Positions 1-64,000 of a DNA stretch of 64,000 nucleotides are shown here, one piece after another. The position numbers were made by a program, and so were the translations under genes. This DNA comes from Anaerolineae bacterium (GTDB lineage: Bacteria; Chloroflexota; Anaerolineae; Fen-1058). The notes beneath the pieces were generated by a model. The model was not told the origin of the DNA and made no database searches. It worked only from the letters and a program-made list of their open reading frames with translations. How positions within the stretch are numbered: position 1 is the first letter of the stretch; each line of letters opens with the position of its first letter. The DNA lies in assembly GCA_041300525.1 (NCBI GenBank), contig JBGLNJ010000001.1:748854-812853 (forward strand), given 5' to 3'.

Positions 1-126
1 CACTCCAATAATGAGGCAGTGCTTAGCCAAGTCCAGAAGGATCTTCTTGACCTGGTGACGGCGGTGTCCCCGTCGTTCTACCGCAAGTCTGGATGCAAGC
101 GTTGAAGAGATCTCCAAGTTTTCCAT
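1..126 (-). CDS. ABC transporter permease (second permease, MalG/UgpE-like). Only the 5' end (N-terminus) lies in the window; the gene continues beyond position 1.
   Basis: Reverse strand reads MENLEISSTLASRLAVERRGHRRHQVKKILLDLAKHCLIIGV..., typical of a permease N-terminus. It starts 5 nt after the upstream permease stop. Confidence 0.45.
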   Translation of the reverse strand, partial: MENLEISSTLASRLAVERRGHRRHQVKKILLDLAKHCLIIGV

Positions 127-130
127 GGTC

Positions 131-1093
131 TCATCCTGAATAATAAGTATATCGCTCAGAAACCCGCAGGCTCACGGCAGTGCAGGCCAGGATCACCAGA
201 AACAGAATCCAGGCCATGGCCGAGGCGTACCCCATCTTTAAGAATTGAAAGCCGTTCTGGTAGAGGTAAATGCTGTAAAACAAAGTAGAGTTGAGCGGCT
301 GTCCAACGGGGCTGGTACCAGCATAGTTGGCAGAGCTAACGCGCGAAAAGATATACGCCTGGGTAAAGTACTGAAACATGACGATCATGCCGATGATCAG
401 ATTATAGACCGTGATCGGCGACACCATCGGAATGGTGACATGTCTCATCCGTTGCCACCAGCTTGCGCCATCCAGTTCAGCCGCCTCGAGCAGGTGGACC
501 GGCACGTCTTGGAGGCCAGAGAGATAGATGATCATGGTGTTGCCCGTGCCCCACAGGGCGAGCAAAAGGAGCGCCGGCTTGGACCAGTTGGGATCCCTAA
601 ACCAGTTAGGCCCATCTATGCCGGCAAATCCAAGCGCAGTGTTGAGCAAACCATATTGCGGGTTGAGCACCCATATCCAGAGCAGGGTGCTGGCTACTAG
701 CGGAACGATGGAAGGAATGTAATACATCACCCGATAGATAGATTGGCCTGGCACTTTGATGTTCAACAAGACAGCGCACGAGAAAGAGAACACGAGGATA
801 AGCGGCACCCCGATGACCACTATATAACCCGTATTGGCGAGAGCGATCCAAAAATATTTATCCTTGAACAGGTCAATGTAATTCTTCAATCCCACCCACT
901 TGAGCGCTTGGTGGAAAGAAAAATCGTTAAAGCTGTAGATCAGTGAAGCTACCATCGGATAAAGCGCGAACACCAGAAACCCGATGAGCCAGGGCGAGAG
1001 AAAAAGCATCCCCAGCCGAAAGTTCCTGCGGGTTCGCTTGCTCCAGGTGAAGGGGTTATAGGCACGTTCTACACGGACGGCAGAAGCACTCAT
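131..1093 (-). CDS. Carbohydrate ABC transporter permease (MalF/UgpA family)
   Basis: 320-aa ORF with six TM-like segments and an EAA-loop-like region (LSGLQDVPVHLLEAAELDGAS). Operon context with the SBP and LacI. Confidence 0.85.
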   Translation of the reverse strand: MSASAVRVERAYNPFTWSKRTRRNFRLGMLFLSPWLIGFLVFALYPMVASLIYSFNDFSFHQALKWVGLKNYIDLFKDKYFWIALANTGYIVVIGVPLILVFSFSCAVLLNIKVPGQSIYRVMYYIPSIVPLVASTLLWIWVLNPQYGLLNTALGFAGIDGPNWFRDPNWSKPALLLLALWGTGNTMIIYLSGLQDVPVHLLEAAELDGASWWQRMRHVTIPMVSPITVYNLIIGMIVMFQYFTQAYIFSRVSSANYAGTSPVGQPLNSTLFYSIYLYQNGFQFLKMGYASAMAWILFLVILACTAVSLRVSERYTYYSG

Positions 1094-1183
1094 GGTCCCT
1101 CACTTGTGAGGGTTGTGGGCACGGGTTGCCCACAACCCTCCGCTATGACGTCGGATGTGACATCACATCAAACATCTACTCTG

Positions 1184-2602
1184 CTATTTGACCTGTGCCC
1201 AGGCCTCTTTCAGCTTTGGCTCAAACTCCTTCTGGATGTCGTTCATCAACTTGGCCGGGTCAACGTTTTCGGCCCAGATTTGCTCCTCGGCCTTGCCGAT
1301 CGCGTCGTTGAGTTCCGCGTTGATGGGAGAACTGAGTAGGCCGGAGGAATTGGGGTTGGCCATGATGTCAATAAAGGTCTGGAAATTCTTGATCGTCTTG
1401 AAGCGTGGGTCTTGAGCGGCCGTCTTGCTGCTGGGCAAGTTCGCAAACTGGTACATGATCTCGGCCACGACTTGCGGCGATTCCATCCACGCCAGCAACT
1501 TGGCGGTGGCTTGCTTGTTCTTGGTGCTGGCCGGCACTATGACGATGGTTCCGCCGACCGTCGAGCTGCCATACTTGTCCAGCCTGTTCGCTGCAACGGG
1601 GATCGGGGCCACGCCATAATTCAATTCAGGCGCGAACTTGGGAATGAAATTAGGGCCGGTCACCCACTCGCCGTCTATCGCCATCGCGACTTTGCCGGCG
1701 AAAAAGCCGTTCTCCGAGGAAGCGTAATCGCCAAAGCCCGACTGGAAGTCAAGCACCTTCGCGGCGCCGTACTTTTTGTAGAAACTCTGCGCCCACTTGT
1801 ACGAGTCAATGTTGCCTTGCGAGTTCACCGTCAACGTACGACCGCCATCGGCATAGTTGCTGCCTCCGAATAGGTAGTTGATGGTGCCCTGCTGGCTCCA
1901 CGGAAAGGCGGGGATGAACCCCATCTGGGTATAGTTCCCCTTGGCATCTTTCTTGGTCAGCTTTTCGGCATATTGGTTCAGTTCATCCAGAGTCTTGGGA
2001 GGCTTTTCAGGATCCAGGCCGGCCTCCTCAAAAAGATCCTTGTTCCAGAACAGGGCATTCGTGTCGGTGCCCCAGGGGAGGCATGCCAGCTTGCTGCCCT
2101 GCTCGCACACCACCTTCGCGGCCGGGAAGACGTCGTTCAAGTCGAGGCCGCCCACAGTGGACACTTCTTTGAGATCCAGCGTCAGGCCCTGGTAGGCCAG
2201 GGACTGTGCCAGAGTGGAATTGCTCATCGCGATCACGTCGGGCGCGTCCGAGCTACTCAGCGCCGCCAGGATTTTGTCCATGGGCGCCGGGCAAACGACC
2301 TCCACCTCGACGTTATTGGCCTTGGCGTACTTGGCAAATTCATCCTGGAACAACTTGGGATTATCCGACATTTCGACCCAGACCTTGAGCTTGACGGGAG
2401 CGGGCAGAGCTGTCGGAGGAGTGGTCGGCTTGGGTTGCGGGACGGCAGTCGGCTGGGAAACGGCTGTCGGTTGAGTGACGGCAGTCGGCTGGGGAACAGC
2501 CGTTGGCTGGGGAGCCGGAGTCGCTGCTGGGGCACAGGCAGTCAACAACAGGCTCAACACGACGAACGAGGCCACAAGGGCGAATAGCTGTCGAGTTTTC
2601 AT
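1184..2602 (-). CDS. ABC transporter substrate-binding lipoprotein (family 1 sugar SBP) with a Pro/Thr-rich (PQPTAV)n linker
   Basis: Signal peptide plus lipobox (LLLTAC), tandem PQPTAV linker, and an extracellular solute-binding fold across the length. Confidence 0.85.
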   Translation of the reverse strand: MKTRQLFALVASFVVLSLLLTACAPAATPAPQPTAVPQPTAVTQPTAVSQPTAVPQPKPTTPPTALPAPVKLKVWVEMSDNPKLFQDEFAKYAKANNVEVEVVCPAPMDKILAALSSSDAPDVIAMSNSTLAQSLAYQGLTLDLKEVSTVGGLDLNDVFPAAKVVCEQGSKLACLPWGTDTNALFWNKDLFEEAGLDPEKPPKTLDELNQYAEKLTKKDAKGNYTQMGFIPAFPWSQQGTINYLFGGSNYADGGRTLTVNSQGNIDSYKWAQSFYKKYGAAKVLDFQSGFGDYASSENGFFAGKVAMAIDGEWVTGPNFIPKFAPELNYGVAPIPVAANRLDKYGSSTVGGTIVIVPASTKNKQATAKLLAWMESPQVVAEIMYQFANLPSSKTAAQDPRFKTIKNFQTFIDIMANPNSSGLLSSPINAELNDAIGKAEEQIWAENVDPAKLMNDIQKEFEPKLKEAWAQVK

Positions 2603-2691
2603 CTTCTATCTCTCCTTTGAAATATTTGAGGTTCTTATCCTTTGATGAATAATGTGGTTTCAGGTTTTGTTTTTTTCCTGTAGCACCTCCT

Positions 2692-3723
2692 TCAAGACGA
2701 GCGGGCGGCCGGGCAGCCGCATGACTCTCGAATGACCAGTTCCGTCGGCAACAAGACTAGAGGCTCCGCTTGACCTGTGCGGATCAGGCTCACGAGTTGG
2801 CGCACGGCTATCTTGCCTAAATCGTATGTGGGCGCGCGAACGGTCGTGAGGGGAGGCGTGAGATACGCGGACAAACGCTGATCGTCAAAACCAACCACGG
2901 CCACGTCCTCAGGCACCCGTTTGCCCAACTCTTTCAGGCCCTCCAAGACGCCAATTCCGCCCTCGTCGTCGCCAGAAAAGATCGCGTCTACGGCCACACC
3001 GGACTCGAGCAGTTTCTTGACCGAAGCTTTGGCCGCCTTGCGGTTGAATTCGCCGAGTGCGATCAGGCCGGGATCGAAGGCAATGCCATGCGCTTCCAGC
3101 GCCTCTTGGTAGCCCATCTCGCGCCAGTGCGAGTCTTCGTGTCCTGGGGGGCCTTTGAAGTAAGCGATTCGTCGGCGGCCATGCGCTTCAATCAGGTGCT
3201 CTACGATTTTGCGCGAAGCCGCCTTGTTTTCGACCGTGACACAGGGTATGCTCATAGAATTCGGCGGCGATTGATGGATGAGTACCATCGGGAATCCCTG
3301 TTCGTAACAAAAGGTCAACGCGGCCTCGCTCAAGCTTTCGGCAAAAACCAGTAGCCCGTCTGTATTGTGCGCTCCCAGCGAACGGGGAAACTCTTCACGA
3401 GGGCGAGGGCGGTTGGTGGTGGAGATCAACAAGTCGAAACCTGCTTCGCTGGCGGCGGTTTCTATGCCGTAAAGCAGAGGGGCAAAGAAATCTTCGTGGA
3501 TGTTGGTCAGCAACAGGCCGATGGTATTGGTCTTTCTGGTCGCCAGGTTCCTAGCAGCGGTGCGGGGAACATATTTCAGTTCCGCCACGGCAGCTTGGAC
3601 GCGGGCAATCGTTTCAGGAGCGACTACCGCGGTGTTGTTGAGGACACGGCTGACCGTGGCGACAGAGATTCCCGCGTGTTTGGCGACATCGAATATCGTC
3701 ACGGAAGTTTTGCGACTTGGCAT
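2692..3723 (-). CDS. LacI family transcriptional regulator
   Basis: N-terminal HTH (VTIFDVAKHAGISVATVSRVLNN) followed by a periplasmic-binding-protein-like sugar-binding domain. Confidence 0.9.
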   Translation of the reverse strand: MPSRKTSVTIFDVAKHAGISVATVSRVLNNTAVVAPETIARVQAAVAELKYVPRTAARNLATRKTNTIGLLLTNIHEDFFAPLLYGIETAASEAGFDLLISTTNRPRPREEFPRSLGAHNTDGLLVFAESLSEAALTFCYEQGFPMVLIHQSPPNSMSIPCVTVENKAASRKIVEHLIEAHGRRRIAYFKGPPGHEDSHWREMGYQEALEAHGIAFDPGLIALGEFNRKAAKASVKKLLESGVAVDAIFSGDDEGGIGVLEGLKELGKRVPEDVAVVGFDDQRLSAYLTPPLTTVRAPTYDLGKIAVRQLVSLIRTGQAEPLVLLPTELVIRESCGCPAARSS

Positions 3724-3740
3724 ACGCCATAATCCAGTAG

Positions 3741-3771
3741 AATGTAAGCGTTTTCTGTAAACGCTTACATT
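3741..3771. promoter_or_regulatory. Candidate LacI-family operator: 13-nt perfect inverted repeat AATGTAAGCGTTT-N5-AAACGCTTACATT
   Basis: Perfect palindrome immediately upstream of the LacI gene start. Half-sites resemble the TGTAAGCG/CGCTTACA consensus of LacI-family operators. Confidence 0.45.
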
Positions 3772-4013
3772 ATATCGCAGTTCTCACGCCAAGTCAAGTA
3801 TCGATTTCTGGTGATTACCCACAAGTCCGATTTTGCCTGTAAAATCAAGGGGGCCAAGTGCCCGATTTTCGGCCACATTTCGACTTGTGGGCAATCACCA
3901 GTCAATTTGCAGGGTGATGAATCTTTAGAAATGGGGGTCAGACACGTGCGAAGGTGCGCGGTCAGGGTGACTGGAGACAGAATGCCGTCGTTGGCGCTGG
4001 CAGAGTGATGGAG

Positions 4014-4370
4014 TTATACCCACCCCGCCATCCTGCTATAGAGCATGGCCGCTAGCTCATAGCAAAAGATGGTGAAGCGAGAGTGTGTCTGTAGCCATTT
4101 GTATCCGAAAGCCGGTTCGCCCTCTGAGAACACCGAAAGCCAGTAAAACTCTTTCCAGCCCAGTTTTGTTGCAGTTGCCACCGCGCGTCTTGTGTAGAGG
4201 TCGAGGGTGACCAAGGTGGGGTGTTGCAGATGTTCTGCTTGAACGATGTCCATCGAATAAAGTAGATTCTCAAAGGTATTCAGTGACCGATCTTCTTCGA
4301 TGAGGCTCTCGCGCGGAACACCCAGGCGCATGGCATATTCATGAAGGATGAAAGATGAATTTGGATGCAC
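4014..4370 (-). pseudogene. DUF218 (YdcF/SanA/ElyC-like) C-terminal fragment, N-terminally truncated
   Basis: 118-aa ORF carrying the DUF218-type motif EEDRSLNTFENLLYS. The N-terminal half of the domain is absent, and the first codons are encoded by a heptamer-repeat hairpin. Confidence 0.35.
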
Positions 4371-4409
4371 TTTTCATCCTTCATCCCTCATCCTTCATCC
4401 TTGAAGGGG
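4339..4409. repeat. Inverted heptamer-array hairpin: (ATGAAGG)n ... (CATCCTT)n
   Basis: Tandem 7-nt units on the left arm and their reverse complements on the right arm, centred near 4370. Confidence 0.6.
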
Positions 4410-4413
4410 AAAC

Positions 4414-5088
4414 ATGGCACGCTTTATGCGTTTGGACGTCATCAACACGATTCTGGATATTGGCCTCGTGCCATTATTCTACGACGGCCAAGTCGAGACG
4501 GCGATAGAAATTGTGTCCGCGTGTGCTCGCGGCGGCGCGCGCATCATCGAGTTCACCCATCGCGGCGAGATGGCGTATCCCGTTTTCACAGAGTTGGTCA
4601 AGCATTTCACCCAGGCTGATCCGTCCGTCACTCTCGGCGTCGGCTCGATCATGGATGCGCCGACGGCGGCGCTCTACATGGCCGTCGGCGCGAATTTCAT
4701 CGTTGGTCCCAGCTTCAATCTCGACCTGGCCCGGCTGTGCAACCGGCGCAAGATTCTCTACATACCTGGCTGCGCGACCGAAACCGAAATCGCCAATGCG
4801 GAAGAGATGGGTGCAGAAATCTGCAAAATCTTTCCGGGCGAAGCGGCGGGCGGCCCGAGCTTTATCAGCGCGGTGATGGCGCCGTGCCCGTGGCATCGTT
4901 TGCTCCCGACGGGCGGCGTGGACGCGACCGCAGAGAGCCTCTCAGCGTGGATCAAGGCGGGTGCGGCGGCAGTCGGCATGGGCAGCAAGCTCATCACGGC
5001 GCAGGCCGTCAAGACGCACGATTTCGATAGCATCAGCAACAAGGTGGCGCAGTGCATCGGCTGGATCAAGCAGGCACACGGCAAATAA
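4414..5088 (+). CDS. eda: 2-dehydro-3-deoxy-phosphogluconate / 4-hydroxy-2-oxoglutarate aldolase (KDPG aldolase)
   Basis: 224 aa, class I KDPG aldolase family features throughout (e.g. LPTGGV, GMGSKLI). Confidence 0.8.
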   Translation: MARFMRLDVINTILDIGLVPLFYDGQVETAIEIVSACARGGARIIEFTHRGEMAYPVFTELVKHFTQADPSVTLGVGSIMDAPTAALYMAVGANFIVGPSFNLDLARLCNRRKILYIPGCATETEIANAEEMGAEICKIFPGEAAGGPSFISAVMAPCPWHRLLPTGGVDATAESLSAWIKAGAAAVGMGSKLITAQAVKTHDFDSISNKVAQCIGWIKQAHGK

Positions 5089-5133
5089 GCCGTCACGCGC
5101 CATATTCGATACTCTAACAAGGAGAGGGTTACC

Positions 5134-5949
5134 ATGTCATACTTTGAAAGCGTTCCGAACGCAGCCGACTTGAATCGCCTGCCGTCCAATCCTTTCAAGC
5201 TGCTCGACTTTAATTACCTGATTCTTTCCGAGGGTGACAAGTTCGAAGGCTCGACGGGTGACCGCGAGTTTTGCGCCGTGCTGCTGGGCGGCAGAGGGAC
5301 GTTCACAGTGAACAACCAGACGTTCGCCAACGTCGGCGGTCGGCCCAACGTCTTTTCCGGCAAGCCGCACTCGGTGTACATTCCATGCAGTTCTGACTAT
5401 ACTGTCACTGCGCATGGGCGACTGGAAGTCGGACTGGTCAGCGCGCCGAGCGATTTGAAAACGGCGCCCTATGTCATCGGGCCGGACAAAGTCACGACGG
5501 GCGTGTGGGGCGCGGCCAACTTTTCTCGCAACTTTCACCAGATCCTCACGCTGGCCGGTCAGCCCGAGTTGCCGGCCAAACGGCTCATTGTAGGAGAGAC
5601 CTACACGCCTTCTGGCAACTGGAGCACCTTTCCGCCGCACCGCCATGAAAAGGACGACCTGCCGCGCGAAGCGTATCACGAAGAGCTATATTTCTTCAAA
5701 GTCAGCCCGGCGGATGGCTTTGGCCTCACACGTTACTATAACGACGAGAGTGACACGGGCTATGTCGTCCGTGACAACACGATCTTGATGGCGCCCAAGG
5801 GCTATCACACCGTCGTCAGCGCGCCGGGCTATACGACGTACTATCTGTGGGCGCTGGCGGGCCATCACCGCGTCCAGGCAACTGCCGATGATCCCGCATT
5901 GAGCTGGGTTGGCCGCACTGTGCCGATGCTCAAAGCGTTGGGACACTAA
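5134..5949 (+). CDS. KduI/IolB-family cupin isomerase. Sequence is closest to IolB (5-deoxy-glucuronate isomerase); context suggests a 5-keto-4-deoxyuronate isomerase role.
   Basis: Matches IolB motifs SGNWS.FPPH.H..D.LP...Y.EE.Y and P.GYH.V...PGYT.YYL. Good RBS (AAGGAGAGGG). Adjacent to kduD. Confidence 0.75.
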   Translation: MSYFESVPNAADLNRLPSNPFKLLDFNYLILSEGDKFEGSTGDREFCAVLLGGRGTFTVNNQTFANVGGRPNVFSGKPHSVYIPCSSDYTVTAHGRLEVGLVSAPSDLKTAPYVIGPDKVTTGVWGAANFSRNFHQILTLAGQPELPAKRLIVGETYTPSGNWSTFPPHRHEKDDLPREAYHEELYFFKVSPADGFGLTRYYNDESDTGYVVRDNTILMAPKGYHTVVSAPGYTTYYLWALAGHHRVQATADDPALSWVGRTVPMLKALGH

Positions 5950-6002
5950 CCTGGTAACCTTCCGAACGTTCGCATACCTTTGGAAGGTTGAAGGCATAAG
6001 CC

Positions 6003-6767
6003 ATGATTCTGGATGACTTTCGATTGGATGGTCGTGTTGCGCTCGTGACGGGCGCGTCGCGAGGGCTGGGGCAAGCAATGGCTCTGGCGCTGGCTGAAGC
6101 GGGCGCCGACATTGCCGCACTGGATGTTGAAGACGTAGCACAGACTAACCAAGCTGTGACCGCTCTGGGGCGACGTTTCATGCCGGTTCAGTGCAACTTG
6201 CGGAACGCCTCGGTGGCGGAATTGCAGCAAGTTATTGAACGGGTCGTGACCGAACTGGGCCGGCTCGACATCCTGATCAACAATGCGGGCATTATCCGCC
6301 GCGCGCCGGCCATCGAGTTCAGCGAGACAGATTGGGATGATGTGTTGCAGATCAACCTAAAGGCAATGTTCTTTCTCTCGCAGGCAGTCGCAAAGGTGAT
6401 GGTCAAGCAGGGCAGCGGCAAGATCATCAACATCGCTTCGATGCTCTCATTCCAGGGCGGCATCATTGTGCCATCGTACACGGCCGCCAAGAGCGGCGTG
6501 GCAGGCATCACGCGCGCGTTGGCAAACGAATGGGCCAAACACAACATCAACGTCAACGCGATTGCGCCGGGCTACATGGCGACGGACAACACCGCCGCGT
6601 TGCGCGCCGACCCCGCCCGCGCCACATCCATACTTGACCGGATTCCGGCGGGGCGGTGGGGCACGCCGGACGATTTGAAAGGCGTGGTCGTGTTTCTTGC
6701 TTCGTCAGCCTCGGATTACATGTACGGCGCTATCGTGCCTGTGGATGGCGGCTGGCTGACGAGATGA
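6003..6767 (+). CDS. kduD: 2-dehydro-3-deoxy-D-gluconate 5-dehydrogenase (SDR family)
   Basis: Near end-to-end similarity to KduD (MIL..F.L.GKVA.VTG...GLGQ.MAL.LA.AG.DI...; IINIASMLSFQGGI.VPSYTA.KSGV; NINVNAIAPGYMAT.NT; DGGWL.R). Confidence 0.9.
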   Translation: MILDDFRLDGRVALVTGASRGLGQAMALALAEAGADIAALDVEDVAQTNQAVTALGRRFMPVQCNLRNASVAELQQVIERVVTELGRLDILINNAGIIRRAPAIEFSETDWDDVLQINLKAMFFLSQAVAKVMVKQGSGKIINIASMLSFQGGIIVPSYTAAKSGVAGITRALANEWAKHNINVNAIAPGYMATDNTAALRADPARATSILDRIPAGRWGTPDDLKGVVVFLASSASDYMYGAIVPVDGGWLTR

Positions 6768-6904
6768 GAAAATGCCCTGCGGCGACAAGTTCATGGCAGT
6801 GGGTGTTGCGGCTAGAGTGAGGCAGGCACAACAGGAGCAACGTCCGCAGTCCTGTCGGTCCTCTTGTCAGGTGAAATCTCGTCGGGCATAACGTAAGCGA
6901 TCTC

Positions 6905-6936
6905 ACCTCATCATTCGACACCCGACATTCGATGAT
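6905..6936. repeat. Heptamer-type hairpin repeat (CATTCGA-like units) abutting the comEC start
   Basis: The sequence CATCATTCGACACCCGACATTCGATGATG runs directly into the ATGATG start. Confidence 0.4.
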
Positions 6937-7763
6937 GCCACTTGTTCCCTTCACGCTAAGCTGGCTCGTTGGCATTTGGGGCGCGTCGCGCATCGCGCTG
7001 CCCACGCTTGCGCTCGGCGTTGCAGTGGGCGTGGCAATTTTCGGCCTCGTCCTCGCGTGGCGCGCGCGAAAGCTTTGCTGGATTCTTGTCCTCGCTTTGG
7101 CGGCTGTTCTTGGCGCGCTCCGTTACAACTCAGTGCAGCCTCACTTTGATCAGACCACACTTGCTACATACAACGACCAGCAAAAGCCCGTCGTCGTTGA
7201 AGGAGTCATTGTTGCCGAGCCGGATACGCGCGACACGTACACCAACCTGCGCGTCGAGGCCGACCATCTCCTCATCCTTCAGCTAAGCTCAGGACAAGTC
7301 TCCAATCTCAGCGAGGGTGTAACGCGCACGGTAAAAGGGCTCGTCCTCGTCCAAGCCCCCGCGTTCACCGATTACCACTGCGGTGACCGGCTGAGGGTGG
7401 AAGGCAAACTCCAAACCCCGACCGACTCGCCCGATTTTTCTTATCGCGAGTACCTCGCTCGACAGGGCGTCTACTCGCTCATGTCGCGCCCGCGCGTGAC
7501 GACACTCGCGCGCGATCAAGGCTTTGCTCCGCTTGGATGGCTGTACTCATTCAAGGCGCGCGCCAAGAACATTATCGCGCAAATCCTCCCTGAACCGCAG
7601 GCCTCGCTCCTCACCGGCATTTTGCTGGGCGATGATGCGGCGACTCGCCGCCGGCATTCCCAAGAGCGTGCAGGAAGCGTTTCGCACGACGGGCACCTCG
7701 CACGTGATTGCGATCAGCGGCTATAACGGAACACAAACCATGTTCACTGGACATACCCTTTAG
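6932..7763 (+). pseudogene. comEC: ComEC/Rec2 competence protein, N-terminal part only, with a frameshift (~7640) and premature end
   Basis: The frame starting at 6932 encodes a DUF4131-like N-terminal membrane/OB region up to ...LLTGILLGDDAA. The conserved continuation IPKSVQEAFRTTGTSHVIAISGYN is in another frame (ORF 7524..7763) and stops after ~25 more residues. The ~400-aa competence and metallo-beta-lactamase part is absent. Confidence 0.6.
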
Positions 7764-7769
7764 CCTGAT

Positions 7770-8279
7770 GTGCTCGCTATAGTTTTCCATAACATTCGAG
7801 GCTCCAGCTTTGTCTGGGGCCTTTTTCTTTTCTGGTCACCGGACAGCCAATGGATTGCATTTATGGACGTCAACCTCGGGCCGGATGCTCAACGTCCAAG
7901 GGCTACTCGTGTCTTTCAGCGGGAAGGGGAAGCTTCTCGCATCGTTTACCCGTTCAGCCAGTCTGTGAATGTCGGAAGGCTAGCGTGGAGACCTGATGGG
8001 CGACAAATCTTCTGCGTGTACGACGCCGAAGACAAAAAGAGGTATACACTGTTGCTCAATGCCAACGGCCAGGGCGTGGTAGAGCAGGGCATCGAAAACT
8101 CGTACCAGTTTGTTCCAAGACTTTTGGCCCCAATGGAGTGGAAAATAGCAGGGGCATTATCTAGCAGAGTAACTGCTCACCCTTGCGAGGGTAGCGTGGC
8201 TTGCCCTGCCACCTACGGTTCAAGCACGACTTGCACCTTCGCCGTCTGTCCCGATACTCCCGGCAGGTTGAACAATTGA
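7770..8279 (+). CDS. Possible fragment of a TolB/WD40-like beta-propeller protein (remnant). Low confidence.
   Basis: 169-aa ORF with SPDSQWIAF and WRPDGRQIFCV propeller-blade-like motifs. Local GC drop at 7740-7860; overlaps the 3' end of the minus-strand gene at 8213..8716. Confidence 0.2.
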   Translation: MLAIVFHNIRGSSFVWGLFLFWSPDSQWIAFMDVNLGPDAQRPRATRVFQREGEASRIVYPFSQSVNVGRLAWRPDGRQIFCVYDAEDKKRYTLLLNANGQGVVEQGIENSYQFVPRLLAPMEWKIAGALSSRVTAHPCEGSVACPATYGSSTTCTFAVCPDTPGRLNN

Positions 8280-8716
8280 CTTGCCGCTAGCAACTTGCCG
8301 CCAGCCCGATTGTAGACCAGCCAGCGGAACGGCCCTTTACCCAAATCCTGGCGATACACCCACCAGATTTTTCTGCCCTCTGCGCTCACGACCTCATCGA
8401 GCGTACCGCGCCATCCTTCGACGTCGTGCCAGTCGCCCCAGGCATCTTGCCACTGCACAACCGTCCACGCCTCTGGCCCATGCTTCAGCGTTGCCGGACC
8501 GAATCGAACCTGCAACTCTATCGCCCCCCCACCCTGCCCAACGGCAGGTAACGGGGCTCCCTGGGGCGTCTTGATCGGCGCAGGGCCGGGCGTCCAGGTA
8601 GGCGGCGGCGGTGTGGGCGTCGCAGATTGTTGAGCTGGCGTGGCTCCGGCGGCGAGCCAACTCACCGCAGCCAAGATGCAGAAATTGAGAACGAGCAAAG
8701 GCAACCACTTGCGCAT
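8213..8716 (-). CDS. Secreted hypothetical protein (signal peptide, Pro-rich linker, beta-rich domain)
   Basis: Start chosen at MRKWLPLLVLNFCILAAVSWLAAGA (signal peptide) within the longer ORF 8213..8794. Pro/Thr-rich segment TPTPPPPTWTPGPAP. Confidence 0.5.
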   Translation of the reverse strand: MRKWLPLLVLNFCILAAVSWLAAGATPAQQSATPTPPPPTWTPGPAPIKTPQGAPLPAVGQGGGAIELQVRFGPATLKHGPEAWTVVQWQDAWGDWHDVEGWRGTLDEVVSAEGRKIWWVYRQDLGKGPFRWLVYNRAGGKLLAASQLFNLPGVSGQTAKVQVVLEP

Positions 8717-8798
8717 GATGGCCTCCGATAATTCGGCACAGTCGCTTGCTGTGGGCAGACGACAAATCATCACTATGCCGAATTCTCTGGTCAAGCCG

Positions 8799-9875
8799 CT
8801 AATGCCGAATGACTAGCGGCAAATAGTTATAAACCCAAATAGGGACCGTCAACACCTTGGTCACGCTGTTCACACTATTACTGGCAGTGACGACGGCAGT
8901 ATAGCTGCCCGCAACACCATAGGCACAAGTGACCGTCGCGCCGCTGCGGATCACGCCATCGCCTAGATTCCAAATGTAGTCCACATTGCTGCCCGTGGGG
9001 ACATACGCCATGAATGTGACGATCTCGCCCGGTTGCTTGGGCCCGTTGTGACTCGCCACCAATGCCGTCGTCACTCGCACATCGTCAATGTACCACTCGT
9101 CAGCACTGTTCCCCTCATAGCGGAACGCCAGGTAGTTGGGCTGACTCGCAAAAGCGCCCAGGCTCACCGACACTTGCTCCCATGTTGATTCGGTCCCCGT
9201 CATCACCTGAGCCAATTCCACAAAGTCACCGTCTTTGGGGTCCGGGCTGCCAGTCGAGATCCATATACTGTGCCTGTAATAGTAGGGCGCGTATCGCTCG
9301 AATTGCCAAAAGACGAGTTGGCTTTCGGCGGTCGGCGTCACGCGGCGGGTGATGAGCCACGCATCTTGCATGCCAAAGGCGTCATCGTGAAACGCGCTGT
9401 AAACGCCGCGATACGCGTGAGCGCTGGCACGCTGCCAGTACACTGACGGGGTCAGGATGCTGCTCGACCAGCCCACCGGCAGCCAGGGTCCTTCAAAGCC
9501 TTCGCTCAACAGCGGAGAGGCAATCGGGATATCCACGCTGACGGTCGTCGTTTGTACGTAGGTGACGATCCCGTCGGTGGCAGTGACCATCGCCGTGTAC
9601 CGGCCTACAGTCGGGTAGGTGTGCATCACGACAAAGCCTTCCGCCAAGGTTCCATCAAAGTCCCAAGTGCAAGTGAAAACGCCCGGGACGGTCACTGTTG
9701 CAGTAAGTGTTGTGATCTCGCCCAGCGCAGTGGGGCTGCTACTGGTCACTACAAGCTCACCGCTCTGCGGCGCAGCCCGTATTTGTGGATCGCCAATGGC
9801 TTGAATGGCGAAGGACATGACCATCATCAAACCGAGAACCAGAACGATTGGCAGCACCAGTAACCAGCAGCGCAT
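8799..9875 (-). CDS. Membrane-anchored PKD - MAM-like/cleaved-adhesin-like - PKD protein; paralog of the C-terminal module of the giant protein
   Basis: Start at MRCWLLVLPIVLVLGLMM, preceded by a strong RBS (TAAGGAGGA). PKD motifs (WDFDGT, WNLGDG). Central domain EGFEG...YRGVYSAFHDDAFGMQDAWLITRRV...LAFRYEGNSADEWYIDDVRV aligns with the giant protein segment EGFEGAF...YCAFYDDLFGLQDGWLVTPRV...LAFRYEGNFSDEWCIDDVRV. Confidence 0.7.
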   Translation of the reverse strand: MRCWLLVLPIVLVLGLMMVMSFAIQAIGDPQIRAAPQSGELVVTSSSPTALGEITTLTATVTVPGVFTCTWDFDGTLAEGFVVMHTYPTVGRYTAMVTATDGIVTYVQTTTVSVDIPIASPLLSEGFEGPWLPVGWSSSILTPSVYWQRASAHAYRGVYSAFHDDAFGMQDAWLITRRVTPTAESQLVFWQFERYAPYYYRHSIWISTGSPDPKDGDFVELAQVMTGTESTWEQVSVSLGAFASQPNYLAFRYEGNSADEWYIDDVRVTTALVASHNGPKQPGEIVTFMAYVPTGSNVDYIWNLGDGVIRSGATVTCAYGVAGSYTAVVTASNSVNSVTKVLTVPIWVYNYLPLVIRH

Positions 9876-9961
9876 GGTGTCCTCCTTAGATTGTGGGGTA
9901 ACCCTCACGGAGCAGGTCGCCCGTGCAAGGGCTGGCACAAGACCTGCCCCAACACATAGCT

Positions 9962-12900
9962 TCATGGCCGAGCAGCGGCGCGAACCGAGTAGCCAATACC
10001 ACAGCCGCTCACCGAAGGATCATAGTTGACAATCCGAACGTAAAACGTGCCAATGTGATACGGATGGAACGTCAGGCGCGAAGCAGTTGTCCCTGGAGCA
10101 GCATCGTCGTTCCAATCGAGCAATCGCACACCGTCCGAATCATACAAATAGATGACCGTGTCCACACCCGACAGGTCAAAGGTCTCGACGACGTAGACCG
10201 TGTTTGTATCGGTAACCTGGAAGGTTATCCAGTCAGCATCGTTTGCTTGATGGAAGGTGTGGCGCTGGGCCGTGCCATCCGTGGCAATCACATGCGCCTG
10301 CACCCAAGTATCATCTGGCTCGTAGGTATCTGGGCAAGGTGGCGTATAGTTCTGCATGACCAACGGCAAGTAGGCCAGGCTTCTCACTGGCACAATCATC
10401 GTATCCGTGATCAGGCTCACGCTGTTGCTCACTGTGACCACGACCGTATAGTCGCCCGGCGCCACGTAGGTGTGCGTGACGACCGGGTCGGTCGCCGTTT
10501 GACCGTCGCCCAAATCCCATTGATAGATCGCGTTGGAGCCAGTGGGCAAAGTCGCCGTCATCGTCGTCGCGTGTCCGAGCGGCGTTGGCCCATCGTGTGA
10601 GAGAACCAGCCCGGACGTGACCCGCACATCGTCAATGCACCACTCGTCAGAGAAATTGCCTTCGTAGCGGAAGGCCAGATAGATAGGCCGGTTGGCATAG
10701 TCGCGCAAAGCAACGCGAACCTGTTGCCAGGTGTCTTCGAGGCCAGGTCTCAGTTCCCGGAATTCGAAAAAGCTTCCATCCTTCGGATCGTTGCTGTCCA
10801 ACGAAAGCCACAAGCTGTGCTTGCGATAGAGCGGCGAATAGTTTTCGTACTGCCAAAAGGCAAGTTCGCTCACCAACGTTGGCGTGACGCGCGGCGTGAC
10901 CAGCCAGCCATCTTGCAGCCCAAACAGATCGTCATAGAACGCGCAGTACCGGCCGCCGTGCGAGCGGGCGCCGTCGCGCCGCCACCATTCATCCTCTATG
11001 CGCCCCGTACGCAGCCAACTGGGCGGCGGGAACGCGCCTTCAAAGCCCTCAACCAACATCGGCCAGGCAACGGGAATGTCGGTGGTGATGTGCGCCGTGG
11101 CCATGAGCGTGTTGACCCTGTTGGTCGCGGTGACAATGGCAGTATAGACATTCACCGCCGTGTATACGTGCGTGACCGTTGGCCCGGTCGCCGTCGCGCC
11201 ATCACCCAACGACCACGTCAAGGCCACGTTCGTGCCCGTCGCCGTCGTCGCCGTCAGCACAGTGGTTTCGCCCAAGACCGTCGGCGCACTGGTGATCAGC
11301 GTCAAGCCAGTGACGGGTTGAACAACGAAAGTGTACAATGGCTCTGGCTCGTTATTCAACACGTCGAGGTCAACCTTGCTGGATTCGACGTAGGCTGTGT
11401 TGACCAGAACGCCGGTCGTGGTCAGTGGGACATCCGCCTGCACATTGATCGTAGTGAGGGAATTGGCGTTCAGGTTGCCCAGGTCACACTGCAGTGCGCC
11501 CACTGCTTCGACACAGCCCGGCGGCGCGGCGATCAGGTTGACTTGCGTTGGCAGGTTGACTGCCAGCGTGGCTGTCGTTGCCACGCCCGGGCCGGCATTG
11601 CTGATGACGAACGTGTAGGTGAGCGGGCGACCCGTGATCGCCGGATCGGACGAGACCGCTTGCGAAAGCGAGAGATTAGCGACCGCACTTGATTCGTACA
11701 CAGTCAGGTCGAAAGGACCCGCCTCGCGCGCGTTGCCTGCATGGTCGCGCGCCAGAATGCCCAGCATATAGTTGCCCACCACGTCAAAGCGCGCGTCGTA
11801 GATGAACGTCCATGTGTCGCCATTCAACGTGAGCGTCGGTGTGATCCAGGCGACATTCCCATCGGGCTTGCTCACGTGGATTTGAATAGACTGGGCGCCA
11901 TAGCCATCGCGGACCGTGCCACTGAGCACCAGATTCGTCGTGGCCTGGATCACGCCGGGCAGCGCGGTGGCAACGGTGATTGCAGGCGCGACCACGTCCA
12001 CTAGCAATGTGCGCGTGAGTGGCACAGGCGAGCGGTTGCCAGCGCTATCCACTCCGTAAAAGTAGAGCGTCTGCCACGTGCCGTCGCCCGTCCCAACGAT
12101 AGGCGCAGACGCGTACCAATCGCCGACGGCAGGCGTTACGCCAGGCCTCACGGCATACTGAGCACAGTCTTGCTCCGGCTCGCCGGGCCGCGATGCGCAG
12201 AGCTGCGCCCAACCTGCCTGGCGTTCATCTTGCACCTGTCCACTCAATCCCGCTTCGGCGGGGACGAGCAGATTATCTGCAAACGCCGACAGTGTGGCCG
12301 TGCTCAGGCTGATCGAAGGCGGCGCGCTGTCCACAGTGACGCGCCGTGCAGTCGTCCAATTGCTGGTGTTGCCAAAGCGATCGGCGGCCATCACGCGCAG
12401 ATCGAATTGCGTTCCATCCGCCGCGCCGCCAATGTTCCACAGGCACGACCACTGTCCATCAAACGGCATGGGGTCGAGGCACGTGAGGTAACCCGTGCTG
12501 CCCGTGCCCACATTGCGAACTTCAAGCGTGATCGTCGGTACGCCGGAAGGATCGTCCACCTTGCCGGACACGGTGTTGGTATAGGCGTTGACAAACGCCA
12601 CTGGCAATTCGATCAACGAGCCTTGCGGCGGAAGCGTGTCCACGTCGTGCTGCACCCACAGCCAATCGAATGCTCCGTGTACAGCATCGGCGACGATAGC
12701 ATCCACTTCAGCGGATTGACCGTCGAGCGCGGCGTTGACCGTCGCGGGGATGTTGAGCGTGCCGCTCACATTGTTCAACGCAAACACCTGCGGGCTGCCA
12801 CCCGCCAGTTGCACGCCGCCCCGCGCTGTCACGGTGACGCGCGCGCCAGGCGCAATCAGCACGCCCTCGTTGGTGTAGATGAGCGTGTAGGTGATCGCCT

Positions 12901-15900
12901 GGCCATTGCCCATCAGCGCCGGCTCGCCGGATGGCGTGTCCACCGGCAGCGATAAATCGAGGTCGCCGTCCAGGTTCGCATCGAGGTACTGACCGGGCGC
13001 AAGCACGCCAGGCAAATCGTGTTCGAGGTAGCCGAGTTCGACGCCGGGGGGACTGGCGACCAGGCTCACGCGCAGGTCTGCGGGCGCGAATTGGCCCTGG
13101 TTGGGGCACACGCCATTGCCGAGCGTCGCCCACTCGTACTGCTGCGTGAGCGTAAAGTTTGAGCCAGCGAACGGCAACCCGATCGGGTTGATCACGCGCG
13201 GGCTGTTGAGCGGGTTCTTGTCCGGCATCGTCGCCCACACGCGCAGCGCGGTCTCTTCACTCGCAAGCGCGACCAGTTTGAGCGAGGTGGGCGATCCCAG
13301 CCATGCGCGTGGAACGAGCAGATCGGTGTGCGGTCGTAGATACCCTTCAGGGTGCGGACGCAGGCTGGTATCAAGTGCCCAGTGAGGCGTTGTACCCAAC
13401 GCCGAGTCAATCGTTTGACTGATCCATGCGCTGCCGTTCCAGGTCAATAGTCGCGCCGTGTTTTCATCCTCGACCCACAGGGCATAGTCGGCGGCCAGTT
13501 GGCTGCCATCTTGGGCGGGCAAGGTGATGACCGGGCCAGTGCCGTATGGATCATAGGCGTGCGTCGTCCCGCCGGGCTGCGTGTCGAGATAGATAAACAG
13601 ATCGCCATCGCTGTTCCAGTTTGCCCCAACCCAGGTAAAGCGAAGCGACGCATCACTCTGTGAGGCATCGTCCCACGAGAGATACAACTGCTGGACATCC
13701 TTGAGCGACGAGTGGCTCGGCGCGGCGCGCGCGATCTCGCGATCGGCTCCGATTTGCGAGCAGCCACTCTCCATCCAGCCGTGATATTTCAGGTCAGAAA
13801 TATAGTCGGGCGTGGTGGGGACATCGGCATAGATCGGGCCGACCGTCTGCCACTGCCAGTTGCCATAGATGTCTTGCGCGATGACCTGGGCATAGCGCTG
13901 CTGCGCTTCGCCGATCCACTGTTCGTGATAGCGATTAGCGGCGGGCGCATACGAGGTCAGGCCGGTCGTCGAGGTCGAACTCGGCGTCCAGCCGACGAGA
14001 TAGTTGCCCAGGCCCGCGCCATCGCTGCTGGCCGTCCACGTGATGATGACGGTCGGTGTGTATACATCTCGAATGGTCTGACCGGGCGCAAGGGTCGTGA
14101 ACACGCCTGCGCCATTGGTATAAGCCAGCGTCACGGTGACCGGCGACGGCGGCGCAAGATCAACTGTGACCGTCCGCGTGATCTGCGTGACGTGATTTGC
14201 GGCATCACTCGCGCGAGCGGTCACGGTATAGGGCGCACCATCCGGCTCTGCGCCCAGGTACCACAGGTAACGCCACTCGCCGCGCGCATAGTTAAAAGCC
14301 GCATCGTCCCACGGGCCGCCCGCTGTCGAGACCTGCACCGCCTCCAGCCCGACGCTATCGGTGACGGTGCCGGTGAGCACGACGCGCCCAAGCGAGACCC
14401 GATGCGTCGTCGTCACAACCGTATAACCGAACGTGAGCACGGGGGCCTGGGTGTCTACCGAGATCGTGATCGGCTGCGTCTCGGTCTGCACTTGACCAGT
14501 CCAATCCGAGGCCAGCGCGAGCAACGTGTATCGCCCCTCGCCAGCGGGCGTCCAGCTTGTCGTCCACAGCGTATCCGTCACCGTGCCGCTGGGCCAACTG
14601 GTGCTGATCAAGAATGTGCTGTTGACCGTGACGGTCAGGGTGCACAGCGAATTGACGGCATACGCGCCGACGTTGAGGCTGACGGGATTGAGCGTCGTGA
14701 GCACACTTTCGTGCGTGGGCGTGAGGACAGCCGAGGCCAACGGTGGCGTGTGGCTGGGGAGTGTGCCGGTCACGGTCGTGCAGTGATCGTAGCGGTCACA
14801 CGCGTGCAGCGTCGGCGTGATCGCCTGGTGACCATTGACGATGCACGCGGGCGTCAACCGGTAAAGGCGCGGCGTGCTGGACGTGGTCTGGTTCCACCAG
14901 GCGTCGTCATAGTACTGGCGATCAGCCGCCTGCAGCGCGCACGGGAACTGGAAATTGGCGGTCGTGAGGTTCATATCCTCGACCCAACCCTGGTAGACGG
15001 TCTGGGCCGCGCTGCCATTGCCGCGATAGGTCACGGTGATCGCCGCGCGCGGCGCCAGCGTGTCAATCTCGCCGCGCCAACGATTCCACGTTGCTTGATC
15101 GTCATTACGATTGTTGCGCGTGTCCGTGCCGCGCAGGTTGATTTGATAGGCGCCCTCCAGTCCCACTGGAACCGGATGGCTCCATGTCGTCCCGGTGACG
15201 CCCTCGCCGGATTGGGCCAGCGTCGTGTTGGCCCACGCGCCCGGCGTTTGACCAGCCGGCGTGAACGCGATCTCGAGTCGCTGCACTCCGGCGGCCACGA
15301 CGCTCGGATCGGTGACGACGCCGCTCAATGAGAGTGTTTGCGTAATGGTCGTGGACGAAGGCCCGGTATAGGTCAGCACAGCCACGGGCGGCGTGGTGTC
15401 CACACCCAGCGTGAGCGGCACAGGCGCAGTCTGATTGTTCAGCCGATCGGTCGCGCGAGCGTAGAACGTATAGACGCCCGTCGGGCTGCTCAGAGCCTGG
15501 TTGTCGCTGCCAAAAGCGGGCAAGACATAGTTCACGGCCCACGTGGCGCCGGCCAACGTCGCCGTCTGCCAGCCGCTCCCGTTCGGCGTGAGCAGCGTTG
15601 CGACGCTGTGTGTGCCGACGCCACCAGTGTCGTTCACCGTGCCGCTCATCGCCACTTGCCATCGCCCGGCGGCGTTGCGTGTTGCGCCGACGATGCTGTT
15701 GTCGGGCAGCGCAAAGCTCACGGCGGGCGGTGTTCGATCAAGAACGACGGTAACCAAAGTGGCCGGCCCGACGTTGCCCACCATGTCAATCGCGCGGACG
15801 CGGAGCGTGTGCGCCCCATCGGCAAGTGGGATGTTCCAATTATATGCCCACGATTCTGCGCCGGTTGCCGCTTGCCATGGCCCGCCGTCTTGGCTGACCT

Positions 15901-16708
15901 CGACGCGAGCGACTGCCGAAGTCGAATCGCTTGCGTCGCCGCCAATCGTGAGCGTGCCCGTGACGGCCAGGTATTGCCCGTTCGTGAGTGCGGCAAAGGT
16001 CGCGGTCGGAACGTCGGCGTCCACGGTCATCAGCGTATCGGTCATCACCGAGATCGTTCCCAGCCAGGGCGGAACGTCGTCCATGAACAACTGCGCCAGG
16101 TGCAACTGTGAGTAGGACGAGGCCAGGCCATCGCATTTGGCAAAGTCGGTCGTCGTGCTGCTGCACGCGAGGCTATGGTCGGCAAGGCCCGGCGCGGAAG
16201 TGACGGCCGTAAGATCGTAGCGCGGCGCGGCTGACCCCAGGCCATCCTTGACTCGCCGGGGCGTGCCATCGGCGTTCAACGCGGCATAGCGCACGACGGA
16301 TTGCCAGCAGTCGTTGGTCGCGTTCCAACTCACCACCCATCCGCCCAAGCGCGGCTCGAAAGCGACGGCAGGCACGCCCAATCCATAGTCAGAGCCTTGC
16401 TGGCCGATGGCGCGAGCATTGCCCACCGTGTTGCTCACCACGTCCACGCTGCGCCCCATCACCGATGTGCTGGACTTGTACACGACCATGACCCGGCCCG
16501 TGATGCGATCGGCGGCAACCTGGGTATTAGTAGCAGAACTTGCCAGGGTCCGAAGACTATCGCCGACAGTGTTGCCGTTGCCATCCAGGTAAGCCATTTG
16601 GATGCTGCCCGATGTGTCGTTCTGCCACGTGACCACGTACCGATTGTTGCCTGCCCAGGCCACAGACGGATTGGTGTCGTTGCTCACGCCCCAGTTAGCC
16701 GCGTTCAA
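9962..16708 (-). CDS. Giant extracellular/cell-surface repeat protein (~2,250 aa): N-terminal beta-rich repeats, multiple bacterial Ig-like domains, DUF11 repeats, PKD, MAM-like, PKD, and a C-terminal PPC-like domain. The 5' end is uncertain.
   Basis: Continuous ORF 9962..17368. The upstream ~660 nt overlap secY and the rplO remnant on the opposite strand, so they are unlikely to be coding. Candidate starts: TTG 16708, GTG 16687, ATG 16597. Repeated VD..PP Ig-domain boundaries (LDRTPPAVSF, VDTTPPVAV, VDTQAPVLTF, VDLAPPSPV, VDSAPPSISL, VDVVAPAITV). DUF11-like segment (LTYTFVISNAGPGVATTATLAVNLP). PPC-like C-terminus (YEPDDTW...). Confidence 0.7.
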   Translation of the reverse strand: MNAANWGVSNDTNPSVAWAGNNRYVVTWQNDTSGSIQMAYLDGNGNTVGDSLRTLASSATNTQVAADRITGRVMVVYKSSTSVMGRSVDVVSNTVGNARAIGQQGSDYGLGVPAVAFEPRLGGWVVSWNATNDCWQSVVRYAALNADGTPRRVKDGLGSAAPRYDLTAVTSAPGLADHSLACSSTTTDFAKCDGLASSYSQLHLAQLFMDDVPPWLGTISVMTDTLMTVDADVPTATFAALTNGQYLAVTGTLTIGGDASDSTSAVARVEVSQDGGPWQAATGAESWAYNWNIPLADGAHTLRVRAIDMVGNVGPATLVTVVLDRTPPAVSFALPDNSIVGATRNAAGRWQVAMSGTVNDTGGVGTHSVATLLTPNGSGWQTATLAGATWAVNYVLPAFGSDNQALSSPTGVYTFYARATDRLNNQTAPVPLTLGVDTTPPVAVLTYTGPSSTTITQTLSLSGVVTDPSVVAAGVQRLEIAFTPAGQTPGAWANTTLAQSGEGVTGTTWSHPVPVGLEGAYQINLRGTDTRNNRNDDQATWNRWRGEIDTLAPRAAITVTYRGNGSAAQTVYQGWVEDMNLTTANFQFPCALQAADRQYYDDAWWNQTTSSTPRLYRLTPACIVNGHQAITPTLHACDRYDHCTTVTGTLPSHTPPLASAVLTPTHESVLTTLNPVSLNVGAYAVNSLCTLTVTVNSTFLISTSWPSGTVTDTLWTTSWTPAGEGRYTLLALASDWTGQVQTETQPITISVDTQAPVLTFGYTVVTTTHRVSLGRVVLTGTVTDSVGLEAVQVSTAGGPWDDAAFNYARGEWRYLWYLGAEPDGAPYTVTARASDAANHVTQITRTVTVDLAPPSPVTVTLAYTNGAGVFTTLAPGQTIRDVYTPTVIITWTASSDGAGLGNYLVGWTPSSTSTTGLTSYAPAANRYHEQWIGEAQQRYAQVIAQDIYGNWQWQTVGPIYADVPTTPDYISDLKYHGWMESGCSQIGADREIARAAPSHSSLKDVQQLYLSWDDASQSDASLRFTWVGANWNSDGDLFIYLDTQPGGTTHAYDPYGTGPVITLPAQDGSQLAADYALWVEDENTARLLTWNGSAWISQTIDSALGTTPHWALDTSLRPHPEGYLRPHTDLLVPRAWLGSPTSLKLVALASEETALRVWATMPDKNPLNSPRVINPIGLPFAGSNFTLTQQYEWATLGNGVCPNQGQFAPADLRVSLVASPPGVELGYLEHDLPGVLAPGQYLDANLDGDLDLSLPVDTPSGEPALMGNGQAITYTLIYTNEGVLIAPGARVTVTARGGVQLAGGSPQVFALNNVSGTLNIPATVNAALDGQSAEVDAIVADAVHGAFDWLWVQHDVDTLPPQGSLIELPVAFVNAYTNTVSGKVDDPSGVPTITLEVRNVGTGSTGYLTCLDPMPFDGQWSCLWNIGGAADGTQFDLRVMAADRFGNTSNWTTARRVTVDSAPPSISLSTATLSAFADNLLVPAEAGLSGQVQDERQAGWAQLCASRPGEPEQDCAQYAVRPGVTPAVGDWYASAPIVGTGDGTWQTLYFYGVDSAGNRSPVPLTRTLLVDVVAPAITVATALPGVIQATTNLVLSGTVRDGYGAQSIQIHVSKPDGNVAWITPTLTLNGDTWTFIYDARFDVVGNYMLGILARDHAGNAREAGPFDLTVYESSAVANLSLSQAVSSDPAITGRPLTYTFVISNAGPGVATTATLAVNLPTQVNLIAAPPGCVEAVGALQCDLGNLNANSLTTINVQADVPLTTTGVLVNTAYVESSKVDLDVLNNEPEPLYTFVVQPVTGLTLITSAPTVLGETTVLTATTATGTNVALTWSLGDGATATGPTVTHVYTAVNVYTAIVTATNRVNTLMATAHITTDIPVAWPMLVEGFEGAFPPPSWLRTGRIEDEWWRRDGARSHGGRYCAFYDDLFGLQDGWLVTPRVTPTLVSELAFWQYENYSPLYRKHSLWLSLDSNDPKDGSFFEFRELRPGLEDTWQQVRVALRDYANRPIYLAFRYEGNFSDEWCIDDVRVTSGLVLSHDGPTPLGHATTMTATLPTGSNAIYQWDLGDGQTATDPVVTHTYVAPGDYTVVVTVSNSVSLITDTMIVPVRSLAYLPLVMQNYTPPCPDTYEPDDTWVQAHVIATDGTAQRHTFHQANDADWITFQVTDTNTVYVVETFDLSGVDTVIYLYDSDGVRLLDWNDDAAPGTTASRLTFHPYHIGTFYVRIVNYDPSVSGCGIGYSVRAAARP

Positions 16709-16940
16709 GGCCGGCTCTGAGGTGACGCCGGACGTGTTGGCCGAGGTTGGATTTGTAAAGTCCGCCAAGTTGCCTGTGGTTGTTTTGGGAGGGGGCGAGT
16801 TGCCCCATGCCCTCACGGTCAAAGCGCACCGCTTTTCCAAGTCGGCCCAGCAAAAGATAAAAGCGGCCGGCGGCACAGTCGAGGTGTTGCCGTTCGAGAA
16901 AAAGCGTGGCCACTCCACGAAAGGCAGAAATAACCCATGA
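16674..16940 (+). pseudogene. rplO: Ribosomal protein L15 gene, 3' remnant only (C-terminal ~85 aa); N-terminal Gly/Arg-rich half missing
   Basis: ...VGFVKSAKLPVVVLGGGELPHALTVKAHRFSKSAQQKIKAAGGTVEVL is an L15 C-terminus. Its stop overlaps the secY ATG (ATGA). No reading frame upstream encodes the L15 N-terminus; the giant gene's 5' end lies there on the other strand. Confidence 0.6.
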
Positions 16941-18277
16941 TCCAGGCTGTTCGCAACGCCTTTAATCTGCCGGACCTGCGCCGCAAGATCCTGTACACGT
17001 TCTTGATCATGGCGATCTATCGCCTGGCTTCGCACGTGCCAGTGCCGGGCGTCAACCAGGAAGCGCTGAAGCAGTTGCTCCAGGGTGGGTCGGCGGCCGG
17101 GGGCCTCATCAATCTGCTCGATTTGCTGTCGGGTGGGGCCATCGCCAACTTTAGCGTGTTGGCGATGGGAGTGTATCCCTACATCACGGCCTCGATCATT
17201 GTTCAATTGCTGATACCCATCATCCCGTACCTGGAGAATCTGCAAAAGGAGGGCGAAGCCGGACGGAACAAGATCAACCAATTCACCGTCTATGCGACGA
17301 TCCCGCTCGCGCTTTTGCAGGCCATCGGCCAGATTCGCCTCTTGACGGCCGGCACGGGCGGCGAGCAAGTCCTGCCGAGCTTTGGCTTTACCGGCTCACA
17401 ACTCTTGCCCACGATCACCATTCTAATCACGATGACGGCCGGCACGATGTTCGCCATGTGGCTGGGGCAAATGATTGACGAGCAGGGCATCGGCAACGGC
17501 GTCTCGCTGATTATCTTTGGCGGCATTGTGTCGCGTTTGCCACAAAACATTGGCAGTTTGTTGGTGGATCCTGCCACGCGCTGGGTGTCGTTGACGGCGT
17601 TCATCCTGATCACCGTGTTCACCATTCTGGTGATTGTGTACATGCAGGAAGGCCAGCGGCGCATCCCCGTGCAGTACGGCAAGCGCGTGCGCGGGCGCAA
17701 AGTGTTCGGCGGCGGCAGCACGCACATTCCGCTGCGCATCAACACCGCGGGCATGATCCCGCTGATCTTTGCCCAGTCTATTCTGACGTTCCCGGCGGTT
17801 ATCGCGCAGTTCTTGCCGGGTGCAGGGCAAGTTGGCACGTTTGCGCACACGTTGATCGCCATGTTCAGCGGCGGGCGACGTTCGGCTGCAGGTTTTGGGG
17901 ACTGGACGGCGATTTTTTACTGGACCGTGTATTTCTTGATGGTTGTCGGTTTTACGTACTTTTACACTGACGTGATGATGCAGCAGCAAAACCTGCCGGA
18001 TAACCTGCAAAAGCAAGGCGGGTTTATTCCCGGCATTCGTCCCGGCAAACGGACGGAGGAATACATCAACGGGGTGATGCGCCGGATCACGCTGGTGGGA
18101 TCGTTGCTCCTGGGGTTTGTCGCGGTGCTGCCGTTTCTCGTCAGCCCGATCCTGCCTGGCGCGACCAGCTTTTCGTTCATGAGCACGGGCCTGTTGATCG
18201 TCGTGGGCGTGGTGATTGATACGATGCGCCAGCTTGAAGCGCAGTTACTGATGCGCCACTATGAAGGAATTTTCTAG
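16937..18277 (+). CDS. secY: Preprotein translocase subunit SecY
   Basis: 446 aa, 10-TM SecY topology and motifs (GGLINLLDLLSGGAIANFSVLAMGVYPYITASIIVQLL). Confidence 0.95.
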   Translation: MIQAVRNAFNLPDLRRKILYTFLIMAIYRLASHVPVPGVNQEALKQLLQGGSAAGGLINLLDLLSGGAIANFSVLAMGVYPYITASIIVQLLIPIIPYLENLQKEGEAGRNKINQFTVYATIPLALLQAIGQIRLLTAGTGGEQVLPSFGFTGSQLLPTITILITMTAGTMFAMWLGQMIDEQGIGNGVSLIIFGGIVSRLPQNIGSLLVDPATRWVSLTAFILITVFTILVIVYMQEGQRRIPVQYGKRVRGRKVFGGGSTHIPLRINTAGMIPLIFAQSILTFPAVIAQFLPGAGQVGTFAHTLIAMFSGGRRSAAGFGDWTAIFYWTVYFLMVVGFTYFYTDVMMQQQNLPDNLQKQGGFIPGIRPGKRTEEYINGVMRRITLVGSLLLGFVAVLPFLVSPILPGATSFSFMSTGLLIVVGVVIDTMRQLEAQLLMRHYEGIF

Positions 18278-18320
18278 TCGCGTTCATTCCCACCCTGTGG
18301 GATGGAGAAGGGAGAGGAAT

Positions 18321-19112
18321 ATGGCAGCCAAACGAACCTACCTGATCCTTTTCGGCGCGCAAGGTTCCGGCAAGGGCACACAGGCGCGGATGTTGCAAGA
18401 GTGGCTGGGTGTGCCGCAGGTGGCGACGGGCGATTTGTTCCGCGCGAACCTGGGTCAGGGCACCGAGTTGGGAAAACTTGCCAAGTCGTACATGGATCGC
18501 GGCGAGTTGGTGCCCGATAGTGTGACGGTGGCAATGGTCGAAGATCGGCTCTCACAGCCGGACGCGGCGAAAGGCGCGATTTTTGATGGCTTTCCGCGCA
18601 ACCTGGCGCAGGCTGAGGCGCTCGACGCGATGTTGGCCCAGTGGAACACGGGCATCAAGGCGGCGGTGTACATTCAGCTCGACCGCGATGACCTGATGAA
18701 GCGCATCACGGGCCGGCGCACGTGCAAGAATTGTCAGGCGGTCTATCACGTCGAGTTCACTCCGCCGAAAGTGGCTGGGGTGTGCGATGCGTGCGGCGGT
18801 GAGGTCGTTGAGCGCGCTGACGACGCAGACAAAGTTGCGGTAGCCCGCCGGTTGGATATTTACTTTGAGCAGACCACGCCGGTGATTGATCACTATCGCG
18901 GCAAAAAGCTGCTGAAAGAAGTGGATGGCAGCCTGGGCATTGAAACGGTGCAGCAGGCCATGCGAGCGGCGATCAAGCCGAAACCGGCGCGCAAGGCCAA
19001 GCCGGCAGCCAGGCCCGTCAAGAAGGTGGCCAAGAAGGTGACCAAGAAAGCATCGGTCAAGAAGGCCAAGCCTGTGAAAAAGGCTGCGACCCAGAAAGCT
19101 ACACGCAAGTAG
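18321..19112 (+). CDS. adk: Adenylate kinase (Cys4 Zn lid) with a ~45-aa Lys/Ala/Pro-rich C-terminal tail
   Basis: Start at MAAKRTYLILFGAQGSGKGTQ, preceded by RBS GGAGAAGGGAGAGG. Lid CKNCQ...CDACGG. Tail KPKPARKAKPAARPVKKVAKKVTKKASVKKAKPVKKAATQKATRK. Confidence 0.9.
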   Translation: MAAKRTYLILFGAQGSGKGTQARMLQEWLGVPQVATGDLFRANLGQGTELGKLAKSYMDRGELVPDSVTVAMVEDRLSQPDAAKGAIFDGFPRNLAQAEALDAMLAQWNTGIKAAVYIQLDRDDLMKRITGRRTCKNCQAVYHVEFTPPKVAGVCDACGGEVVERADDADKVAVARRLDIYFEQTTPVIDHYRGKKLLKEVDGSLGIETVQQAMRAAIKPKPARKAKPAARPVKKVAKKVTKKASVKKAKPVKKAATQKATRK

Positions 19113-19120
19113 GGATTGGA

Positions 19121-19151
19121 GACCTGACAGGTTTCTAAAGCCTGTCAGGTC
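19121..19151 (+). other. Perfect 11-bp stem hairpin (GACCTGACAGG-N9-CCTGTCAGGTC) between adk and map
   Basis: Read directly from the sequence. No T-run follows. Confidence 0.4.
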
Positions 19152-19163
19152 TGAACCGGTTCT

Positions 19164-19934
19164 TTGACAATGCCCGTTGTTTTGAAATCGCCCCGCGAGT
19201 TGGAGTTGATGCGCCAGGCGGGTCACATTGTGGCCGAGGTGCTGGCACTGATGGGTGAGATGGTCAGGCCCGGCGTGACAACGGCAGAGTTGAACGCCGC
19301 CGCCGATGCGCTCATCCGCAAGCGCGGCGCGGCGCCGTCGTTCAAGGGGTATCACGGCTTCCCGGCTTCGATTTGCGCGTCCGTCAATACAGAGGTCGTG
19401 CATGGCATTCCGAGCAAGAAGCGCGCGTTGCGCGAGGGCGACCTGATCAGCGTGGACGTGGGAGCGATTTACAAGGGGTACCACGGCGACGCGGCGATGA
19501 CCTACTGCGTGGGCGCGCCCACACCGGAACAGCAGCGGCTGATGGATGTGACGCAGCAAGCGCTGGGGGTGGGCATTGTCCGGGCGCGCGCGGGGAATCG
19601 GCTGTGGGATATTATCCGCGCCATCGAAACGACGGTGCACGCAGCCGGGTACGATGTGCTGCACAACTATCAGGGGCACGGCATCGGACGCGAGATGCAC
19701 GAAGACCCCGGCATCCCGAACTCGCTGTCCGATTCGCGCGGGCGGCCGCCGAACTTGCTCCTGAGGCCGGGGATCACGCTGGCGATTGAGCCGATGGTCG
19801 TGATGGGCAGCGGCGAGCCGAGAGTCCTGGGCGATAATTGGACGGTGGTTTCAGCGGATGGAACGCTCTCGGCGCATTTTGAGCACACGATCGCGATTAC
19901 GAACGGCGAAGCGGAAATCTTGACAAAGTTGTAA
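19164..19934 (+). CDS. map: Type I methionine aminopeptidase
   Basis: 256 aa with MetAP-I metal-ligand motifs (…D…D…H…E…E). The ORF starts on TTG at 19164; the ATG at 19170 is an alternative. Confidence 0.9.
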   Translation: MTMPVVLKSPRELELMRQAGHIVAEVLALMGEMVRPGVTTAELNAAADALIRKRGAAPSFKGYHGFPASICASVNTEVVHGIPSKKRALREGDLISVDVGAIYKGYHGDAAMTYCVGAPTPEQQRLMDVTQQALGVGIVRARAGNRLWDIIRAIETTVHAAGYDVLHNYQGHGIGREMHEDPGIPNSLSDSRGRPPNLLLRPGITLAIEPMVVMGSGEPRVLGDNWTVVSADGTLSAHFEHTIAITNGEAEILTKL

Positions 19935-20033
19935 GGAGTGTCGAATGTCGAGTTCCGAATGTCGAATTTGGAGTTGCACATTTCTCTCATTCGACATTCG
20001 TCAATTGACACTCGACATTCGAGGGGGGTGAGC
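19935..20033. repeat. Inverted heptamer-array hairpin (GTCGAAT/CGAATGT ... CATTCGA units) filling the map-rpmJ spacer where infA normally sits
   Basis: GTCGAATGTCGAGTTCCGAATGTCGAAT ... CATTCGACATTCGTCAATTGACACTCGACATTCG. Its translation forms the spurious N-terminal extension of the rpmJ-frame ORF. Confidence 0.6.
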
Positions 20034-20147
20034 ATGAAAGTAACAGCGTCCGTCAAAAAGCGCTGTCCCAAGTGCAAGATCGTTCGGCGCAAAGGTATCC
20101 TGCGCGTCATTTGTGAGAATCCGAAGCACAAGCAACGGCAAGGGTAG
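20034..20147 (+). CDS. rpmJ: Ribosomal protein L36
   Basis: [37 protein letters not shown] (37 aa), the canonical L36 sequence. Confidence 0.85.
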
Positions 20148-20185
20148 TGGGCGTCATTTGACGCCGACTGTAGTGGAGGAATGAC

Positions 20186-20575
20186 ATGGCACGTATCGCA
20201 GGTGTGGACCTGCCCCGCAACAAGCGGGTGGAAATCGGCCTGACCTATATTTATGGGATCGGCGTGCCGAGCAGCCAAAGGATTCTGGCGCAGGCTGGCA
20301 TCAATCCCGACACGCGCATCAAAGACCTGTCCGAGGCCGAAGTCGGTCTGTTGCGCGAGGTCATCGAGAAGCAGTATAGGGTCGAAGGCGACCTGCGCCG
20401 CGAAGTCTCGATGAACATCAAGCGCATGACGGAAATCGGATGCTATCGCGGCCTGCGTCACCGGCGCAACTTGCCGGTGCATGGGCAACGCACGCGCACC
20501 AACGCGCGCACCAAGCGAGGCGTCAAAAAGACCGTGCCAGGGCGCGGCCGACGGCGCGGAGCGAAGAAGAAGTAA
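20186..20575 (+). CDS. rpsM: Ribosomal protein S13
   Basis: [26 protein letters not shown]... Confidence 0.95.
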
Positions 20576-20587
20576 GCAGGAGGATGA

Positions 20588-20983
20588 ATGGGGCGCAGTC
20601 AACGAGTCAAGCGGACAACCAAGAAAGCCAAGCGGACCGTTTCGCACGGCCAGGCGCACGTCCACGCGACGTTCAACAACACGATTGTCACCATCACCGA
20701 TGGGCAAGGCAACGCCGTGTCCTGGGGCAGCGCGGGCATGGCCGGCTTTAAAGGCAGCCGGAAGAGCACGCCCTACGCCGCCCGGATGGCCGCGCAGTCG
20801 GCGGCCAAGACCGCGATGGACATGGGCATGATGGAAATTGACATCCTTGTCAAAGGGCCTGGCCCTGGACGCGAGCAGGCCATTCGCACATTGCAGTCCG
20901 CCGGCTTGAGGGTCACTTCGATCACCGATGTGACGCCGGTTCCGCACAACGGTTGTCGTCCGCCAAAGAAGCGAAGAGTGTAG
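20588..20983 (+). CDS. rpsK: Ribosomal protein S11
   Basis: ...[23 protein letters not shown]...; 131 aa. Confidence 0.95.
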
Positions 20984-21091
20984 CCGATCAGTGATCAGTT
21001 ACTCTGTCAATCAGTTCTCAGTTATGGTTGGCCGAGTGACTGATTGACTGTTTACCGAGTAACTGAGCAACGATTACTATCAGGAGGAAGC
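20984..21091. repeat. Heptamer-periodic intergenic repeat (GATCAGT / ACTGATTGAC / CCGAGTAACTGAGCAAC motifs). It shares the 17-mer CCGAGTGACTGATTGAC with 23174..23254.
   Basis: GATCAGTGATCAGTTACTCTGTCAATCAGTTCTCAGTTATGGTTGGCCGAGTGACTGATTGACTGTTTACCGAGTAACTGAGCAACGATTAC between rpsK and rpsD. Confidence 0.6.
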
Positions 21092-21739
21092 ATGGCTCGA
21101 ATGATAGGGCCAGTGTGTAAACTGTGTCGTCGGGAAGGCGAGAAGCTGTTCTTGAAGGGCAGCCGGTGCGTGTCGCCCAAGTGCGCGATTGAAAAACGCG
21201 CCTATGCGCCTGGCATGCACGGCCAGTCCGGACAGTTCAAGCGAAGCCGCTCTTCCGACTATAGTGTGCAGTTGAGGGAAAAGCAAAAGGCGCGCCGCAT
21301 CTATGGTGTGCTGGAGAAGCAGTTCCGCCGCTATTTCACCCTGGCGCAACGCAGCAAGGGCCTGACCGGCGCGACGCTGTTGATGATTTTGGAGATCCGG
21401 TTGGATAACGTGGTGTACCGGATGGGCCTGGCCGAGTCCCGCCCTCAGGCGCGGCAGCTTGTCCAGCACGGTCACCTGGATGTGAATGGAGTTCGCACCA
21501 ACACGCCGGCCCATTTGCTCAAAGCGGGCGACGTCGTGAGCCTGCATCCTTCCAGTCGGGACACCGCCTACTTTAAGACGCTGGCCAAGGATATGGAAAA
21601 CCGACCGGCCTCGCCGCAGTGGTTGAGTGTGGATCCGGTCGGGTTGTCGGGGCGTGTGTTGCATCTGCCTTCGCGCGAAGAGCTTGATCTTTCGCTGAAT
21701 GAGCAGTTAATCGTCGAGTACTATTCGCGCAGGCTCTAG
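21092..21739 (+). CDS. rpsD: Ribosomal protein S4
   Basis: Start at [23 protein letters not shown] with RBS AGGAGGA; zinc-ribbon Cys motif. Confidence 0.9.
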
Positions 21740-21783
21740 TCCGTGCCGATGGAACTCTTTGTCATGCCAAATGGAGGCGTCAC

Positions 21784-22779
21784 TTGGCTAGCCTGAGTAT
21801 GGTTCTACCCAAGATCGAATGCGACGCCAGTTCCAAGAACTATGGGCGTTACATTATCGGGCCGCTGGAAAGCGGTTATGGCATTACGCTGGGCAATGCG
21901 CTGCGGCGCGTGCTGCTAAGCTCGTTGCCCGGCGCAGCGATTGCCTCCATCCGGCTGAGCGATGTCCATCACGAGTTTACGGACATCCCGCACGTGAGGG
22001 AGGACATGACCCAGATCATCCTGCAAGTCAAGCAGTTGCGGGTCAAGCTGACGGGTGAGGAACCTGTTCGCTTGCGGCTGGGCGTGCGGGGTGAAGGAAC
22101 GGTCACGGCGGGTGACATCCAGTGTCCGCCGGAAGTCGAGATCATCAACCCGGACCTGTACCTGTTCACGGTGGATAGTGACAAGGCCCGGCTGGAGATG
22201 GAACTGACCGTCGAGCCGGGGCGCGGGTACAGCCCGGCGGATGAGCGGGGGCGGCTGCCCATCGGCGAGTTGCCCGTGGATGCGATCTTTAGTCCCGTGC
22301 GCAAGTGCAACTATGAGATCGAGCGCGCGCGCGTCGGCCAGATGACGAACTATGACAAGCTCATCATGGAAATCTGGACGGACGGCACGCTTCGCCCGCA
22401 AGAGGCGCTCAGCCGCGCCGCACGTATCCTGGTTCAGCATTTCCAGTTGATCTCTGGCGTGACTGAAGAAATCAAGCTGGAAGAAGTGCCGCAGGCGACC
22501 ACGACTATCTCGCAGGAAATCTATGAAACGCCGATCGAGCAGCTCGACCTTTCCGTGCGGGTGTTCAACTCGCTCAAGCGCACCGGCATCACCAACGTGG
22601 GCGAAGTGCTCGAAATGTTGGGCCGGGGTGAAGAGGCCATGTTGACGATCCGCAACTTTGGACAAAAGTCGCTGACCGAGCTTCGCGAAAAGCTGATCGC
22701 CAAGAACTTTTTGAAGGAAGCCGACATGCCACCGGTGGTGATTACGGAAGGCGACGGCGATTCGGAGCAAGAAGAATAG
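21784..22779 (+). CDS. rpoA: DNA-directed RNA polymerase alpha subunit
   Basis: 331 aa with N-terminal assembly domain and alpha-CTD (VRVFNSLKRTGITNVGEV). Confidence 0.95.
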   Translation: MASLSMVLPKIECDASSKNYGRYIIGPLESGYGITLGNALRRVLLSSLPGAAIASIRLSDVHHEFTDIPHVREDMTQIILQVKQLRVKLTGEEPVRLRLGVRGEGTVTAGDIQCPPEVEIINPDLYLFTVDSDKARLEMELTVEPGRGYSPADERGRLPIGELPVDAIFSPVRKCNYEIERARVGQMTNYDKLIMEIWTDGTLRPQEALSRAARILVQHFQLISGVTEEIKLEEVPQATTTISQEIYETPIEQLDLSVRVFNSLKRTGITNVGEVLEMLGRGEEAMLTIRNFGQKSLTELREKLIAKNFLKEADMPPVVITEGDGDSEQEE

Positions 22780-22792
22780 AGGACGTGACACG

Positions 22793-23173
22793 ATGCGACA
22801 TCGAGTAGCTGGCAAGAAACTAAGCCGAACAGCCGATCAGCGCCTGGCGCTGCGGCGCACTTTGATCACCGATCTGTTTCGGTATGGCGCGCTCCAGACG
22901 ACGGAAGCCAAGATTGACGCTATTCGCGGCGCCGCCGAAAAGCTGATCACCAAGGCCAAACGCAGCCTCGCGGCGGGCGACCCGATCAAGGTCGTCAATG
23001 CGCGCCGCCTGGCCGCCGCGCAGTTGACCGACCCAGAGATCGTCAAGAAGCTGTTTGACGAGATCGCGCCCCGGTACGCCGAGCGTCCGGGCGGGTATAC
23101 CAGCGTCCGCAAGTTGGGCCGGCGATTGGGTGACGCCGCGCCGATAGCTTTGCTGGCATTGATCGAGGAGTAG
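22793..23173 (+). CDS. rplQ: Ribosomal protein L17
   Basis: MRHRVAGKKLSRTADQRLALRRTLITDLFRYGALQTTEAK... Confidence 0.9.
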   Translation: MRHRVAGKKLSRTADQRLALRRTLITDLFRYGALQTTEAKIDAIRGAAEKLITKAKRSLAAGDPIKVVNARRLAAAQLTDPEIVKKLFDEIAPRYAERPGGYTSVRKLGRRLGDAAPIALLALIEE

Positions 23174-23254
23174 GTAGTCAATCAGTCGCTCAACTAATCA
23201 GTAATCGGTGACTGAGTAACTGATTGACTGAGCAACTGATCACCGAGTGACTGA
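23174..23254. repeat. Heptamer-periodic intergenic repeat, second copy of the family seen at 20984..21091
   Basis: GTAGTCAATCAGTCGCTCAACTAATCAGTAATCGGTGACTGAGTAACTGATTGACTGAGCAACTGATCACCGAGTGACTGATTGACC. Confidence 0.6.
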
Positions 23255-23992
23255 TTGACCAGGTATAAAGCGACCATCGCGTATGACGGGACGGACTATC
23301 ACGGCTTTCAGCGCCAGGCTCCAGAGCATGAACCGACGATTCAAGGTGAAATAGAGCGGGCGCTGACCCAGATCGGCCAGCCGGGTGTCACCATCCTGGG
23401 CAGCGGGCGCACAGACGCAGGCGTTCACGCCAGCGGTCAAGTGATTGCGTTTAGCGCCGAATGGCGGCACAGCCGGCAAGACTTGCAACGCGCGCTCAAC
23501 GCGACACTCCCGGCGGACATTGCCGTGCTGGACCTGGACGAAGCGGCTTGCGATTTTCACCCGCGTTACGACGCGGTGAGCCGCGAGTACGTTTACACGA
23601 TTTACAATGCGCCTGTGCGGCATCCGCTTTACCGGTTGAACGCGCTGCACATCGCCGATCTACTCGATGTGAAAGCGATGGATGCAGCGGCGGCAGAGCT
23701 GGTAGGCGAGCATGACTTTGCCGCCTTTGGCCTTCCGACGGCAGGAGATGTCACCGTCCGGCGGATGCTGCGAGCGGAATGTCGAGCCGAGTTGCCGTTG
23801 GTGCGGCTGGAACTGGAAGCGAATGGCTTTCTGTACCGCATGGTGCGCAGCATTGCTGGGACGCTGCTCCTGGTAGGGCGGGGCGAGATGACGCGGGATC
23901 AGTTTCGCGCCGTGATGGAATCGCGCGACCGTTCCCGCGCTGGCGCGCCGGTTCCGCCGCAAGGGTTGTGTCTGACGCGCGTGAACTATTGA
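23255..23992 (+). CDS. truA: tRNA pseudouridine(38-40) synthase TruA
   Basis: ...YKATIAYDGTDYHGFQRQ..., including the catalytic Asp region; TTG start. Confidence 0.85.
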   Translation: MTRYKATIAYDGTDYHGFQRQAPEHEPTIQGEIERALTQIGQPGVTILGSGRTDAGVHASGQVIAFSAEWRHSRQDLQRALNATLPADIAVLDLDEAACDFHPRYDAVSREYVYTIYNAPVRHPLYRLNALHIADLLDVKAMDAAAAELVGEHDFAAFGLPTAGDVTVRRMLRAECRAELPLVRLELEANGFLYRMVRSIAGTLLLVGRGEMTRDQFRAVMESRDRSRAGAPVPPQGLCLTRVNY

Positions 23993-24042
23993 CCGATCTG
24001 TAGGGCGATGCGCTTGGCGCCATATCGCCCGGAGTTGAGGAA

Positions 24043-24477
24043 TTGACCGTGAATACATTCGTAACTAAACCAAACGACATCAAACATGATTGGTACGTCG
24101 TGGATGCGCAGGGGCGGACGCTGGGCCGCCTGGCGACCCGCATTGCCACTGTGTTGAAAGGCAAGCACAAGCCCATCTACAGCCCTTCGATGGACACGGG
24201 CGACTATGTGGTTGTCATCAACGCAGAGAAGATCGTTGCCACCGGGCACAAGCTGGACGAAAAGATGTACTATCGTCACACGGGTTATCCTGGCGGTCTG
24301 CGGCAGATTAACTTGCGCGACCAACTGGCCAAGCACCCGGAGCGCGTGATTTCGGCGGCGGTGCGCGGGATGTTGCCGCATAACCGGCTGGGCCGCGCCA
24401 TGTTCAAGAAGCTGAAGGTGTATGCCGGGGCGGAGCATCCGCACGCGGCGCACAAGCCAAAGACGTTGGCACTGTGA
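24043..24477 (+). CDS. rplM: Ribosomal protein L13
   Basis: ...[29 protein letters not shown]... Confidence 0.9.
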
Positions 24478-24555
24478 TTAAGAGTTCCAAAGAGCTTTGA
24501 GTTACTGTTGTGAACGGGAGGCTCGGAGGAACTGCCGGGAACTGGGAGAAAAAGT

Positions 24556-24954
24556 ATGGCAGAACAACAGTATTATGAAGGCATTGGACGGCGCAAGACT
24601 TCGACGGCGCGTGTGCGGTTGCACGTGGGCGGCACCGGCGATATGACCGTCAACGACAAAACCGGCCCGGAATACTTTACGCGCGAGCAGGATTTCCGGC
24701 GATTGGGCGAGTTGCTGACGGCGACAGGCACGGAGGGCCGCTACAATATCACCGTCCATGTGGGCGGTGGCGGCGTCACCGGCCAGGCCGATGCGGCGCG
24801 GATGGGTCTGGCCCGCGCCTTGGTCAAGCTTGACCCGACCTTCCGCGAAGTATTGCGGCGTGGCGGCGCGCTTACTCGCGACGCGCGGGCAAAGGAACGC
24901 AAAAAGCCCGGCCTCAAGCGAGCACGCAAGGCCCCACAGTACACCAAGCGCTAG
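24556..24954 (+). CDS. rpsI: Ribosomal protein S9
   Basis: ...GRRKTSTARVRL..., C-terminal ...KAPQYTKR. Confidence 0.95.
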   Translation: MAEQQYYEGIGRRKTSTARVRLHVGGTGDMTVNDKTGPEYFTREQDFRRLGELLTATGTEGRYNITVHVGGGGVTGQADAARMGLARALVKLDPTFREVLRRGGALTRDARAKERKKPGLKRARKAPQYTKR

Positions 24955-25001
24955 ACTGTTCACGCGCCACATCGCAAGGCGCGGCGCATGGCAAACTGTT
25001 T

Positions 25002-25038
25002 CAGAGGCAAGGCATTTCGCCTTGCCTCTTTGCCTTTT
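25002..25038 (+). terminator. Rho-independent terminator after rpsI
   Basis: GAGGCAAGGC-ATTTC-GCCTTGCCTC stem followed by TTTGCCTTTT. Confidence 0.6.
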
Positions 25039-25201
25039 GGCTGACTTGTCTCTATGGTATAATCGTGTTGTTGGGTGGCTTTGCTCAGGAATGGTAATAG
25101 GCGCGATGAAGAATGGCAGACCCTAGCCGCAGGTTCACCGATTGTGTTCTCCACCCCGAAGGCAGATAATGTTTCGACCGCAGCAGCACAACGGAGATGG
25201 C

Positions 25202-26035
25202 ATGAGCAACACAAACAAAACCATCTTGGTTACCGGCGCTTCCAGTGGCATTGGCCTGGAGACGGCCTTGTATTTTTTTGAGCGGGGGTGGAATGTCATT
25301 GCCACGATGCGCCATCCCGAAAAGCGCCGCACGCCGTTGCATGAAAAAGGCCTGCCGGACCTGGTGCATCTGGATGTCATGGATAGCGTTTCCATCCGCG
25401 CGGCCATTCAGTGCGCGCTCGACAAGTATCGGAAAATTGATGTGCTGGTGAACAATGCCGGCTATGCAGTCTACGGTCCGTTTGAAGGGACCACCCAGGC
25501 GCAGGTGGCACGGCAGTTCGATACTAATGTATTCGGGCTGATGGAAGTAACGCGTGAAATTCTCCCCCATTTCCGCCAGCAGAAAAGTGGAGTCCTTATC
25601 AATGTGGCATCCATGGGGGGGCGGATTGGCTTTCCACTCTATACACTCTATAACAGCACCAAGTGGGCGGTCGAGGGCTTTTCGGAGGCGCTACAATACG
25701 AGTTAAAGCCGCTGAACATCAAGGTCAAAGTAATCGAGCCGGGTGTCATCAAGACGGACTTTTATGATCGCTCAATGGAATCAGCGGACAGTACAGCCTT
25801 TGCGGAAGCTTATGGCGATATTCTGAAACGCGGACAAAATCGCTTCGACGAGACTGCAATGCGCGCAGGCTCCGCTCCACGGGTTGTGGCGCGGGCCGTT
25901 TATCAAGCCGCGACGGATGCCAGTTGGCGTCTGCGGTATCCCGTGGGCAATGACGCATGGCAGGTGTCTTTCCTGCGTTGGTTGTTGCCGGAAGGGATGT
26001 TTTACCGGCTGTTGGAGAAAGCGGTCTTGGATTAA
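25202..26035 (+). CDS. SDR family NAD(P)-dependent oxidoreductase
   Basis: Start at MSNTNKTILVTGASSGIGLE (Rossmann TGxxxGIG); YxxxK catalytic region. Confidence 0.8.
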   Translation: MSNTNKTILVTGASSGIGLETALYFFERGWNVIATMRHPEKRRTPLHEKGLPDLVHLDVMDSVSIRAAIQCALDKYRKIDVLVNNAGYAVYGPFEGTTQAQVARQFDTNVFGLMEVTREILPHFRQQKSGVLINVASMGGRIGFPLYTLYNSTKWAVEGFSEALQYELKPLNIKVKVIEPGVIKTDFYDRSMESADSTAFAEAYGDILKRGQNRFDETAMRAGSAPRVVARAVYQAATDASWRLRYPVGNDAWQVSFLRWLLPEGMFYRLLEKAVLD

Positions 26036-26173
26036 GAACTTTTAACATTTTTCGACCCTTCCTATAGCCAATCTCATCTTTGAGAGATTGCCTGTCGGAG
26101 TGCAGTGCAGTCAGTACGAGCATGGAGCGGCGCTCGGATAAAAGTGTAACAGGTGAACCAGCCAGGGAGACGC

Positions 26174-27649
26174 ATGACGATTACGATTTTGGGCCTGGGG
26201 CCGGGCGATGCCCTGCAGCTTACGCGCGAGGCGTGGCAGGCGCTAGAGACGGCCGGCGAGGTTTATCTTCGAACGGATCGCCACCCGACTGTGCCCGATC
26301 TTCCTTCGGGTCTTGTCCTACATAGTTTTGACGATTTGTACGAGCAAGCTCAAGACTTTGAGCAGGTCTATGCGACGATTGCGGAGGAGATCGTCCGGCT
26401 GGGGCAACGAGCACAAGGCGTGGTCTATGCTGTGCCGGGGCATCCGCTGGTGGGTGAGTCCACCGTCACGCGGATTTTGAAGCAGGCCGAGCAAGCCGGG
26501 CTGCCGGTGCGGATCGTCAATGGAGTCAGCTTTATCGAGCCGATTCTGAACCGGCTGGGGGTAGATGCGCTTGACGGGTTGCAGGTGTGCGATGCGCTTG
26601 ACCTGGCCGCGCGGCATCACCCGCCGCTCAATCCTGACGCGCCCGCCATCGTCGGCCAGCTCTACAGCCGCGAGGTGGCATCCGACGTCAAGCTCACGCT
26701 GATGAATCAATACCCGGACGATCACCCGGTCAAACTGTTGCACGCTGTGGGCACGCCCGAGGAGTGCGTCGAGACATCGCCGCTGTACGAGATAGATCGC
26801 AGCAATGCTCTGGATCACCTGATGTCGCTGTACATCCCGCCGCTGCCACGGCCCGGCGCGTTCGAGACGTTTCAGGAAACCATCGCTCACCTGCGCGCGC
26901 CGGACGGTTGCCCGTGGGATCGCGAGCAGACGCACGCTTCGCTGCGTCGCAACCTGCTCGAAGAAGCGTACGAAGTCTTGGACTCACTGGACGCCGATGA
27001 TCCGGCTGCGCTGCGGGAAGAGTTGGGCGACCTGCTGTTGCAGATCGTGCTGCACAGCCAGATCGCCGTCGAGGATGGCGAGTTCAGCATGGCCGACGTG
27101 GTCGCGGCGATTGACGCCAAGATCAAGCGCCGCCACCCGCACGTCTTTGGCGATGTCCAGGTGAGCGGCGTCGGAGAATTGTTTGCCAATTGGGAAGCTA
27201 TCAAAAAAGCCGAGCGCGCGGACAATGGCAATGGCGAGAGGTCTGCGCTCGACGGCGTCCCACGCGCTCTGCCCGCGCTGGCGCAGGCCGAAGCCTTTGG
27301 GGATCGTGCGTCGCGTGTGGGCTTTGATTGGCCGAGCGTGGATGGCGTGCTCGACAAAGTAGCCGAGGAAATCAACGAGATGCGAGAGGCGCACAGCGAG
27401 CCACAGCGCGCCGACGAGTTCGGCGACCTGTTGTTTGCGCTGGTCAATGTCGCGCGATGGCTAAAGATTGATCCGGAAGCCGCGCTGAAGACCGCAAATG
27501 GCAAGTTCGCTAATCGTTTCCGCCAGGTGGAAGCGCAAGCGCGGGCGCAGTCGCGCGATCTCAAGGGAATGACCCTGGCTGACCTGGACGCATTGTGGGA
27601 GTCGGCCAAGCGGAATGGCGGCCAAGCCCTTTCGCCATCGTCGCCGTAG
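26174..27649 (+). CDS. mazG: YabN-like bifunctional protein: N-terminal tetrapyrrole (corrin/porphyrin) methylase-like domain plus C-terminal MazG nucleotide pyrophosphohydrolase domains
   Basis: ITILGLGPGD methylase-fold start, followed by tandem MazG EExxE/D regions (REELGDLLLQI, ADEFGDLLFALV). Confidence 0.8.
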   Translation: MTITILGLGPGDALQLTREAWQALETAGEVYLRTDRHPTVPDLPSGLVLHSFDDLYEQAQDFEQVYATIAEEIVRLGQRAQGVVYAVPGHPLVGESTVTRILKQAEQAGLPVRIVNGVSFIEPILNRLGVDALDGLQVCDALDLAARHHPPLNPDAPAIVGQLYSREVASDVKLTLMNQYPDDHPVKLLHAVGTPEECVETSPLYEIDRSNALDHLMSLYIPPLPRPGAFETFQETIAHLRAPDGCPWDREQTHASLRRNLLEEAYEVLDSLDADDPAALREELGDLLLQIVLHSQIAVEDGEFSMADVVAAIDAKIKRRHPHVFGDVQVSGVGELFANWEAIKKAERADNGNGERSALDGVPRALPALAQAEAFGDRASRVGFDWPSVDGVLDKVAEEINEMREAHSEPQRADEFGDLLFALVNVARWLKIDPEAALKTANGKFANRFRQVEAQARAQSRDLKGMTLADLDALWESAKRNGGQALSPSSP

Positions 27650-27659
27650 GAGGGCCTCT

Positions 27660-28301
27660 ATGCAAGAGCTGTGGAATTTATTTCTGCGATTTGCCGGGCT
27701 GATCGCGCTGGTCTGCGCGGTTGCCGCCGCCTATAACCTCGCCATGGCTTACCGTGCCCATCGCACCGCGCGGTCGGCGCTGTTCGACGCGGAACGCCAG
27801 GTGATGAATGACCGCGTGAGCCGCTCCGGTGTCATCGGCTTGGTGTTGCTGGGCGTGACCTTGTTGTTCTTTGCGCTGGCGGTGATGGGCGGAGGAAGCG
27901 CCGCGCCCGCCGAGCAGCCAACGCGCGTGCCGACGCGCACGAGCACGCCGCGCGCAGGCGGTACGCCGGCCCAGCCTGGCACGCCCACCTCGTTGCCGAC
28001 TTTGGCCGGGCCGACAGTGCCGCCCCCTCCGGGAGCGACCAAGACGCCGTCGCCCGCGACGCCGACGAGATCCGCCACAGGCGGCAGCAAGACGGCCGTC
28101 GTCACGGGGACGGCAGACGTAGGCGGGTTGAAGCTGCGTCAGACGCCGAATGGCGAGATCATTGACTCGCTGGCGGATGGCACGGTCGTGGAGCTTTTGA
28201 ACGAAACCAAGACCGAAGTGGGCATCGAGTGGCAGAGGGTCCGCGATGCCAAGAACCGCGAAGGTTGGGTGGCCGGGCAGTATTTGATTATCAATCCATA
28301 G
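27660..28301 (+). CDS. Membrane-anchored/secreted protein with Pro/Thr-rich linker and C-terminal SH3b-like domain
   Basis: Start MQELWNLFL... with RBS TAGGAGGG. Linker PTRVPTRTSTPRAGGTPAQPGTPTSLPTLAGPTVPPPPGATKTPSP. C-terminal SH3b-like domain (GLKLRQTPNGEIIDSLADGTVVELL...WVAGQYL). Confidence 0.6.
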   Translation: MQELWNLFLRFAGLIALVCAVAAAYNLAMAYRAHRTARSALFDAERQVMNDRVSRSGVIGLVLLGVTLLFFALAVMGGGSAAPAEQPTRVPTRTSTPRAGGTPAQPGTPTSLPTLAGPTVPPPPGATKTPSPATPTRSATGGSKTAVVTGTADVGGLKLRQTPNGEIIDSLADGTVVELLNETKTEVGIEWQRVRDAKNREGWVAGQYLIINP

Positions 28302-28395
28302 ACCCAAAGGGTTTCAGTCAAACCGAAGGTTAGGTCGCGCAACACCAACAGCGACAGGTCCTGCGTTACCCAAACAAATCAATCACTGCTATGCT

Positions 28396-28674
28396 ATGAG
28401 CAAGGAGACTTTAACCGAGCAGGTTGATAACGAGGAAGATGAGTTGCGCCCTGAGTACGATTTATCCCAGTTGCTCAAAGGTGGCATTCGAGGCAAGTAC
28501 ACTGAAAGATACAAAGCGGGCACGAATCTGGTTTTGTTAGAACCGGATGTGGCGCAAGCTTTTCCTGACGACGAAGCAGTTAACGAGGCCCTGCGTCTGG
28601 TAATGCAAATCTCTAAACTTCATATTCAGGCAGATGCTTCATCGCCAGTCCAAAGCGAGGCCTACCTTGGATAA
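28396..28674 (+). CDS. Small BrnA-like/CopG-type antitoxin-like protein (orphan)
   Basis: 92 aa with ELRPEYDLSQLLKGGIRGKY ... NLVLLEPDVAQAFPDDEAVNEALRLVMQ, resembling RHH/BrnA-type antitoxins. No cognate toxin gene is adjacent. Confidence 0.3.
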   Translation: MSKETLTEQVDNEEDELRPEYDLSQLLKGGIRGKYTERYKAGTNLVLLEPDVAQAFPDDEAVNEALRLVMQISKLHIQADASSPVQSEAYLG

Positions 28675-28676
28675 TA

Positions 28677-29576
28677 TCAGTATTGAGCACGACTTTTGCA
28701 CCTTAAAAACTGATCCCCATAACATTCAAGCCTAGGCGATTCCGAAACGTTTTCGCCAGCCCGAGGCAATACTCGCCCTACCTCCACTCCGATTCTCATA
28801 GAGTGGGGCAGGAACCCCTTGGTTAGCTGGTAGAGCCTCCAGCCAACCATGATATGCCATATCATCAAGAGCAATCCGGCGGCGGGTATGAAGCAGACAG
28901 CTAACAGCTCGCTATCTACCGTTGGCACAAAGGCAAAAGCAATGCAATAAGCCAAATCAAACGCACTTGCCAGAATTCCCACATAAGCGGTTGCCCGGTT
29001 GAACACAGCGCTCCGCAGCATGACAACTGAGGCAATCATACCGGCAACGGCAATGAAAAGCAAGCTTATATACCCCCCCGTGCCAGGATGAGAGCCAAGA
29101 TCGCTGAAACGATTGATAGCCAGCATCGCCTGCCCGGCTGCCAGCAACATGGTTCTCTGCGCTTCGGTTGTCGCGGCCGCGTATTGATCGCTGAGGGAAA
29201 GCATGGAGAAAGCCATGTTCGAGGCAAAGTAAACCGCTATCCCAAAAAAGCCCAGGGTCGTAGCGATGGCCATGTAGCTTTTATTAGCTCGCTCAAGGAC
29301 AGCATAGAGGGCGAGAAACATCAAGCCCACAAGAGCATAGTTAACAAGGTCAAAGATGTTGAGGTAAGAGAGTCCCAGGAGCCGATTGCTCTGAAGGAGC
29401 GCAAACCAGTTGCTTACAGTGGCAGGGGAGGGATGCTTGCTGAAAAGCCCGATTTCCGCAGCGATGTTCCTTCTGAAGAGTACACCTGCAATAAGGGCAG
29501 CCACTCCGCCGACTCTGTAGAGGCTCTCCCAGCCGGAGTCTAGAGTTTCGGCATTGGCAACTTTCATGATTTCCAT
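28677..29576 (-). CDS. Polytopic membrane protein of unknown function
   Basis: Start at MEIMKVANAE with RBS GGAAAGGAAGA. About 7 hydrophobic segments. The longer ORF to 29792 lacks an RBS. Confidence 0.55.
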   Translation of the reverse strand: MEIMKVANAETLDSGWESLYRVGGVAALIAGVLFRRNIAAEIGLFSKHPSPATVSNWFALLQSNRLLGLSYLNIFDLVNYALVGLMFLALYAVLERANKSYMAIATTLGFFGIAVYFASNMAFSMLSLSDQYAAATTEAQRTMLLAAGQAMLAINRFSDLGSHPGTGGYISLLFIAVAGMIASVVMLRSAVFNRATAYVGILASAFDLAYCIAFAFVPTVDSELLAVCFIPAAGLLLMIWHIMVGWRLYQLTKGFLPHSMRIGVEVGRVLPRAGENVSESPRLECYGDQFLRCKSRAQY

Positions 29577-29892
29577 TCTTCCTTTCCATTTTGTCCGATG
29601 AACGGCTGGCGTCGCCGGCCACCTGGCATTTATTCGGGATACTTGATTGTACTCCCAAAAGGCGGGGGGACACAAGTGGCCCCACACGGTCAGCGGGGTT
29701 GAAGAGACTCGTGGAAAGTACGTTGAGGTGAAACAAGCAGCAAGCGGGAGGCGTTCAAGGGGGTTCGAGTCCGATGGCTCATAGGGGTGCATGTCCGAGC
29801 GGTGGCAGCGTGATATTTGCGTAAAGACCCGGCGCTAGAGTTGGTGCAGCTGGCGATCCCGCGCCGCGTCTACACGCAGACCCTCCCGATGA

Positions 29893-29943
29893 CCGACGGA
29901 GGACGAACGACGAATGACATGGTCGTTCATCCTCCGTCATTCA
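29893..29943. repeat. Inverted heptamer-array hairpin (GGAGGAC GAACGAC GAATGAC ... GTCGTTC ATCCTCC GTCATTC) overlapping the stop codon of the channel gene
   Basis: Read directly from the sequence. Confidence 0.6.
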
Positions 29944-30398
29944 ACATTCCGCTTGCGCAATTCCTCCAAGATCGCATCCAGCCGTTCGATCATCACCTGC
30001 TGCCCCACGTCCGAGGCTGTGGCCGCTCTATGAGGCAGATCGAGCAACTCGTCCGTCAACGAAGGGCCCACGGTCATGGCCAGGGTTGCAATCGCTCGTC
30101 CCGCCTGCGTTTGCGCAAAGATATCGGCATAGCCCACCGAGAGGCACGTGCCGATATAGTACAGCGCATCCACAAACGTCTTGATCTTGGGATTCGCATC
30201 GCGCTCGGCCAGGTAGAACGCCGCCGACGTTCCCAGCAAGAACCCCGCCAGCGATTCCATCGGGTAACGGGTCAGGCGCTCGACGATCTCGGATTCGATC
30301 TCGCCGCGCTTGTCCACGACCCCGCGCCAGGCCTCGACGACTTGCGCGCTGGAAATGCCCGTAAAGGTTTTCAGCATATCAGGAGTGGACTTTATCAC
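29937..30398 (-). CDS. Two-TM pore-loop ion channel (Ion_trans_2 / KcsA-like) with non-canonical filter SVGYAD
   Basis: TM1 LAGFLLGTSAAFYLA, pore helix and filter FVDALYYIGTCLSVGYADIF, TM2 AGRAIATLAMTVGPSL. The GTG start overlaps the pspA stop (GTGA). Confidence 0.5.
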   Translation of the reverse strand: MIKSTPDMLKTFTGISSAQVVEAWRGVVDKRGEIESEIVERLTRYPMESLAGFLLGTSAAFYLAERDANPKIKTFVDALYYIGTCLSVGYADIFAQTQAGRAIATLAMTVGPSLTDELLDLPHRAATASDVGQQVMIERLDAILEELRKRNVE

Positions 30399-30841
30399 GG
30401 CGTTCTTCTCCCAGACTTGTCGCTCTTTGCACGGCGAGCCTCTTGAGCCTTGTCCTGCAACGCGGCTACGGATGCCTTCATCTCGGCCACCACCTGCCGC
30501 TGATGATCGAGCTTTTTCTGCGATTCCTCGGCCACGCGCTCATACGCCATCTTGCGCTTGAGCGCCCGACGCGCCTGCTCTTCATCACCCGCTTTCAACG
30601 ACGCATCGGTCTTGGCGTCCCATTCCGCGCCTGAGGCCCGCGCGGCTTGCACCTGTTTCTCAAGCTGGTGCTGCTGCGCGATAGCCGCTGCGACGGCATC
30701 TCTGGCTTGCGCGATCCCTTCATCCATCTCGGCCAGATAGTGCGCCACAACGTCCTGCGGATCGGCCTCGTCCATCAGCAGGTCGCTCAGATTGACTTGG
30801 AGTAGAGCAGCAATGCGCCGGGATAGCTTTAGGTTTGACAT
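30395..30841 (-). CDS. pspA: PspA/IM30 (Vipp1) family protein, short 148-aa form
   Basis: Coiled-coil with PspA N-terminal signature (LLQVNLSDLLMDEADPQDVVAHYLAEMDEGIAQARDAVA...). Confidence 0.7.
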   Translation of the reverse strand: MSNLKLSRRIAALLQVNLSDLLMDEADPQDVVAHYLAEMDEGIAQARDAVAAAIAQQHQLEKQVQAARASGAEWDAKTDASLKAGDEEQARRALKRKMAYERVAEESQKKLDHQRQVVAEMKASVAALQDKAQEARRAKSDKSGRRTP

Positions 30842-30935
30842 TCGACTTGATGCGAACGACGGACGTTCGATTCCGTCATTCGTCGTTCGTCACGCGAAGC
30901 GTCCCTCTTTAGGGGGGTTCGCCATTCGCCATTCG
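30842..30935. repeat. Heptamer-periodic hairpin repeat (TTCGTCA / GCCATTC units) between flotillin and pspA
   Basis: ...TCCGTCATTCGTCGTTCGTCACGCGAAGCG...GTTCGCCATTCGCCATTCGTCATGAC. Confidence 0.55.
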
Positions 30936-33065
30936 TCATGACTTGGCCGCTGCGGCATAGCGCAGATAGATATCTTCAAAGTTGGCGTCGGCCAGGAAGG
31001 GCAGCAGCGCCAACGCCGCGCGCGCCTGGGCGACGGCGGGCTTGTCGGCCTCGGCGGCCTTGGCTTCCAGTTGATCGAGCACCTGGCTCACGGTCTGCTT
31101 CTTGAGCTTGTTCACGTCCAGCGTGCGATCCACCACGGCCATGAGCTGTGGCATGAGGGTCGCCACCTGCTCCAGCGTCATCCTCTGGCCGGGCTGTTCT
31201 TTCTTGCCGTTGCCCATCACTTTGTCGAGCAACTGGCTGCCCAGTTCCTTGACCTGCGGCGGCACCGCGCCCACCACGTCATTCATCCCTTCGGCAAACG
31301 ACATCAGGCGCAGGATGCTTTCGGCGGCATCGGGCGTGCCATACATCTTGATCTGCATGTTAGCAATCGCCGCGCCGATAGCTTGCGCGCGCGCCACACC
31401 GATCTGAACCTGGGCATCAAGCTGCATGCGCTGCAACTCTAACTTTTGGCTCACGTTGTCGAACGCCGCCAACGCTTCGGCCTTGGCCTTTTGGCCTTCG
31501 GCTTCGGCCAACCCCTTGGCCTTGACCGTCTCGGCTTCGGCCAGACCTTTGGCGCGGATGACCTCGGCCTCGACCTGGGTGGCCTCGGCCTTGGCGCGGA
31601 TCACGTCAGCCTCTGCCGTGCCTTGCAAGCGAGACGCCTCGGCTTTGGCGCGCAAGACTTCGGCTTCGGCCAGACCGATCGCGCTGGAGCGAGCGCGTTC
31701 GGCGTCGGCGAGCATCTTTTCGGCGTCGCTTTCGGCCTGCGCTTGAGTGCGTTTGGTTTCGGCCTGCTTTTGCGCCGCCTCGAACTCGGCCTGGGCGATT
31801 TGCTTGAGCGCAGCCGCTTGCGCTTCGGCATCGCGAACCTTTTTCAGCACCTCGATCTCGACGGCATTCTTGCGGTCAATCATCAAGCGCTGCGCGTCGC
31901 GCTCGGCCTGAATGACCTGGATAGCGGCCTCACGCCTGGCCCTGGCCGTCTCTTCGACGGTCGTGACGTCCTGCGCGGCCTGCTCGCGTTGAGCGGACAC
32001 CAACAAGCGTTCTTTTTCCGCCGCCTCACGCTTTTGCTGCTCGGTGAGCACCGCGATCTGTTTGGTCTGCTCGGTCACTTCGCTGGCCTGGTTGCGCACA
32101 ATTTCGGCCACCTGGTATTCCTGCTTCTTGCGCTCGTCCTGCACCAGGATGGTCTGCTCCATCTCGATCTCGGACAACTTGACCGCGCGCTCTTTGGCGA
32201 TGCGCCCCTGTTCCGCCGATTGCTCCTGCTCATAGATAGACTTGTCGGCGGTGGATTTTTCGACCGCCTGGCGCGTGCGCACCTCGCGGTTTTGCGTGGC
32301 GGTGGCAAAAGCCAGGTCTTGCTCCATGGTCAGCTTTTCTTTAGCCGTGTTAATGTCGCGTTGTTTGATCTCGACTTCGGTCTTGCGCTCGATGTCGTTG
32401 CGCTCGCGCTGCGCTGCCTGAATGACCTGAGCATTGGCGCGGGCCACCTGAGCGCCGAACACGTCGTCGGTGCCGAACGAGCCTTGACGGGCCGCCTTGA
32501 GCGTGAGGATGCTCACGCTTTCCAGCACCAGGCCGTTTTCCTCCAGGTCGCTCTTGACGCGGTTTTGGACTTCCATGATAAACTTTTCGCGTTCCTGGTG
32601 CAGGCTCATCAAGGTAAAGGTGGCGGCCACATCGCGCAGCGCGCCGTCGAGCTTGGCCTCGACCAGCGTCTTGATGGCATTCGCGTCCACGGACTTTAAT
32701 CCAATCGTGCGCGCGGCGTCAATGATGCCTTCCACCGTCGGGCTGACCTTGATGTAAAAAATAGCCTTGATGTCCGCATACTGCGGGTCTTTGGTGAGGA
32801 GCGCGTTCTGCTCGGTGCGCTCGATCTCGATTGCCATCGTGCCCAGGTCTACCCACGTGACCATGTGGATGAACCCGAACACCCACGACCCGCCGTTCAT
32901 CACGACCTTGGGCGGGGCGTCGGGCTTGCGCAAAAATCCGCCCGTGCGCACGAACGCCCGGTTGGCTGGCGCTTTGACGTAGGACTTGGCAATCATCGCA
33001 AAGAACACCAAGACTGCGATGCCGACAAGACAAGAGATGGTGACTGCTAGTAACATGGGATCCAT
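30936..33065 (-). CDS. Flotillin-like protein (SPFH/band-7 domain plus a long Ala/Glu-rich coiled coil), 709 aa
   Basis: N-terminal TM, SPFH domain (...GGSWVFGFIHMVTWVDLGTMAIEIE...), and extended EA-repeat flotillin-type coiled coil. Confidence 0.85.
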   Translation of the reverse strand: MDPMLLAVTISCLVGIAVLVFFAMIAKSYVKAPANRAFVRTGGFLRKPDAPPKVVMNGGSWVFGFIHMVTWVDLGTMAIEIERTEQNALLTKDPQYADIKAIFYIKVSPTVEGIIDAARTIGLKSVDANAIKTLVEAKLDGALRDVAATFTLMSLHQEREKFIMEVQNRVKSDLEENGLVLESVSILTLKAARQGSFGTDDVFGAQVARANAQVIQAAQRERNDIERKTEVEIKQRDINTAKEKLTMEQDLAFATATQNREVRTRQAVEKSTADKSIYEQEQSAEQGRIAKERAVKLSEIEMEQTILVQDERKKQEYQVAEIVRNQASEVTEQTKQIAVLTEQQKREAAEKERLLVSAQREQAAQDVTTVEETARARREAAIQVIQAERDAQRLMIDRKNAVEIEVLKKVRDAEAQAAALKQIAQAEFEAAQKQAETKRTQAQAESDAEKMLADAERARSSAIGLAEAEVLRAKAEASRLQGTAEADVIRAKAEATQVEAEVIRAKGLAEAETVKAKGLAEAEGQKAKAEALAAFDNVSQKLELQRMQLDAQVQIGVARAQAIGAAIANMQIKMYGTPDAAESILRLMSFAEGMNDVVGAVPPQVKELGSQLLDKVMGNGKKEQPGQRMTLEQVATLMPQLMAVVDRTLDVNKLKKQTVSQVLDQLEAKAAEADKPAVAQARAALALLPFLADANFEDIYLRYAAAAKS

Positions 33066-33168
33066 TGTGCGCCTCCTCTATATGATACTTGACGAGTGAA
33101 ATGTGATGCGCGCAGCGCGCCTCACAATCCGCCGGCATGACGACAAACAGCTTGTTCGCCTTGCCGTG

Positions 33169-33498
33169 TTAGCGCCTGGGATGCAGCAGATTCATGCCGG
33201 CGCTGATCAAGGTATTGGCAAGCCCCACGGCAATGTAGAGCAAGACAATCGGCAAACCATAGGCCAGAATCTCTGCGGGCACCGTCAACAGTCCACCTTC
33301 CCAGCCGATGGACAGACGATCCGGGAACAACTGTCGGAAAAAAGCCAACTCTTTGGGGTCAACGAATAGCGAATAGATCTCCAACAACACCCCCAACGCC
33401 GCCCCCAGACCGCTCAGAATCAAAACGTAGCCCATCCCGTTTTTCAGATTCACCGGCTTGTAGAGGGTATCGAATTGACCGCCTGGTTCCTGTATCAT
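33169..33498 (-). CDS. Small two/three-TM membrane protein (operon partner of the NfeD-like gene and flotillin)
   Basis: 109-aa ORF with hydrophobic helices (YVLILSGLGAALGVLLEIYSLF; ILAYGLPIVLLYIAVGLANTLI). Start may be the internal MGYVLIL at 33435. Confidence 0.4.
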   Translation of the reverse strand: MIQEPGGQFDTLYKPVNLKNGMGYVLILSGLGAALGVLLEIYSLFVDPKELAFFRQLFPDRLSIGWEGGLLTVPAEILAYGLPIVLLYIAVGLANTLISAGMNLLHPRR

Positions 33499-33527
33499 GT
33501 CAACCTCAGCCTATCGCCTTTCACGCC

Positions 33528-34355
33528 TCACATCTCCGACGGCACGACGATAAACACCTTCTTGGCCGTGTCGTACTCGACCAGAATCACTTCGGTATCG
33601 CGCGGGATGGCGGGCTTGCCCGGATCAACCACGGCGAACACGGTGATGAGCGTGCCGCCCACATCGCGCAGCTTGACCTGGCCGTACTTTTCGTCCACCT
33701 GCGGGCTGACGACATACCCGCGCCGGCTCACCAGCCGCTTGACCGAGGTGGCCGTGCTGGAAAAGGCCGGCACCGCACGACCGATGAATACCGCCACGCG
33801 CGAAGTCAACAAGAATGCAAGGAACAAGTCCAAAAGTAAAACGACAACCAGCGCCCAACCGGGATAGGGACGGAATACGCCAACCACAGAGGCATTGGCA
33901 ATCCAGCCCAAAATTCCAAACCCGCCCAGCAATACCAGCAGAATCATGGTTACGGGCGCCTGACCCACGCCCAGGAATTGCAGCGCCCCCGCCCACGCGG
34001 GCAGGCTTCCCGCGTCGTGGCTTACGTCGTGGTCCACATCGTGGTCAACATCGTGATCCATATCGTGGCCCAGGTCGGCGTCGTGCTCCACGGCGAGGTC
34101 GTGGTCTACCGCCACATCGTGATCTAGGGCGAGGTCGTGATCCACGGCAAGATCGTGATCTAGAGCGAGGTCATGCTCCAGGCTGACGTCGTGATCCAGG
34201 TCAACGTGAACATCTGCGTCGGCATCGGCATCGTGATCTTGTTCCAGGCCGAGGAACTGTAAAGCCGAAAGACCGAGGAAGGCCAGGAGCGCCAACGTGA
34301 ACGGGATATTGTACCAGGCGGTGGCGAATGTCCACAGGTCAACGAGAGCTTTCAC
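33528..34355 (-). CDS. NfeD-like (YuaF-type) membrane protein with C-terminal OB-fold and an inserted His-Asp hexapeptide repeat tract
   Basis: GTG start after RBS AAGGAAAAAG (VKALVDLWTF...). HD-repeat DHDADADADVHVDLDHDVSLEHDLALDHDLAVDHDLALDHDVAVDHDLAVEHDADLGHDMDHDVDHDVDHDVSHD. C-terminal NfeD OB-fold (GYVVSPQVDEKYGQVKLRDVGGTLITVFAVV...VEYDTAKKVFIVVP). Confidence 0.65.
   Translation of the reverse strand: MKALVDLWTFATAWYNIPFTLALLAFLGLSALQFLGLEQDHDADADADVHVDLDHDVSLEHDLALDHDLAVDHDLALDHDVAVDHDLAVEHDADLGHDMDHDVDHDVDHDVSHDAGSLPAWAGALQFLGVGQAPVTMILLVLLGGFGILGWIANASVVGVFRPYPGWALVVVLLLDLFLAFLLTSRVAVFIGRAVPAFSSTATSVKRLVSRRGYVVSPQVDEKYGQVKLRDVGGTLITVFAVVDPGKPAIPRDTEVILVEYDTAKKVFIVVPSEM
33990..34240 (-). 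repeat. In-frame ~18-nt tandem repeat encoding (D-H-D-[LV]-A-[LV])n
   Basis: DNA periodicity GGCGAGGTCGTGATCCAC / GGCAAGATCGTGATCTAG / AGCGAGGTCATGCTCCAG on the plus strand. Confidence 0.6.
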
Positions 34356-34554
34356 GTTACTTTTTCCTTGCCGTCGGCAAAGCCAGAGGCGCGCGAGAGG
34401 CTCTGCGACGATGCGCGGGTTGCTGCCCATTCAGGAATCTGGTTCGGCCTTGATTCTATCACACGTCTACCCGGGAATCAACTCCGGGAGGCGAACCGAA
34501 GCGGACAGTTGGCTGACACAAACGGAAAGGCCCTGTTGGATTCACGATTTTTCC

Positions 34555-35304
34555 TCACTCGGGCCGGTGACTGCTTTTCTCCGACCGCCGGGACAAGCTC
34601 ACCAACGAGATACCCAGCGCCACCAGCCCGACGACCTGTGCCGCACGCCATCCGCCCGGCAGCAAAAGACTATCCGCGCGAAAAGCTTCCAGGAACACGC
34701 GTTGAGCGGAATACAATGCCAGGAACAATAGCGTCGCCGTGCCAGGCTTTGGATGACGACGCAGCATCACGAGCAACACGAGCAGGGTCGCCAGCATTGC
34801 CAACATCTCATAGATTTGAGTCGGGTGACGCTCCATGTCCCACAACTCGATGGCCCACGGCAGCGTCGAAGGCGTCCCGTAAGCTTCGCCGGAGAACAAA
34901 TTCGACAGCGAGACCGCAGCAAGCAAGAAGGCCGCGCCCGGCGTCAGCGCGTCGAGCCAGCGCGCAGTGAGCAACTTGTTACGCCAGGCATACAGCGCCC
35001 CGACCGACACGCCCACACCCCATCCTCCTGTCGCATCCAGCGTGCTCAAGTTCAGCGAGACAATGCCCAGTGGGTCGCCTGCAAATGCCGTCCAGTGTGT
35101 CAAGACGTACCACACCCGCGCGCCGAGGATGCCGGCAACCGCCGCGTAAAAGCCGGGGTTGTAGACGTCGTCGTCCTTCAGCCCAAAAGTCTTGGCTCCG
35201 CGCGCCGCCACCCACAGCGCCGCCCCAAAGCCAAATATGACGATCAGGCCAGGCAACTGCACCACCACGGGGCCGATGTGTATCACTGGCGCCGGAAAAA
35301 TCAC
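34555..35304 (-). CDS. lgt: Prolipoprotein diacylglyceryl transferase
   Basis: ...APVIHIGPVVVQLPGLIVIFGFG... and HPTQIYEML align to Lgt signatures. Confidence 0.8.
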   Translation of the reverse strand: MIFPAPVIHIGPVVVQLPGLIVIFGFGAALWVAARGAKTFGLKDDDVYNPGFYAAVAGILGARVWYVLTHWTAFAGDPLGIVSLNLSTLDATGGWGVGVSVGALYAWRNKLLTARWLDALTPGAAFLLAAVSLSNLFSGEAYGTPSTLPWAIELWDMERHPTQIYEMLAMLATLLVLLVMLRRHPKPGTATLLFLALYSAQRVFLEAFRADSLLLPGGWRAAQVVGLVALGISLVSLSRRSEKSSHRPE

Positions 35305-35319
35305 GCCGCTGCTCCATCA

Positions 35320-35360
35320 TCAGACGAAGGACGAAAGGCCATCGTTCGTCCTTCGTCATT
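35320..35360. repeat. Inverted heptamer-array hairpin (GACGAAG GACGAAA ... CGTTCGT CCTTCGT CA) between lgt and the tlpA-like gene
   Basis: Read directly from the sequence; it overlaps the tlpA-like stop codon. Confidence 0.55.
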
Positions 35361-35883
35361 TCATCAAGTCCGTGACTTTGCTCTCAATGGCGGCCTTCGT
35401 CAGCGGCCCACCTACAATCATGTCACGGATCGTTCCATCGCGCCCGATAAAGAGCGTCGTCGGCAGGCCCTGCACCCGGTAAAGCGCAAGCGCCTCGCCA
35501 TCCGAATCGAGCGCCACCGGGAAGGTCAATCCGATGCCCGCCACGAATTGGGTCACAACGTCTTGCGGCTCGGCGACGTCTACGCCGATGATCACCAGGC
35601 CCTCGTCACGATGATTCTTGTAGACCTCCTCGAACGCCGGCAACTCGGCGCGGCAAGGCGGGCACCACGTGGCCCAAAAGTTGACGATCACCGGCTTGCC
35701 GATCTGCCGAGAAAGGGTGAACGTTCCGCCGTCGAGCGTGGGAAGAGAAATGTCCGGCGTGGCGCGCCGGGCGCGCTCGCGTGTTGCCAGCGCCCCCGGC
35801 GCACGCGAGGCAATTGTCCACGCCGCGCCTGCGACGAGGATTACCACGATCAATACATTCCACTGAGCACGAAAGAGTTTCAT
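35356..35883 (-). CDS. TlpA/ResA-family thiol:disulfide oxidoreductase (thioredoxin fold, membrane-anchored)
   Basis: Start MKLFRAQWNVLIVVILVAG (signal anchor); WATWCPPCRAELP active site. Confidence 0.8.
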   Translation of the reverse strand: MKLFRAQWNVLIVVILVAGAAWTIASRAPGALATRERARRATPDISLPTLDGGTFTLSRQIGKPVIVNFWATWCPPCRAELPAFEEVYKNHRDEGLVIIGVDVAEPQDVVTQFVAGIGLTFPVALDSDGEALALYRVQGLPTTLFIGRDGTIRDMIVGGPLTKAAIESKVTDLMK

Positions 35884-36147
35884 TTTTCGGATGTGGGAGT
35901 GATAAAGGAATAGGCTTGGCGGTGCCGGTATTTTAGCCCACTTGCAGCGGTTGCGCAACAGGTCGCTTTGCGGGGCAAGTTTCAGTTCTAGTATTTGAGA
36001 GTTGGGGATTATGATGTTATAATGAGATTGGAGACTGTCTGAATTCAGCGAGCGCCGGCTTTTGGCGAACACGCCGCAAATCGGCGTTCCAGTGCCAGCC
36101 GACTGTTGTGTTCCGTCTTTCAGACAAGCTCTCAAGGAGGCAACAGC

Positions 36148-36417
36148 ATGAAGATAGAGTTGGACGACAAGGAACAAAAGGTGTTGAACACGCTGGCTCG
36201 CAGCGGCGTGATGAGCCCCAGCCAGGTATCGGCCGAAACATGGATCCTTCCCGGCGACACGCTGGCAGTGATCAAATCGCTGGCCGACGCAGGGCTGGTG
36301 CAGATGCGCGAAGACGCCGACAGCACCGACGGCAAGCTGGTGGCGCTCACGGCTCAGGCTCGTGACCTTTTAGACATGGGAAACAAGCGGCAAGTGAAAC
36401 TCTTTAGCAAGAGGTGA
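36148..36417 (+). CDS. Small winged-helix/HTH-like protein (89 aa), unknown function
   Basis: RBS AAGGAGG; MKIELDDKEQKVLNTLARSGVMSPSQVSAE... Its stop overlaps the next gene's start. Confidence 0.45.
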   Translation: MKIELDDKEQKVLNTLARSGVMSPSQVSAETWILPGDTLAVIKSLADAGLVQMREDADSTDGKLVALTAQARDLLDMGNKRQVKLFSKR

Positions 36418-36420
36418 TGT

Positions 36421-37479
36421 ATGGCCCCACTCCCCGGCGCGGAAGCCACACCGCCCTCCACCAATGAACCTCGGCGAGGGCCAGGCGGCTGGACAGTTTT
36501 GACTGTCCTGCTGCTCCTGGCCCTCGCCGTTTTTCTCGCCTTCCCCATGCAGACCGTCTCGCTTCAACCGTGGGTACCCGCGCTGCAAGCTCAACTGCGT
36601 ACTGGGGTCGGCCAGGGCTGGCCGTATGTCGCCGTCGCGCTGCTGGGCGCGATTGTCGGTCTGGCTGAGATCGTGTCCACCTTTCCCAACTATCCGCGCG
36701 AGGCGCTCCGCACGCGCTGGGCGCAGAATCTTGTCCTGGTCAACGCCGTTGCCGCCCCGCTGGCCTTGGCGGTCGTGCAGATTTATGCGCCCACGACCAA
36801 CTTGATCCTGACGGTGCTCGGCGTGGGCATCGGCTTTCAGGCCATCATCCGCACCCGCTTTACGCTCGCCAGGCAGATCGGCGGATCGGGCGAAGGCGAC
36901 GTGAGCCTCAACCTGGGTTGGCTGTACGAACAGTTCCAAAACCTGTGCAAGACGCAAATTGACCTGGAGCTGATGAACGGCCGCCGGACAGCGGTGACAC
37001 GCCTGATCGAACGCTATCCGACGCTGGCCGAGCTGCACGACATTGCCGAGTACACCGTCATCGCGCGCGCCACGCTCACGCCCGATGAGGAAAAGGCCAA
37101 GCAGGCCGATTTGGACCGATTGTTCGACCCGAAAGCGCCGGCCAACGTCGCGCGGACCGGCTTGGCCCTGATAATCCTGGAAAACGGCGGGCAGGCTTAC
37201 GTGGACCTGCTCCTCAGCCAACCCGCCGTGCCTGTCAAATCCACCTCGCCTGAGAGCGTCGTCAAAAGCCTGATTGACAGGTACTCGCTCAACGACCTGG
37301 TTGCGCTCGCCCTGCGCCTGATGACGTCGCAGCAGGAACAAAACTGGGTTCAGCAGGCCGCGCAGCCTGCGCCCGGCATGAACGAAGCCAGCCAGAAAGC
37401 CTTCATCGCCCGCTTTTTGGTGGAGCGCATCGGCGCAGAGACCGTGTTAAAAGCCCTGACCGAACCTCCCACAGAATAA
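36421..37479 (+). CDS. Membrane protein of unknown function (4-5 TM N-terminal half plus soluble C-terminal half)
   Basis: 352-aa ORF translationally coupled to the small HTH gene. No recognisable catalytic motif. Confidence 0.45.
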   Translation: MAPLPGAEATPPSTNEPRRGPGGWTVLTVLLLLALAVFLAFPMQTVSLQPWVPALQAQLRTGVGQGWPYVAVALLGAIVGLAEIVSTFPNYPREALRTRWAQNLVLVNAVAAPLALAVVQIYAPTTNLILTVLGVGIGFQAIIRTRFTLARQIGGSGEGDVSLNLGWLYEQFQNLCKTQIDLELMNGRRTAVTRLIERYPTLAELHDIAEYTVIARATLTPDEEKAKQADLDRLFDPKAPANVARTGLALIILENGGQAYVDLLLSQPAVPVKSTSPESVVKSLIDRYSLNDLVALALRLMTSQQEQNWVQQAAQPAPGMNEASQKAFIARFLVERIGAETVLKALTEPPTE

Positions 37480-37512
37480 CTGGCTCAGGCTTGCTGGTCG
37501 CGATTCGAGGTT

Positions 37513-38817
37513 CTACTTGCCGAACGTGATCCGGTAGATAACCCCGCCCTTGTCGTCGCTAACCATCAAGCTGCCGTCCGGCGCGACGGCCAACCCCACG
37601 GGCCGCCCCGAAACCTGACCGCCCTTCAGCCAACCTGTGGCAAAGTCCTTCACCAGCCCGGGGGGCTTGTCGCCGTCGAGCGGCACAAACACCACCTTGT
37701 AACCGGTGGGCACGCTGCGATTCCATGAGCCGTGGAACGCAATGAACAAGCCGTTGCGATATTCGGATGGGAACTGTGCGCCGGCGTAAAACGCCAACCC
37801 CAGCGGGGCCGAGTGTGCCTGCATTTCGACGACCGGCTTGGCGACGCCATCGCACGCGCCGGGATTGCCAAATTCGGGGTCAATGATGCGCCCACTGTGA
37901 CAGCGCGGCCATCCGGCGTCCAGGCCGTCTTTGACGATGTAGATCGTTTCGGGCGGGTTGTCGTCGCCGAGCCAGTCGCGTCCCATGCCGGTGGCCCATA
38001 GCTCGCCGGTGCGCGGATTGATCGCCAAGCCAACGGCATTCCGCAATCCGCGCGCGAACACGCGCCCATTCTTGCCGTCCACATCGTATACCATCACAGC
38101 AGCGCGGCGCTCGTCTTTTTCAATACACACGTTGCAGCTCGACCCGATCGAAACGTACAGCTCGCCCGTGGGGCCAAACAACACGGTGCGTGTGTTGTGA
38201 CCACCGGACGGCAGGCCATCAATCACTACACTCCGCTTGATGGCGCGATGCGTGATGGGATCAAGCTCGAGCCGCGTGATGCGCGTCGTCTCGCCGACAT
38301 ACAGCGAACCATCCGATGCGAATGCCAGTGAGGACGGCGCGATGAGATTCTCGGCCACGACGATGGGCGCATCGGCCACGCCATCGTCGTTGGCATCCAC
38401 CAATGCCACAATCCTGTTGGCTCCACGCTCGGCCACATACAACACGCCATCCGGCCCATAGGTCATAAAGCGCGGCCCGTTGAGCCGGGCAAAGAGAGTA
38501 GCGCGAAAACCGGACGGCAGTTGCACATCGGTTGCGATAGGAGCACGATTGACCGGCGTCGGCTTGGGCAAGGCTGTGGCCGTCGGTGAAACGGCTGGAG
38601 GTGGAGACACGACGAGTGGCGTTGACGTGGCAGGTGGAGTTGGTGCGCTAGTTGGCGGTAAGCTCACAAGCGGCAAAGTAGCAGGCGAAATTGGCGTACC
38701 AGTCGGCGGCACGCTCGCGATTGGCGCGGCCTTACATGCCGCCACCAAACACATCAGCAAGACAGCGCCGACACACCCGAGTCGACACCTCCTCACAGGT
38801 CTCCATTCATCATTCAA
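37513..38817 (-). CDS. PQQ-dependent sugar (glucose/sorbosone) dehydrogenase family lipoprotein
   Basis: Lipobox LLMCLVAAC, Pro/Thr/Ser linker, six-bladed propeller motifs (GPDGVLYVAERGANRIVAL; GPDGSLMVSDDKGGVIYR). Annotated start is inside a heptamer repeat; the likely true start is the GTG at ~38796. Confidence 0.75.
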   Translation of the reverse strand: MNDEWRPVRRCRLGCVGAVLLMCLVAACKAAPIASVPPTGTPISPATLPLVSLPPTSAPTPPATSTPLVVSPPPAVSPTATALPKPTPVNRAPIATDVQLPSGFRATLFARLNGPRFMTYGPDGVLYVAERGANRIVALVDANDDGVADAPIVVAENLIAPSSLAFASDGSLYVGETTRITRLELDPITHRAIKRSVVIDGLPSGGHNTRTVLFGPTGELYVSIGSSCNVCIEKDERRAAVMVYDVDGKNGRVFARGLRNAVGLAINPRTGELWATGMGRDWLGDDNPPETIYIVKDGLDAGWPRCHSGRIIDPEFGNPGACDGVAKPVVEMQAHSAPLGLAFYAGAQFPSEYRNGLFIAFHGSWNRSVPTGYKVVFVPLDGDKPPGLVKDFATGWLKGGQVSGRPVGLAVAPDGSLMVSDDKGGVIYRITFGK

Positions 38818-38851
38818 TATTCGTCACTCGTCACTCGACATTCGTCATTCA
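38797..38851. repeat. Heptamer tandem array (CATTCAT CATTCAA TATTCGT CACTCGT CACTCGA CATTCGT CATTCAT) between the acyl-CoA dehydrogenase stop and the PQQ-DH start
   Basis: Read directly from the sequence. The ORF's MNDEW start is encoded by GAATGAT GAATGGA units. Confidence 0.6.
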
Positions 38852-40576
38852 TCAAAACGGGCTGGCCAGAACAACGTCTCTGACTTGCAGCGGCGTTGGA
38901 TCGGCGGCCTGAATCGCCGCGGCCGCGCCTCGCACCTTGGGCAAATGCTCGGCGATGTAGACGTGAGCCATCGCCCGCTTCCTGTCTGAGGCGCGCGCGT
39001 CTCGCAGCAGCAGCCACGAGTTGACCACATACGCCGCCATGTCCATCACGTCGGAAGCGTAATACTCGATCACGGGCGTGTCACACTCTTTCAAGTGATC
39101 GGCGCACCGGTTGAAAAGTGCGGTCGCGTCCATCACCTGATTCTTGAGCGGGGCCAGCTCCAGGCCATAGTCCTGCGCGGCCCAGTCGTTCAACAAGTCG
39201 TCGAGCGCGTGGCCCAACAACTTGCCGATGACGGCGACCACTTGCATTTGGCTGGTGCCCTCATAAATGTTCGTCACGCGAACGTCGCGGTAATGGCGCT
39301 CCACATTAAACTCGCGCATGTAACCGACGCCGCCATGAACTTGCATCGCCTGGTAACAGACGCGGTTGCCCATCTCGGTGGCATAATACTTGGTCAGCGG
39401 CGTCAGGGTTTCGGCCAGCTTGCTGGCCCGCTTGAGGCGCGCTCGATCCGCCGGGTCCGGCTTGGCGCTTTCGGCGATGCGCCGGTCGTAGGCCTTTTCC
39501 AAATCCACCCAGCGCCCGGCTTCGCAAACCAACGCCCGCACCGACTCGATCTCACTCCGCATCGTCAGGAGCATACGAGTCACAGCCGGCAGGTTGCGAA
39601 TGGCCTGATTGAACTGGACACGCTCGTGAGCATAGCGGTGCGCTTCGCGATAGGCGGCTTCGGCAATGCCCAGCGCCTGGGCCGATACCGCCAGCCGCGC
39701 GCCGTTCATCAACCCCATCGCATAACGAATCAGTCCCATGCGCCGCTTGCCGATCAACTGCGCCGGCGTGTTGTTGTACTGGATTTCGCACGTCGGCGAA
39801 GCGTGCAGGCCGACTTTGTTTTCGATGCGGCGGATCTGAACCGTCTCGTCCTTTTCCACCAGGAACAGCGAAAGGCCGCGTGGATCGGTCGTGCCCTCTT
39901 CGCTCCGGGCCAGCACCACCATAATCTCGGCGCAGCCGTTGGTGATGAAGCGCTTGACGCCGTTGATGCGCCACACGCCGGCCGCCTCGTCAAACGTGGC
40001 GCGCGTCTGCACCGATCCCAAATCGGACCCGGCGTCCGGCTCGGTGAGCACCATCGCGCCCGCCACCTCGCCGCGGGCAAAACGAGGCAACACGCGCGCT
40101 TTCATCTCTTCGCTGCCAAACTCGCTGATGGACGAGGCGATCTCTTGCAGCCCGAAAACCGTCATCAGCCCGGCCTCGGCGCGCGAGACGATCTCGACCA
40201 TCATCTGGTAGATCGTCTCCGGCAAGTTCATCCCGCCGTATTCCCACGGCAGCATTATCCCCATCAGCTCGGCCTGCTTGAGCGCCTTGAGCGCGTCTTG
40301 AGTGGCAGCCGAGTAACGCACCTGGCCTGCCTCGAAATGCGCGCCCTCTTCATCCGCTTCCGCCGCGCGCGGAGCGACCACCGTCGCGCAGATTTCGCCG
40401 AGCACTTTTAACAGGATGCCGTAATTATCTTTGGCGTCCTCATAGTGACGCGGCGCGGAGGGATACTTTTCTCGATAGGTGTAACCCTTTTCTCGAATTT
40501 CGACGACCTCGCGCAAGTCGGTCCTATCCAGATAAAACTGAAGGTCAAGGTTATCCAGGAAAAAATTTTCGGCCAT
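38852..40576 (-). CDS. Acyl-CoA dehydrogenase family protein (long, ~570 aa)
   Basis: ACAD N, middle and C-terminal domain motifs (GGMNLPETIYQMMVEI...; YEGTSQMQ). Confidence 0.85.
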   Translation of the reverse strand: MAENFFLDNLDLQFYLDRTDLREVVEIREKGYTYREKYPSAPRHYEDAKDNYGILLKVLGEICATVVAPRAAEADEEGAHFEAGQVRYSAATQDALKALKQAELMGIMLPWEYGGMNLPETIYQMMVEIVSRAEAGLMTVFGLQEIASSISEFGSEEMKARVLPRFARGEVAGAMVLTEPDAGSDLGSVQTRATFDEAAGVWRINGVKRFITNGCAEIMVVLARSEEGTTDPRGLSLFLVEKDETVQIRRIENKVGLHASPTCEIQYNNTPAQLIGKRRMGLIRYAMGLMNGARLAVSAQALGIAEAAYREAHRYAHERVQFNQAIRNLPAVTRMLLTMRSEIESVRALVCEAGRWVDLEKAYDRRIAESAKPDPADRARLKRASKLAETLTPLTKYYATEMGNRVCYQAMQVHGGVGYMREFNVERHYRDVRVTNIYEGTSQMQVVAVIGKLLGHALDDLLNDWAAQDYGLELAPLKNQVMDATALFNRCADHLKECDTPVIEYYASDVMDMAAYVVNSWLLLRDARASDRKRAMAHVYIAEHLPKVRGAAAAIQAADPTPLQVRDVVLASPF

Positions 40577-40656
40577 GAAATGTTCTCCTCCCTCTCCTAC
40601 CCCCTGCCCTCTCCCGCTCCCAAATTTGGGAGGGGGTGAGGGGTGGGCAAGGGCAG

Positions 40657-41286
40657 TTATTTCGCTTTCTCGCGCAAGGCGCGAATGAGCATGGGAATCA
40701 CTTTTGCCACGTCGCCGACGATCTTGTAGTGCGCGATTGAAAAGATCGGCGCGTTGGGATCGGTGTTGATGGCAATGATCTTGGACGACTCGCTCATCCC
40801 GGCTCGATGCTGGATCGCGCCCGAGATGCCCGCCGCAATGTACAATCGGGGCACCGTGCGCCCGCTCTCCGCTTCGATAAAAGCGGCGAGTCGTTCGAGC
40901 TTTTCCGCAATGACCTCGTGATAATCATCGCCCCAGGCGTAGCGTGCCACAACCCCCACCCCCCGCCCCCGCGTGCGCGCCGCGTGCGGGAGAGGGGAGT
41001 AGTAGTTCATCGCCACCACGACGACGGAGCGGGCCGAGGGCAACAGCTCGCGCACGTCCGCGCGACGCGCGACGGCGTCAGGTCGCGCGAGGTAGCTCAT
41101 TCCGCCGTGATGGCCGCGCGCGAGCCAATCGGTGTAGCGCGCGTGCGTCGTCGCCGCCCCTGCCGCCGTCACGCCGGCGAGGTCAAAACCGATTTCGCGC
41201 GCCTCGCGTTTGATGCGCTCGGCGAGTGTCTTTTCTTCAGAAGACGTCATCGCCGAAAGTATACAACTCTCCCGCAGGTTTGCCAA
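40657..41286 (-). pseudogene. Chimeric ORF: QueG (epoxyqueuosine reductase) N-terminal ~140 aa fused in frame to EtfA C-terminal ~65 aa
   Basis: N-terminal part [12 protein letters not shown]...[16 protein letters not shown]...[10 protein letters not shown]...[12 protein letters not shown] is QueG-like. C-terminal part [62 protein letters not shown] is EtfA-like. Neither the QueG Fe-S domain nor the EtfA N-terminal domain is present. Confidence 0.6.
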
Positions 41287-41629
41287 CCTGCGGGAGGGTA
41301 AAGGTTGTCGCGCAAAATTTCTAGTCGCAGCGCCGGAACATTAAAAAAAGGCCGCTCGCGCCGGAAAATCAACCTTGGCTAGAGCGGCCTCGTATAAGGC
41401 CCGGAATCTTGAATGATGACTCGAGTGGGGCCGGGCGCTGTAATACGCCAGACTCAGAAAGTGAAGAAGAGGGTGGGTGTGCTACTCAACTCAATCCAGT
41501 AAGGTAAGCGATAAAGTTAGAAACCCAACCCCACTCGCAGCTTTATCATATCCCAAAATGCAAAATGTGCCGTTAGCGTTGTGTTGCAATTGTATGAATA
41601 TTGCATTGCAACCCAAAGGGTCTGGTAGT

Positions 41630-42640
41630 TCAGCTTTCCCACGTTGGCTTTGCGCCGGTTGCTTCGAGTCTTTCCTTCTCCGGGTTGTAGCGGAACAGCG
41701 GCTGGAGTACGTAACGGTCATTTTCCAGTCCTCGCAGTTCCACGATCTGCGTGATCTTGCGCTTGCCGGACGGCAATCGTTCCTGATACACGATCAGCCG
41801 CAGCGCGGAAGCGATCGTGCGGCGAATGTCGCTCAGGCCCAGGCCGAGGTTTGCCATCAGGCACATCGCCTCCAGCCGGTTGAGCGCATCTTCCACGCTG
41901 TCTGCGTGCGTGTTCATGAGGCCAACGTGCCCACGGCTCATGATCTGGAGCGCGCGCATCGCCTCCGACCCCCATATCTCGCCGATGACGAGCCAGTCCG
42001 GTCTCATGCGCGCCGCCGTGTCGAGCAGGTCGGCAAACGAGACGTTGGCTGGGCCGCCGGCTTCGAGGCAAAGGCAACGTAGATGGCTCACCCGCATTTC
42101 CTGTATCGCTTCGACGACAATGACGCGCTTTTCCGGCGGGATCAATTCGGCGATGCGGCTTGCCAGAGTGGTTTTGCCGGAAGAGGCGCCGCCCGCGATC
42201 AACGTGATCACGTTCGCACGCATCGCGCGCTGCAGGAATTCGTATGTTTCTTGGGTGACGGCGCCGAACTCTATCAGTTTTTCCCACGTGATCTCGCGCG
42301 CGAGCGTGCCCAGCATCCGCCGGATGACCAGGCACGGGCTATCCGGCGCGGTCGGCGGGATGACGGCCATCATGCGGTTGCCGTCGGGAAAGCGCACATC
42401 GGCGCACGTCTTGTGTGGGCCGAGCGTGATGCCCTCCAGCGCCAGGACGGCATCCATCACCGCGCGAATGTCCTCTGGCGATGTGAAGGGCGAGGCGATG
42501 TCCTGCAATTGTTGACCCTCGGTGGAACGGCGTTCGACGTACACACGGTCGGGCGCGTCTACCATGATCTCGTTGACGGTTTCGTCCTGGTAAAGTGGGG
42601 CGAGCGGCCCCAGCGCATTGAGCAATTCGTTCTCGTTCAT
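41630..42640 (-). CDS. CpaF/TadA/VirB11-family secretion ATPase (orphan)
   Basis: Walker A GGASSGKTT, Asp/His boxes. Start MNENELLNALGPL. No cognate platform or pilin genes nearby. Confidence 0.75.
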   Translation of the reverse strand: MNENELLNALGPLAPLYQDETVNEIMVDAPDRVYVERRSTEGQQLQDIASPFTSPEDIRAVMDAVLALEGITLGPHKTCADVRFPDGNRMMAVIPPTAPDSPCLVIRRMLGTLAREITWEKLIEFGAVTQETYEFLQRAMRANVITLIAGGASSGKTTLASRIAELIPPEKRVIVVEAIQEMRVSHLRCLCLEAGGPANVSFADLLDTAARMRPDWLVIGEIWGSEAMRALQIMSRGHVGLMNTHADSVEDALNRLEAMCLMANLGLGLSDIRRTIASALRLIVYQERLPSGKRKITQIVELRGLENDRYVLQPLFRYNPEKERLEATGAKPTWES

Positions 42641-42748
42641 GGTTGCCTCCTGTCGCTTGATTTGCAGACAGTATAGTCCAAATCGCCTCGCCGCCGCTTC
42701 CGCCATTACCACAGGTGAGACCCTCGCCAAGACCACAGGGAAATGTCC

Positions 42749-44023
42749 CTATCCTCCCATCTCGACGGCCACCACGTCATAATAGGTGCCGGCCCCAAAG
42801 CCGTCAAACAGCACGTGATCGCCGGGTTTCAAGCTGACCAGCTTCCGAAGGAAGGCGATCATATTCGACGCCGCGCTCACGTTGCCAAAGTCGCTCAAGA
42901 GCCACGGCATCGGAAAACGAATACCTTCTTTCAGCAGGTGCTTTTCTATGAGCTGGTTGATCTTCAAGTTAGCATGGTGGACAATCGCCACGGCGATTTG
43001 TTTTCCGGGCGTGCCCAATTCGGCCATGCGTTTCTGATACGACTGGTAGACATTCCGCACGGCAACGACGCCGGATCGGACAAAGAGCTTGACCATGCCC
43101 ATCGGTCCGGCCATCACCACCGACCCCGCCTCGTCTTCCGGCTCGTGCATCAGCCCGGCAACACGAAAATGGTTCTCCCCCGCCTGGGACGCCTCGATCG
43201 CCGACTGACCTCCAACTCTTGTGCGCGAGTGCGGGTAGGACATGCGCACTTGCAGCAGCCCCTCTTCATCATACACTTCGTGCGTTCCGCCCGCCAGGAA
43301 CTTGACTGTCCGGCCCGGAATCACTCCGATAACTCCTGCGCCGGTTCCAAACAACTGGAGCGCCTGTGTGTCGCGGGCGCGCCGCATGTACCGGCTCAAT
43401 CCCTCGATCCCGCCGACCAGAATCTTTTTGCCATGCAATTCTTCGGCCAGGTTTAGGGGCAGTTGCCGGTTGATGGGCAGTTCCGGATTCAATGCCAAGT
43501 GCAGTCCGGCCACGGAACCGTCACAGGCCTTGTGAAGGCTCACCTTCAGCGCGCTGTCCGGAATCCCGGCTTCTCTCGCGATACGCGCCGTATAGTCGGC
43601 CGTTGCCGGCGCGGTGAGGCCGATCAGCACAGCCTGGACTTGAGTTGGATCCCAGCCACTGGCGTGGGCTGCTTCAGTCAGTAACCGGGCGCCCACTTGC
43701 ACTTCCAGCTCGATATCCTCCTCGTCAGACAGCTTGGGAAGATGATGCCGGTGCGTGAATCCCAACTCGGAGAGGTGCAATCTCTCTTCATCCCGGAGTG
43801 GATGACCCAGGCGCTCTTCGATCAGGTCGGGCAAAGTGGCATTATCGTAACACTTGCCCCAGGTTCCATACGCCCCCCCGATCCCGACCTCGGCATTAGA
43901 AACCCGCTCAATACCCAGCGGGATTCCGTGCCCAACCGGGATTTCCTCGACCTGTACCTGAGGGCGATCAAAGAAGGAACCGGTTGCAGTTGGCGTGGCC
44001 TGTGTTGTTTCGATCTCATTCAT
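42749..44023 (-). CDS. 3-oxoacyl-ACP synthase III (FabH)-like condensing enzyme with a ~100-aa N-terminal extension
   Basis: Cys HKACDGSVAGL, His HHANLKINQL, and C-terminal GFGAGTYYDVVAVE. Confidence 0.7.
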   Translation of the reverse strand: MNEIETTQATPTATGSFFDRPQVQVEEIPVGHGIPLGIERVSNAEVGIGGAYGTWGKCYDNATLPDLIEERLGHPLRDEERLHLSELGFTHRHHLPKLSDEEDIELEVQVGARLLTEAAHASGWDPTQVQAVLIGLTAPATADYTARIAREAGIPDSALKVSLHKACDGSVAGLHLALNPELPINRQLPLNLAEELHGKKILVGGIEGLSRYMRRARDTQALQLFGTGAGVIGVIPGRTVKFLAGGTHEVYDEEGLLQVRMSYPHSRTRVGGQSAIEASQAGENHFRVAGLMHEPEDEAGSVVMAGPMGMVKLFVRSGVVAVRNVYQSYQKRMAELGTPGKQIAVAIVHHANLKINQLIEKHLLKEGIRFPMPWLLSDFGNVSAASNMIAFLRKLVSLKPGDHVLFDGFGAGTYYDVVAVEMGG

Positions 44024-44109
44024 GTTCCTTACCCTCGCAGAAAAAGAGTAACTCGCTGGCTCATGGTATTAACACCACGCTGCTCAGATAGTTGTGTCAA
44101 TGGCACGAG

Positions 44110-44550
44110 TTATGCTGTATGTCCTGCCCCAATCCACCCCTGCCTCAACCCATACGTCGCCGCCTCCGTCCGCGAATTTGTTCCGGTTTTATTGAACACC
44201 GAATTCATGTGAAACTGGATCGTCCGCTCACTCAAGCCCAGCCGATAAGCGATCTCTTTGTTCGTCAGCCCGTCAGCGGCGAGCGTCAGCACTTGCAGTT
44301 CGCGTGGCGAGAAAGGGTGAGCGGCAAGGGAGAGTGGTTCGAGCGTGGCCTGCGCGTCGCGGGCTTCGGCGAGCGCCTGGCGGGCCAGTTCGCCGAGCGC
44401 GGCCACCGCCGCCCGCGCCGGATAATTGTCGGACGGCAAAGCACGCTCGTAGGCGCGGGCCTGGGCCGTGAGGAGATCGAGCGTGTCTATCAGCCCGGCG
44501 AGCAGCGCGGACGGCGCATCAGGACCCGATGTTTCTTGTGTGGAGGCCAT
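44110..44550 (-). CDS. LuxR-family transcriptional regulator (C-terminal HTH)
   Basis: LSPRELQVLTLAADGLTNKEIAYRLGLSERTIQFHMNSVFNK. Confidence 0.75.
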   Translation of the reverse strand: MASTQETSGPDAPSALLAGLIDTLDLLTAQARAYERALPSDNYPARAAVAALGELARQALAEARDAQATLEPLSLAAHPFSPRELQVLTLAADGLTNKEIAYRLGLSERTIQFHMNSVFNKTGTNSRTEAATYGLRQGWIGAGHTA

Positions 44551-44727
44551 AGATTTACGGCATCATGATCTGGCGAGCGTGCTTGTCTGTCGGTTGATGA
44601 GAGCAGGGTGTAAATATCACCAGTATCATTCTAGCATAAAACGGCGCTCTTGTGCAGCGACTTTGCGCATTGGGGCGGATTCTGTTATAGTTGCGAACGT
44701 CAAAAGAAAAATGTCGAAGGACAAAGA

Positions 44728-46386
44728 GTGAATCGTAAAGTTTTGATCATCGGCCTGGACGGCGCGACGTGGACGAACCTCCAGCCGTGGATTGACGCGG
44801 GCAAGCTGCCGCACCTGGGTCAACTCGTGGCCGACGGCGCGGCCGGCCCGCTGACGACGACGATCCCGCCCGTGTCGGCTTCGGCGTGGGTGTCGTTCGC
44901 CACAGGCTGCAACCCCGGCCAGCACGGCGCATTCGACTTTGTGTTCCCCCGCCCAAATGCTTACGACATCGGCGTGGTCAACGTCAATGTGCGCAGCGTG
45001 GCGCCGTTCTGGAAGGTGATCGAGGATGCGGGCGGACAGGTGGGGCTGGCGAGCGTTCCCATCACCTACCCGCCGCAGCCCATCCACGGCTGGACGGTGT
45101 GCGGGTTCCTCGTGCCCAACGAGCAGGCCGCGTATACTCAACCGCCCGAACTCAAGGAGCAAATCAAAGCGGCGGGCCTCACCTGGCCGCTGCACGAGTT
45201 CGAGGGCAACCGCAGCCGCGACCCGCGCAAGTTTCTTCAAGACATGCGGTACTTTGACGAGTCGCGCACGCAGGTGGTGACGTGGCTGATGCGCAATCGC
45301 CCGTGGGATTTGGTGTCGTTCGTCATCAAGACGACGGACACGACCCAGCACGAAATCTGGCACCTGCTCGATCCGCAACATCCACGCCACGATGCCGCGA
45401 TGGCCGCGCGCGTGAAGGACGACATCCTGGCGTATTTCCAGGCGATGGATGCGTGCGTGGGCCAACTGGTCCAAGCGGCCGGGCCGGGGGCGACCGTCGT
45501 CGTGATGAGCGATCACGGCGGCGGGCCGTTCGAGAAATTCTTTCACGTCAACAACTGGCTGGCTTTGCAAGGGTTCCTCAAGTTCAAGCGGACGCCGCTG
45601 ACCCTGGTCAAGCGCGCGCTGTTTGCGGCCGGCTTTACGCCCATCACCGCACTCAAGATCGTCAACCTGCTGCGATTGGGCAAGCTGCGCAAGAACGTCA
45701 AGCGCGGGCGCGGGCGCGGCTGGATGGGGCAACTGTTCCTCAGTTTGCGCGACGTGGATTGGACGCGCACTCGCGCATTTTCCATCGGCAACTTTGGGCA
45801 GATTTACATCAACGCAAAGGGCGCGCGGCCGCAAGGCATTGTCGAGCCGGGCGACGAGTACGAAGCTGTGCGCGACAAAATCATTCGGCAAGCACTCGCA
45901 TTGTGCGATCCCGAAACAGGCGATGCCGTCATCCGCGCAGCGTACAAGCGCGAGGAGCTGTATCACGGCGGGCGGCTGAACTATGCGCCCGACATTATCC
46001 TGCACACCGACCGCAGCAAGTACGTCTCCTTCGGCCACGCCGATTTTGGGAGCAACAAGCTCATCGAGCCTTCCATCGGACAGACCGGGCATCACACCAT
46101 GGAGGGCATCGTGATCCTGCGCGGCGCGGACATTCCGGCTGGCGTGCGCGTCGAGGGCGCGAACATCATGGACATTGCGCCGACGGTGCTGGCGCTCATG
46201 GGTCTGGATGTGCCGGAGGAGATGGATGGCAAGGTGCTGCTTGGAGTGGAGACAGGGGGACAAGGTGACAGGGAAGTTGGCAGAGGAATAGGGGAACAGG
46301 AGAACAGAGGAGAGGAAAATCCATATTCTGAGGAAGATGAGGCGCAGGTGATGGAGCGCCTGCGCGAGTTGGGATATGTTGCCTAA
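44728..46386 (+). CDS. Alkaline phosphatase superfamily protein (type I phosphodiesterase / nucleotide pyrophosphatase-like), paralog A
   Basis: GTG start; VLIIGLDGATW...TTIPPVSASAW metal-site motifs; SDHGGG. Acidic C-terminal tail. Confidence 0.8.
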   Translation: MNRKVLIIGLDGATWTNLQPWIDAGKLPHLGQLVADGAAGPLTTTIPPVSASAWVSFATGCNPGQHGAFDFVFPRPNAYDIGVVNVNVRSVAPFWKVIEDAGGQVGLASVPITYPPQPIHGWTVCGFLVPNEQAAYTQPPELKEQIKAAGLTWPLHEFEGNRSRDPRKFLQDMRYFDESRTQVVTWLMRNRPWDLVSFVIKTTDTTQHEIWHLLDPQHPRHDAAMAARVKDDILAYFQAMDACVGQLVQAAGPGATVVVMSDHGGGPFEKFFHVNNWLALQGFLKFKRTPLTLVKRALFAAGFTPITALKIVNLLRLGKLRKNVKRGRGRGWMGQLFLSLRDVDWTRTRAFSIGNFGQIYINAKGARPQGIVEPGDEYEAVRDKIIRQALALCDPETGDAVIRAAYKREELYHGGRLNYAPDIILHTDRSKYVSFGHADFGSNKLIEPSIGQTGHHTMEGIVILRGADIPAGVRVEGANIMDIAPTVLALMGLDVPEEMDGKVLLGVETGGQGDREVGRGIGEQENRGEENPYSEEDEAQVMERLRELGYVA

Positions 46387-46461
46387 TGCGTACTGCGTGC
46401 TGCGTAATGAAACACGGAATACGCAGTACGCAATACGTAGCACGAAGCACATTCTAATTCG
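46387..46461. repeat. Inverted heptamer-array hairpin (TGCGTAC TGCGTGC TGCGTAA ... ACGCAGT ACGCAAT ACGTAGC ACG), copy 1, flanking the GT2 gene
   Basis: Begins inside the TAA stop of the upstream gene. Perfect 12-nt arms TGCGTACTGCGT / ACGCAGTACGCA. Confidence 0.65.
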
Positions 46462-47421
46462 ATGGACACGTTACTCGACCTATCTATCGTTCTTCCCGTA
46501 TACAACGAAGCAGGCGCGTTGCCGGCGTTGCATGCCGAACTCACGGCTTGCCTTTCTGCGTTGGGCCGGGCCTATGAGATCATTGCCGTGGACGACGGCT
46601 CGCGCGACGAGAGCCTGGCAATCCTCAAGCAGTTGGCCGCATCCGATCCGCACTTGATCGTCATCGCGCTGCGGCGCAACTTTGGGCAGACGGCGGCGTT
46701 CGCGGCGGGTTTCGACCATTCGCGCGGCGGCGTGGTGATCACGCTGGACGCCGACGGCCAGAACGACCCGGCGGACATCCCGGCCATCCTGTCCAAGCTC
46801 GACGAGGGCTATGACATCGTCTCCGGCTGGCGGCAGAATCGCAAAGAGCCGTTCTTCCTGCGGCGGCTGCCATCCATCGTCGCCAACTGGCTGATCTCGC
46901 GCTCGACGGACGTAAAGCTGCACGACTATGGCTGCTCGCTCAAAGCGTACCGGATCGAGGTGGTCAAGAACGTGCGCCTCTACGGCGAGCTGCACCGCTT
47001 TATCCCGGCGCTGGCTTCGTGGATGGGCGTCAAAATCGCCGAGACGCCGGTCAAGGACCGCAAGCGCACGCATGGCAAGAGCAAGGTCGGCCTTGACCGC
47101 ACCTGGCGCGTCCTGCTCGACCTGCTGACGGTTTCGTTTCTGCTGAGTTATAGCGCGCGCCCGATGCAGTTGTTCGGCGGGCTGGGGCTGGTATCGTTCG
47201 GAATCGGGACGCTGATTGCCTTGTATCTGTCCGCGCTCAAGTTGCTCTATGGCGCCAGCTTGTCTAACAAGCCTTCGCTGTGGCTGGCCGTTCTGCTGAT
47301 CGTCGTTGGCGTGCAGTTCATTTCGCTGGGCCTGATTGCCGAGATGATGACGCGTACGTACCACGAGACGCAGAACAAGCCGATTTATGCGGTGAGGGAA
47401 ATCGTCAAACGTGATGCGTAA
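46462..47421 (+). CDS. GT2 polyprenyl-phosphate glycosyltransferase (DPM1/GtrB/ArnC-like) with C-terminal TM helices
   Basis: LSIVLPVYNE...DDGSRD...TLDADGQND...GWRQNRKE, plus two C-terminal TM helices. Confidence 0.85.
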   Translation: MDTLLDLSIVLPVYNEAGALPALHAELTACLSALGRAYEIIAVDDGSRDESLAILKQLAASDPHLIVIALRRNFGQTAAFAAGFDHSRGGVVITLDADGQNDPADIPAILSKLDEGYDIVSGWRQNRKEPFFLRRLPSIVANWLISRSTDVKLHDYGCSLKAYRIEVVKNVRLYGELHRFIPALASWMGVKIAETPVKDRKRTHGKSKVGLDRTWRVLLDLLTVSFLLSYSARPMQLFGGLGLVSFGIGTLIALYLSALKLLYGASLSNKPSLWLAVLLIVVGVQFISLGLIAEMMTRTYHETQNKPIYAVREIVKRDA

Positions 47422-47500
47422 CGTACTTCGTACTGCGTAATGCATAACGGGACAGAGCACAAAGTACGCAGTACGAAACACGTAGCACGTCTGCTACCTG
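47422..47500. repeat. Inverted heptamer-array hairpin, copy 2 (CGTACTT CGTACTG CGTAATG ... TACGCAG TACGAAA CACGTAGCACG), in direct orientation relative to copy 1
   Basis: Shares ...GTACTGCGTAATG... and ...ACGCAGTACG.AA.ACGTAGCACG with copy 1. It also begins inside the upstream TAA stop. Confidence 0.65.
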
Positions 47501-47599
47501 AGACGCGCGTTTAGAAGTATAATAGCGAGTGTCAGATTACGTGTTTTCCGTCTGACTGCAGTTCGCTGACCACTGGCAGAACCACGGGAAGGAAGACCC

Positions 47600-48349
47600 A
47601 TGCCGGAAGAATACAATAAACTTGCGGAGGGCATTGTCAAAGGCTCCGTCCCGATGGTCGCCAGCTTTGTCGAACGCTACGTCTCGGACGACGAGCCTGG
47701 CTTTTTCGTGGGCGACCGGGAACACGTCGAAGGTGACATCCGCGTTCACGTGACGGTGTTCGGGCAACTGGAGCAAGCCAACTCGCACCTCACGGACTCG
47801 ATTCAAATGGGCGTGGTGGATTTGCAGCAGTTGCCTGACGGGCGTGTATGGATGGTGGTCGGCGCGCTGCCTACGCTGGCAGAAACCGAAGCCTGGTTGA
47901 CCGATCTGTATTCGGCGATGGTGCGCCGGATGGCGGCGCGGCTGGTGCAGTTTGGATTCCTGGACGCGCCGAACCGCCCGCGATTGCGGGCAGCTTCTAC
48001 GATGGCGCTGACGCAGGTGGCTCAGGCGCTCAAACCGCCCAAGCCTGTTCCCGCGCCACAACCGCCTCCCACGCCGGCCGCGTCGGCTGCGTCGGCTGCG
48101 CCGATAGCGCAAGCCGCCGAACCGCCCCAAGCTGCTACGCCTGTCAGGCCGAGTGTGGCAACTGCGTCGGCCAGCGCGCCCGTCGCGCCTGCGCACCGGG
48201 TTGTGCCTTCGCCGTCAGCCCCTTCGCCTGACCTGTTCAGCCCGCCGTCCTTCCAGCAACTCGATCTCGTGCTCACGATTGCGATGGTGTTCATCTGGGT
48301 GGCGGCATGCGGACTGTTGTTTTACCTCTTGACCCTGTTGTTGAAATGA
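47600..48349 (+). CDS. Hypothetical protein with Pro/Ala-rich linker and C-terminal TM anchor
   Basis: 249 aa; C-terminal LVLTIAMVFIWVAACGLLFYLLTLLL. Stop overlaps the next gene's ATG (ATGA). Confidence 0.5.
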   Translation: MPEEYNKLAEGIVKGSVPMVASFVERYVSDDEPGFFVGDREHVEGDIRVHVTVFGQLEQANSHLTDSIQMGVVDLQQLPDGRVWMVVGALPTLAETEAWLTDLYSAMVRRMAARLVQFGFLDAPNRPRLRAASTMALTQVAQALKPPKPVPAPQPPPTPAASAASAAPIAQAAEPPQAATPVRPSVATASASAPVAPAHRVVPSPSAPSPDLFSPPSFQQLDLVLTIAMVFIWVAACGLLFYLLTLLLK

Positions 48350-49983
48350 ACCGACTCCTCGTGATCGGACTGGACGGGGCAACGCTCGACCTCGTTCGCC
48401 CCTGGGCCGCGCAAGGCCATCTTCCCCACCTCGCCAAGCTCATCGCCGAAGGAACGCACGGGCCGCTCGAATCCACGCTGCCACCGGTCACGTCGCCGGC
48501 GTGGCCGTCGTTCGTCACCGGCAAGAACCCGGGCCGCCACGGCGTATTTGATTTCATCCGCCCGCGGACGGGCGGCCTGCGTACAGGCGCGTTCGACATG
48601 GTCAACGCCAGCCAGATTGACGGGCGGATGATTTGGGAATACCTCTCGGACACAGGGCTGACGTGCGGCGTGCTCAACGTGCCGATCACCTACCCACCGC
48701 GCAAGGTCAACGGGTACCTCGTGCCCGGCCTGCTCAGTCCCGACCAGGGCAAGACGACCTACCCGCCGGAATACCTGGCGCCTTACGAGGCAGAGCTTGG
48801 CCCGTATCGGCTGACGCCGCGTGTCTCATACAAGGCGGGCAACGAAGATGCCTTCATCGCCGACATTGCCGACCTGATCGAGACGCAGGCGCGTTACGCG
48901 CTGCGCCTGATGCGCGATCATCCGACAGATTTCACGATGGCGCATTTCCTGGCGACGGACATTAGCCAGCACGCGCTATGGAAACATCAGGACCCGACTC
49001 ACCCGGCGCACGATCCCGCGCAGGCGGCGCGCTACGGCAACGCCATCCGCGACATTTACGCGCGGCTCGACGCTGTCCTCGGCCAGATGATGGCGCTGGC
49101 GCCCGATGCAACGGTCATCGTGATGAGCGATCACGGGTTCGGGCCGCTGCATCGCATCGTCAACCTGAATATGCTGTTCCTCGAAGCGGGACTGCTCGCG
49201 CTCAAGCCGACGCCGTGGGTGCGTCTGCGCGCGTGGGCGTTCAAGCGCGGGCTCACGCCGGCGGCTGTGTGGAAGGTCATCGAGCGTGTTGGCCTGCAGA
49301 ACATGGTCTGGCGCGTGAGCAAGAAAGCGCGCAACGAGGTCGTGGGCAAATTCCTGGGTTTCGAGGATGTGGACTGGTCACGCACGCTGGCGTATTCGAT
49401 GGGGCACGTGGGCCAGGTGTACGTCAACCTCAAGGGGCGAGAGCCGCAGGGCATCGTTGAGCCGGAGGATTACGTGGCGGTGCGCGAGCGCGTCATCGGC
49501 GTGCTCAAGACCTTGGGCGACCGCGAGGGATCGCCCTTACATATTGATCGCATCATCCCGCGCGAAGAGACGGCGTCTGGCCCGTACCTCGACCGCGCGC
49601 CCGATCTGCACGTGGTGATGGATGGTTATCGCACCATTGCGTTTCCGCTATTCGCCGTGGACGGCAAGATCGTCACGCGGCAGATTCGGGGCGATTCGGG
49701 CTGCCATCGCCTGCACGGCGTGTTCATCGCGCGCGGCGCGGGCATTGCTCACGGCGAGATTGCGGGCGCGCGCATCATTGACCTCGCGCCGACGATCCTG
49801 CACCTGATGAACGTCCCCGTGCCGGACGACATGGACGGGCGTGTGCTGACCGAGGCGCTCGTCACGCCGCGCCCGGTCGAGACGCAGACTGCCCTGCCTG
49901 CCTCGCACGCGCAACAAGACTTTACCGCCGAAGAAGCCGCCGAGGTGGAAGAGAGGCTGAGGGCGCTAGGCTATCTAGGTTGA
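48346..49983 (+). CDS. Alkaline phosphatase superfamily protein (type I phosphodiesterase / nucleotide pyrophosphatase-like), paralog B
   Basis: MNRLLVIGLDGATLDL...TLPPVTSPAW; SDHGFG. Same architecture as 44728..46386. Confidence 0.8.
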   Translation: MNRLLVIGLDGATLDLVRPWAAQGHLPHLAKLIAEGTHGPLESTLPPVTSPAWPSFVTGKNPGRHGVFDFIRPRTGGLRTGAFDMVNASQIDGRMIWEYLSDTGLTCGVLNVPITYPPRKVNGYLVPGLLSPDQGKTTYPPEYLAPYEAELGPYRLTPRVSYKAGNEDAFIADIADLIETQARYALRLMRDHPTDFTMAHFLATDISQHALWKHQDPTHPAHDPAQAARYGNAIRDIYARLDAVLGQMMALAPDATVIVMSDHGFGPLHRIVNLNMLFLEAGLLALKPTPWVRLRAWAFKRGLTPAAVWKVIERVGLQNMVWRVSKKARNEVVGKFLGFEDVDWSRTLAYSMGHVGQVYVNLKGREPQGIVEPEDYVAVRERVIGVLKTLGDREGSPLHIDRIIPREETASGPYLDRAPDLHVVMDGYRTIAFPLFAVDGKIVTRQIRGDSGCHRLHGVFIARGAGIAHGEIAGARIIDLAPTILHLMNVPVPDDMDGRVLTEALVTPRPVETQTALPASHAQQDFTAEEAAEVEERLRALGYLG

Positions 49984-50033
49984 ATATCGAATGACGAGTG
50001 CGAGTGTCGAACAGTTGACCCGCCTTCCCTGCC
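49984..50033. repeat. Short heptamer-type repeat (TCGAATGACGAGTGCGAGTGTCGAAC)
   Basis: Read directly from the sequence. Confidence 0.35.
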
Positions 50034-50060
50034 GTGCTAGAATATCGGCGAAGGAGTAAG

Positions 50061-50357
50061 ATGTCTACGCAAGTAACTTATGTGACCATTCCTGTGTCGC
50101 CTGAAATCATTGAACAACTCCCGCCTGACCCGATAACGCGGGAGCAAGTTCTGGGACTCGGCCTGCGGCAATGGCGGATTCGCCAGGCGTTGGAAGATTA
50201 CCGGCAAGGGCGTGGCACACTAGCCTATGCCGCCGAACGGGCTGGCGTCTCGATACGCGAGATCACCCCACTGGCATACGCCTATGGCCTAACGCCCTCA
50301 GTTGATCCTGACTGGCTCTCCGATACCCTCACACTCGACCAGGCTTTGCAACTATGA
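50061..50357 (+). CDS. UPF0175-family antitoxin-like protein
   Basis: RBS AAGGAG; ...RIRQALEDYRQGRGTLAYAAERAGVSIREITPLAYAYGL..., typical of UPF0175. Confidence 0.6.
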   Translation: MSTQVTYVTIPVSPEIIEQLPPDPITREQVLGLGLRQWRIRQALEDYRQGRGTLAYAAERAGVSIREITPLAYAYGLTPSVDPDWLSDTLTLDQALQL

Positions 50358-50875
50358 TCGCCGTTGCCGACACCGGCCCGTTGCTCGCGCTGGCGAAAGT
50401 CAATGCTCTGGATTTGCTTGCGCATCTCTTTCAGCAAGCTGTCATAACACCCGCTGTGTTCACCGAAGCGATCACCGCCGGTTTGGCTCAGAACGCGCCG
50501 GATGCTTACATCTTGGAAGCTGCTGTCAAAAATGGCCGATTGCAAATGCGCGTTCCCAAGCCGCTCGCGCTTCCTCGCCCTGCTTTCATTCATCGCGGCG
50601 AAGAGGAAAGTATTCGTTTGGCCATTGAACTGGCTGCCGATTGTTTGCTGGTGGACGATCTCGATGCGCGGCGCGCAGCTATAGACAACTTTGCAGCGGC
50701 AGGTGTGTCTACCTCGGTCAAGGGCACACTTGGCGTGATTGTGACCACTTATCAGCAAAAGTATCTGGCGCGAGAACAAGCGGTGGATTTAGTGAATGCT
50801 CTCAAGGCTCGCCCTGATATCTGGATCAGCAGGAAATTGTGTGATCAGGTGATTCGCACAATCCAAAAATACTAG
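50354..50875 (+). CDS. DUF3368 PIN-like nuclease toxin
   Basis: MIAVADTGPLLALAKVNALDLL... DUF3368 signature. 4-nt overlap with the upstream antitoxin gene. Confidence 0.65.
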   Translation: MIAVADTGPLLALAKVNALDLLAHLFQQAVITPAVFTEAITAGLAQNAPDAYILEAAVKNGRLQMRVPKPLALPRPAFIHRGEEESIRLAIELAADCLLVDDLDARRAAIDNFAAAGVSTSVKGTLGVIVTTYQQKYLAREQAVDLVNALKARPDIWISRKLCDQVIRTIQKY

Positions 50876-50969
50876 TTACCCAGTGCTCGGCCAATGGCGG
50901 CACAGGATTTTCTAAACCAAAAGCGCGGCCCGTCAACCAACCGGGCCGCGCCTTTGTTTGAATCCGGGA

Positions 50970-52589
50970 TTAGCGCACGAGCGACAGCGCCACCTGGCCG
51001 AGCAGCGCCAACACGCCCAGTCCCATGAGCGCGTACACCGCAAACTGGGCCAGCGGGTATACCCAGGACGTGACTTTTTGCCCATCGTCCAGTACCAGCT
51101 CCCGCAGCTCGAATACCGGTTGCGGCACGCGACGGAACCATCCCCGCGCCACGCCACTTTGGCCCACAAATTTTTCGGCGCGCAACAAGCCGAACAGAAA
51201 CTCGAACAGCCGCCACGGCTGGCGATAGTCCAGCACGATAAATCCGCTGGAATCTTGCAGGACGAGGTCTTTGCTATAGAACAGTCCCGGCACGCCTCGC
51301 CCGATCACGCGCCCTCGGAGCGTGCCCGGCGCCGCGCGCACTCGGCTTACTTTCACCTCGCCGACCAAGCCCTTGATCTCGCGTTCGGGTGAAAGGTCGG
51401 GCGGGTACATAAAGCGGCGCTGGAGCCACCAGGTCACGCTCCACACCAGCAGGCCCGCGCCCACGCCCGCCAGCGGCAGGCTGAGCAGCACGCCCGCGCC
51501 GGCCAGCGCCAAGCCCATCACAAAGCCGATCCAGGCAAGTTGGTTGACCGCCAGATCAACCAGGAACTCGCCCCAGTAGCTTTCCGTCTGCACTTCGCGA
51601 AAGGCGAACGACGGCGCTCGGCCTTGCGCTTCGCATTGCTTTTCCAGCGCCTTGATGCGCTTGGCCGGCAGCGGGTGGCTGGACGATAGCTCGTACCAAC
51701 CCGCCCACGGATTCCACAAGTCCCACTTCATGGCTTCTGTCATGGACGCCGCCGACAGGTTGCCCGTGCCGGCTCCGGTCAATGCCAGCACGTTGGCGAC
51801 TCGGGGGTCAAAGATGCCAAAGGCGCGCGCAGCCTGCATGCGCACATCGTTCTTGGCTTCGCCGGACTCGGGCGCGCGCGCCAGGCCATAAGCGATCTTG
51901 ACCAAGCCGGTTGCCAGCGCGTCGGGGTTGCCCGTCACTTCTCCGGCGAAGCGGTCGGCGTAATACTCGCGCACGCGGCTGAGGAGCAGCACAATGAACT
52001 GGCTGACCACGTAAGCGACGTACGCCAGCAGCCCGGCGAGCGCAATGTAGCCGCCGCTCCTGCGCGAACGGCCGCTCCCGCGCGTGGCAAACCACAGCGT
52101 ATACAGCACCAACGGCGCCACTGCCGCCACCGTCATTACCACAAAATCCCAGTGCGCGATGTGGCCCATCTCGTGGCCCACGACCGCCTGCACCTCTTGA
52201 GGGTCGAGCATTTGCAGCAGCCCGCGCGTGACGACCAATCGCGCGTTGCCCGGATAGTGCCCGAAGGTAAAGGCATTCGGATTGCCGTCGTCAATCACGC
52301 CAAAACGCGGTTGAGGGATATTGCGCTCTTGGCACGTGCGCGCGATGAAAGCTGCCAGTTGGGGATTGAATTGCGCGGGGTCCGTCCATTGAATCTTGTA
52401 AATCCATTGCAGGATGAACGGCCCTAGCGCATATTGCAATGCCAGCACGATTACGGCGAACGGCACGGCCAGCCAGACCGGCAGCCCCGTCGCCAGCAGC
52501 GCCATGATGCCAACCGCAAACACCAGCCCGAACAACAAGGTCAGCACGATAACGGAACGGATAGCTAAATTGACCATTGTGCCTCCCAA
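50970..52589 (-). CDS. M48-family Zn metallopeptidase (HtpX/Oma1-like), multi-TM, with extended C-terminal region
   Basis: HEMGHIAHWD HExxH motif; multiple TM segments; 539 aa; TTG start. Confidence 0.75.
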   Translation of the reverse strand: MGGTMVNLAIRSVIVLTLLFGLVFAVGIMALLATGLPVWLAVPFAVIVLALQYALGPFILQWIYKIQWTDPAQFNPQLAAFIARTCQERNIPQPRFGVIDDGNPNAFTFGHYPGNARLVVTRGLLQMLDPQEVQAVVGHEMGHIAHWDFVVMTVAAVAPLVLYTLWFATRGSGRSRRSGGYIALAGLLAYVAYVVSQFIVLLLSRVREYYADRFAGEVTGNPDALATGLVKIAYGLARAPESGEAKNDVRMQAARAFGIFDPRVANVLALTGAGTGNLSAASMTEAMKWDLWNPWAGWYELSSSHPLPAKRIKALEKQCEAQGRAPSFAFREVQTESYWGEFLVDLAVNQLAWIGFVMGLALAGAGVLLSLPLAGVGAGLLVWSVTWWLQRRFMYPPDLSPEREIKGLVGEVKVSRVRAAPGTLRGRVIGRGVPGLFYSKDLVLQDSSGFIVLDYRQPWRLFEFLFGLLRAEKFVGQSGVARGWFRRVPQPVFELRELVLDDGQKVTSWVYPLAQFAVYALMGLGVLALLGQVALSLVR

Positions 52590-52596
52590 TCCGTAC

Positions 52597-52702
52597 TCAA
52601 TGTCATTAAGATAAGCGTAGCATAGCCCCTTGTGGGCGTCTTTCCAAGCGCGGAAACGGGCACAAGGCCCTACGCTACGGCCCTAACTTAACGACAGTCA
52701 AT
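52597..52702. repeat. ~100-bp repeat element, copy A (inverted relative to copy B at 56587..56690)
   Basis: TCAATGTCATTAAGATAAGCGTAGCATAGCCCCTTGTGGGCGTCTTTCCAAGCGCGGAAACGGGCACAAGGCCCTACGCTACGGCCCTAACTTAACGACAGTCAAT. Its reverse complement matches copy B with ~1 mismatch over ~97 nt. Confidence 0.8.
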
Positions 52703-52949
52703 AGCGTATTTGCAGGGTTTCATTGGGGCTCCTCACATAATGTACGGATAGCAAGGAGCCAATTATACCGTCGGATTACTTTTGAGACACGGTAGTAGTA
52801 GCGTCTGCCATGCAAAACATGACACGCGCCCGTATCGAATCGCTGCATCATGCGCTTGACAGTACCATCAGAGTGTGGTATCTTTCGGGCCGTCAGCAGC
52901 ACATTGAGAATATAACCTAAAGACGTTGAATCGGACGAGTAACCGTCGG

Positions 52950-53303
52950 GCGGATTTCAGAGAGTCGGTGGAGGTGGTGAGACACCGATATTCCAAAAGG
53001 CGGCGAATGGACCGAGGAGTCGCAAGGGCAAACGGTGGGGCGGCATCCTGATGCCGCCGCCAAGTAGCCCAAGCCGGAAATCGCCCCCGTTATCGCGGCA
53101 GAAGGTATCGAGAACATTTCTCCGTACCTGCAAGAGTGGGACTGGCTCGCGTTTCGTTTCATACGGACGCGATTTTTGTTTATCGAGCGAGGACGACCAG
53201 TCTCAATAGGGTGGCACCACGGGAGCAAGGTTATTCATAACCAACCTCTCGTCCCTTTGGATGCGCAGAATTCTGCGGGCACAAGGGGACGAGAGGTTTT
53301 TTA
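52950..53303 (+). ncRNA. T-box riboswitch leader (probable tRNA-Trp specificity) with intrinsic terminator, upstream of trpE
   Basis: T-box core AATAGGGTGGCACCACGGG (~53204-53222). Terminator CCTCTCGTCCC...GGGACGAGAGG-TTTTTTATT (53245-53303). Upstream AGAGA motif and a candidate specifier GAAUGGA (UGG = Trp codon). Confidence 0.55.
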
Positions 53304-53365
53304 TTCTCCCTTCTTCCTTGTAGGGAGAAGGGCGGCCCACAGTAGTGGGCAGGGGGATGAGCGTG

Positions 53366-54853
53366 ATGTACCAACCGACCTATTCCGAATTTGAGGCGCT
53401 GGCCGCGCGCGGCAATTTGATTCCGGTCTATCGTGAGATCAACGTGGATTTGGAGACGCCTGTGTCAGTCTATTTGAAATTGCGCGGCGAGGGCAAATCG
53501 TTCCTGCTCGAATCGGTCGAGGGCGGCGAGCAACTGGCGCGCTATTCGTTCCTCGGCGTGAATCCCGCGCGGGTGCTGACGCTGCGCGGCGACCAAGTGA
53601 CGATTCGTAATCACGCGCGCGTCGAACAGTTTTCGCTCGACGGGCGTGACCCGCTGGAGGCGTTGCGGGGATTCCTCGCGCCGTATCAATCGCTGCCGGT
53701 GGCAGCGCGCAGCGTGCCGCGCTTTTTCGGCGGCGCGGTCGGGTATCTCGCTTACGACATCGTGCGCCACATCGAGCGACTGCCCAACACCGCGCGCGAT
53801 GAGCTTGATCTCCCCGATGCGATGTTTCTGTTGGCGGACACCGTCATCGCCTTCGACCACGTCAAGCATCGCGCGCTCGTCATCGCCAATGCGCATGTTG
53901 AGGGTAACCCGAGCGCCGCTTACGACGACGCGGTGGCGCGCATCGAGCACCTCATCGCGCGCTTGAATCAGCCGATGCCGAAGCCTTCTCCTGCGCCCTC
54001 CCGCAATGGTCACGCTCTCGAATCGAACGTTTCGCCGGAGCAGTACGCGCAGAGGGTGGAGCGCGCGAAGGAATACATCGCCGCCGGCGACATTTTCCAG
54101 GTCGTCCTTTCGCAGCGGTTTGGGCGTGAGACGCGCGCAGACGCCTTTTCGATTTACCGCGCGCTGCGGCGTTTGAACCCGTCGCTGTACATGTTCTTTT
54201 TGGACTTGCGCGAAATGCAGTTTATCGGCTCGTCCCCCGAAGTCCTGGTGCGGCTCGAAGACGGCCTGGCGCAGCTCAACCCCATCGCTGGGACGCGCCC
54301 GCGCGGCGCAGACGAGGCCGCCGACGCCCGCCTTGAAGAAGAACTGCGCGTGGATCCGAAAGAGCGCGCGGAGCACGTCATGCTGGTGGATTTGGGACGC
54401 AACGATTTGGGGCGCGTGTGCGAGTACGGCTCGGTGCAGGTGCCCGATTTCATGACCGTCGAAAGATACTCGCACGTGATGCACCTCGTCTCACGCGTCA
54501 CCGGCAAGCTGCGCGCCGAGTTGGACGGGTTCGACTTGCTCCGCGCGACCTTTCCCGCCGGGACCGTTTCCGGCGCGCCCAAAGTCCGCGCGATGGAGAT
54601 CATTGAAGAACTCGAAGGCACGCGGCGTGGGCCGTATGCGGGCGCGGTCGGCTATCTGGGATTCCCCGTCGCCGGCAAGGGCAATATGGATTTTTGTATC
54701 ACGATTCGCACCATCGTTCAACGCGGGCCACAGGCGTTCATCCAGGCCGGCGCGGGCATCGTGGCCGATTCCGATCCGATGCGCGAGCATCAAGAGTGCG
54801 TGAACAAGGCCCGCGCCCTGGCCGAAGCGATCCGATTGGCGGAAGAAGGCTAG
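53366..54853 (+). CDS. trpE: Anthranilate synthase component I
   Basis: Chorismate-binding-enzyme C-terminal motifs (GAVGYLGF...G..DFCITIRT) and N-terminal Trp-feedback region (LLESVEGGE). Confidence 0.9.
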   Translation: MYQPTYSEFEALAARGNLIPVYREINVDLETPVSVYLKLRGEGKSFLLESVEGGEQLARYSFLGVNPARVLTLRGDQVTIRNHARVEQFSLDGRDPLEALRGFLAPYQSLPVAARSVPRFFGGAVGYLAYDIVRHIERLPNTARDELDLPDAMFLLADTVIAFDHVKHRALVIANAHVEGNPSAAYDDAVARIEHLIARLNQPMPKPSPAPSRNGHALESNVSPEQYAQRVERAKEYIAAGDIFQVVLSQRFGRETRADAFSIYRALRRLNPSLYMFFLDLREMQFIGSSPEVLVRLEDGLAQLNPIAGTRPRGADEAADARLEEELRVDPKERAEHVMLVDLGRNDLGRVCEYGSVQVPDFMTVERYSHVMHLVSRVTGKLRAELDGFDLLRATFPAGTVSGAPKVRAMEIIEELEGTRRGPYAGAVGYLGFPVAGKGNMDFCITIRTIVQRGPQAFIQAGAGIVADSDPMREHQECVNKARALAEAIRLAEEG

Positions 54854-54944
54854 GTTTTTCTCCGCGAATCACGCGAATCCCCGCCAATCTTTCTGATTCG
54901 CGCCCATTCGCGTTATTCGCGGAAAAAGATATGGAGGCTAACCC

Positions 54945-55517
54945 ATGATTCTCGTCATAGACAATTACGATTCTTTCACCTACAACCTCGTCCAGTACCT
55001 GGGCGAGCTGGGCGCGGAGCTGCGCGTCTTTCGCAACGACGCCGTGACGCCGGACGAGATCAAGCGACTCTCGCCCTCACACATCGTCATTTCTCCTGGC
55101 CCCGGCGGCCCAGGCGACGGCGGCATCTCGACCGGCGTCATCCGCGAGTTTCATCGTGACGTGCCCCTCCTGGGCGTGTGCCTGGGACACCAGTGCATCG
55201 GACACGTGTTCGGCGGCGTGGTGGGACGCGCGCCGCGTTTGATGCACGGCAAAACCTCGGCGGTTTATCACGATGGGCGCGGCGTCTTTGAAGGCGTACC
55301 GAGTCCGTTCGAGGCGGGCCGTTATCACTCGCTCATCGTCCAGGAACCGCTGCCGGACGAATTGCGCGTCACGGCCTTTACCAAGGAAGGCGAAGTGATG
55401 GGCCTTCGCCACAAGCGTTATCCGCTCGAAGGAGTGCAGTTTCACCCTGAGAGTGTGCTGACCAGATTCGGCAAACAGATCCTCAAAAACTTTTTAGACT
55501 ATGGAGGCCAAGCGTGA
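54945..55517 (+). CDS. trpG: Anthranilate synthase component II / glutamine amidotransferase (TrpG/PabA type)
   Basis: [23 protein letters not shown]...; catalytic GVCLGHQ. Confidence 0.9.
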
Positions 55518-56536
55518 TCCGCGAATCAATCGCCAAACTGATGGATGATCAGAACCTGACACTCGCCGAAGCCGAAAGTGTGATGAACGAGATCATGGAC
55601 GGCTTGGCGACACACGCGCAGATGGCGGCGTTCCTGACGGCGCTGCGTTTGAAAGGCGAGACGGTGGACGAGATCACCGGCTGCGCGAAGGTGATGCGCG
55701 ACAAAGCGGTGGCGGTCCAGCCGACCCGTACGGATCTGGTGGACACGGCCGGCACGGGCGGCGACGGCGCGGACACGTTCAACATTTCCACGACGGCCGC
55801 ATTCGTCATCGCCGGCGCGGGACTGGGCGTGGCCAAGCACGGCAATCGGGCCGTGTCGAGCCAGAGTGGCAGCGCGGATGTGCTCGAGGCGCTCGGCGTG
55901 AACCTCGATCTGACGCCGGTCCAGGTGGCACGGTGCATTGACGAGATCGGCCTCGGGTTTTTGTTCGCCCAAAAGCTGCACCCCGCGATGAAGAACGTCG
56001 CGCCGGTCCGCAAAGAACTCGGCATCCGCACCATCTTTAACATCCTCGGCCCGCTGACGAATCCCGCGCGCACGCCCGCGCAGATCGTGGGCGTGTACGA
56101 CGCGCGGCTCACGACGACGATGGCGCACGTTTTGCACGCGCTCGGCGCGCGCGCCGCATTTGTGTTTCACAGCGAGGACGGCCTGGACGAGCTCACGACG
56201 ACGGGCATTAACCAAGTCGCACGTTTTGACAACGGCACGGTTTACGAAGGGGAACTGGATGCGTGCGCGTTGGGGCTGGCGCGCGCCTCGCGCGCCGACT
56301 TGCGTGGCGGTCGCCCCGATCAGAACGCGCAGACCACCCAGAACGTCCTCTCCGGCGCAGAGTGCGGTCCCAAGCGCGACGTGGTGGCGTTGAACGCGGC
56401 GGCGGCACTTGTCGCCGGCGGCAAGGCGCGTGACCTCCGGGAAGGTCTCGAACGCGCGAGCGATTCAATGGATTCAGGCGGGGCCATGCGCGTACTGGAT
56501 GGCCTGGTGGCGTTGAGCAACAGTTTTAGATTGTAG
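55514..56536 (+). CDS. trpD: Anthranilate phosphoribosyltransferase
   Basis: ...[22 protein letters not shown]...; 340 aa. Confidence 0.9.
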
Positions 56537-56586
56537 ATTTCAGGTTGCAGATTTTAGATTAGCCGTCCCATTCTAACAATCCGCAA

Positions 56587-56690
56587 TTCAATGTCGTTAA
56601 GTTAGGGCCGTAGCGTAGGGCCTTGTGCCCGTTTCCGCGCTTGGAAAGACGCCCACAAGGGGCTATGCTACGCTTATCTTGATGACATTG
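56587..56690. repeat. ~100-bp repeat element, copy B (inverted relative to copy A), between trpD and trpC
   Basis: ATTCAATGTCGTTAAGTTAGGGCCGTAGCGTAGGGCCTTGTGCCCGTTTCCGCGCTTGGAAAGACGCCCACAAGGGGCTATGCTACGCTTATCTTGATGACATTGA. Confidence 0.8.
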
Positions 56691-56716
56691 ATCCGCAATT
56701 TAGGATCGGAAATCCA

Positions 56717-57529
56717 ATGATTCTTGATGACATTACCGCAAACACGCGCGCCGAGGTAACCGAGCGGCGTCGGCGTGTTCCACTTGCAGACATGCGCGCC
56801 CGCGCGGAATTGGCGCCGCCCGCGCGAGATTTTGAAAGCGTGCTCAAACACGAGCACGTCGCGCTGATTGCCGAAGTCAAATGGGCATCGCCTTCGCGCG
56901 GCGCGCTGCGCGCCGAGTTGGACCCGGCACAACTGGCGCGCGTCTATGCCAAGAGCGGCGCATCTGCCATTTCGGTCTTGACCGACGCCAAGTATTTCCA
57001 CGGCAGCCTGGCCGACCTGGAAGGCGCGCGCGCAGCGGTTGACGTGCCGGCGCTGCGCAAGGATTTCGTCGTGGACGAGTACCAGCTTTACGAAGCGCGC
57101 GCGCACCGGGCTGACGCGGCCCTCCTCATCGCGCGGATTCTGTCGGATGCCCAACTGCGCGATTACCTCGCGCTGGCGCGTTCGCTCGGCTTGGGCGCGC
57201 TGACCGAAGTTCACGATGAGGCGGAACTCGACCGCGCGCTGGCGGCGGAGGCGCGCATCATCGGCATCAACAATCGCAACCTGGCTGATTTTACCGTTAG
57301 CCTGGCGACGACAGAGCGGCTCGCGCCGCGCATCCCGCCCGGAAAAATCATCGTGGCTGAGAGCGCCATCTTTACCCGTGCAGATGTTGAGCGTGTCGCG
57401 CGAGCGGGCGCGCACGCGGCGCTCGTCGGTGAAGCCTTGATGCGCGCGGGAGACGTGGGGGCGAAAGTCAAGGAACTGTGCCAGGTCGCGTTTTGCCTCC
57501 TGCACCTTGCGCCCTGCGATTTGAGTTGA
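56717..57529 (+). CDS. trpC: Indole-3-glycerol phosphate synthase
   Basis: ...ALIAEVKWASPSRG...; 270 aa. Confidence 0.9.
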   Translation: MILDDITANTRAEVTERRRRVPLADMRARAELAPPARDFESVLKHEHVALIAEVKWASPSRGALRAELDPAQLARVYAKSGASAISVLTDAKYFHGSLADLEGARAAVDVPALRKDFVVDEYQLYEARAHRADAALLIARILSDAQLRDYLALARSLGLGALTEVHDEAELDRALAAEARIIGINNRNLADFTVSLATTERLAPRIPPGKIIVAESAIFTRADVERVARAGAHAALVGEALMRAGDVGAKVKELCQVAFCLLHLAPCDLS

Positions 57530-57535
57530 ACCAAT

Positions 57536-58264
57536 ATGACCTACGTCAAAATCTGCGGCATCACGAATCTGGACGACGCACTGGCAGCGGCAGAGGCGGG
57601 CGCAGACCTGTTGGGCTTTGTGTTCTTTTCCCGCTCGCCGCGCTGCATTGACCTGGAACGCGCGGGCGAAATCGTCGCGGCGCTCAAGCGGCGTGGCAAC
57701 GCTCTGCGTTTTGTCGGCGTGTTTGTGAACGAGCCGCTTGAGCGGGTGCGCGCGATTGCGGCGACCGCCCAACTCGATGTGGCGCAACTGCACGGCGACG
57801 AATCGCCGGAGATGGTGAGTGACTTGTCATCGCTCGGAGTTGAAACTCTGAGCTGCAAAACGACGCCGGATCAATCCGGCTTCCCAGCCTCATTCATGGG
57901 GCGCGGTAGATTGATCGCCGTGCGAGCATTGCGCCCGCGCCATGAAGCCGAGGCGCAGGCACAGGTGGAAGAGTATCGCGCTGCGGTGAACGGGAACGTG
58001 CCCGCGTTCATCGTGGACGCCTTTGACACGCAGCGATTCGGCGGGACCGGCGCGCGCGCCGATTGGGACATTGCCGCGCGAATCGCGCGCGAGTTCCCCA
58101 TCTTGTTGGCAGGTGGTTTGAATGTGGACAACGTCACGGAAGCCATTCGTGTCGTCCGACCCTGGGGCGTAGATGTGTCGTCCGGCGTCGAGCGCGCGCC
58201 GGGACTCAAAGACCAAGATAGAGTACGGCAGTTTGTTCGAGCGGCGAAAGGCGCACGTGGATGA
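57536..58264 (+). CDS. trpF: Phosphoribosylanthranilate isomerase (slightly extended, 242 aa)
   Basis: MTYVKICGITNLDDALAAAEAGADLLGFVF... Confidence 0.85.
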   Translation: MTYVKICGITNLDDALAAAEAGADLLGFVFFSRSPRCIDLERAGEIVAALKRRGNALRFVGVFVNEPLERVRAIAATAQLDVAQLHGDESPEMVSDLSSLGVETLSCKTTPDQSGFPASFMGRGRLIAVRALRPRHEAEAQAQVEEYRAAVNGNVPAFIVDAFDTQRFGGTGARADWDIAARIAREFPILLAGGLNVDNVTEAIRVVRPWGVDVSSGVERAPGLKDQDRVRQFVRAAKGARG

Positions 58265-58318
58265 GGCGAAAGACGGGGGAAGAAAACTCTGATCCTTCGT
58301 CGGGAATTGCGAGGTGAC

Positions 58319-59494
58319 ATGAACGGACGATTCGGACCTTATGGGGGCCAGTTTGTCCCCGAAACACTGATGCCTGTGCTGGCAGAGTTGGAAGAATCGC
58401 TCAATGCGGCGCTGGCCGATCAAGAATTCTGCGCGCAACTGGCCGACCTGGCCGCGCATTACTCGGGCCGGCCCACGCCGCTCTATTTTGCGCGGCGGCT
58501 GACGGAATATTGCGGCGGCGCGAAAATCTATCTCAAGCGTGAAGACCTGGCCCACACCGGCGCGCATAAAATCAACAACGCGCTCGGACAAGGGTTGCTG
58601 GCGCGGCGTATGGGCAAGGCGCGCATCGTGGCGGAAACAGGCGCGGGACAGCACGGCGTCGCGTCGGCGGCAGTGTGCGCGATGCTCGGCCTTCAGTGCG
58701 TCGTCTACATGGGCACGGAAGACATGCGCCGTCAAGCGCCGAATGTGTTTCGCATGAAATTGCTGGGCGCCGAGGTGCGCCCGGTGGATGGCGGCAGCGC
58801 CACACTCAAGGATGCCATCAACGAAGCCATCCGCGATTGGGTGACGAACGTCCGCGACACGCATTACCTGCTCGGCTCCGCGCTCGGCCCGCATCCTTAT
58901 CCGATCATGGTGCGCGAATTTCAATCCGTCATCGGCCACGAGGCGCGCGCGCAAATCCTGGACGCGGAAGGCCGGCTGCCGGATTTGCTCATCGCGTGCG
59001 TCGGCGGCGGGTCGAATGCTATCGGTTTGTTTGATGCTTTCCGCGACGACGACGTCGCCCTGCTCGGCGTCGAGGCGGGCGGATTGGGGATTGCCTCAGG
59101 CCAGCACGCGGCGCGGTTTGCCGAGGCGCGGCCTGGCGTGTTGCAGGGGACGTACACCTACGTCTTGCAAGACGACGACGGTCAGATTCGCGGCACGCAC
59201 TCGGTTTCGGCCGGGTTGGACTATGCCGCCGTCGGCCCGGAGCACGCTTACTTGCGCGACACCGAGCGCTCGGGTTACACCTATGCCACCGACGATGAGG
59301 CGCTCAACGCGTTCGCCAAGCTGTCGCAGATCGAAGGCATCATCCCTGCGCTCGAATCGGCGCATGCAGTGGCGGAGACGATCAAGCGAGCGCCTATGAT
59401 GAAGCGCGACCAGATTATCCTGGTGAATTTATCGGGGCGCGGCGACAAGGACTTGCAGACCGTTATGGATGCTGGAATGGCGAATGACGAATGA
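58319..59494 (+). CDS. trpB: Tryptophan synthase beta subunit
   Basis: [18 protein letters not shown]...; PLP-binding [10 protein letters not shown]-terminal MANDE* is encoded by a heptamer repeat. Confidence 0.9.
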
Positions 59495-59540
59495 CGAAGG
59501 CATAGTTCATCTTTCGTCGTTCGTCCTTCGTCAGTCTTGA
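59474..59540. repeat. Inverted heptamer-array hairpin (GAATGGC GAATGAC GAATGAC GAAGG ... CTTTCGTCGTTCGTCCTTCGTC) spanning the trpB stop
   Basis: Read directly from the sequence; the TGA stop lies within the GAATGAC unit. Confidence 0.6.
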
Positions 59541-59550
59541 TAGGAGAGGC

Positions 59551-60342
59551 ATGAGCCGATTAGACGAAACTTTCGCCCGATTGAAAACGGAACGTCGCGC
59601 GGCGTTGATGCCATACCTGCCGCTCGGATTCCCGACGCTGGACGTGTCTCGGCAACTGATTCGCGCGGCAGCCGACGCGGGCGCAGATGTCATTGAACTG
59701 GGCGTCCCTTTCAGCGACCCGTTGGCGGACGGCCCGGTGATTCAACGCGCCACATACGCCGCGCTGCAAAACGGCATGACGCTGGCGGAATGTTTCGAGA
59801 TGGCGCGTAAAGCGCGCCAGGCGGGCGTGACGGTTCCTCTCGTCTTGATGGGCTATTACAATCCCATCTTGCGATTCGGCGTCGAAGCATGCGCGCGCGC
59901 AGCGCAAGACGCGGGCGCGGACGGCTTTATCGTGCCGGATTTGCCGCCTGAAGAAGCGGGCGCGTTGGACGCAGCCTGCCGTGCCCGTGAACTCGATTTG
60001 ATTTTTCTGGCCGCGCCGACGAGCACGGCTGAACGATTGCGCCTCATCGCTGAGGCGACGCGCGGGTTCATGTACCTGGTGTCCGTCGTCGGCGTCACGG
60101 GCGCGCGAGAGCGGATGGCCGCCGACCTCACCGAATTTGTGGCGCGCGTGCGGACCGCCACGACGAAACCGGTGTGCGTGGGCTTTGGCATCGCCAACGC
60201 AGAGACGGCGCGAGCCGTCGCCGGATGCGCGGACGGCGTGATCGTGGGCAGCGCGCTCGTCTCGCGGATTGGGGAAGCCGAGCACGCAGTTCGTGCGGCT
60301 CAACAGTTCATCGCAGAATTGCGCGCGGCGATAGATGCTTGA
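59551..60342 (+). CDS. trpA: Tryptophan synthase alpha subunit
   Basis: ...ELGVPFSDPLADGPVIQ... Confidence 0.9.
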   Translation: MSRLDETFARLKTERRAALMPYLPLGFPTLDVSRQLIRAAADAGADVIELGVPFSDPLADGPVIQRATYAALQNGMTLAECFEMARKARQAGVTVPLVLMGYYNPILRFGVEACARAAQDAGADGFIVPDLPPEEAGALDAACRARELDLIFLAAPTSTAERLRLIAEATRGFMYLVSVVGVTGARERMAADLTEFVARVRTATTKPVCVGFGIANAETARAVAGCADGVIVGSALVSRIGEAEHAVRAAQQFIAELRAAIDA

Positions 60343-60497
60343 CAAAGAGATATGATGTGGTAAACTACTGCCCACTTGAGGCCTGTCATGCCGAGACTCT
60401 ATTCGACCTTTGCGTTTTATTATTACTTTTATTTTACCGCCATAGCGCGGGGTCGAATCGTCACGCCGAACGACTAGGCTAGTCGAACGAGATTCAA

Positions 60498-60533
60498 AAG
60501 AGCGTGGGATTTCAACCCCACGCTCTTTTTGTT
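60498..60533 (+). terminator. Rho-independent terminator after trpA
   Basis: AGAGCGTGGG-ATTTCAA-CCCACGCTCT followed by TTTTTGTTTATC. Confidence 0.6.
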
Positions 60534-60551
60534 TATCTTTTTCCATCGTCA

Positions 60552-60608
60552 CCCTTGCGAAGGTTTTCGCTGATTTCGCAGCGGACGCCGGGCCAACCTT
60601 CGCAAGGG
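60552..60608 (+). promoter_or_regulatory. 14-bp-stem hairpin (CCCTTGCGAAGGTT-N29-AACCTTCGCAAGGG) in the aroH 5' leader
   Basis: Perfect inverted repeat ending 20 nt before the aroH ATG. Confidence 0.35.
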
Positions 60609-60628
60609 CGGTTCCTGGGAGTTTCAGC

Positions 60629-60994
60629 ATGGCTTTGCGTGGAATCCGTGGCGCGACGACGGCGCGAGAAAACACCAGCGAGGCGATTCTGGATGCGACG
60701 CGTGAACTGCTCGACGCCCTAATCCAGGCGAACAATCTGTGCGCGGCGGACATTGCCAGCATCTATTTCACGGTGACGCCAGACCTGGACGCCGCGTTCC
60801 CGGCGGCGGCCGCGCGGAGCCTGGGGTGGAGTGACGTCGCCCTGCTCGACGCGCAGGCTCCGCGCGTGACGAATGACGTGCCCCGTTGCATCCGCGTGCT
60901 GATTCATTGGAACACCGACCGGGCTGACCACGACGTCCGGCACGTGTATTTGCACGGCGCATGCGTTTTGAGGCCCGACCGCGCCGGTGATTGA
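60629..60994 (+). CDS. aroH: Chorismate mutase, AroH class (monofunctional, ~120 aa)
   Basis: MALRGIRGATTARENTSEAILDATRELL...DIASIYFTVTPDLDAAFPAAAARSLGW...RHVYLHGACVLRPD matches B. subtilis AroH-type chorismate mutase. Confidence 0.8.
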   Translation: MALRGIRGATTARENTSEAILDATRELLDALIQANNLCAADIASIYFTVTPDLDAAFPAAAARSLGWSDVALLDAQAPRVTNDVPRCIRVLIHWNTDRADHDVRHVYLHGACVLRPDRAGD

Positions 60995-61057
60995 ATCGGA
61001 GGCCGAAATGGTTTCGAGTCGCGCGACCAGCGTGGCTGAAGCGATTGGGCGGACAGC

Positions 61058-61930
61058 GTGAAGGAGCCTCCCTTTTCACTGCGCGATGCGACGGTCGCCA
61101 TCGTCGGCCTCGGCTTGATGGGCGGCTCGTTGGCGATGGCGCTGCGCGCCCGGAACGCTTGCCGGAAAATCCTGGGCATCACTCGCAACGCTGCCGCGCG
61201 CCAGGCGATTCTTTCCGGCGCGGTCGTAGATGCAGCCAGTGCGGATTTGACTCTGGCTGCCGAGGCAGATGTCATCATCTTGGCGACGCCGGTGCGCGCC
61301 ATTCTCGACCAACTCCCGCAGGTCGGCGCAATCGCGCGCGGGGGAGCTATCATTATGGACTTTGGGTCTACTAAACTCGAAATCACTCACGCGATGGAAG
61401 CCTTGCCGGCTCACGTCGAACCGGTCGGCGCGCACCCGATGTGCGGCAAAGAAATGTTCGGGTTCGATGCCGCCGACGCGGACCTGTATCGCAATGCTGT
61501 GTTTGTCTTGACGCCGCTCGCCCGGGCATCCGCTTCCACCCTGGCTTTTGCGGAATCACTTGCCGTCATGCTGGGCGCGCGTCCTGTCGTTCTCGACCCG
61601 GCGCGGCACGATAAAATCGTCGCGGCCATCAGCCATCTGCCTTTTGCGCTGGCCGCAACGCTGATGACGACCGCCAATGAACTCGCCCGCGCCGATGATT
61701 CGTTGTACGTTCTGGCCGCGAGCGGTTTCCGCGATACTTCGCGCCTGGCTGCCGGCGATACGACGATGATGCTCGACATCCTGCTGACCAACCACGAAAA
61801 CGTGGCCGCCACGCTGCGTGCTTACGCGCAGCATCTGGACGAGCTGGCCGAGTTGATTGACCGGCAAGACGAGACTGCGCTGTGCGCCATTTTGCAGGAC
61901 GCAGCCATGAAACGTCGCCGTCTCTTTTGA
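61058..61930 (+). CDS. tyrA: Prephenate (or arogenate) dehydrogenase
   Basis: Rossmann IVGLGLMGGSLAMAL and the TyrA core. Confidence 0.8.
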   Translation: MKEPPFSLRDATVAIVGLGLMGGSLAMALRARNACRKILGITRNAAARQAILSGAVVDAASADLTLAAEADVIILATPVRAILDQLPQVGAIARGGAIIMDFGSTKLEITHAMEALPAHVEPVGAHPMCGKEMFGFDAADADLYRNAVFVLTPLARASASTLAFAESLAVMLGARPVVLDPARHDKIVAAISHLPFALAATLMTTANELARADDSLYVLAASGFRDTSRLAAGDTTMMLDILLTNHENVAATLRAYAQHLDELAELIDRQDETALCAILQDAAMKRRRLF

Positions 61931-61962
61931 TTTCGGATTCGGAAATTCAGCGGAGGAGAAAC

Positions 61963-62799
61963 GTGACACGAGTAACTTTTCAAGGCGTCGCCGGAGCTTA
62001 TTCGGAGGAGGCCACCCGCCAGTTCTTTGGCTCGGAGGTGGAAGGCGTTCCGTGCAAGAGACTGGAGGACATGTTCGCTGCTGTGGAAAGCGGCGATGCC
62101 ACCTATGGAATGTTGCCAGTGGAGAACGCCGTCGCCGGTTCCGTGACCGGGTCCTACGAACTGCTGATGGAGCACGACTTGCGCGTCCGGGCCGAGGTGA
62201 TTTTCCGCGTGCGCCACATGCTGATGGCCGCACCGGGCGCCAAGATAGGCGACCTGAAGCGCGTGCGGTCGCACCCGCAGGCGTTAGCCCAGTGCGAACG
62301 ATACCTGATTCGCCGTGGTTTGGAGCCTGTGCCCGCTTTTGACACAGCCGGCAGCGCGCGCGACTTGGCTCAGAATCCCGAACTGGAGACCGGCGCCGTC
62401 GCCGGCGCGCTGGCCGCCGAGTTGTACGGCCTGGAGATTCTCGACCGAGGCATCGAGGACCTGGCTTTTAACTACACTCGTTTCTTCGTTCTGGGCCTGG
62501 AAGATCCGTCCCGTTCCCAGCGCAGCAAGACCTCGCTCGTGTTCACCACGCGACACCAACCCGGCGCCTTGTACGAAAGCCTGGGCGAGTTTGCCAGGCG
62601 CGGCGTCAATCTATCCAAGATCGAGTCGCGCCCCCGCCGCAACCAGCCGTGGCAATACCTCTTTTACTTGGACTTTGAAGGCCATTGGCAAGACCCGCAA
62701 TGCGAGGCGGCGATCATGGCGTTGTTGCGCCGTTCTTCGTTCGTCAAATTGCTCGGCTCTTACCCGGCGGCGACGACGCCGGTAGACGATGAGCCGTAA
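61963..62799 (+). CDS. pheA: Prephenate dehydratase with C-terminal ACT domain
   Basis: GTG start after RBS GGAGGAG. ...[12 protein letters not shown]...[10 protein letters not shown]...TRF... plus ACT region. Confidence 0.85.
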
Positions 62800-62812
62800 G
62801 GAGGGCCCCAGC

Positions 62813-63847
62813 ATGTCAAAAGGTGAAACCAATATCATCATCGTGATGCGCAAAGGCGCGATGGCTCGCCAGATCGCCAACGTCATCGCCCGCGTCGAGC
62901 AGATGGGGTGTCAGACGTATATCTCGGAAGGCGAGGAGCACACCACTATCGGCGTCGTCGGCAACGGTCGCCCCCTGAATCGCGAGCAGATCGAGCTGAT
63001 GGATGGCGTCGAGCGAACGGTGCCCATCCTGCGGCCTTTCAGACTGGCCAGCCGCGAGTTCCACCCGCAAGACACGGTCGTCCCGATCAACGGGATCGCG
63101 GTCGGCGGCGAGCGGGTGATTGTGATGGCCGGCCCGTGCGCTGTCGAAAGCCGCGAGCAACTGATGGAGACTGCGCGCGCCGTAAAGTCAGCCGGGGCGC
63201 ACGTCTTGCGCGGTGGGGCGTTCAAGCCGCGCTCTTCTCCTTATAGTTTCCAGGGCTTGGGTGAGGAGGGCCTAAAGCTGCTGGCCCAGGCGCGCGAGGA
63301 GACAGGGCTTCCCGTCGTCACCGAAGTGATGGACTCCGACACCGTGCCGCTGGTCACCACTTACGCCGACATTCTCCAGATCGGCGCGCGCAACATGCAA
63401 AACTATTCGTTGCTGCACGCGGTCGGCCAGGCGCAGCGGCCGGTGCTGCTCAAGCGTGGCTTGATGTCCACCATCGAGGAATTGTTGATGGCCGCCGAGT
63501 ACATTCTCTCTCACGGCAACAACCGCATCATCCTGTGCGAGCGCGGCATCCGCACCTTTGAGCCTTATACGCGCAACACACTCGACATCAGCGCCGTGCC
63601 GTTGATCAAACAACTCTCCCATCTGCCGGTGATCGTTGACCCCAGCCATGCGACGGGCAAGTGGGAATTGGTCGAGCCGGTCTCGCGGGCGGCTGTGGCA
63701 GCCGGAGCCGACGGGCTGGAGATCGAGGTGCATCCCCATCCCGAAGAAGCGCTCTCGGATGGCGCGCAATCCCTCAAACCGGCGCGTTTCGCCGCGCTGA
63801 TGGAGAGCCTGCGGCCTATCGCGCAAGCCGTGGGACGGAGGATGTGA
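62813..63847 (+). CDS. 3-deoxy-7-phosphoheptulonate (DAHP) synthase, type I-beta, with N-terminal ferredoxin-like/ACT regulatory domain
   Basis: N-terminal regulatory domain ([26 protein letters not shown]) followed by a KDO8PS-like barrel (...AGPCAVES...[19 protein letters not shown]...VDPSHATG). Confidence 0.85.
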
Positions 63848-63924
63848 CGGTGGATTTTAGGAGAGTGCAATTAAGGGGGCAATGTCGCCGTTTGAGATTG
63901 GAGATTTTAGATTTGGGAGCATCC

Positions 63925-64000
63925 ATGTCTGAATTGCATATCTCTCCCGCGAATCACTCGCTGCACGGGAGCATCCGCGTCCCTGCCGACAAGTCCATCT
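63925..64000 (+). CDS. aroA: 3-phosphoshikimate 1-carboxyvinyltransferase (EPSP synthase), 5' end only
   Basis: MSELHISPANHSLHGSIRVPADKSI..., the typical AroA N-terminus (…G.I.VPGDKSISHR). Truncated by the window end. Confidence 0.6.
   Translation, partial: MSELHISPANHSLHGSIRVPADKSI

Follow-up and report, generated by a model that had tools for sequence, protein, structure and literature searches.

Chimeric pseudogenes and open reading frames (ORFs) arise at illegitimate-recombination breakpoints in bacterial genomes. Genes can also be split by large DNA elements, as with sigK and skin in Bacillus and the nifD and fdxN elements in heterocystous cyanobacteria. The locus described here combines parts of two otherwise unconnected genes. 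One parent is etfA, which encodes the electron transfer flavoprotein alpha subunit EtfA/FixB (PF01012 plus PF00766) and belongs to an etfB-etfA-acyl-CoA dehydrogenase (ACAD) operon, and the other is queG, a tRNA-modification gene for tRNA epoxyqueuosine(34) reductase (TIGR00276). In B. subtilis, QueG comprises a cobalamin domain (residues 2-189), a two-cluster ferredoxin domain (190-256) and a HEAT-like tRNA-binding domain (257-385), with Asp134 as the proposed catalytic acid (PMC5175355).

Here we examine an ORF in a 64-kb stretch of DNA (the window) where the 5′ part of queG runs directly into the 3′ end of etfA. The ORF resembles known breakpoint chimeras in that it abuts unrelated fragments with no more than 1 nt of microhomology and no mobile element, appears to come from a strain-specific recent event, and is missing essential domains. 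It differs from them in that it does not reflect a simple deletion: one missing half persists while the other is apparently lost, and the join is known from assembly alone. As in split genes of the sigK/skin type, the two halves of queG occupy distant sites on one chromosome, and neither has decayed. Unlike in those systems, however, there is no recombinase, att-like repeat or mobile-element gene beside the join, and the DNA abutting the N-terminal half of queG is ordinary chromosomal etfA-ACAD DNA that is syntenic with relatives.

Results

The ORF first flagged spans positions 40657..41286 of the window on the minus strand and encodes 209 aa, reading from a TTG at 41286 to a stop codon at 40657-40659. 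The most likely real coding sequence is slightly shorter (40657..41250, minus strand), giving a 197-aa product from an ATG at 41250 that is identical to database protein P0001. This protein originates from a 5,201,286-bp NCBI contig and is the single member of its cluster. The ATG at 41250 is most likely the true start of the chimeric coding sequence, as it is shared with the P0001 entry and with homologues. Eight nucleotides before this ATG ends a promoter-like site, TTGGCA-17-TATACT (10/12; 41258..41286, minus strand), which, going by a consensus match only, would be the queG promoter now driving the chimera.

The composition of the ORF is clear from its domain matches, given here in the numbering of the 209-aa version. 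In Pfam, PF08331 (QueG_DUF1730) matches aa 75-142 with 76.6 bits against a cut-off of 25.1, covering profile positions 1-67 of 77. PF00766 (ETF_alpha) follows at aa 141-165 with 30.4 bits and is represented by profile positions 56-81 of 81 only, and the ETF N-terminal domain, PF01012, has no Pfam match in the ORF. In NCBIfam, positions 1-126 of the 337 in the QueG model TIGR00276 align to aa 25-150, scoring 87.7 bits, which is below the curated whole-protein cut-off of 200 bits. Several EtfA/FixB equivalogs match aa ~140-206 through their final ~60-65 profile positions only, with scores of 47-83 bits compared to cut-offs of 240-600 bits. Chains from the PDB concur, with matches to ETF alpha C-termini (4KPU_A 269-334 and 1EFV_A 247-315) and to QueG (5D08). 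When intact EtfA was searched against the window by tblastn, residues 269-340 matched and nothing else did. The original prediction of an in-frame chimera between a QueG N-terminus and an EtfA C-terminus is thus upheld by Pfam, NCBIfam and PDB chains alike.

The queG 5′ fragment (40852..41250, minus strand) consists of codons 1-133 (MTSSEEK...AESGRTV), and its product is orthologous to the N-terminal part of the cobalamin-binding domain, with the histidine of the DYH motif kept. Relative to B. subtilis QueG, the protein is cut at the equivalent of residue ~126. About two-thirds of the cobalamin domain is kept and no more of QueG; the rest of that domain, the ferredoxin domain with both 4Fe-4S motifs, and the HEAT-like domain are missing. 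The catalytic Asp is absent as well: alignment of P0002, the nearest relative of this QueG, to 5D08 puts the Asp134 equivalent, the D of ICVDTS, 7 residues past the point of fusion. The etfA 3′ fragment (40657..40851, minus strand) comprises the last 64 codons plus the stop codon, ends in REKAK, and corresponds to residues 278-340 of the intact EtfA P0064, to which it has 100% amino acid identity. The P0064 cluster has one member, located on a 2.6-kb contig. Compared with EtfA/FixB of the etfB-etfA-ACAD operon, the chimera has the same tail, the same spacer and the same 574-aa ACAD downstream, but it lacks PF01012 and the first 55 of the 81 PF00766 positions, and there is no etfB upstream.

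We next consider whether this architecture recurs. A protein search of 5.8 billion sequences gave 5,214 matches, and among the best 120 of these the only protein with PF08331 and PF00766 together was P0001, from the source genome itself. All remaining proteins among these 120 are full-length QueG (~324 aa, best identity 84%) or full-length EtfA (~340 aa). With P0001 as the lone two-domain protein among the listed matches, we conclude that there is no fusion family, and the earlier claim that two unrelated genes were fused holds; full-length homologues of equal two-part architecture, which would have spoken against it, were not found among the best 120 of 5,214 matches. An open reading frame behind a plausible promoter is what one would expect of a functional QueG-N/EtfA-C fusion kept by selection as a new architecture. 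We nevertheless regard such a protein as extremely improbable, given that no second example appeared among those 120 matches, that both folds are cut (QueG inside its cobalamin domain and 7 residues before the catalytic Asp proposed in PMC5175355, EtfA with PF00766 positions 56-81 of 81 alone kept), and that a conspecific strain has an unfused etfA of identical sequence.

The two homologies meet at a single point. By tblastn and blastn, QueG homology runs from 41250 to 40852 and EtfA homology from 40851 to 40660, which fixes the breakpoint at 40851..40852 and agrees with the original placement of a join near 40.85 kb. On related metagenome contigs, the queG locus of relative L001 aligns by blastn to window positions 46382 to 40852 and the etfB-etfA-ACAD locus of relative L003 aligns to 40852 to 38822, so that both alignments end at one common base, the join. 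On the minus strand, the window reads ...GGGCGCACGGTG up to the join and CCCCGATTGTAC... beyond it. Intact conspecific etfA at the same point reads ...GTGACGGTGCGG followed by CCCCGATTGTAC, while queG relatives continue past the break point as ...ACGGTG GCG CAC AAG (A-H-K-I-C-V-D-T). Across the break point, wild-type queG is therefore ...ACGGTG followed by GCGCACAAG..., and wild-type etfA is ...ACGGTGCGG followed by CCCCGA.... Microhomology at the join is at most 1 nt; the hexamer ACGGTG is common to both sides, but 3 nt out of register. Both queG and etfA are cut between codons at the join and the fusion is therefore in frame, a state that is unremarkable here since the ORF caught attention precisely by being in frame.

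No Ns and no k-mer overlap duplication are present at the join, and no repeat, IS element, integrase or other mobile-element gene, tRNA or Rfam match lies near it. An event mediated by an IS element, a repeat or a tRNA was rejected on these grounds. A chimera of two organisms was rejected as well: GC content is similar on the two sides (0.595 and 0.615), and each matches JGI relatives at ~88-89% and two sister MAGs at 99.7-100% nucleotide identity. GC skew was uninformative as a signal of inversion because it tracks gene orientation. No second copy of the join turned up in exact-protein look-ups, and none of the ACAD, KASIII-like and 64-aa EtfA-tail sequences had an identical record. Two scans of JGI metagenomes, aimed at the join, at its wild-type continuation and at the conspecific queG, gave 0 matches.

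Two contigs from sister MAGs, on whose accessions a literature search found nothing, bear directly on the join. The first, L007 (GCA_041300535.1, contig JBFYTQ010000168.1, 2,644 bp), carries partial etfB, etfA and partial ACAD. It is 100% identical to window positions 40852-39780 over 1,073 nt, up to the join, including the whole etfA 3′ fragment, and continues upstream into intact etfA and partial etfB. Identity right up to the break identifies L007 as part of a conspecific genome with intact etfBA. All 17 of its mismatches, 16 of them synonymous, fall within the contig's last 167 nt (2478-2644, window 39779-39613); this cluster may reflect either recombination within the ACAD gene or a contig end that is a mosaic of strains.

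The second contig, L089 (GCA_041300495.1, short-read contig JBFYTR010000516.1, 4,520 bp), was found by exact look-up of the T2SSE protein encoded in the window. It aligns end-to-end to window positions 45371 to 40852 at 99.7% identity, with 12 differing positions and with its final 1,400 nt identical, and it ends exactly at 40852 with a 133-codon partial queG. By chance, its end would coincide with the join in about one of several thousand cases. De Bruijn assemblers stop extending a contig where two alternative continuations diverge, after the last base that both have in common. The end of L089 at 40852 suggests an assembly-graph branch there, most simply read as the presence of both wild-type queG and the rearranged form in the L089 sample. 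The source sequence is unbroken and gene-intact over 64 kb and passes the other ends of both L089 (45371) and L007 (39613).

In relatives, queG and the etfB-etfA-ACAD operon sit in unrelated neighbourhoods. The queG-side flank of the window (41630..46386), with T2SSE ATPase, KASIII-like, GerE/LuxR and phosphodiesterase genes, is collinear with the queG locus of L001 and with L089; the upstream synteny of T2SSE, KASIII-like and GerE genes is like that of queG loci in relatives. No etf genes occur within 10 kb downstream of queG in L001, no queG occurs within 10 kb upstream of etfB in L003, and an orthologous etfA or ACAD was found at 0 of 82 queG loci from diverse genomes with flanks of up to 10 kb. 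The window also lacks two blocks present in L001: macB/ftsX with an ABC ATPase (~2 kb; L001 2536-4472, window 44550-44650), between the phosphodiesterase and GerE genes, and a 90-aa ORF with a B12-binding radical-SAM gene (~2.3 kb; L001 7652-9942, window 41309-41341), directly upstream of queG. The boundaries of both blocks are intergenic.

On the other side of the join, the intact 574-aa long-type ACAD (38852..40576, minus strand) is the last gene of the former etfB-etfA-ACAD operon. It has 91% amino acid identity to the ACAD of L003 and 99.7% to the partial ACAD on L007. The etfA-ACAD spacer is 80 nt long and contains a conserved imperfect palindrome (40602..40647), an original part of the operon within the stretch that is 100% identical to L007. 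Relatives L003-L007 have etfB directly upstream of etfA, and the window has the N-terminal part of QueG directly upstream of the EtfA tail where relatives have etfB. The ACAD had been described as left without an adjacent ETF partner, and indeed no etfBA adjoins it here, whereas relatives and the conspecific MAG have etfB-etfA-ACAD.

We then asked what became of the missing halves. A query made of the last 193 aa of the closest QueG identified P0126, a 176-aa protein with a Fer4_16 domain only, encoded by a separate ORF on the same 5,201,286-bp contig as P0001. It begins 17 residues beyond the break and carries both Fe-S motifs, CGTCTRCIKACP and CDACQEACP. P0126 is not encoded in the 64-kb window, so its distance from the join exceeds 23 kb if it lies on one side and 40 kb if it lies on the other. 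P0002 is the nearest relative of both QueG halves, with 84-85% identity to the N-terminal half and 91% to P0126. These N/C divergence ratios are normal for the family, which argues against decay in either half. For EtfA, a query with the N-terminal 276 aa returned no product of at least ~215 aa from the 5.2-Mb contig among the best 120 matches, which reach down to ~474 bits, with remnants scoring below that value falling outside them. As judged from these matches, the source appears to lack an intact orthologous EtfA, and no clean reciprocal EtfA-N::QueG-C product is among those listed. The junction of a tandem or segmental duplication, which would leave queG and etfA intact elsewhere, was rejected because the matches listed from the 5.2-Mb contig include neither protein in intact form.

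These results speak to the mechanism first proposed, in which one interstitial deletion between neighbouring queG and etfBA genes of the same orientation removed etfB, most of etfA and most of queG. Both fragments lie on one strand and in frame, and etfB and the 5′ part of etfA went undetected in the source contig among the best 120 matches, as such a deletion predicts. The QueG C-terminal half, however, persists elsewhere on the same contig, and the parent loci are apart in relatives and at every one of the 82 queG loci, making a deletion very unlikely and leaving a breakpoint (inversion, translocation or complex rearrangement) or a mis-join. The proposed check for intact queG and etfAB elsewhere in the genome likewise came out in part: none was listed from the 5.2-Mb contig, but the C-terminal half of QueG is present as a separate ORF.

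Several other features were observed in the window. A comEC remnant (6932-8279, plus strand) has a DUF4131 domain in ORF 6932-7726 and a 1-nt frameshift near 7636-7650 into ORF 7524-7763, where PF03772 (Competence) matches at positions 8-32 of 270 only (...AFRTTGTSHVIAISGYN). The remnant is cut off at ~7730 and is followed by ~480 bp of lower GC (0.525 compared to ~0.60) with a weak PD40-like 169-aa ORF (7770-8279). A 118-aa DUF218 ORF (4014-4370, minus strand), divergent from a KDPG aldolase gene at 4414, matches profile positions 45-110 of 133 only, from residue 8, and may be truncated at its N-terminus. The locus at 8799-17368 (minus strand) is of a large surface or adhesin type, encoding a 2,468-aa protein with PKD, Big_3_3, Big_13 and DUF11 domains and then a 388-aa PKD-domain protein.

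Repeated sequences include a 114-nt inverted repeat (52597-52710 and 56578-56691; 96% complementary, lower GC of ~0.51) that flanks trpE (53345-54853), trpG (54945-55517) and trpD (55514-56536). A family of short intergenic repeats of ~35 nt each, composed of TCGACATTCG-like units, occurs at 6897, 19987, 29923, 38810 and 59510. Some of these form local palindromes (19936-20022), and one copy is located just downstream of the ACAD stop codon (38810-38858). Two paralogous genes for PF01663 type I phosphodiesterase / nucleotide pyrophosphatase (44650-46386 and 48307-49983, plus strand) lie 2 kb apart and have a common conserved 46-nt stretch (repeat family D7).

Discussion

We favor, with a probability of roughly 60%, the interpretation that the chimera marks a very recent real rearrangement breakpoint, non-homologously joined and probably polymorphic in the population, that left behind an inactive chimeric ORF. 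We hypothesize a strain-level event, likely inversion, translocation or something more complex in which DNA was lost at the second junction. In queG the break would have fallen after codon 133, and in etfA before codon 278, with the ends joined by illegitimate recombination essentially without homology. The queG promoter and start codon would now drive a 197-aa QueG(1-133)::EtfA(278-340) polypeptide. The comEC remnant, frameshifted and shortened, shows that gene remnants do occur in the source genome. Against a rearrangement, an inversion that was clean and reciprocal should have left an in-frame EtfA(1-277)::QueG(134-324), and the C-terminal half of QueG is instead called on its own. With this reciprocal product missing from the matches listed, an extra loss has to be assumed, in which etfB and the 5′ part of etfA would have disappeared at the second junction. 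Large rearrangements without repeats or IS elements at their joins are also uncommon in bacteria, and the look-ups and metagenome scans gave no second copy of the join.

The main competitor, possible although we consider it clearly the less probable, is an assembly artefact: the organism would have intact queG and etfBA, contig ends within queG and etfA would have been mis-joined, scaffolded or concatenated, and the in-frame ORF would be a coincidence. The end of L089 exactly at 40852 marks this base as an assembly break point in the species, and the same match of contig end and join is expected if contigs broken at this base were placed end to end to make the 5.2-Mb sequence. The 100% identity of the etfA side to an intact conspecific allele and the undecayed state of both queG halves are what one would see if nothing had occurred in vivo. 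A C-terminal QueG half elsewhere, with etfB and the 5′ part of etfA missing from the matches listed, fits pieces placed apart and a short unbinned contig, and the join is blunt and without a repeat. On the other hand, the source runs without interruption and with its genes intact through 64 kb, across the sister contig breaks at 45371 and 39613, with neither Ns nor k-mer overlap duplication at the join. That a contig of another assembly also ends at this base is beyond what a random chimeric read could produce and calls for a real branch in the population, and the 12 differences between L089 and the window indicate that the source was not built from L089.

A more elaborate version of a real rearrangement is also conceivable, in which an illegitimate rearrangement, now a polymorphism in a natural Anaerolineae-type population, inactivated queG (queuosine maturation) and the dedicated etfBA of the long-type ACAD at once, and the fusion persists by keeping the ACAD transcribed and translated from a captured, leaderless-type queG promoter (promoter capture without polarity). 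We consider this improbable. A rearrangement and a mis-join are both ordinary explanations, and with either one the chimera is neither a new kind of protein nor a simple deletion.

Returning to a recent rearrangement as the favored reading, the most sensible description of the chimera, judged from its sequence, would be an inactive by-product, effectively an expressed or expressible pseudogene that is neither QueG nor EtfA. It would be inactive because it lacks the QueG catalytic Asp, Fe-S clusters and tRNA-binding domain, and everything of EtfA save the tail of the FAD domain. We infer that queG is non-functional in the source genome, in which case tRNA modification would stop at epoxyqueuosine unless the genome encodes a second reductase, for example QueH. 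The etfBA genes cognate to the ACAD would have been destroyed, and transcription of the ACAD would depend entirely on queG-promoter transcripts that read through the 80-nt spacer.

For biology at large this finding carries little weight, since both genome rearrangement and assembly errors are known to produce chimeric ORFs at breakpoints. It does illustrate that an apparent deletion fusion is testable by seeking the missing halves elsewhere in the same assembly. For annotation, we recommend marking the 197-aa "protein" as a pseudogene or a fusion artefact and not propagating it as QueG or EtfA. Unless the join proves to be a mis-join, the genome should be scored as lacking a functional queG and the cognate etfBA of its ACAD.

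Follow-up and report, generated by a model that had tools for sequence, protein, structure and literature searches.

The trp locus of this Anaerolineae bacterium raises the question of how its T-box leader and first three structural genes came to be bracketed by near-perfect inverted repeats of about 100 bp, and what such an arrangement means for the operon. We analysed these repeats within a 64-kb stretch of DNA, referred to here as the window. A repeat search of the window identified the two arms (52597-52710 and 56578-56691) as one inverted pair of 114 nt, 96% complementary and separated by a gap of 3867 nt, and this pair was the longest repeat present. A core 31-mer had two exact matches in the window, with none expected from 100 shuffles. 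The inverted repeats reported by the initial annotation are therefore real. Pairwise alignment showed that the two copies, A and B, are identical over a core of about 87 nt (52611-52697). The complete element is 102 bp long with the termini CAATGTC...GACATTG, its length being fixed by 10 complete copies, and over this length copies A and B show three differences, one at element position 10 (T/C) and the others at the right end, where the last bases are GACAGTC in copy A and GACATTG in copy B. The previous estimate of about one mismatch over about 97 nt was thus nearly right, and the previous coordinates were off by only 1-3 nt. The element limits are 52598-52699 for copy A (plus strand in the left-to-right orientation of the model; alignment and nhmmer, 119 bits) and 56589-56690 for copy B (minus strand in model orientation; alignment, folding and nhmmer, 119.7 bits). 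Each copy had been described as containing internal palindromes and TTAAG-type ends. The self-complementarity was borne out, but each copy forms one long imperfect hairpin rather than several palindromes, with the whole element folding back on itself through 38-41 pairs, and the TTAAG motif sits 9-13 nt inside the CAATGTC/GACATTG termini.

The content of the enclosed segment was as first described. To the left of copy A lies a gene for an M48/HtpX-type membrane metalloprotease (50970..52577, minus strand; 535-aa homologues at 92% identity and 100% coverage), with its ATG 20 nt away from the copy A left tip. Copy A occupies the divergent region between this gene and the trp promoter. A consensus promoter scan detected a promoter-like site, TTGACA-17-TATCTT (52856..52884, plus strand), before the T-box leader (52917..53304, plus strand), which was recognised by Rfam RF00230, the repeat search and its sequence and which ends in a terminator/antiterminator hairpin (53237-53304) followed by a T-run. 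The RF00230 match (52917-53259) scored 89.4 bits with an E of 3e-19, under the Rfam gathering score of 93, and a UGG (Trp) specifier at 53008-53010 was read from the covariance-model alignment. Homology of the trp leader with relatives begins at 52840, and the leader plus promoter is 86% identical. Gene annotation placed trpE (53345-54853), trpG (54945-55517) and trpD (55514-56536) between the two copies, and trpC, trpF, trpB and trpA (56717..60342) beyond copy B, all on the plus strand. The trpC ATG is 26 nt past the end of copy B. Since the candidate trp promoter lies to the right of copy A, copy A is outside the trp transcript.

The best overall explanation, which we hold with high confidence, is that each arm is an independent copy of a non-autonomous MITE of 102 bp. 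Scans of species-representative genomes and JGI metagenomes with 20-22-mers of the core returned 16 loci. The element is present with >90% identity at 15 of them, which belong to MAGs of Anaerolineae and Thermoflexales or to metagenome contigs. Within the window, an nhmmer profile found two copies only. By an ORF/GC3 heuristic, all family copies are apparently intergenic. Metagenome contigs often end at or within the element, as expected of a multi-copy repeat. Plasmid, phage and viral-contig collections contained no match to the element or to its tips. At locus L001, a related hairpin that shares the inner stem of the element occurs by itself, in tandem, between ruvC and ruvA.

Among the 10 complete copies with both flanks, perfect 10-bp direct repeats bordered five and a repeat of 9/10 identity bordered one, while three were without a duplication, namely copy A and two copies on possibly chimeric metagenome contigs. 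The five perfect duplications (GGGCAAAGAC, AGGTCACACT, ATGCTATAAT, ACTCAGGGGT and ATCCGCAATT) are unrelated in sequence, which ruled out the flanking 10-mers being part of the element or a fixed target. The copy A flanks, the copy B duplication and the duplication at locus L002 share a loose likeness, AAT.GCG.ATT, which could reflect a weak target preference or simple-sequence spacers. The element combines a small, non-coding size with terminal inverted repeats (tips CAATGTCATTAAG / CTTAACGACATTG), duplications of fixed length and variable sequence, and empty orthologous sites, the features of a MITE; the target-site duplications across family copies from other genomes make the original term "MITE-like" correct.

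At 102 bp the element is too short to encode a transposase, and the varied 10-bp duplications at different sites indicate that it was moved by a DDE transposase. We infer that this was most likely an enzyme of the IS4 family, members of which produce duplications of about 10 bp (PMC2266710). Ends of the IS4 subgroup follow the consensus -AATR--------WTW- with direct repeats of 10-13 bp, and those of IS231 the consensus CAT-------AA--TAA with direct repeats of 10-12 bp (PMC2266710, Table 1). When compared with these published consensus sequences, as opposed to actual IS sequences, the tips CAATGTCATTAAGATAAG and CAATGTCGTTAAGTTAGG matched the IS4-subgroup consensus at all 7 specified positions and largely fitted that of IS231. 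Isolated element tips were absent from the window and from 26 loci, and searches with core and tip patterns found no autonomous partner with matching tips in the window, the 26 loci or viral contigs, so the proposed IS4-family mobilisation is drawn from the resemblance of tips and duplications.

Copy B, between trpD and trpC, is flanked by ATCCGCAATT on its left (56579..56588) and on its right (56691..56700), with 10/10 identity between the two, and the trpC ATG follows 16 nt past this duplication. As copy B has its own intact duplication on both sides, it inserted by itself; it landed in the short trpD-trpC spacer, duplicating ATCCGCAATT. Copy B is presumably transcribed, forming a long stem-loop within the T-box-controlled trpEGDCFBA mRNA without terminating it. 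Its plus strand folded at -56.9 kcal/mol (z -6.9) over 131 nt including flanks. The copy B tip plus duplication (TCTTGATGACATTGATCCGCAA) resembles the trpC start (TCTTGATGACATTACCGCAA), and a duplication or conversion was considered. L017 lacks the MITE yet its trpC starts in the same way, and this idea was therefore rejected.

Comparison with relatives identified empty sites at both positions. The trpD-trpC spacer is without the element in L017 and L018 (TrpC 84-90% identical) and also in L020/L021, and the region upstream of M48 is without it in L022/L023 (92%), L024 and L026. These relatives, at 81-92% protein identity, have spacers too diverged for the exact single-copy target 10-mer to be recognised. 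A profile search of the 68 kb of loci L017-L026 detected the element in L019, the same-strain MAG GCA_041300535.1, only. The element-free relatives keep the gene order, with trpEGD and trpCFBA adjoining. On this comparison, we judge that the insertions at both sites are recent and lineage-specific.

Copy A differs from copy B in its surroundings. Its left tip is CAATGTCATTAAG, and its right tip is mutated. Its flanks, AATCCGTACT (52588-52597) and AATAGCGTAT (52700-52709), match at 4/10 with no recognisable duplication; by eye they match at about 8/11 if two indels are allowed, which blurs the argument from the missing duplication. The copy A site is also the exact break in gene order relative to three relatives, in which the order runs from the Peripla_BP_6 side to M48 on the same strand and the trp genes are absent. 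No homologue of the relatives' Peripla_BP_6-side neighbour was found anywhere in the 64-kb window. PMC11708052 treats a missing duplication as an accepted indication that copies have recombined or that an adjacent deletion has occurred. The missing duplication, the damaged tip and the break in gene order together suggest that copy A marks an older rearrangement, its flanks probably having been exchanged through recombination with a further copy of the element or altered by a rearrangement next to it. If MITE-MITE recombination took place at copy A, the reciprocal halves would be AGTACGGATT-type sequence or a Peripla_BP_6 neighbour of M48.

We also weighed the possibility that the hairpin has been recruited to act at the RNA level, as a structure within the operon or in a 5'-UTR serving as an RNase III site or a 3'-exonuclease barrier. 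On this reading, which we regard as unlikely, the element would make the trpEGD and trpCFBA portions of the mRNA unequal in stability and would also adjust the expression of M48. Both copies in the window have the same orientation to the next gene (M48 and trpC, respectively) at about 20-30 nt from its start codon, and the RNA of the co-directional strand forms a much more stable structure than its complement (-51.7 against -36.3 kcal/mol for copy B over the 102 bp of the element, without flanks). Wherever the stem is imperfect, the pairing is G.U on the strand read in the same direction as M48 and trpC, with counts of G.U against the other strand of 3/0 for the family consensus and 5/0 for copy B, including two substitutions of the window lineage. 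This pattern faintly hints at constraint on the RNA, something not predicted if the element is purely selfish DNA. Furthermore, a relative with 90% identical TrpC has independently gained a different, still stronger hairpin in the same spacer (-86.5 kcal/mol, z -6.1), and a conserved hairpin is also present between trpE and trpG, so stable intercistronic stem-loops recur in the trp operon.

However, several observations argue against recruitment. Across about 15 family loci, orientation to neighbouring genes was unbiased, and the better-folding strand was not favoured (roughly 8 versus 13 gene-element junctions); this tally is rough, as the neighbouring ORFs were picked by GC3 without homology confirmation. 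Substitutions between family copies are mostly non-compensatory. The spacers of other relatives, such as L018 (72 nt), are short and free of any hairpin, and the two copies available provide no statistical power. A cmscan against Rfam (E <= 1, 52300-57000, both strands) returned the T-box only, leaving the element without a match. Were recruitment nevertheless correct, the two halves of one T-box-controlled trp transcript would differ in lifetime because of a MITE hairpin.

The same data bear on the earlier suggestion that the repeats are a duplicated promoter or regulatory element serving both halves of the operon, which was not supported. Beyond the unbiased orientation, the operon of relatives runs element-free and Rfam recognised nothing but the T-box. 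No consensus promoter was found on the plus strand near copy B, where the only candidates were two weak minus-strand sites aimed back into trpD, so that the coding strand has no consensus promoter leading out of the element. No terminator was recognised either, as a T-run after the hairpin is absent in both copies.

The initial annotation further proposed that recombination between the repeats would invert the segment and uncouple the halves of the operon. Homologous recombination between such inverted repeats is known to cause inversions, and with 102-bp copies that differ by 3 mismatches and lie 3.9 kb apart the event is physically possible; the copy A flanks also suggest that family copies have taken part in rearrangements. 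A net inversion since copy B inserted is contradicted by the locus itself, and we consider it very improbable that the T-box-trpEGD block is an invertible segment. An odd number of exchanges between A and B would split the copy B duplication, yet both halves are intact, and the trpEGDCFBA order is canonical. Together these indicate that the segment still has the orientation it had when copy B inserted. The inverted state would leave trpCFBA without leader and promoter and should be selected against. There is no site-specific recombinase gene in the annotated neighbourhood (48.3-60.3 kb). The L019 contig starts just left of copy B, and the possibility that it captured an A-B inversion was rejected as the 34 nt of flank on its left do not match the copy A inner flank in reverse complement.

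The remaining proposal, that the two copies and the leader-trpEGD segment moved as one transposed unit, has in its favour that inverted mobile-element copies flank a 3.9-kb cargo, but we give it almost no credence, since copy B carries one and the same 10-mer on its inner and outer sides (56579-56588 = 56691-56700), meaning that B inserted alone, the outer flanks of the pair agree by eye at just 4/10 positions, the element-free relatives keep the two gene blocks contiguous, and the sequence from 52840 onwards retains its homology with theirs.

With two independent MITE insertions as the preferred reading, the inverted orientation of copies A and B is incidental. The arrangement is the product of an ordinary kind of event and reveals no new regulatory or recombination mechanism. 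It does illustrate that a stem-loop of about -52 kcal/mol (-57 with flanks) between two cistrons can be tolerated in an essential, T-box-regulated biosynthetic operon. The element is apparently an undescribed MITE family in Anaerolineae/Thermoflexales-type Chloroflexota, a poorly cultured group in which mobile elements are little catalogued; our full-text literature searches turned up nothing on MITEs in Chloroflexota, and the phylum goes unmentioned in a large MITE survey from 2024. The element also explains breaks between contigs in MAGs assembled from these organisms, and because relatives have empty sites it is usable as a clean insertion marker for strain typing.

Several known repeat systems resemble this element in part. 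The Correia elements (CREE) of Neisseria, ERIC of enterobacteria and RUP/BOX of pneumococci are intergenic palindromic repeats of about 100-150 bp, which are often co-transcribed as long stem-loops and are found within operons and at rearrangement breakpoints. The element described here is similarly intergenic, palindromic and about 100 bp in length, and occurs both in an operon and at a break in gene order. Its sequence is unrelated to any of these, and whereas Correia elements duplicate TA and are documented to have outward promoters and IHF sites and to be processed by RNase III, it makes 10-bp duplications. MITEs derived from the IS4 family are exemplified by the IS231-derived MIC231 cassettes of the Bacillus cereus group. 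Like these, the element is small and non-coding, with terminal inverted repeats starting from 5'-CA and varied 10-bp duplications. However, it is an almost full-length hairpin rather than terminal repeats around a cargo, and its hosts are Chloroflexota of the Anaerolineae/Thermoflexales type, while the IS231 subgroup is nearly confined to Firmicutes (PMC2266710). REP/BIME sequences are GTAG-tagged palindromes mobilised by RAYT transposases (PMC3733652). The element shares with them its character as an extragenic palindrome and an inner stem starting GTAGC...GCTAC, but at 102 bp it is longer than REPs, which are 20-40 bp and lack 10-bp target duplications. Its terminal inverted repeats and duplications point to mobilisation by a DDE transposase.

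A repeat search recovered an inverted pair with arms at 52597-52710 and 56578-56691 (114 nt, 96% complementary, 3867 nt between them). This is the longest repeat of the 64-kb window, and confirms the presence and location of the inverted repeat described in the initial annotation. A core 31-mer had exactly two matches in the window and none in 100 shuffles. Pairwise alignment indicated that the two copies are identical over 52611-52697 and differ at three positions within the element proper, a 102-bp near-palindrome (CAATGTC...GACATTG), and a profile search of the window with family members returned only these copies, A and B.

Copy A (52598-52699) occupies the divergent interval between an M48/HtpX-type membrane protease gene (50970-52577, minus strand; the start at 52577 is backed by 535-aa homologues aligned over 100% of their length) and the trp promoter, a promoter-like TTGACA-17-TATCTT identified by consensus scan (52856-52884, plus strand). 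On the same strand follow a T-box leader (52917-53259; RF00230, 89.4 bits, E 3e-19, just below the gathering score of 93), with a specifier that we read from the RF00230 alignment as UGG (53008-53010), its terminator hairpin (53237-53304), and then trpE, trpG, trpD, copy B (56589-56690, in the trpD-trpC spacer), trpC, trpF, trpB and trpA. Since the promoter lies to the right of copy A, copy A is outside the trp transcript and copy B is inside it. Two small ORFs lie downstream of the M48 gene (50034-50875), the first of 107 aa and without a Pfam match, the second of 173 aa and matching DUF3368; this pair is absent from the M48 neighbourhoods of relatives and looks like a toxin-antitoxin-type insertion. 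Elsewhere, 18-nt periodic arrays of six units (34058-34201) and four units (2433-2522) are probably hexapeptide-type repeats within coding sequence.

We searched species-representative genomes and JGI metagenomes with 20-22-mers of the core and obtained 16 loci, 15 of which carried the element at >90% identity, in an Anaerolineae MAG, a Thermoflexales MAG and metagenome contigs. The latter often ended at or within the element, as assemblers stop at multi-copy repeats, and all copies appeared intergenic by an ORF/GC3 heuristic. Ten complete copies had both flanks, and in five of these a perfect 10-bp direct repeat, unrelated in sequence from copy to copy, bounded the element (GGGCAAAGAC, AGGTCACACT, ATGCTATAAT, ACTCAGGGGT and, at copy B, ATCCGCAATT). 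One other had a 9/10 repeat, the copy in the same-strain MAG contig L019 had 6/10, and three including copy A were at chance level (3-4/10). Duplications that keep one length but vary in sequence characterise cut-and-insert movement by DDE transposases. Being 102 bp long and devoid of coding capacity, with duplications of this kind that differ by site, the element is by its sequence features a MITE, and its earlier description as MITE-like was correct. Its tips, CAATGTCATTAAGATAAG and CAATGTCGTTAAGTTAGG, match all seven specified positions of the IS4-subgroup end consensus (-AATR--------WTW-, direct repeats 10-13 bp) and most of the IS231 consensus (CAT-------AA--TAA, direct repeats 10-12 bp) (De Palmenaer et al. 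2008, Table 1, PMC2266710), and IS4-family members generate ~10-bp duplications (PMC2266710). The apparent IS4-family link is one of resemblance to a published consensus rather than of demonstrated parentage; a search for the tips found no autonomous partner in the window, the 26 loci or viral contigs.

Variants of the element were also observed. Between ruvC and ruvA of an Anaerolineae MAG (L001:495-670), two tandem ~90-nt copies of another hairpin have the MITE inner stem GTAGCATAGGGCCTTGTGCCCG...GGCTATGCTAC with a different loop and ends, and a half-MITE follows ruvA; together these hint that palindromes with a GTAGC stem form a wider superfamily. Copies on two different contigs (L001:1281-1378 and L009:1755-1851) break off at one shared internal position and carry the same 14 nt (AAAACCTACAGAAT) in place of the left arm, and so look like a distinct half-element subfamily. 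Another internal variant, GGGCCGCTACGCGAGG, is common to loci L003 and L010.

The presence of the same 10-mer at 56579-56588 and 56691-56700 shows that copy B inserted on its own. Relatives support this insertion being recent and lineage-specific: in L018 (TrpC 84% identical) the trpD-trpC spacer is 72 nt, close to the ~68 nt that remain of the window's spacer once element and duplication are subtracted, the element is absent from this spacer in L020 and L021, and L017 (TrpC 90% identical) has unrelated sequence there. The latter is a ~150-nt near-perfect hairpin (L017:3080-3261; -86.5 kcal/mol, z -6.1), probably another palindromic mobile element, in which case the spacer has been invaded on two independent occasions. 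Several relatives have a TrpC (81-88% identical) that carries a fused GNAT acetyltransferase domain, giving proteins of 411-459 aa (P0005-P0010, L020:8001-9263, L021:4513-5775), and L020 and L021 have an AAA/SMC-like ATPase gene between trpF and trpB. The first trpC codons (56717-56740, ATGATTCTTGATGACATTACCGCAA) closely resemble the copy B tip plus duplication (56676-56700, TCTTGATGACATTGATCCGCAA). This trpC start is also found in the MITE-free L017 and is thus ancestral, and the likeness is either coincidental or a hint that insertion occurs near tip-like sequences. AT-richer degenerate simple-sequence motifs (TAGATTGTAGATTTCAGGTTGCAGATTTTAGATTAG; TCGACATTCG runs; ACGCAGTACGCAATACG) occupy spacers at 56527-56565, 19928-20022, 38810-38858, 46413-46444, 47458-47489, 21018-21050 and 23198-23261 in a genome of otherwise ~61% GC, and may account for the loose likeness among some insertion flanks.

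The history of copy A differs. Its flanks are identical at 4/10 positions, its right tip is GACAGTC, not GACATTG, and it is located exactly where gene order changes relative to relatives. In the M48 loci of L022/L023 (M48 92% identical), L024 and L026, a Peripla_BP_6 gene side lies upstream of M48 on the same strand, with no MITE and no trp genes; this neighbour has no homologue in the whole 64-kb window, and trp-leader homology to relatives starts only at 52840. Missing duplications are a recognised result of inter-copy recombination or adjacent deletion (PMC11708052). On this basis we consider it about as likely as not that copy A is a scar left when a rearrangement placed M48 beside the trp operon. 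The duplication may instead have decayed; the flanks match at ~8/11 positions by eye once two indels are allowed.

On the plus strand copy B forms a single long stem-loop (-56.9 kcal/mol, z -6.9 for 131 nt including flanks; -51.7 kcal/mol for the 102-bp element by itself). As there is no T-run after it, the T-box-controlled transcript should not terminate there. A functional role for the hairpin retains a low probability, on three observations. Copies A and B face the same way toward their downstream genes, ~20-30 nt from the start codon. On the strand co-directional with those genes all imperfect stem positions are G.U (3/0 in the consensus, 5/0 in copy B), against A.C on the opposite strand. 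Strong intercistronic hairpins also recur in the trp operon, one being the hairpin described above for the trpD-trpC spacer of L017. Between trpE and trpG, an inverted repeat of 71 nt (54857-54927; -41 kcal/mol, z -4.5), directly preceding the trpG ribosome-binding site, is near-identical in L018 and at least partial in L017, and is thus a conserved intercistronic stem-loop and not a recent insertion. However, across ~15 loci ~8 junctions between element and neighbouring gene had the better-folding direction and ~13 the other, an unbiased if rough count, with neighbouring ORFs picked by GC3. The consensus scan found no promoter directed out of the element toward trpC or M48, and there was no Rfam match, which together with the unbiased orientation leaves the promoter or regulatory element proposed in the initial annotation unsupported. 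The annotation itself had named many copies without orientation bias as what would speak against its stronger readings and point to just a common MITE, and this is the pattern seen as far as the data reach. The simplest reading is that the insertion is tolerated and essentially neutral.

Inversion by homologous recombination between A and B is physically possible, but gains no support from the duplication pattern: inversion would part the halves of the copy B duplication, yet both are in place, so there has been no net exchange since copy B inserted. L019 (GCA_041300535.1) is 99.9% identical to the window over 7.4 kb, and its first base lies 34 nt to the left of copy B, where L019:1-34 (CTGCAAAGCTAGGCCATAATATCAATCGTCGGTT) differs from window 56555-56588 and occurs nowhere in the window. 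It is not the sequence expected of A-B inversion; this flank may belong to a third copy that the assembler joined here, or may reflect strain heterogeneity or an assembly path. The earlier suggestion of a transposed 3.9-kb segment, as a composite transposon, was rejected, as copy B has its own target duplication and the pair's outer flanks match at 4/10 positions.

Literature searching found no description of MITEs in Chloroflexota, nor did a 2024 survey of prokaryotic MITEs contain one. The element behaves like classic bacterial MITEs, including IS4/IS231-derived cassettes, and resembles Correia, ERIC and RUP elements in being a long transcribed hairpin within operons. It falls outside these named families, as its sequence is unrelated to theirs and Correia elements duplicate TA whereas this element duplicates 10 bp.

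Follow-up and report, generated by a model that had tools for sequence, protein, structure and literature searches.

The window, that is, the whole stretch of 64,000 nucleotides analysed here, carries about 15 heptamer elements at gene junctions, mostly within operons, and most of them are hairpins. We consider it probable that they are heptanucleotide simple-sequence repeat elements which were seeded and expanded at the junctions, that the stop codon involved is usually ancestral, and that the elements are tolerated by-products. At the junction of trpB and trpA, comparison with relatives indicates that the stop codon and the last four residues of the protein really are supplied by the array.

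Heptamer arrays at gene junctions

A typical element was a short 7-nt tandem array, in most cases accompanied by an inverted array with which it forms an imperfect hairpin of 20-30 bp (Table 1). According to the Pfam context, the junctions with elements include map and a downstream small ORF, rpsK/rpsD, rplQ/truA, trpE/trpG, trpD/trpC, and trpB/trpA; the operons concerned are those of trp and ribosomal-protein genes. Spacers between the co-directional genes were very short; elements started on the upstream stop codon or at most 3 nt from it and ended 5-20 nt ahead of the downstream start. All 15 elements lay in spacers or covered just the last or first few codons of a gene. The upstream stop was inside the array in eight elements and 1-3 nt before it in four more (12/15). 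At the eight junctions it fell in one of the first three units, the deepest being that of trpB, 18 nt into the array. The closest genomes were Chloroflexota, and the closest named relative was a Ca. Aquidulcis MAG.

Period-7 arrays of three units (at least 80% match) were found 10 times, against 0.25 ± 0.43 in shuffled sequences, and those of four units 11 times, against 0.12, which is an excess of 40-90 times. Arrays with periods of 8-12 were near zero in the window. The tandem arrays were also listed by Tandem Repeats Finder. Exact GAATGAC occurred in 16 copies, compared with 8.5 ± 2.6 expected, and none of 100 shuffles reached 16. Among approximately 170 other loci from several phyla, 86 arrays lay close to the terminus of a long ORF; 40 of these contained the stop codon and 9 abutted it.

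Table 1. Heptamer elements of the window and parts of the element at the trpB-trpA junction
Feature	Coordinates	Strand	Description
E1	4341..4402	+	GATGAAR / TTCATCC hairpin; KDPG-aldolase start (4414) 12 nt downstream; abuts minus-strand DUF218 fragment, truncated at its 5' end
E2	6909..6931	+	three CATTCGA-like units directly ahead of the ATGATG start of a DUF4131/ComEC-like ORF
E3	19936..20022	+	GAATGTC / GACATTC hairpin, 1 nt past map stop TAA 19932-19934; 3' end shortly before a small ORF of conserved appearance (ATG about 20033)
E4	20987..21074	+	hairpin after rpsK (stop 20981-20983), before rpsD (ATG 21092 the true start); TCAGTTA / TAACTGA-like units
E5	23176..23260	+	hairpin between rplQ (stop 23171-23173) and truA
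E6	29890..29943	-	GACGRAN hairpin; ion-channel stop TGA 29939-29937 in first unit GAATGAC
E7	30843..30941	-	ATGACGA ATGGCGA ATGGCGA array, small G/C hairpin, second GACGAAC hairpin; Band7 stop TGA 30938-30936 in first unit
E8	35325..35358	-	CGAAGGACGAA / TTCGTCCTTCG hairpin directly past thioredoxin-like stop TGA 35358-35356; lgt next
E9	38804..38854	-	one-armed, eight units (TGATGAA TGACGAA TGTCGAG ...); opens with acyl-CoA dehydrogenase stop and extends into first codons of the GSDH/PQQ-type dehydrogenase
E10	46377..46442	+	TGCGTAC / GTACGCA hairpin; phosphodiesterase stop TAA 46384-46386 in first unit
E11	47419..47483	+	CGTACTN hairpin, continuous with GT2 tail CGT GAT GCG TAA
E12	54857..54927	+	GCGAATC / GATTCGC hairpin, 3 nt past trpE stop, ahead of trpG; kept in L082, other unit family in its place in L002
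E13	56527..56560	+	one-armed TTNTAGA array; trpD stop TAG 56534-56536 in second unit
E14 5' arm	59474..59503	+	heptamers GAATGGC GAATGAC GAATGAC GAAGG; codes last residues of TrpB and stop
trpB stop TGA	59492..59494	+	third heptamer unit; apparently array-derived, not ancestral; array-free L168 reads through
E14 loop	59504..59508	+	loop of the predicted fold
E14 3' arm	59509..59537	+	TCTTTC GTCGTTC GTCCTTC GTCAGTC; identical in L167; 19/20 identical to E6 arm
Putative relic of ancestral trpB tail, now spacer	59531..59554	+	TCA GTC TTG ATA GGA GAG GCA TGA
E15	63891..63918	+	GAGATTK array; 3' end forms the ribosome-binding site (GGGAG) of the following gene, which starts at ATG 63925

The array at the end of trpB

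The trpB gene spans 58307-59494. The preliminary description had derived its C-terminus from heptamers embedding ATG and TGA, and direct reading bears this out: positions 59474-59498 are GAATGGC GAATGAC GAATGAC GAAG, and the gene ends with ATG GCG AAT GAC GAA TGA, giving MANDE*. The presence of ATG and TGA within GAATGAC is a trivial outcome of the unit's own letters. E14 is an imperfect hairpin (59474-59537) with tandem heptamers in either arm. In the predicted fold of 59465-59550 (-33.8 kcal/mol), the inverted arm of GTCNTTC units pairs with the first arm. The sequence of E14 was identical in three independent assemblies (L001, L169, and L170).

The related locus L168 encodes a TrpB of 87% identity and is without the hairpin. 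Its trpB 3' end reads ...GGA ATG ACC AAG TCA GTT TTG ATG GGA GAA GC-ATGA, so that the protein ends in MEAGMTKSVLMGEA* and trpA is overlapped via ATGA. The spacer that follows the hairpin in the window, TCAGTCTTGATAGGAGAGGCATGA, matched this coding tail at 31 of 35 positions, indicating that the hairpin lies inside the former 3' end of the trpB ORF and that the TGA of the array now terminates TrpB. The ribosome-binding site of trpA, GGAGAGG, lies within the relic of the tail, and trpA starts at 59551. At the insertion point, the array-free L168 gene has GAATGAC and a small palindrome, TGAC..GTCA.

Other relatives differed at the same place. L167 (91% identical) had the E14 hairpin with one additional heptamer and the tail MDAGMTKDG*. 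The hairpin at this junction was of the GAATGAC type in the window, of the CAGTGTT type in L002, and plain in L082, and it was missing from L083 and L168. Four tail forms occurred among TrpB proteins that are at least 90% identical (one cluster). The residues MAN, common to the L002 tail (VMANQ*), were considered as ancestral coding sequence; this was dropped, further relatives showing a lineage form MDAGM(TK...) with ANDE encoded by the array.

Stop and start codons at the other elements

It had been proposed that element insertion remodels gene termini, to be checked on orthologues. The comparison was run for trpB and the PQQ-type dehydrogenase: the tail of TrpB differs from that of array-free L168, whereas the start position of the dehydrogenase is ancestral. 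Remodelling thus holds for trpB but not as a general rule, and to judge from the orthologues, most of the stop and start codons covered by elements are ancestral and not donated. For 4-5 of 8 junctions, orthologues without an array had their stop at the same position and shared the terminal residues.

The E9 array opens with the stop triplet of the acyl-CoA dehydrogenase, TGA (38854-38852). Among the 120 best homologues of this dehydrogenase, nearly all of those listed were 574 aa long and the rest 570-576 aa, and the tails printed for 40 of them were ..LASPF or a close variant. The end TTT TGA was also present in array-free L164 and L165, and in L163 with just a degenerate TGACGA-like run; in L166, ..AHVE* (CAT GTC GAA TAA, a GTCGAAT-like unit) replaced ..ASPF*. 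In four relatives, the thioredoxin-like protein ended in ..MK* (codons AAA TGA); one of these junctions was a perfect ATGA overlap free of any element. The preliminary description had placed the stops before both GT2-flanking elements within the first unit, and they do lie there (for GT2 itself, TAA 47419-47421). The GT2 tail KRDA* was common to L172, L173, and several more distant homologues, and GYVA* of the phosphodiesterase recurred in L171. Acidobacterial TrpB ended in ..LKLD* (GAT TGA) with or without an array. The Band7 protein had one residue more than those of L162 and L163, and the ion-channel tail was NVE* beside a GACGAAT-type array and, in L163, PAA* beside an RCGT-type array.

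As to starts, the dehydrogenase ORF begins, as described earlier, within an array (TTG 38817, MNDEW, sixth unit of E9), but the array did not donate this start: MNDEW corresponds to MNNRW (ATG AAT AAT CGC TGG) in array-free L162, with two codons differing in addition to ATG -> TTG, indicating that the start position is ancestral. The comEC-like ORF (start 6932) indeed directly follows its three units, and the truA start TTG 23255 is within the last unit of E5 (TGATTGAC). Both genes start right after arrays, without Shine-Dalgarno sequences; rpsD, trpA, and trpG keep AGGAGG or GGAG sites. The reported DUF218 start at 4370 is a GTG inside E1, in the loop, but it is merely the first start codon after a stop. 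Because the first ~44 Pfam profile positions are missing from the fragment, this start is beyond verification, and it is likely a mechanical ORF call. An rpsD ORF start inside the arm of E4 was rejected as an artefact, the real start having an AGGAGG ribosome-binding site. ORF callers stretch genes into open hairpin arms, as shown for rpsD and probably for DUF218, and C-terminal tails beside arrays are unreliable for orthology.

Origin and turnover of the arrays

The unit family of an array usually corresponds to the terminal codon plus stop of the upstream gene. Since the unit copies the gene's own end, the gene end appears to be the seed of the array in most cases. This suggests that arrays are seeded on the junction, and not the reverse, and it provides a testable rule. 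In the L168 trpC tail, the ancestral end AAACGTGAAGCGTGA is present in four tandem 14-nt copies, compared with a single copy in L002. The GT2 tail CGT GAT GCG TAA runs on into RCGTNNN arrays in three genomes, and acidobacterial TGATTGA arrays come after GAT TGA, which is also found in array-free orthologues. The 5' arm of E14 differed by one 7-nt unit between the window and L167. Such 7-nt indels between close relatives, together with differing unit families at orthologous junctions, showed that the elements turn over fast, unit by unit. The polarity of the change at empty sites, gain or loss, is assigned by parsimony among few genomes.

Arrays would be born and enlarged by slipped-strand duplication of a heptamer spanning the junction, the candidate seeds being stop codons, ribosome-binding sites, and overlaps of the ATGA or TGATG type. 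In compact operons, the gene junction would be the sole place for a harmless 7-nt duplication. The inverted arm may stem from template switching or from microhomology copying from another locus. As 7 = 1 mod 3, a unit with TGA, TAA, or TAG would close three frames within three units. An array that grew into an ORF's 3' end, or was copied there, would then cut the protein within a few codons and give it a short array-encoded tail, as is the case at trpB; more often, the ancestral stop would simply turn into the first unit. In this way, simple-sequence repeats have a concrete mutational path to altering the ends of proteins. The elements also separate once-overlapping, translationally coupled pairs (trpB/trpA and trx/lgt) and could shift subunit stoichiometry.

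Three findings stand against purely local seeding. The families GACGAAT, RCGTNAN, TAACTGA-like, and GAGATTG recur at unrelated junctions and in different genomes. The 3' arms of E6 and E14 agree in the order of unit variants as well, which points to copying between loci. The insert of E8 (CGAAGGACGAA...) is not derivable from the empty site AAATGATCTTTCC of L163. A 13-mer, GATGGAGCAGCGG, present in the trx-lgt spacer of the window and the ion-channel spacer of L162, was considered as a sign of mobility; with two copies only, it was treated as chance.

Possible functions and alternative explanations

The elements are most likely tolerated by-products. Their RNA hairpins in polycistronic mRNAs may have a secondary effect on segment stability or translational coupling. 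They are without a T run and hence are not intrinsic terminators. A terminator scan of 53000-64000 did not list E12-E15; the only strong site was the terminator-like hairpin 60496-60529, after trpA. A search of the whole window against Rfam at gathering thresholds gave no matches, and no tRNA genes were found in the window. In the acidobacterial trpB-trpA hairpins (L018, L038, L052, and L071) there were no compensatory changes; the unit variants shuffle instead. As a guide to whether the structure forms in RNA or in DNA, pair types and folding energies were compared, and the hairpins contained 21 G·U pairs versus 4 A·C mismatches. The summed folding energies were -349.5 for sense and -337.8 for antisense RNA, and three elements folded better as antisense. 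No transposase or RAYT domain was found in the window ORFs scanned against Pfam. A separate MITE of ~100 nt is present in the window as two 99%-identical copies with a 10-bp direct repeat. The heptamer hairpins showed none of the marks by which MITEs are recognized, namely inverted repeats at the termini, duplicated target sites, and dispersed copies that are nearly identical.

It is unlikely that flanking genes generally owe the start and stop codons they now use to ready-made mobile heptamer elements inserted at their ends. The trpB stop and last four codons made of array sequence, with the ancestral tail surviving as spacer, would fit such donors, as would the extra Band7 residue, the ..AHVE* tail of L166, and the E6/E14 arms (19/20 identical). 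Yet the stops, and usually the terminal residues too, are ancestral in the acyl-CoA dehydrogenase, thioredoxin-like protein, GT2, phosphodiesterase, and acidobacterial TrpB; MNDEW is homologous to the MNNRW of an array-free relative; the arm-located start of rpsD is an artefact of ORF calling, and that of DUF218 is putative; and neither defined ends nor target duplications were found, nor a transposase among the window ORFs scanned. REP-, REPIN-, or MITE-like palindromes, moved by a Y1 transposase (RAYT or IS200/IS605 type) that is encoded elsewhere and prefers TGA/ATGA targets, are quite improbable as the source. Units, arm lengths, and loops vary at almost every locus with no common consensus, E9, E13, and E15 are one-armed, trpC of L168 ends in a simple tandem duplication of what lies there locally, the Pfam-scanned ORFs lack a transposase domain, and the true MITE of the same window is unlike the heptamer elements. 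These points have to be set against the resemblance of intercistronic palindromes within operons to REP/BIME, the ATGA bordering the E8 insert at either end when compared with the empty site of L163, the higher-order arm structure common to E6 and E14, and the recurrence of CGTC in 3' arms, CGTC-tagged REP families being known (PMC3733652).

We give similarly little credence to the hairpins being selected RNA devices of polycistronic mRNAs, protecting the upstream segment from 3' exonucleases or serving as a coupling switch, in which a ribosome that terminates in the 5' arm would melt the stem and make the heptamer-repeat 3' arm accessible, together with the next gene's ribosome-binding site. 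Hairpins do recur at trpB-trpA in both Chloroflexota and Acidobacteriota although their sequences have turned over, the stop is in or at the 5' arm in 12/15 elements, conservation is higher in the 3' than in the 5' arm, the fold of E14 is better for sense (-33.6) than for antisense RNA (-22.7), and the starts of truA and comEC right after arrays without Shine-Dalgarno sequences recall TAACTGA repeats (PMC4679880). However, no compensatory substitutions were seen in the acidobacterial hairpins compared, sense and antisense energies are similar in sum with three elements preferring antisense, close relatives are hairpin-free and use ATGA overlaps, one-armed arrays occur, and Rfam has no match. 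A broader form of the idea, in which stop-anchored heptamer hairpins would be a distinct widespread class (Chloroflexota, Acidobacteriota, and others), copied from junction to junction by microhomology to the terminal codon plus stop, acting as translation-dependent switches, and incidentally diversifying C-terminal tails all the time, seems doubtful to the same degree; there, a ribosome terminating in the 5' arm would open the stem and expose the conserved heptamer 3' arm for initiation of the next gene. It is scarcely credible that the periodicity and the way in which it overlaps the ends of genes arose by coincidence: ATG and TGA in GAATGAC do follow trivially from the unit, but period-7 arrays exceed shuffles 40-90 times, and the pattern is seen again in many genomes, at orthologous as well as non-orthologous junctions. 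Repeats seeded and expanded at the junctions remain our preferred reading.

Comparison with known repeat systems

A literature search for such elements in Chloroflexi found nothing specific. Cyanobacterial STRR, which Mazel is said to have described in 1990, are reportedly dispersed intergenic tandem heptanucleotides with several unit families. The elements of the window share the dispersed intergenic tandem heptanucleotides and the multiple unit families, but STRR belong to heterocystous cyanobacteria, whereas the window is from the phylum Chloroflexota and its units differ, so that they fall outside that group. Rickettsia palindromic elements are inserted in frame within ORFs and translated. 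They are likewise palindromic repeats that alter coding sequence; the elements here, in contrast, lie at gene ends and truncate tails via stop triplets.

REP, BIME, and REPIN sequences are intercistronic imperfect palindromes associated with RAYT transposases (PMC3116915, PMC3733652). The window elements are similarly imperfect palindromes in operon spacers, within transcribed mRNA. REPs, however, have a family consensus, near-identical copies, and a RAYT gene, whereas the window elements have a heptamer period and variable units; no common consensus of the REP type was found, units, loops, and arm lengths varying and only the E6 and E14 arms matching (19/20).

Heptameric repeats are known as GGGAATC in Xanthomonas and GGGGAYT in Nostoc (Rehm 2015, PMC4692102), where STRR of Calothrix PCC 7601 are also mentioned. 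Likenesses to these are the intergenic over-representation, the occurrence at the same gene pairs in related species with variable length and sequence, some inverted pairs capable of forming stem-loops, and polymerase slippage as the proposed cause (PMC4692102). The Xanthomonas and Nostoc heptamers are G-rich and thought to form quadruplexes, unlike the window arrays, and no link to stop codons or protein tails is described for them in PMC4692102.

The closest parallels include the TAACTGA direct repeats of Beggiatoaceae, Cyanobacteria, and Bacteroidetes, for which three-frame closure and overlap with the upstream stop have already been published (MacGregor 2015, PMC4679880). Those are intergenic 7-nt tandems in operons, ribosomal-protein operons and sites upstream of S4 included, with stops in three frames and an overlap with the upstream stop of at most ~18 nt, and the same was found here. 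Many TAACTGA repeats stand directly before starts without Shine-Dalgarno sequences (PMC4679880), as do the arrays at truA and comEC but not those at rpsD, trpA, and trpG. Exact TAACTGA occurred in four copies in the window, all within E4 and E5, among the variants TGACTGA, CAACTGA, and TGATTGA, with no exact tandem pair. Unlike that single unit, many unit families occur here, in a chloroflexotal host, and track the upstream terminal codon; they are mostly paired with an inverted array, whereas MacGregor reported one indirect repeat in 170 sets (PMC4679880).

Among the long simple-sequence repeats of prokaryotes, the heptanucleotide class is the most frequent, with slippage as the proposed cause (Mrazek 2007, as cited in PMC4679880 and PMC4692102). 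As far as that class is characterized there, the period-7 arrays belong in it: the unit length falls within 5-11 nt at above-chance abundance, length changes by whole units (one unit between the window and L167; the 14-nt trpC stretch four times in L168 versus once in L002), and all 15 elements have the non-coding location of units that are not a multiple of 3. Heptanucleotide-repeat biology, known from Cyanobacteria, Xanthomonas, and Beggiatoaceae, now reaches Chloroflexota and Acidobacteriota.

Heptamer arrays at junctions of co-directional genes

A combination of Tandem Repeats Finder, an inverted-repeat search and an autocorrelation scan revealed about 15 heptamer elements in the window (E1–E15, numbered along it). 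The majority are paired inverted arrays (hairpins), and three are one-armed, that is, arrays with no inverted partner. Ten period-7 tandem arrays were observed against 0.25 expected (a stricter criterion gave 11 against 0.12), and seven was the sole non-codon period strongly enriched among the tandem arrays of the window, where exact copies of GAATGAC occurred at about twice the expected frequency. The unit families are few: GNCGAAT/GACGAAT, RCGTNNN, TAACTGA-like and GAGATTG/TAGATTG. TAACTGA has four exact copies in the window, at 20995, 21018 and 21060 in E4 and at 23217 in E5. Arrays of CAACTGA and GAACTGA are present in four acidobacterial loci (L029, L047, L050 and L072). The elements lie between co-directional genes, often within operons.

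Heptamer arrays of the window and junctions carrying an element (by Pfam context)
Element	Position	Gene or junction
E1	4341–4402	
E2	6909–6931	
E3	19936–20022	
E4	20987–21074	rpsK-rpsD
E5	23176–23260	rplQ-truA
E6	29890–29943	ion channel
E7	30843–30941	
E8	35325–35358	trx-lgt
E9	38804–38854	acyl-CoA dehydrogenase-GSDH
E10	46377–46442	
E11	47419–47483	
E12	54857–54927	
E13	56527–56560	
E14	59474–59537	trpB-trpA
E15	63891–63918	
		map/downstream small ORF
		trpE-trpG
		trpD-trpC
		Band7-pspA

The elements carry no T run, and a terminator scan of 53000–64000 did not place any of the four within it (E12–E15) among the predicted sites; a separate terminator-like hairpin at 60496–60529 closes the trp cluster. 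An Rfam search of the window gave 0 matches, and in membership tests the elements did not qualify as REP/REPIN, MITE or intrinsic terminator sequences. A long palindrome at 53237–53304 with a terminal T run (..GAGAGGTTTTTTAT), about 40 nt before trpE begins (53345), is a possible terminator or attenuator-like leader. Tandem repeats with units of 18, 36 and 54 nt also occur in coding sequence, at 34027–34233 in a YqiJ_N-like ORF (33528–34430, −) and at 2426–2537 in a solute-binding-protein ORF (1184–2602, −). An ORF of 2468 aa (9962–17368, −) adjoins a PKD-domain protein (8799–9965) and overlaps secY (16937–18277, +) with its 5' end.

Twelve elements follow a gene. In eight, the upstream stop codon lies inside the first, second or third unit (after the ion channel, Band7, thioredoxin-like, acyl-CoA dehydrogenase, phosphodiesterase, GT2, trpD and trpB genes), in agreement with the preliminary description, which had placed the stops of both genes preceding the GT2-flanking elements (phosphodiesterase and GT2) inside the element. 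The remaining four begin 1–3 nt past the stop of map, rpsK, rplQ or trpE. The 7-nt periodicity often extends back over one to four terminal codons of the upstream gene. Among about 170 loci from other genomes, the stop was inside 40 of the 86 arrays near ends of long ORFs and abutted nine, and in many the repeat unit was the last codons plus the stop, as in GTT GGT CGT TAG TCGTTAG TCGTTAG. Several Acidobacteriaceae and one Caldilineaceae MAG carry a heptamer hairpin 3' of trpB; in one Anaerolineae MAG, the gene is followed by tandem heptamers that lack the inverted arm.

Truncation of trpB by an array

At the trpB-trpA junction, the array at 59474–59498 reads GAATGGC GAATGAC GAATGAC GAAG. As had been proposed, the end of TrpB is read from it: trpB (58307–59494) finishes with ATG GCG AAT GAC GAA TGA, giving MANDE and the stop. 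A second array of GTCNTTC units (59509–59537) is its imperfect reverse complement, and the two together fold to a hairpin of about −34 kcal/mol, on whose sequence three independent assemblies agree.

Relatives were found by locus and contig look-ups. In L168 (TrpB 87% identical) the hairpin is absent, and the trpB ORF continues as ...GGA ATG ACC AAG TCA GTT TTG ATG GGA GAA GC-ATGA and overlaps the start of trpA. Since the window spacer 3' of the hairpin (TCAGTCTTGATAGGAGAGGCATGA) is identical to this coding tail at 31 of 35 positions, the hairpin appears to lie inside a former trpB 3' end, and TrpB in the window is now ended by the array TGA, with residues ANDE array-encoded. L167 (TrpB 91% identical) shares the window hairpin, longer there by one heptamer, and has the tail MDAGMTKDG*. 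A different, non-heptamer hairpin occupies the same point in L082 (MDSDGKF*), a CAGTGTT hairpin follows trpB in L002 (MANQ*), and trpB and trpA overlap by ATGA in L083 (METDSRR*). Among the best 120 homologues listed, the tail past GDKDL[QE]TVM ranges from 3 to 31 residues, and the cluster whose members share at least 90% identity contains four forms.

L082 differs from the window elsewhere in this region. Its trpC ORF runs on through an additional domain of some 150 aa (3608–4080), absent from the window and present as a short relic (..LIERAEIDDL*) at about 570–650 in L083. It also has about 0.9 kb of extra DNA between trpF and trpB, about 1 kb more past trpA, and a second, divergent copy of DAHP synthase (9382–10419; 65% aa identity) that the window does not have.

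Gene ends and starts at other junctions

Comparison with array-free relatives gave a divided answer: the trpB terminus differs, but those of the acyl-CoA dehydrogenase and thioredoxin-like genes are the same as in the window. Nearly all of the best 120 acyl-CoA dehydrogenase homologues listed are 574 aa long (the rest 570–576), the 40 tails printed end in ..LASPF or a close variant, and TTT TGA also closes the gene in array-free L164 and L165 and in L163, which has only a degenerate TGACGA-like run. The thioredoxin-like gene ends in ..MK* (AAA TGA) in four relatives, and trx-lgt of L163 is a perfect ATGA overlap with no element. Likewise, the GT2 end KRDA* is common to the window, L172, L173 and more distant homologues, the phosphodiesterase end GYVA* to the window and L171, and acidobacterial TrpB ends in ..LKLD* (GAT TGA) whether an array is present or absent. 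Band7 is longer by one residue in the window, TrpD has a variable tail past SF[KR], and the ion channel is unchanged in length, with NVE* beside a GACGAAT array in the window and PAA* beside an RCGT array in L163.

In five relatives (L162–L166), etfB-etfA precede the acyl-CoA dehydrogenase gene, which points to a rearrangement breakpoint in the window (40602–41286). The ORF at 40657–41286 (−) is chimeric, joining QueG_DUF1730 to the last ~25 residues of ETF-alpha; a G/C-rich palindrome (40602–40647) adjoins it, and a similar one lies in the etfA/acyl-CoA dehydrogenase spacer of L165.

For gene starts, comEC begins directly 3' of three units, as previously noted. The start MNDEW assigned to the GSDH-type protein (a PQQ-dehydrogenase) fared less simply: (TTG)NDEW is in register with the array, but its position is ancestral, because L162, whose 214-nt spacer holds no array, begins (ATG)NNRW. 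Two codons and the change of ATG to TTG distinguish the window from L162, in array register. GTG 38796 is an alternative candidate: a GGAG site precedes it by 4 nt, and the protein would then begin with a classical lipoprotein signal. The only possible truA start, TTG 23255, falls within the last E5 unit. The first ~44 positions of the profile are missing from the DUF218 ORF, whose candidate GTG start is in the hairpin loop. For rpsD, the mechanically called TTG 21044, in an arm, was rejected; the real start is ATG 21092 (MARMIGP), preceded by AGGAGG. The initial observation was confirmed, and its interpretation, that elements remodel gene termini, was partly supported: it holds for trpB by comparison with L168 but mostly not at the other junctions compared.

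Origin of the arrays

In most cases the array unit equals the final codon and stop of the gene upstream. RCGTNNN arrays come after ...GCG TRA (GT2 in three genomes, a zinc-ribbon gene in two, the L163 ion channel, L168 trpC and L002 trpD), GACGAAT arrays after ...A TGA C, TAGATTG arrays after AGA TTG TAG, and acidobacterial TGATTGA arrays after GAT TGA. The L168 trpC tail, VKREA-SNVRRQTSGVKRKA*, repeats the ancestral end AAACGTGAAGCGTGA in tandem as four copies of 14 nt, and L002 has it once; this is simply an in-situ duplication of stop-spanning sequence. Array-free L168 trpB already has GAATGAC and the palindrome TGAC-CAA-GTCA exactly at the hairpin site. From this we infer that arrays are seeded on heptamers spanning gene junctions, which in a compact operon would be the sole place able to take a 7-nt duplication without harm, and would then lengthen by slippage. 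As 7 = 1 mod 3, a unit that carries a stop triplet shuts every reading frame in the space of three units, a property already pointed out for TAACTGA repeats (PMC4679880), and this limits harm where an array invades an ORF.

Seeding does not account for unit families that recur from one genome to another and at junctions unrelated to each other, nor for the 3' arms (inverted arrays) of E6 and E14, identical at 19 of 20 positions including the order of unit variants; the E8 insert is not derivable from the empty-site sequence. Judged from these sequences, some copying between loci must occur. The heptamer elements showed neither defined ends nor a consistent target duplication, and the window ORFs scanned against Pfam included no transposase. 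The 3' arm, toward the downstream start, is better conserved than the 5' arm, which would be compatible with a role in initiation downstream. In tests for selection at the RNA level, summed folding energies of sense and antisense strands were similar, and acidobacterial trpB-trpA hairpins showed no compensatory changes. In L162, a 69-nt hairpin of GCGTACT/GCGTGAC units (17614–17682) lies in the Band7 5' leader, for which the window has an empty site at ~33113, and a TGACGAA-type hairpin follows the DUF2085 gene (~15351–16103), where the window has a deletion.

A genuine MITE-like repeat behaves quite unlike the heptamer elements. It is a palindrome of roughly 100 nt (−49 kcal/mol) whose two copies, 99% identical, lie at 56589–56690 (+) and 52599–52696 (−); the trpD-trpC copy is flanked by a 10-bp direct repeat, ATCCGCAATT (56579–56588 and 56691–56700), and is missing from the orthologous L082 spacer.

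Comparison with known heptamer repeats

Closest among known repeats are the intergenic heptanucleotide repeats as a broad class (Mrazek 2007, as cited in PMC4679880 and PMC4692102), TAACTGA repeats, the heptamers of Xanthomonas and Nostoc, and cyanobacterial STRRs. In Beggiatoaceae, TAACTGA repeats occur upstream of S4 and in ribosomal-protein operons (PMC4679880); the window elements share with them frame closure, stop overlap and location in such operons, including upstream of S4. Xanthomonas and Nostoc heptamers recur at shared junctions of related species with differing length, and some form inverted pairs. The elements described here differ in their hosts (Chloroflexota and Acidobacteriota), in having many unit families and arrays regularly paired into hairpins, in units that match the terminal codon plus stop, and in the documented truncation of an ORF with a relic tail.
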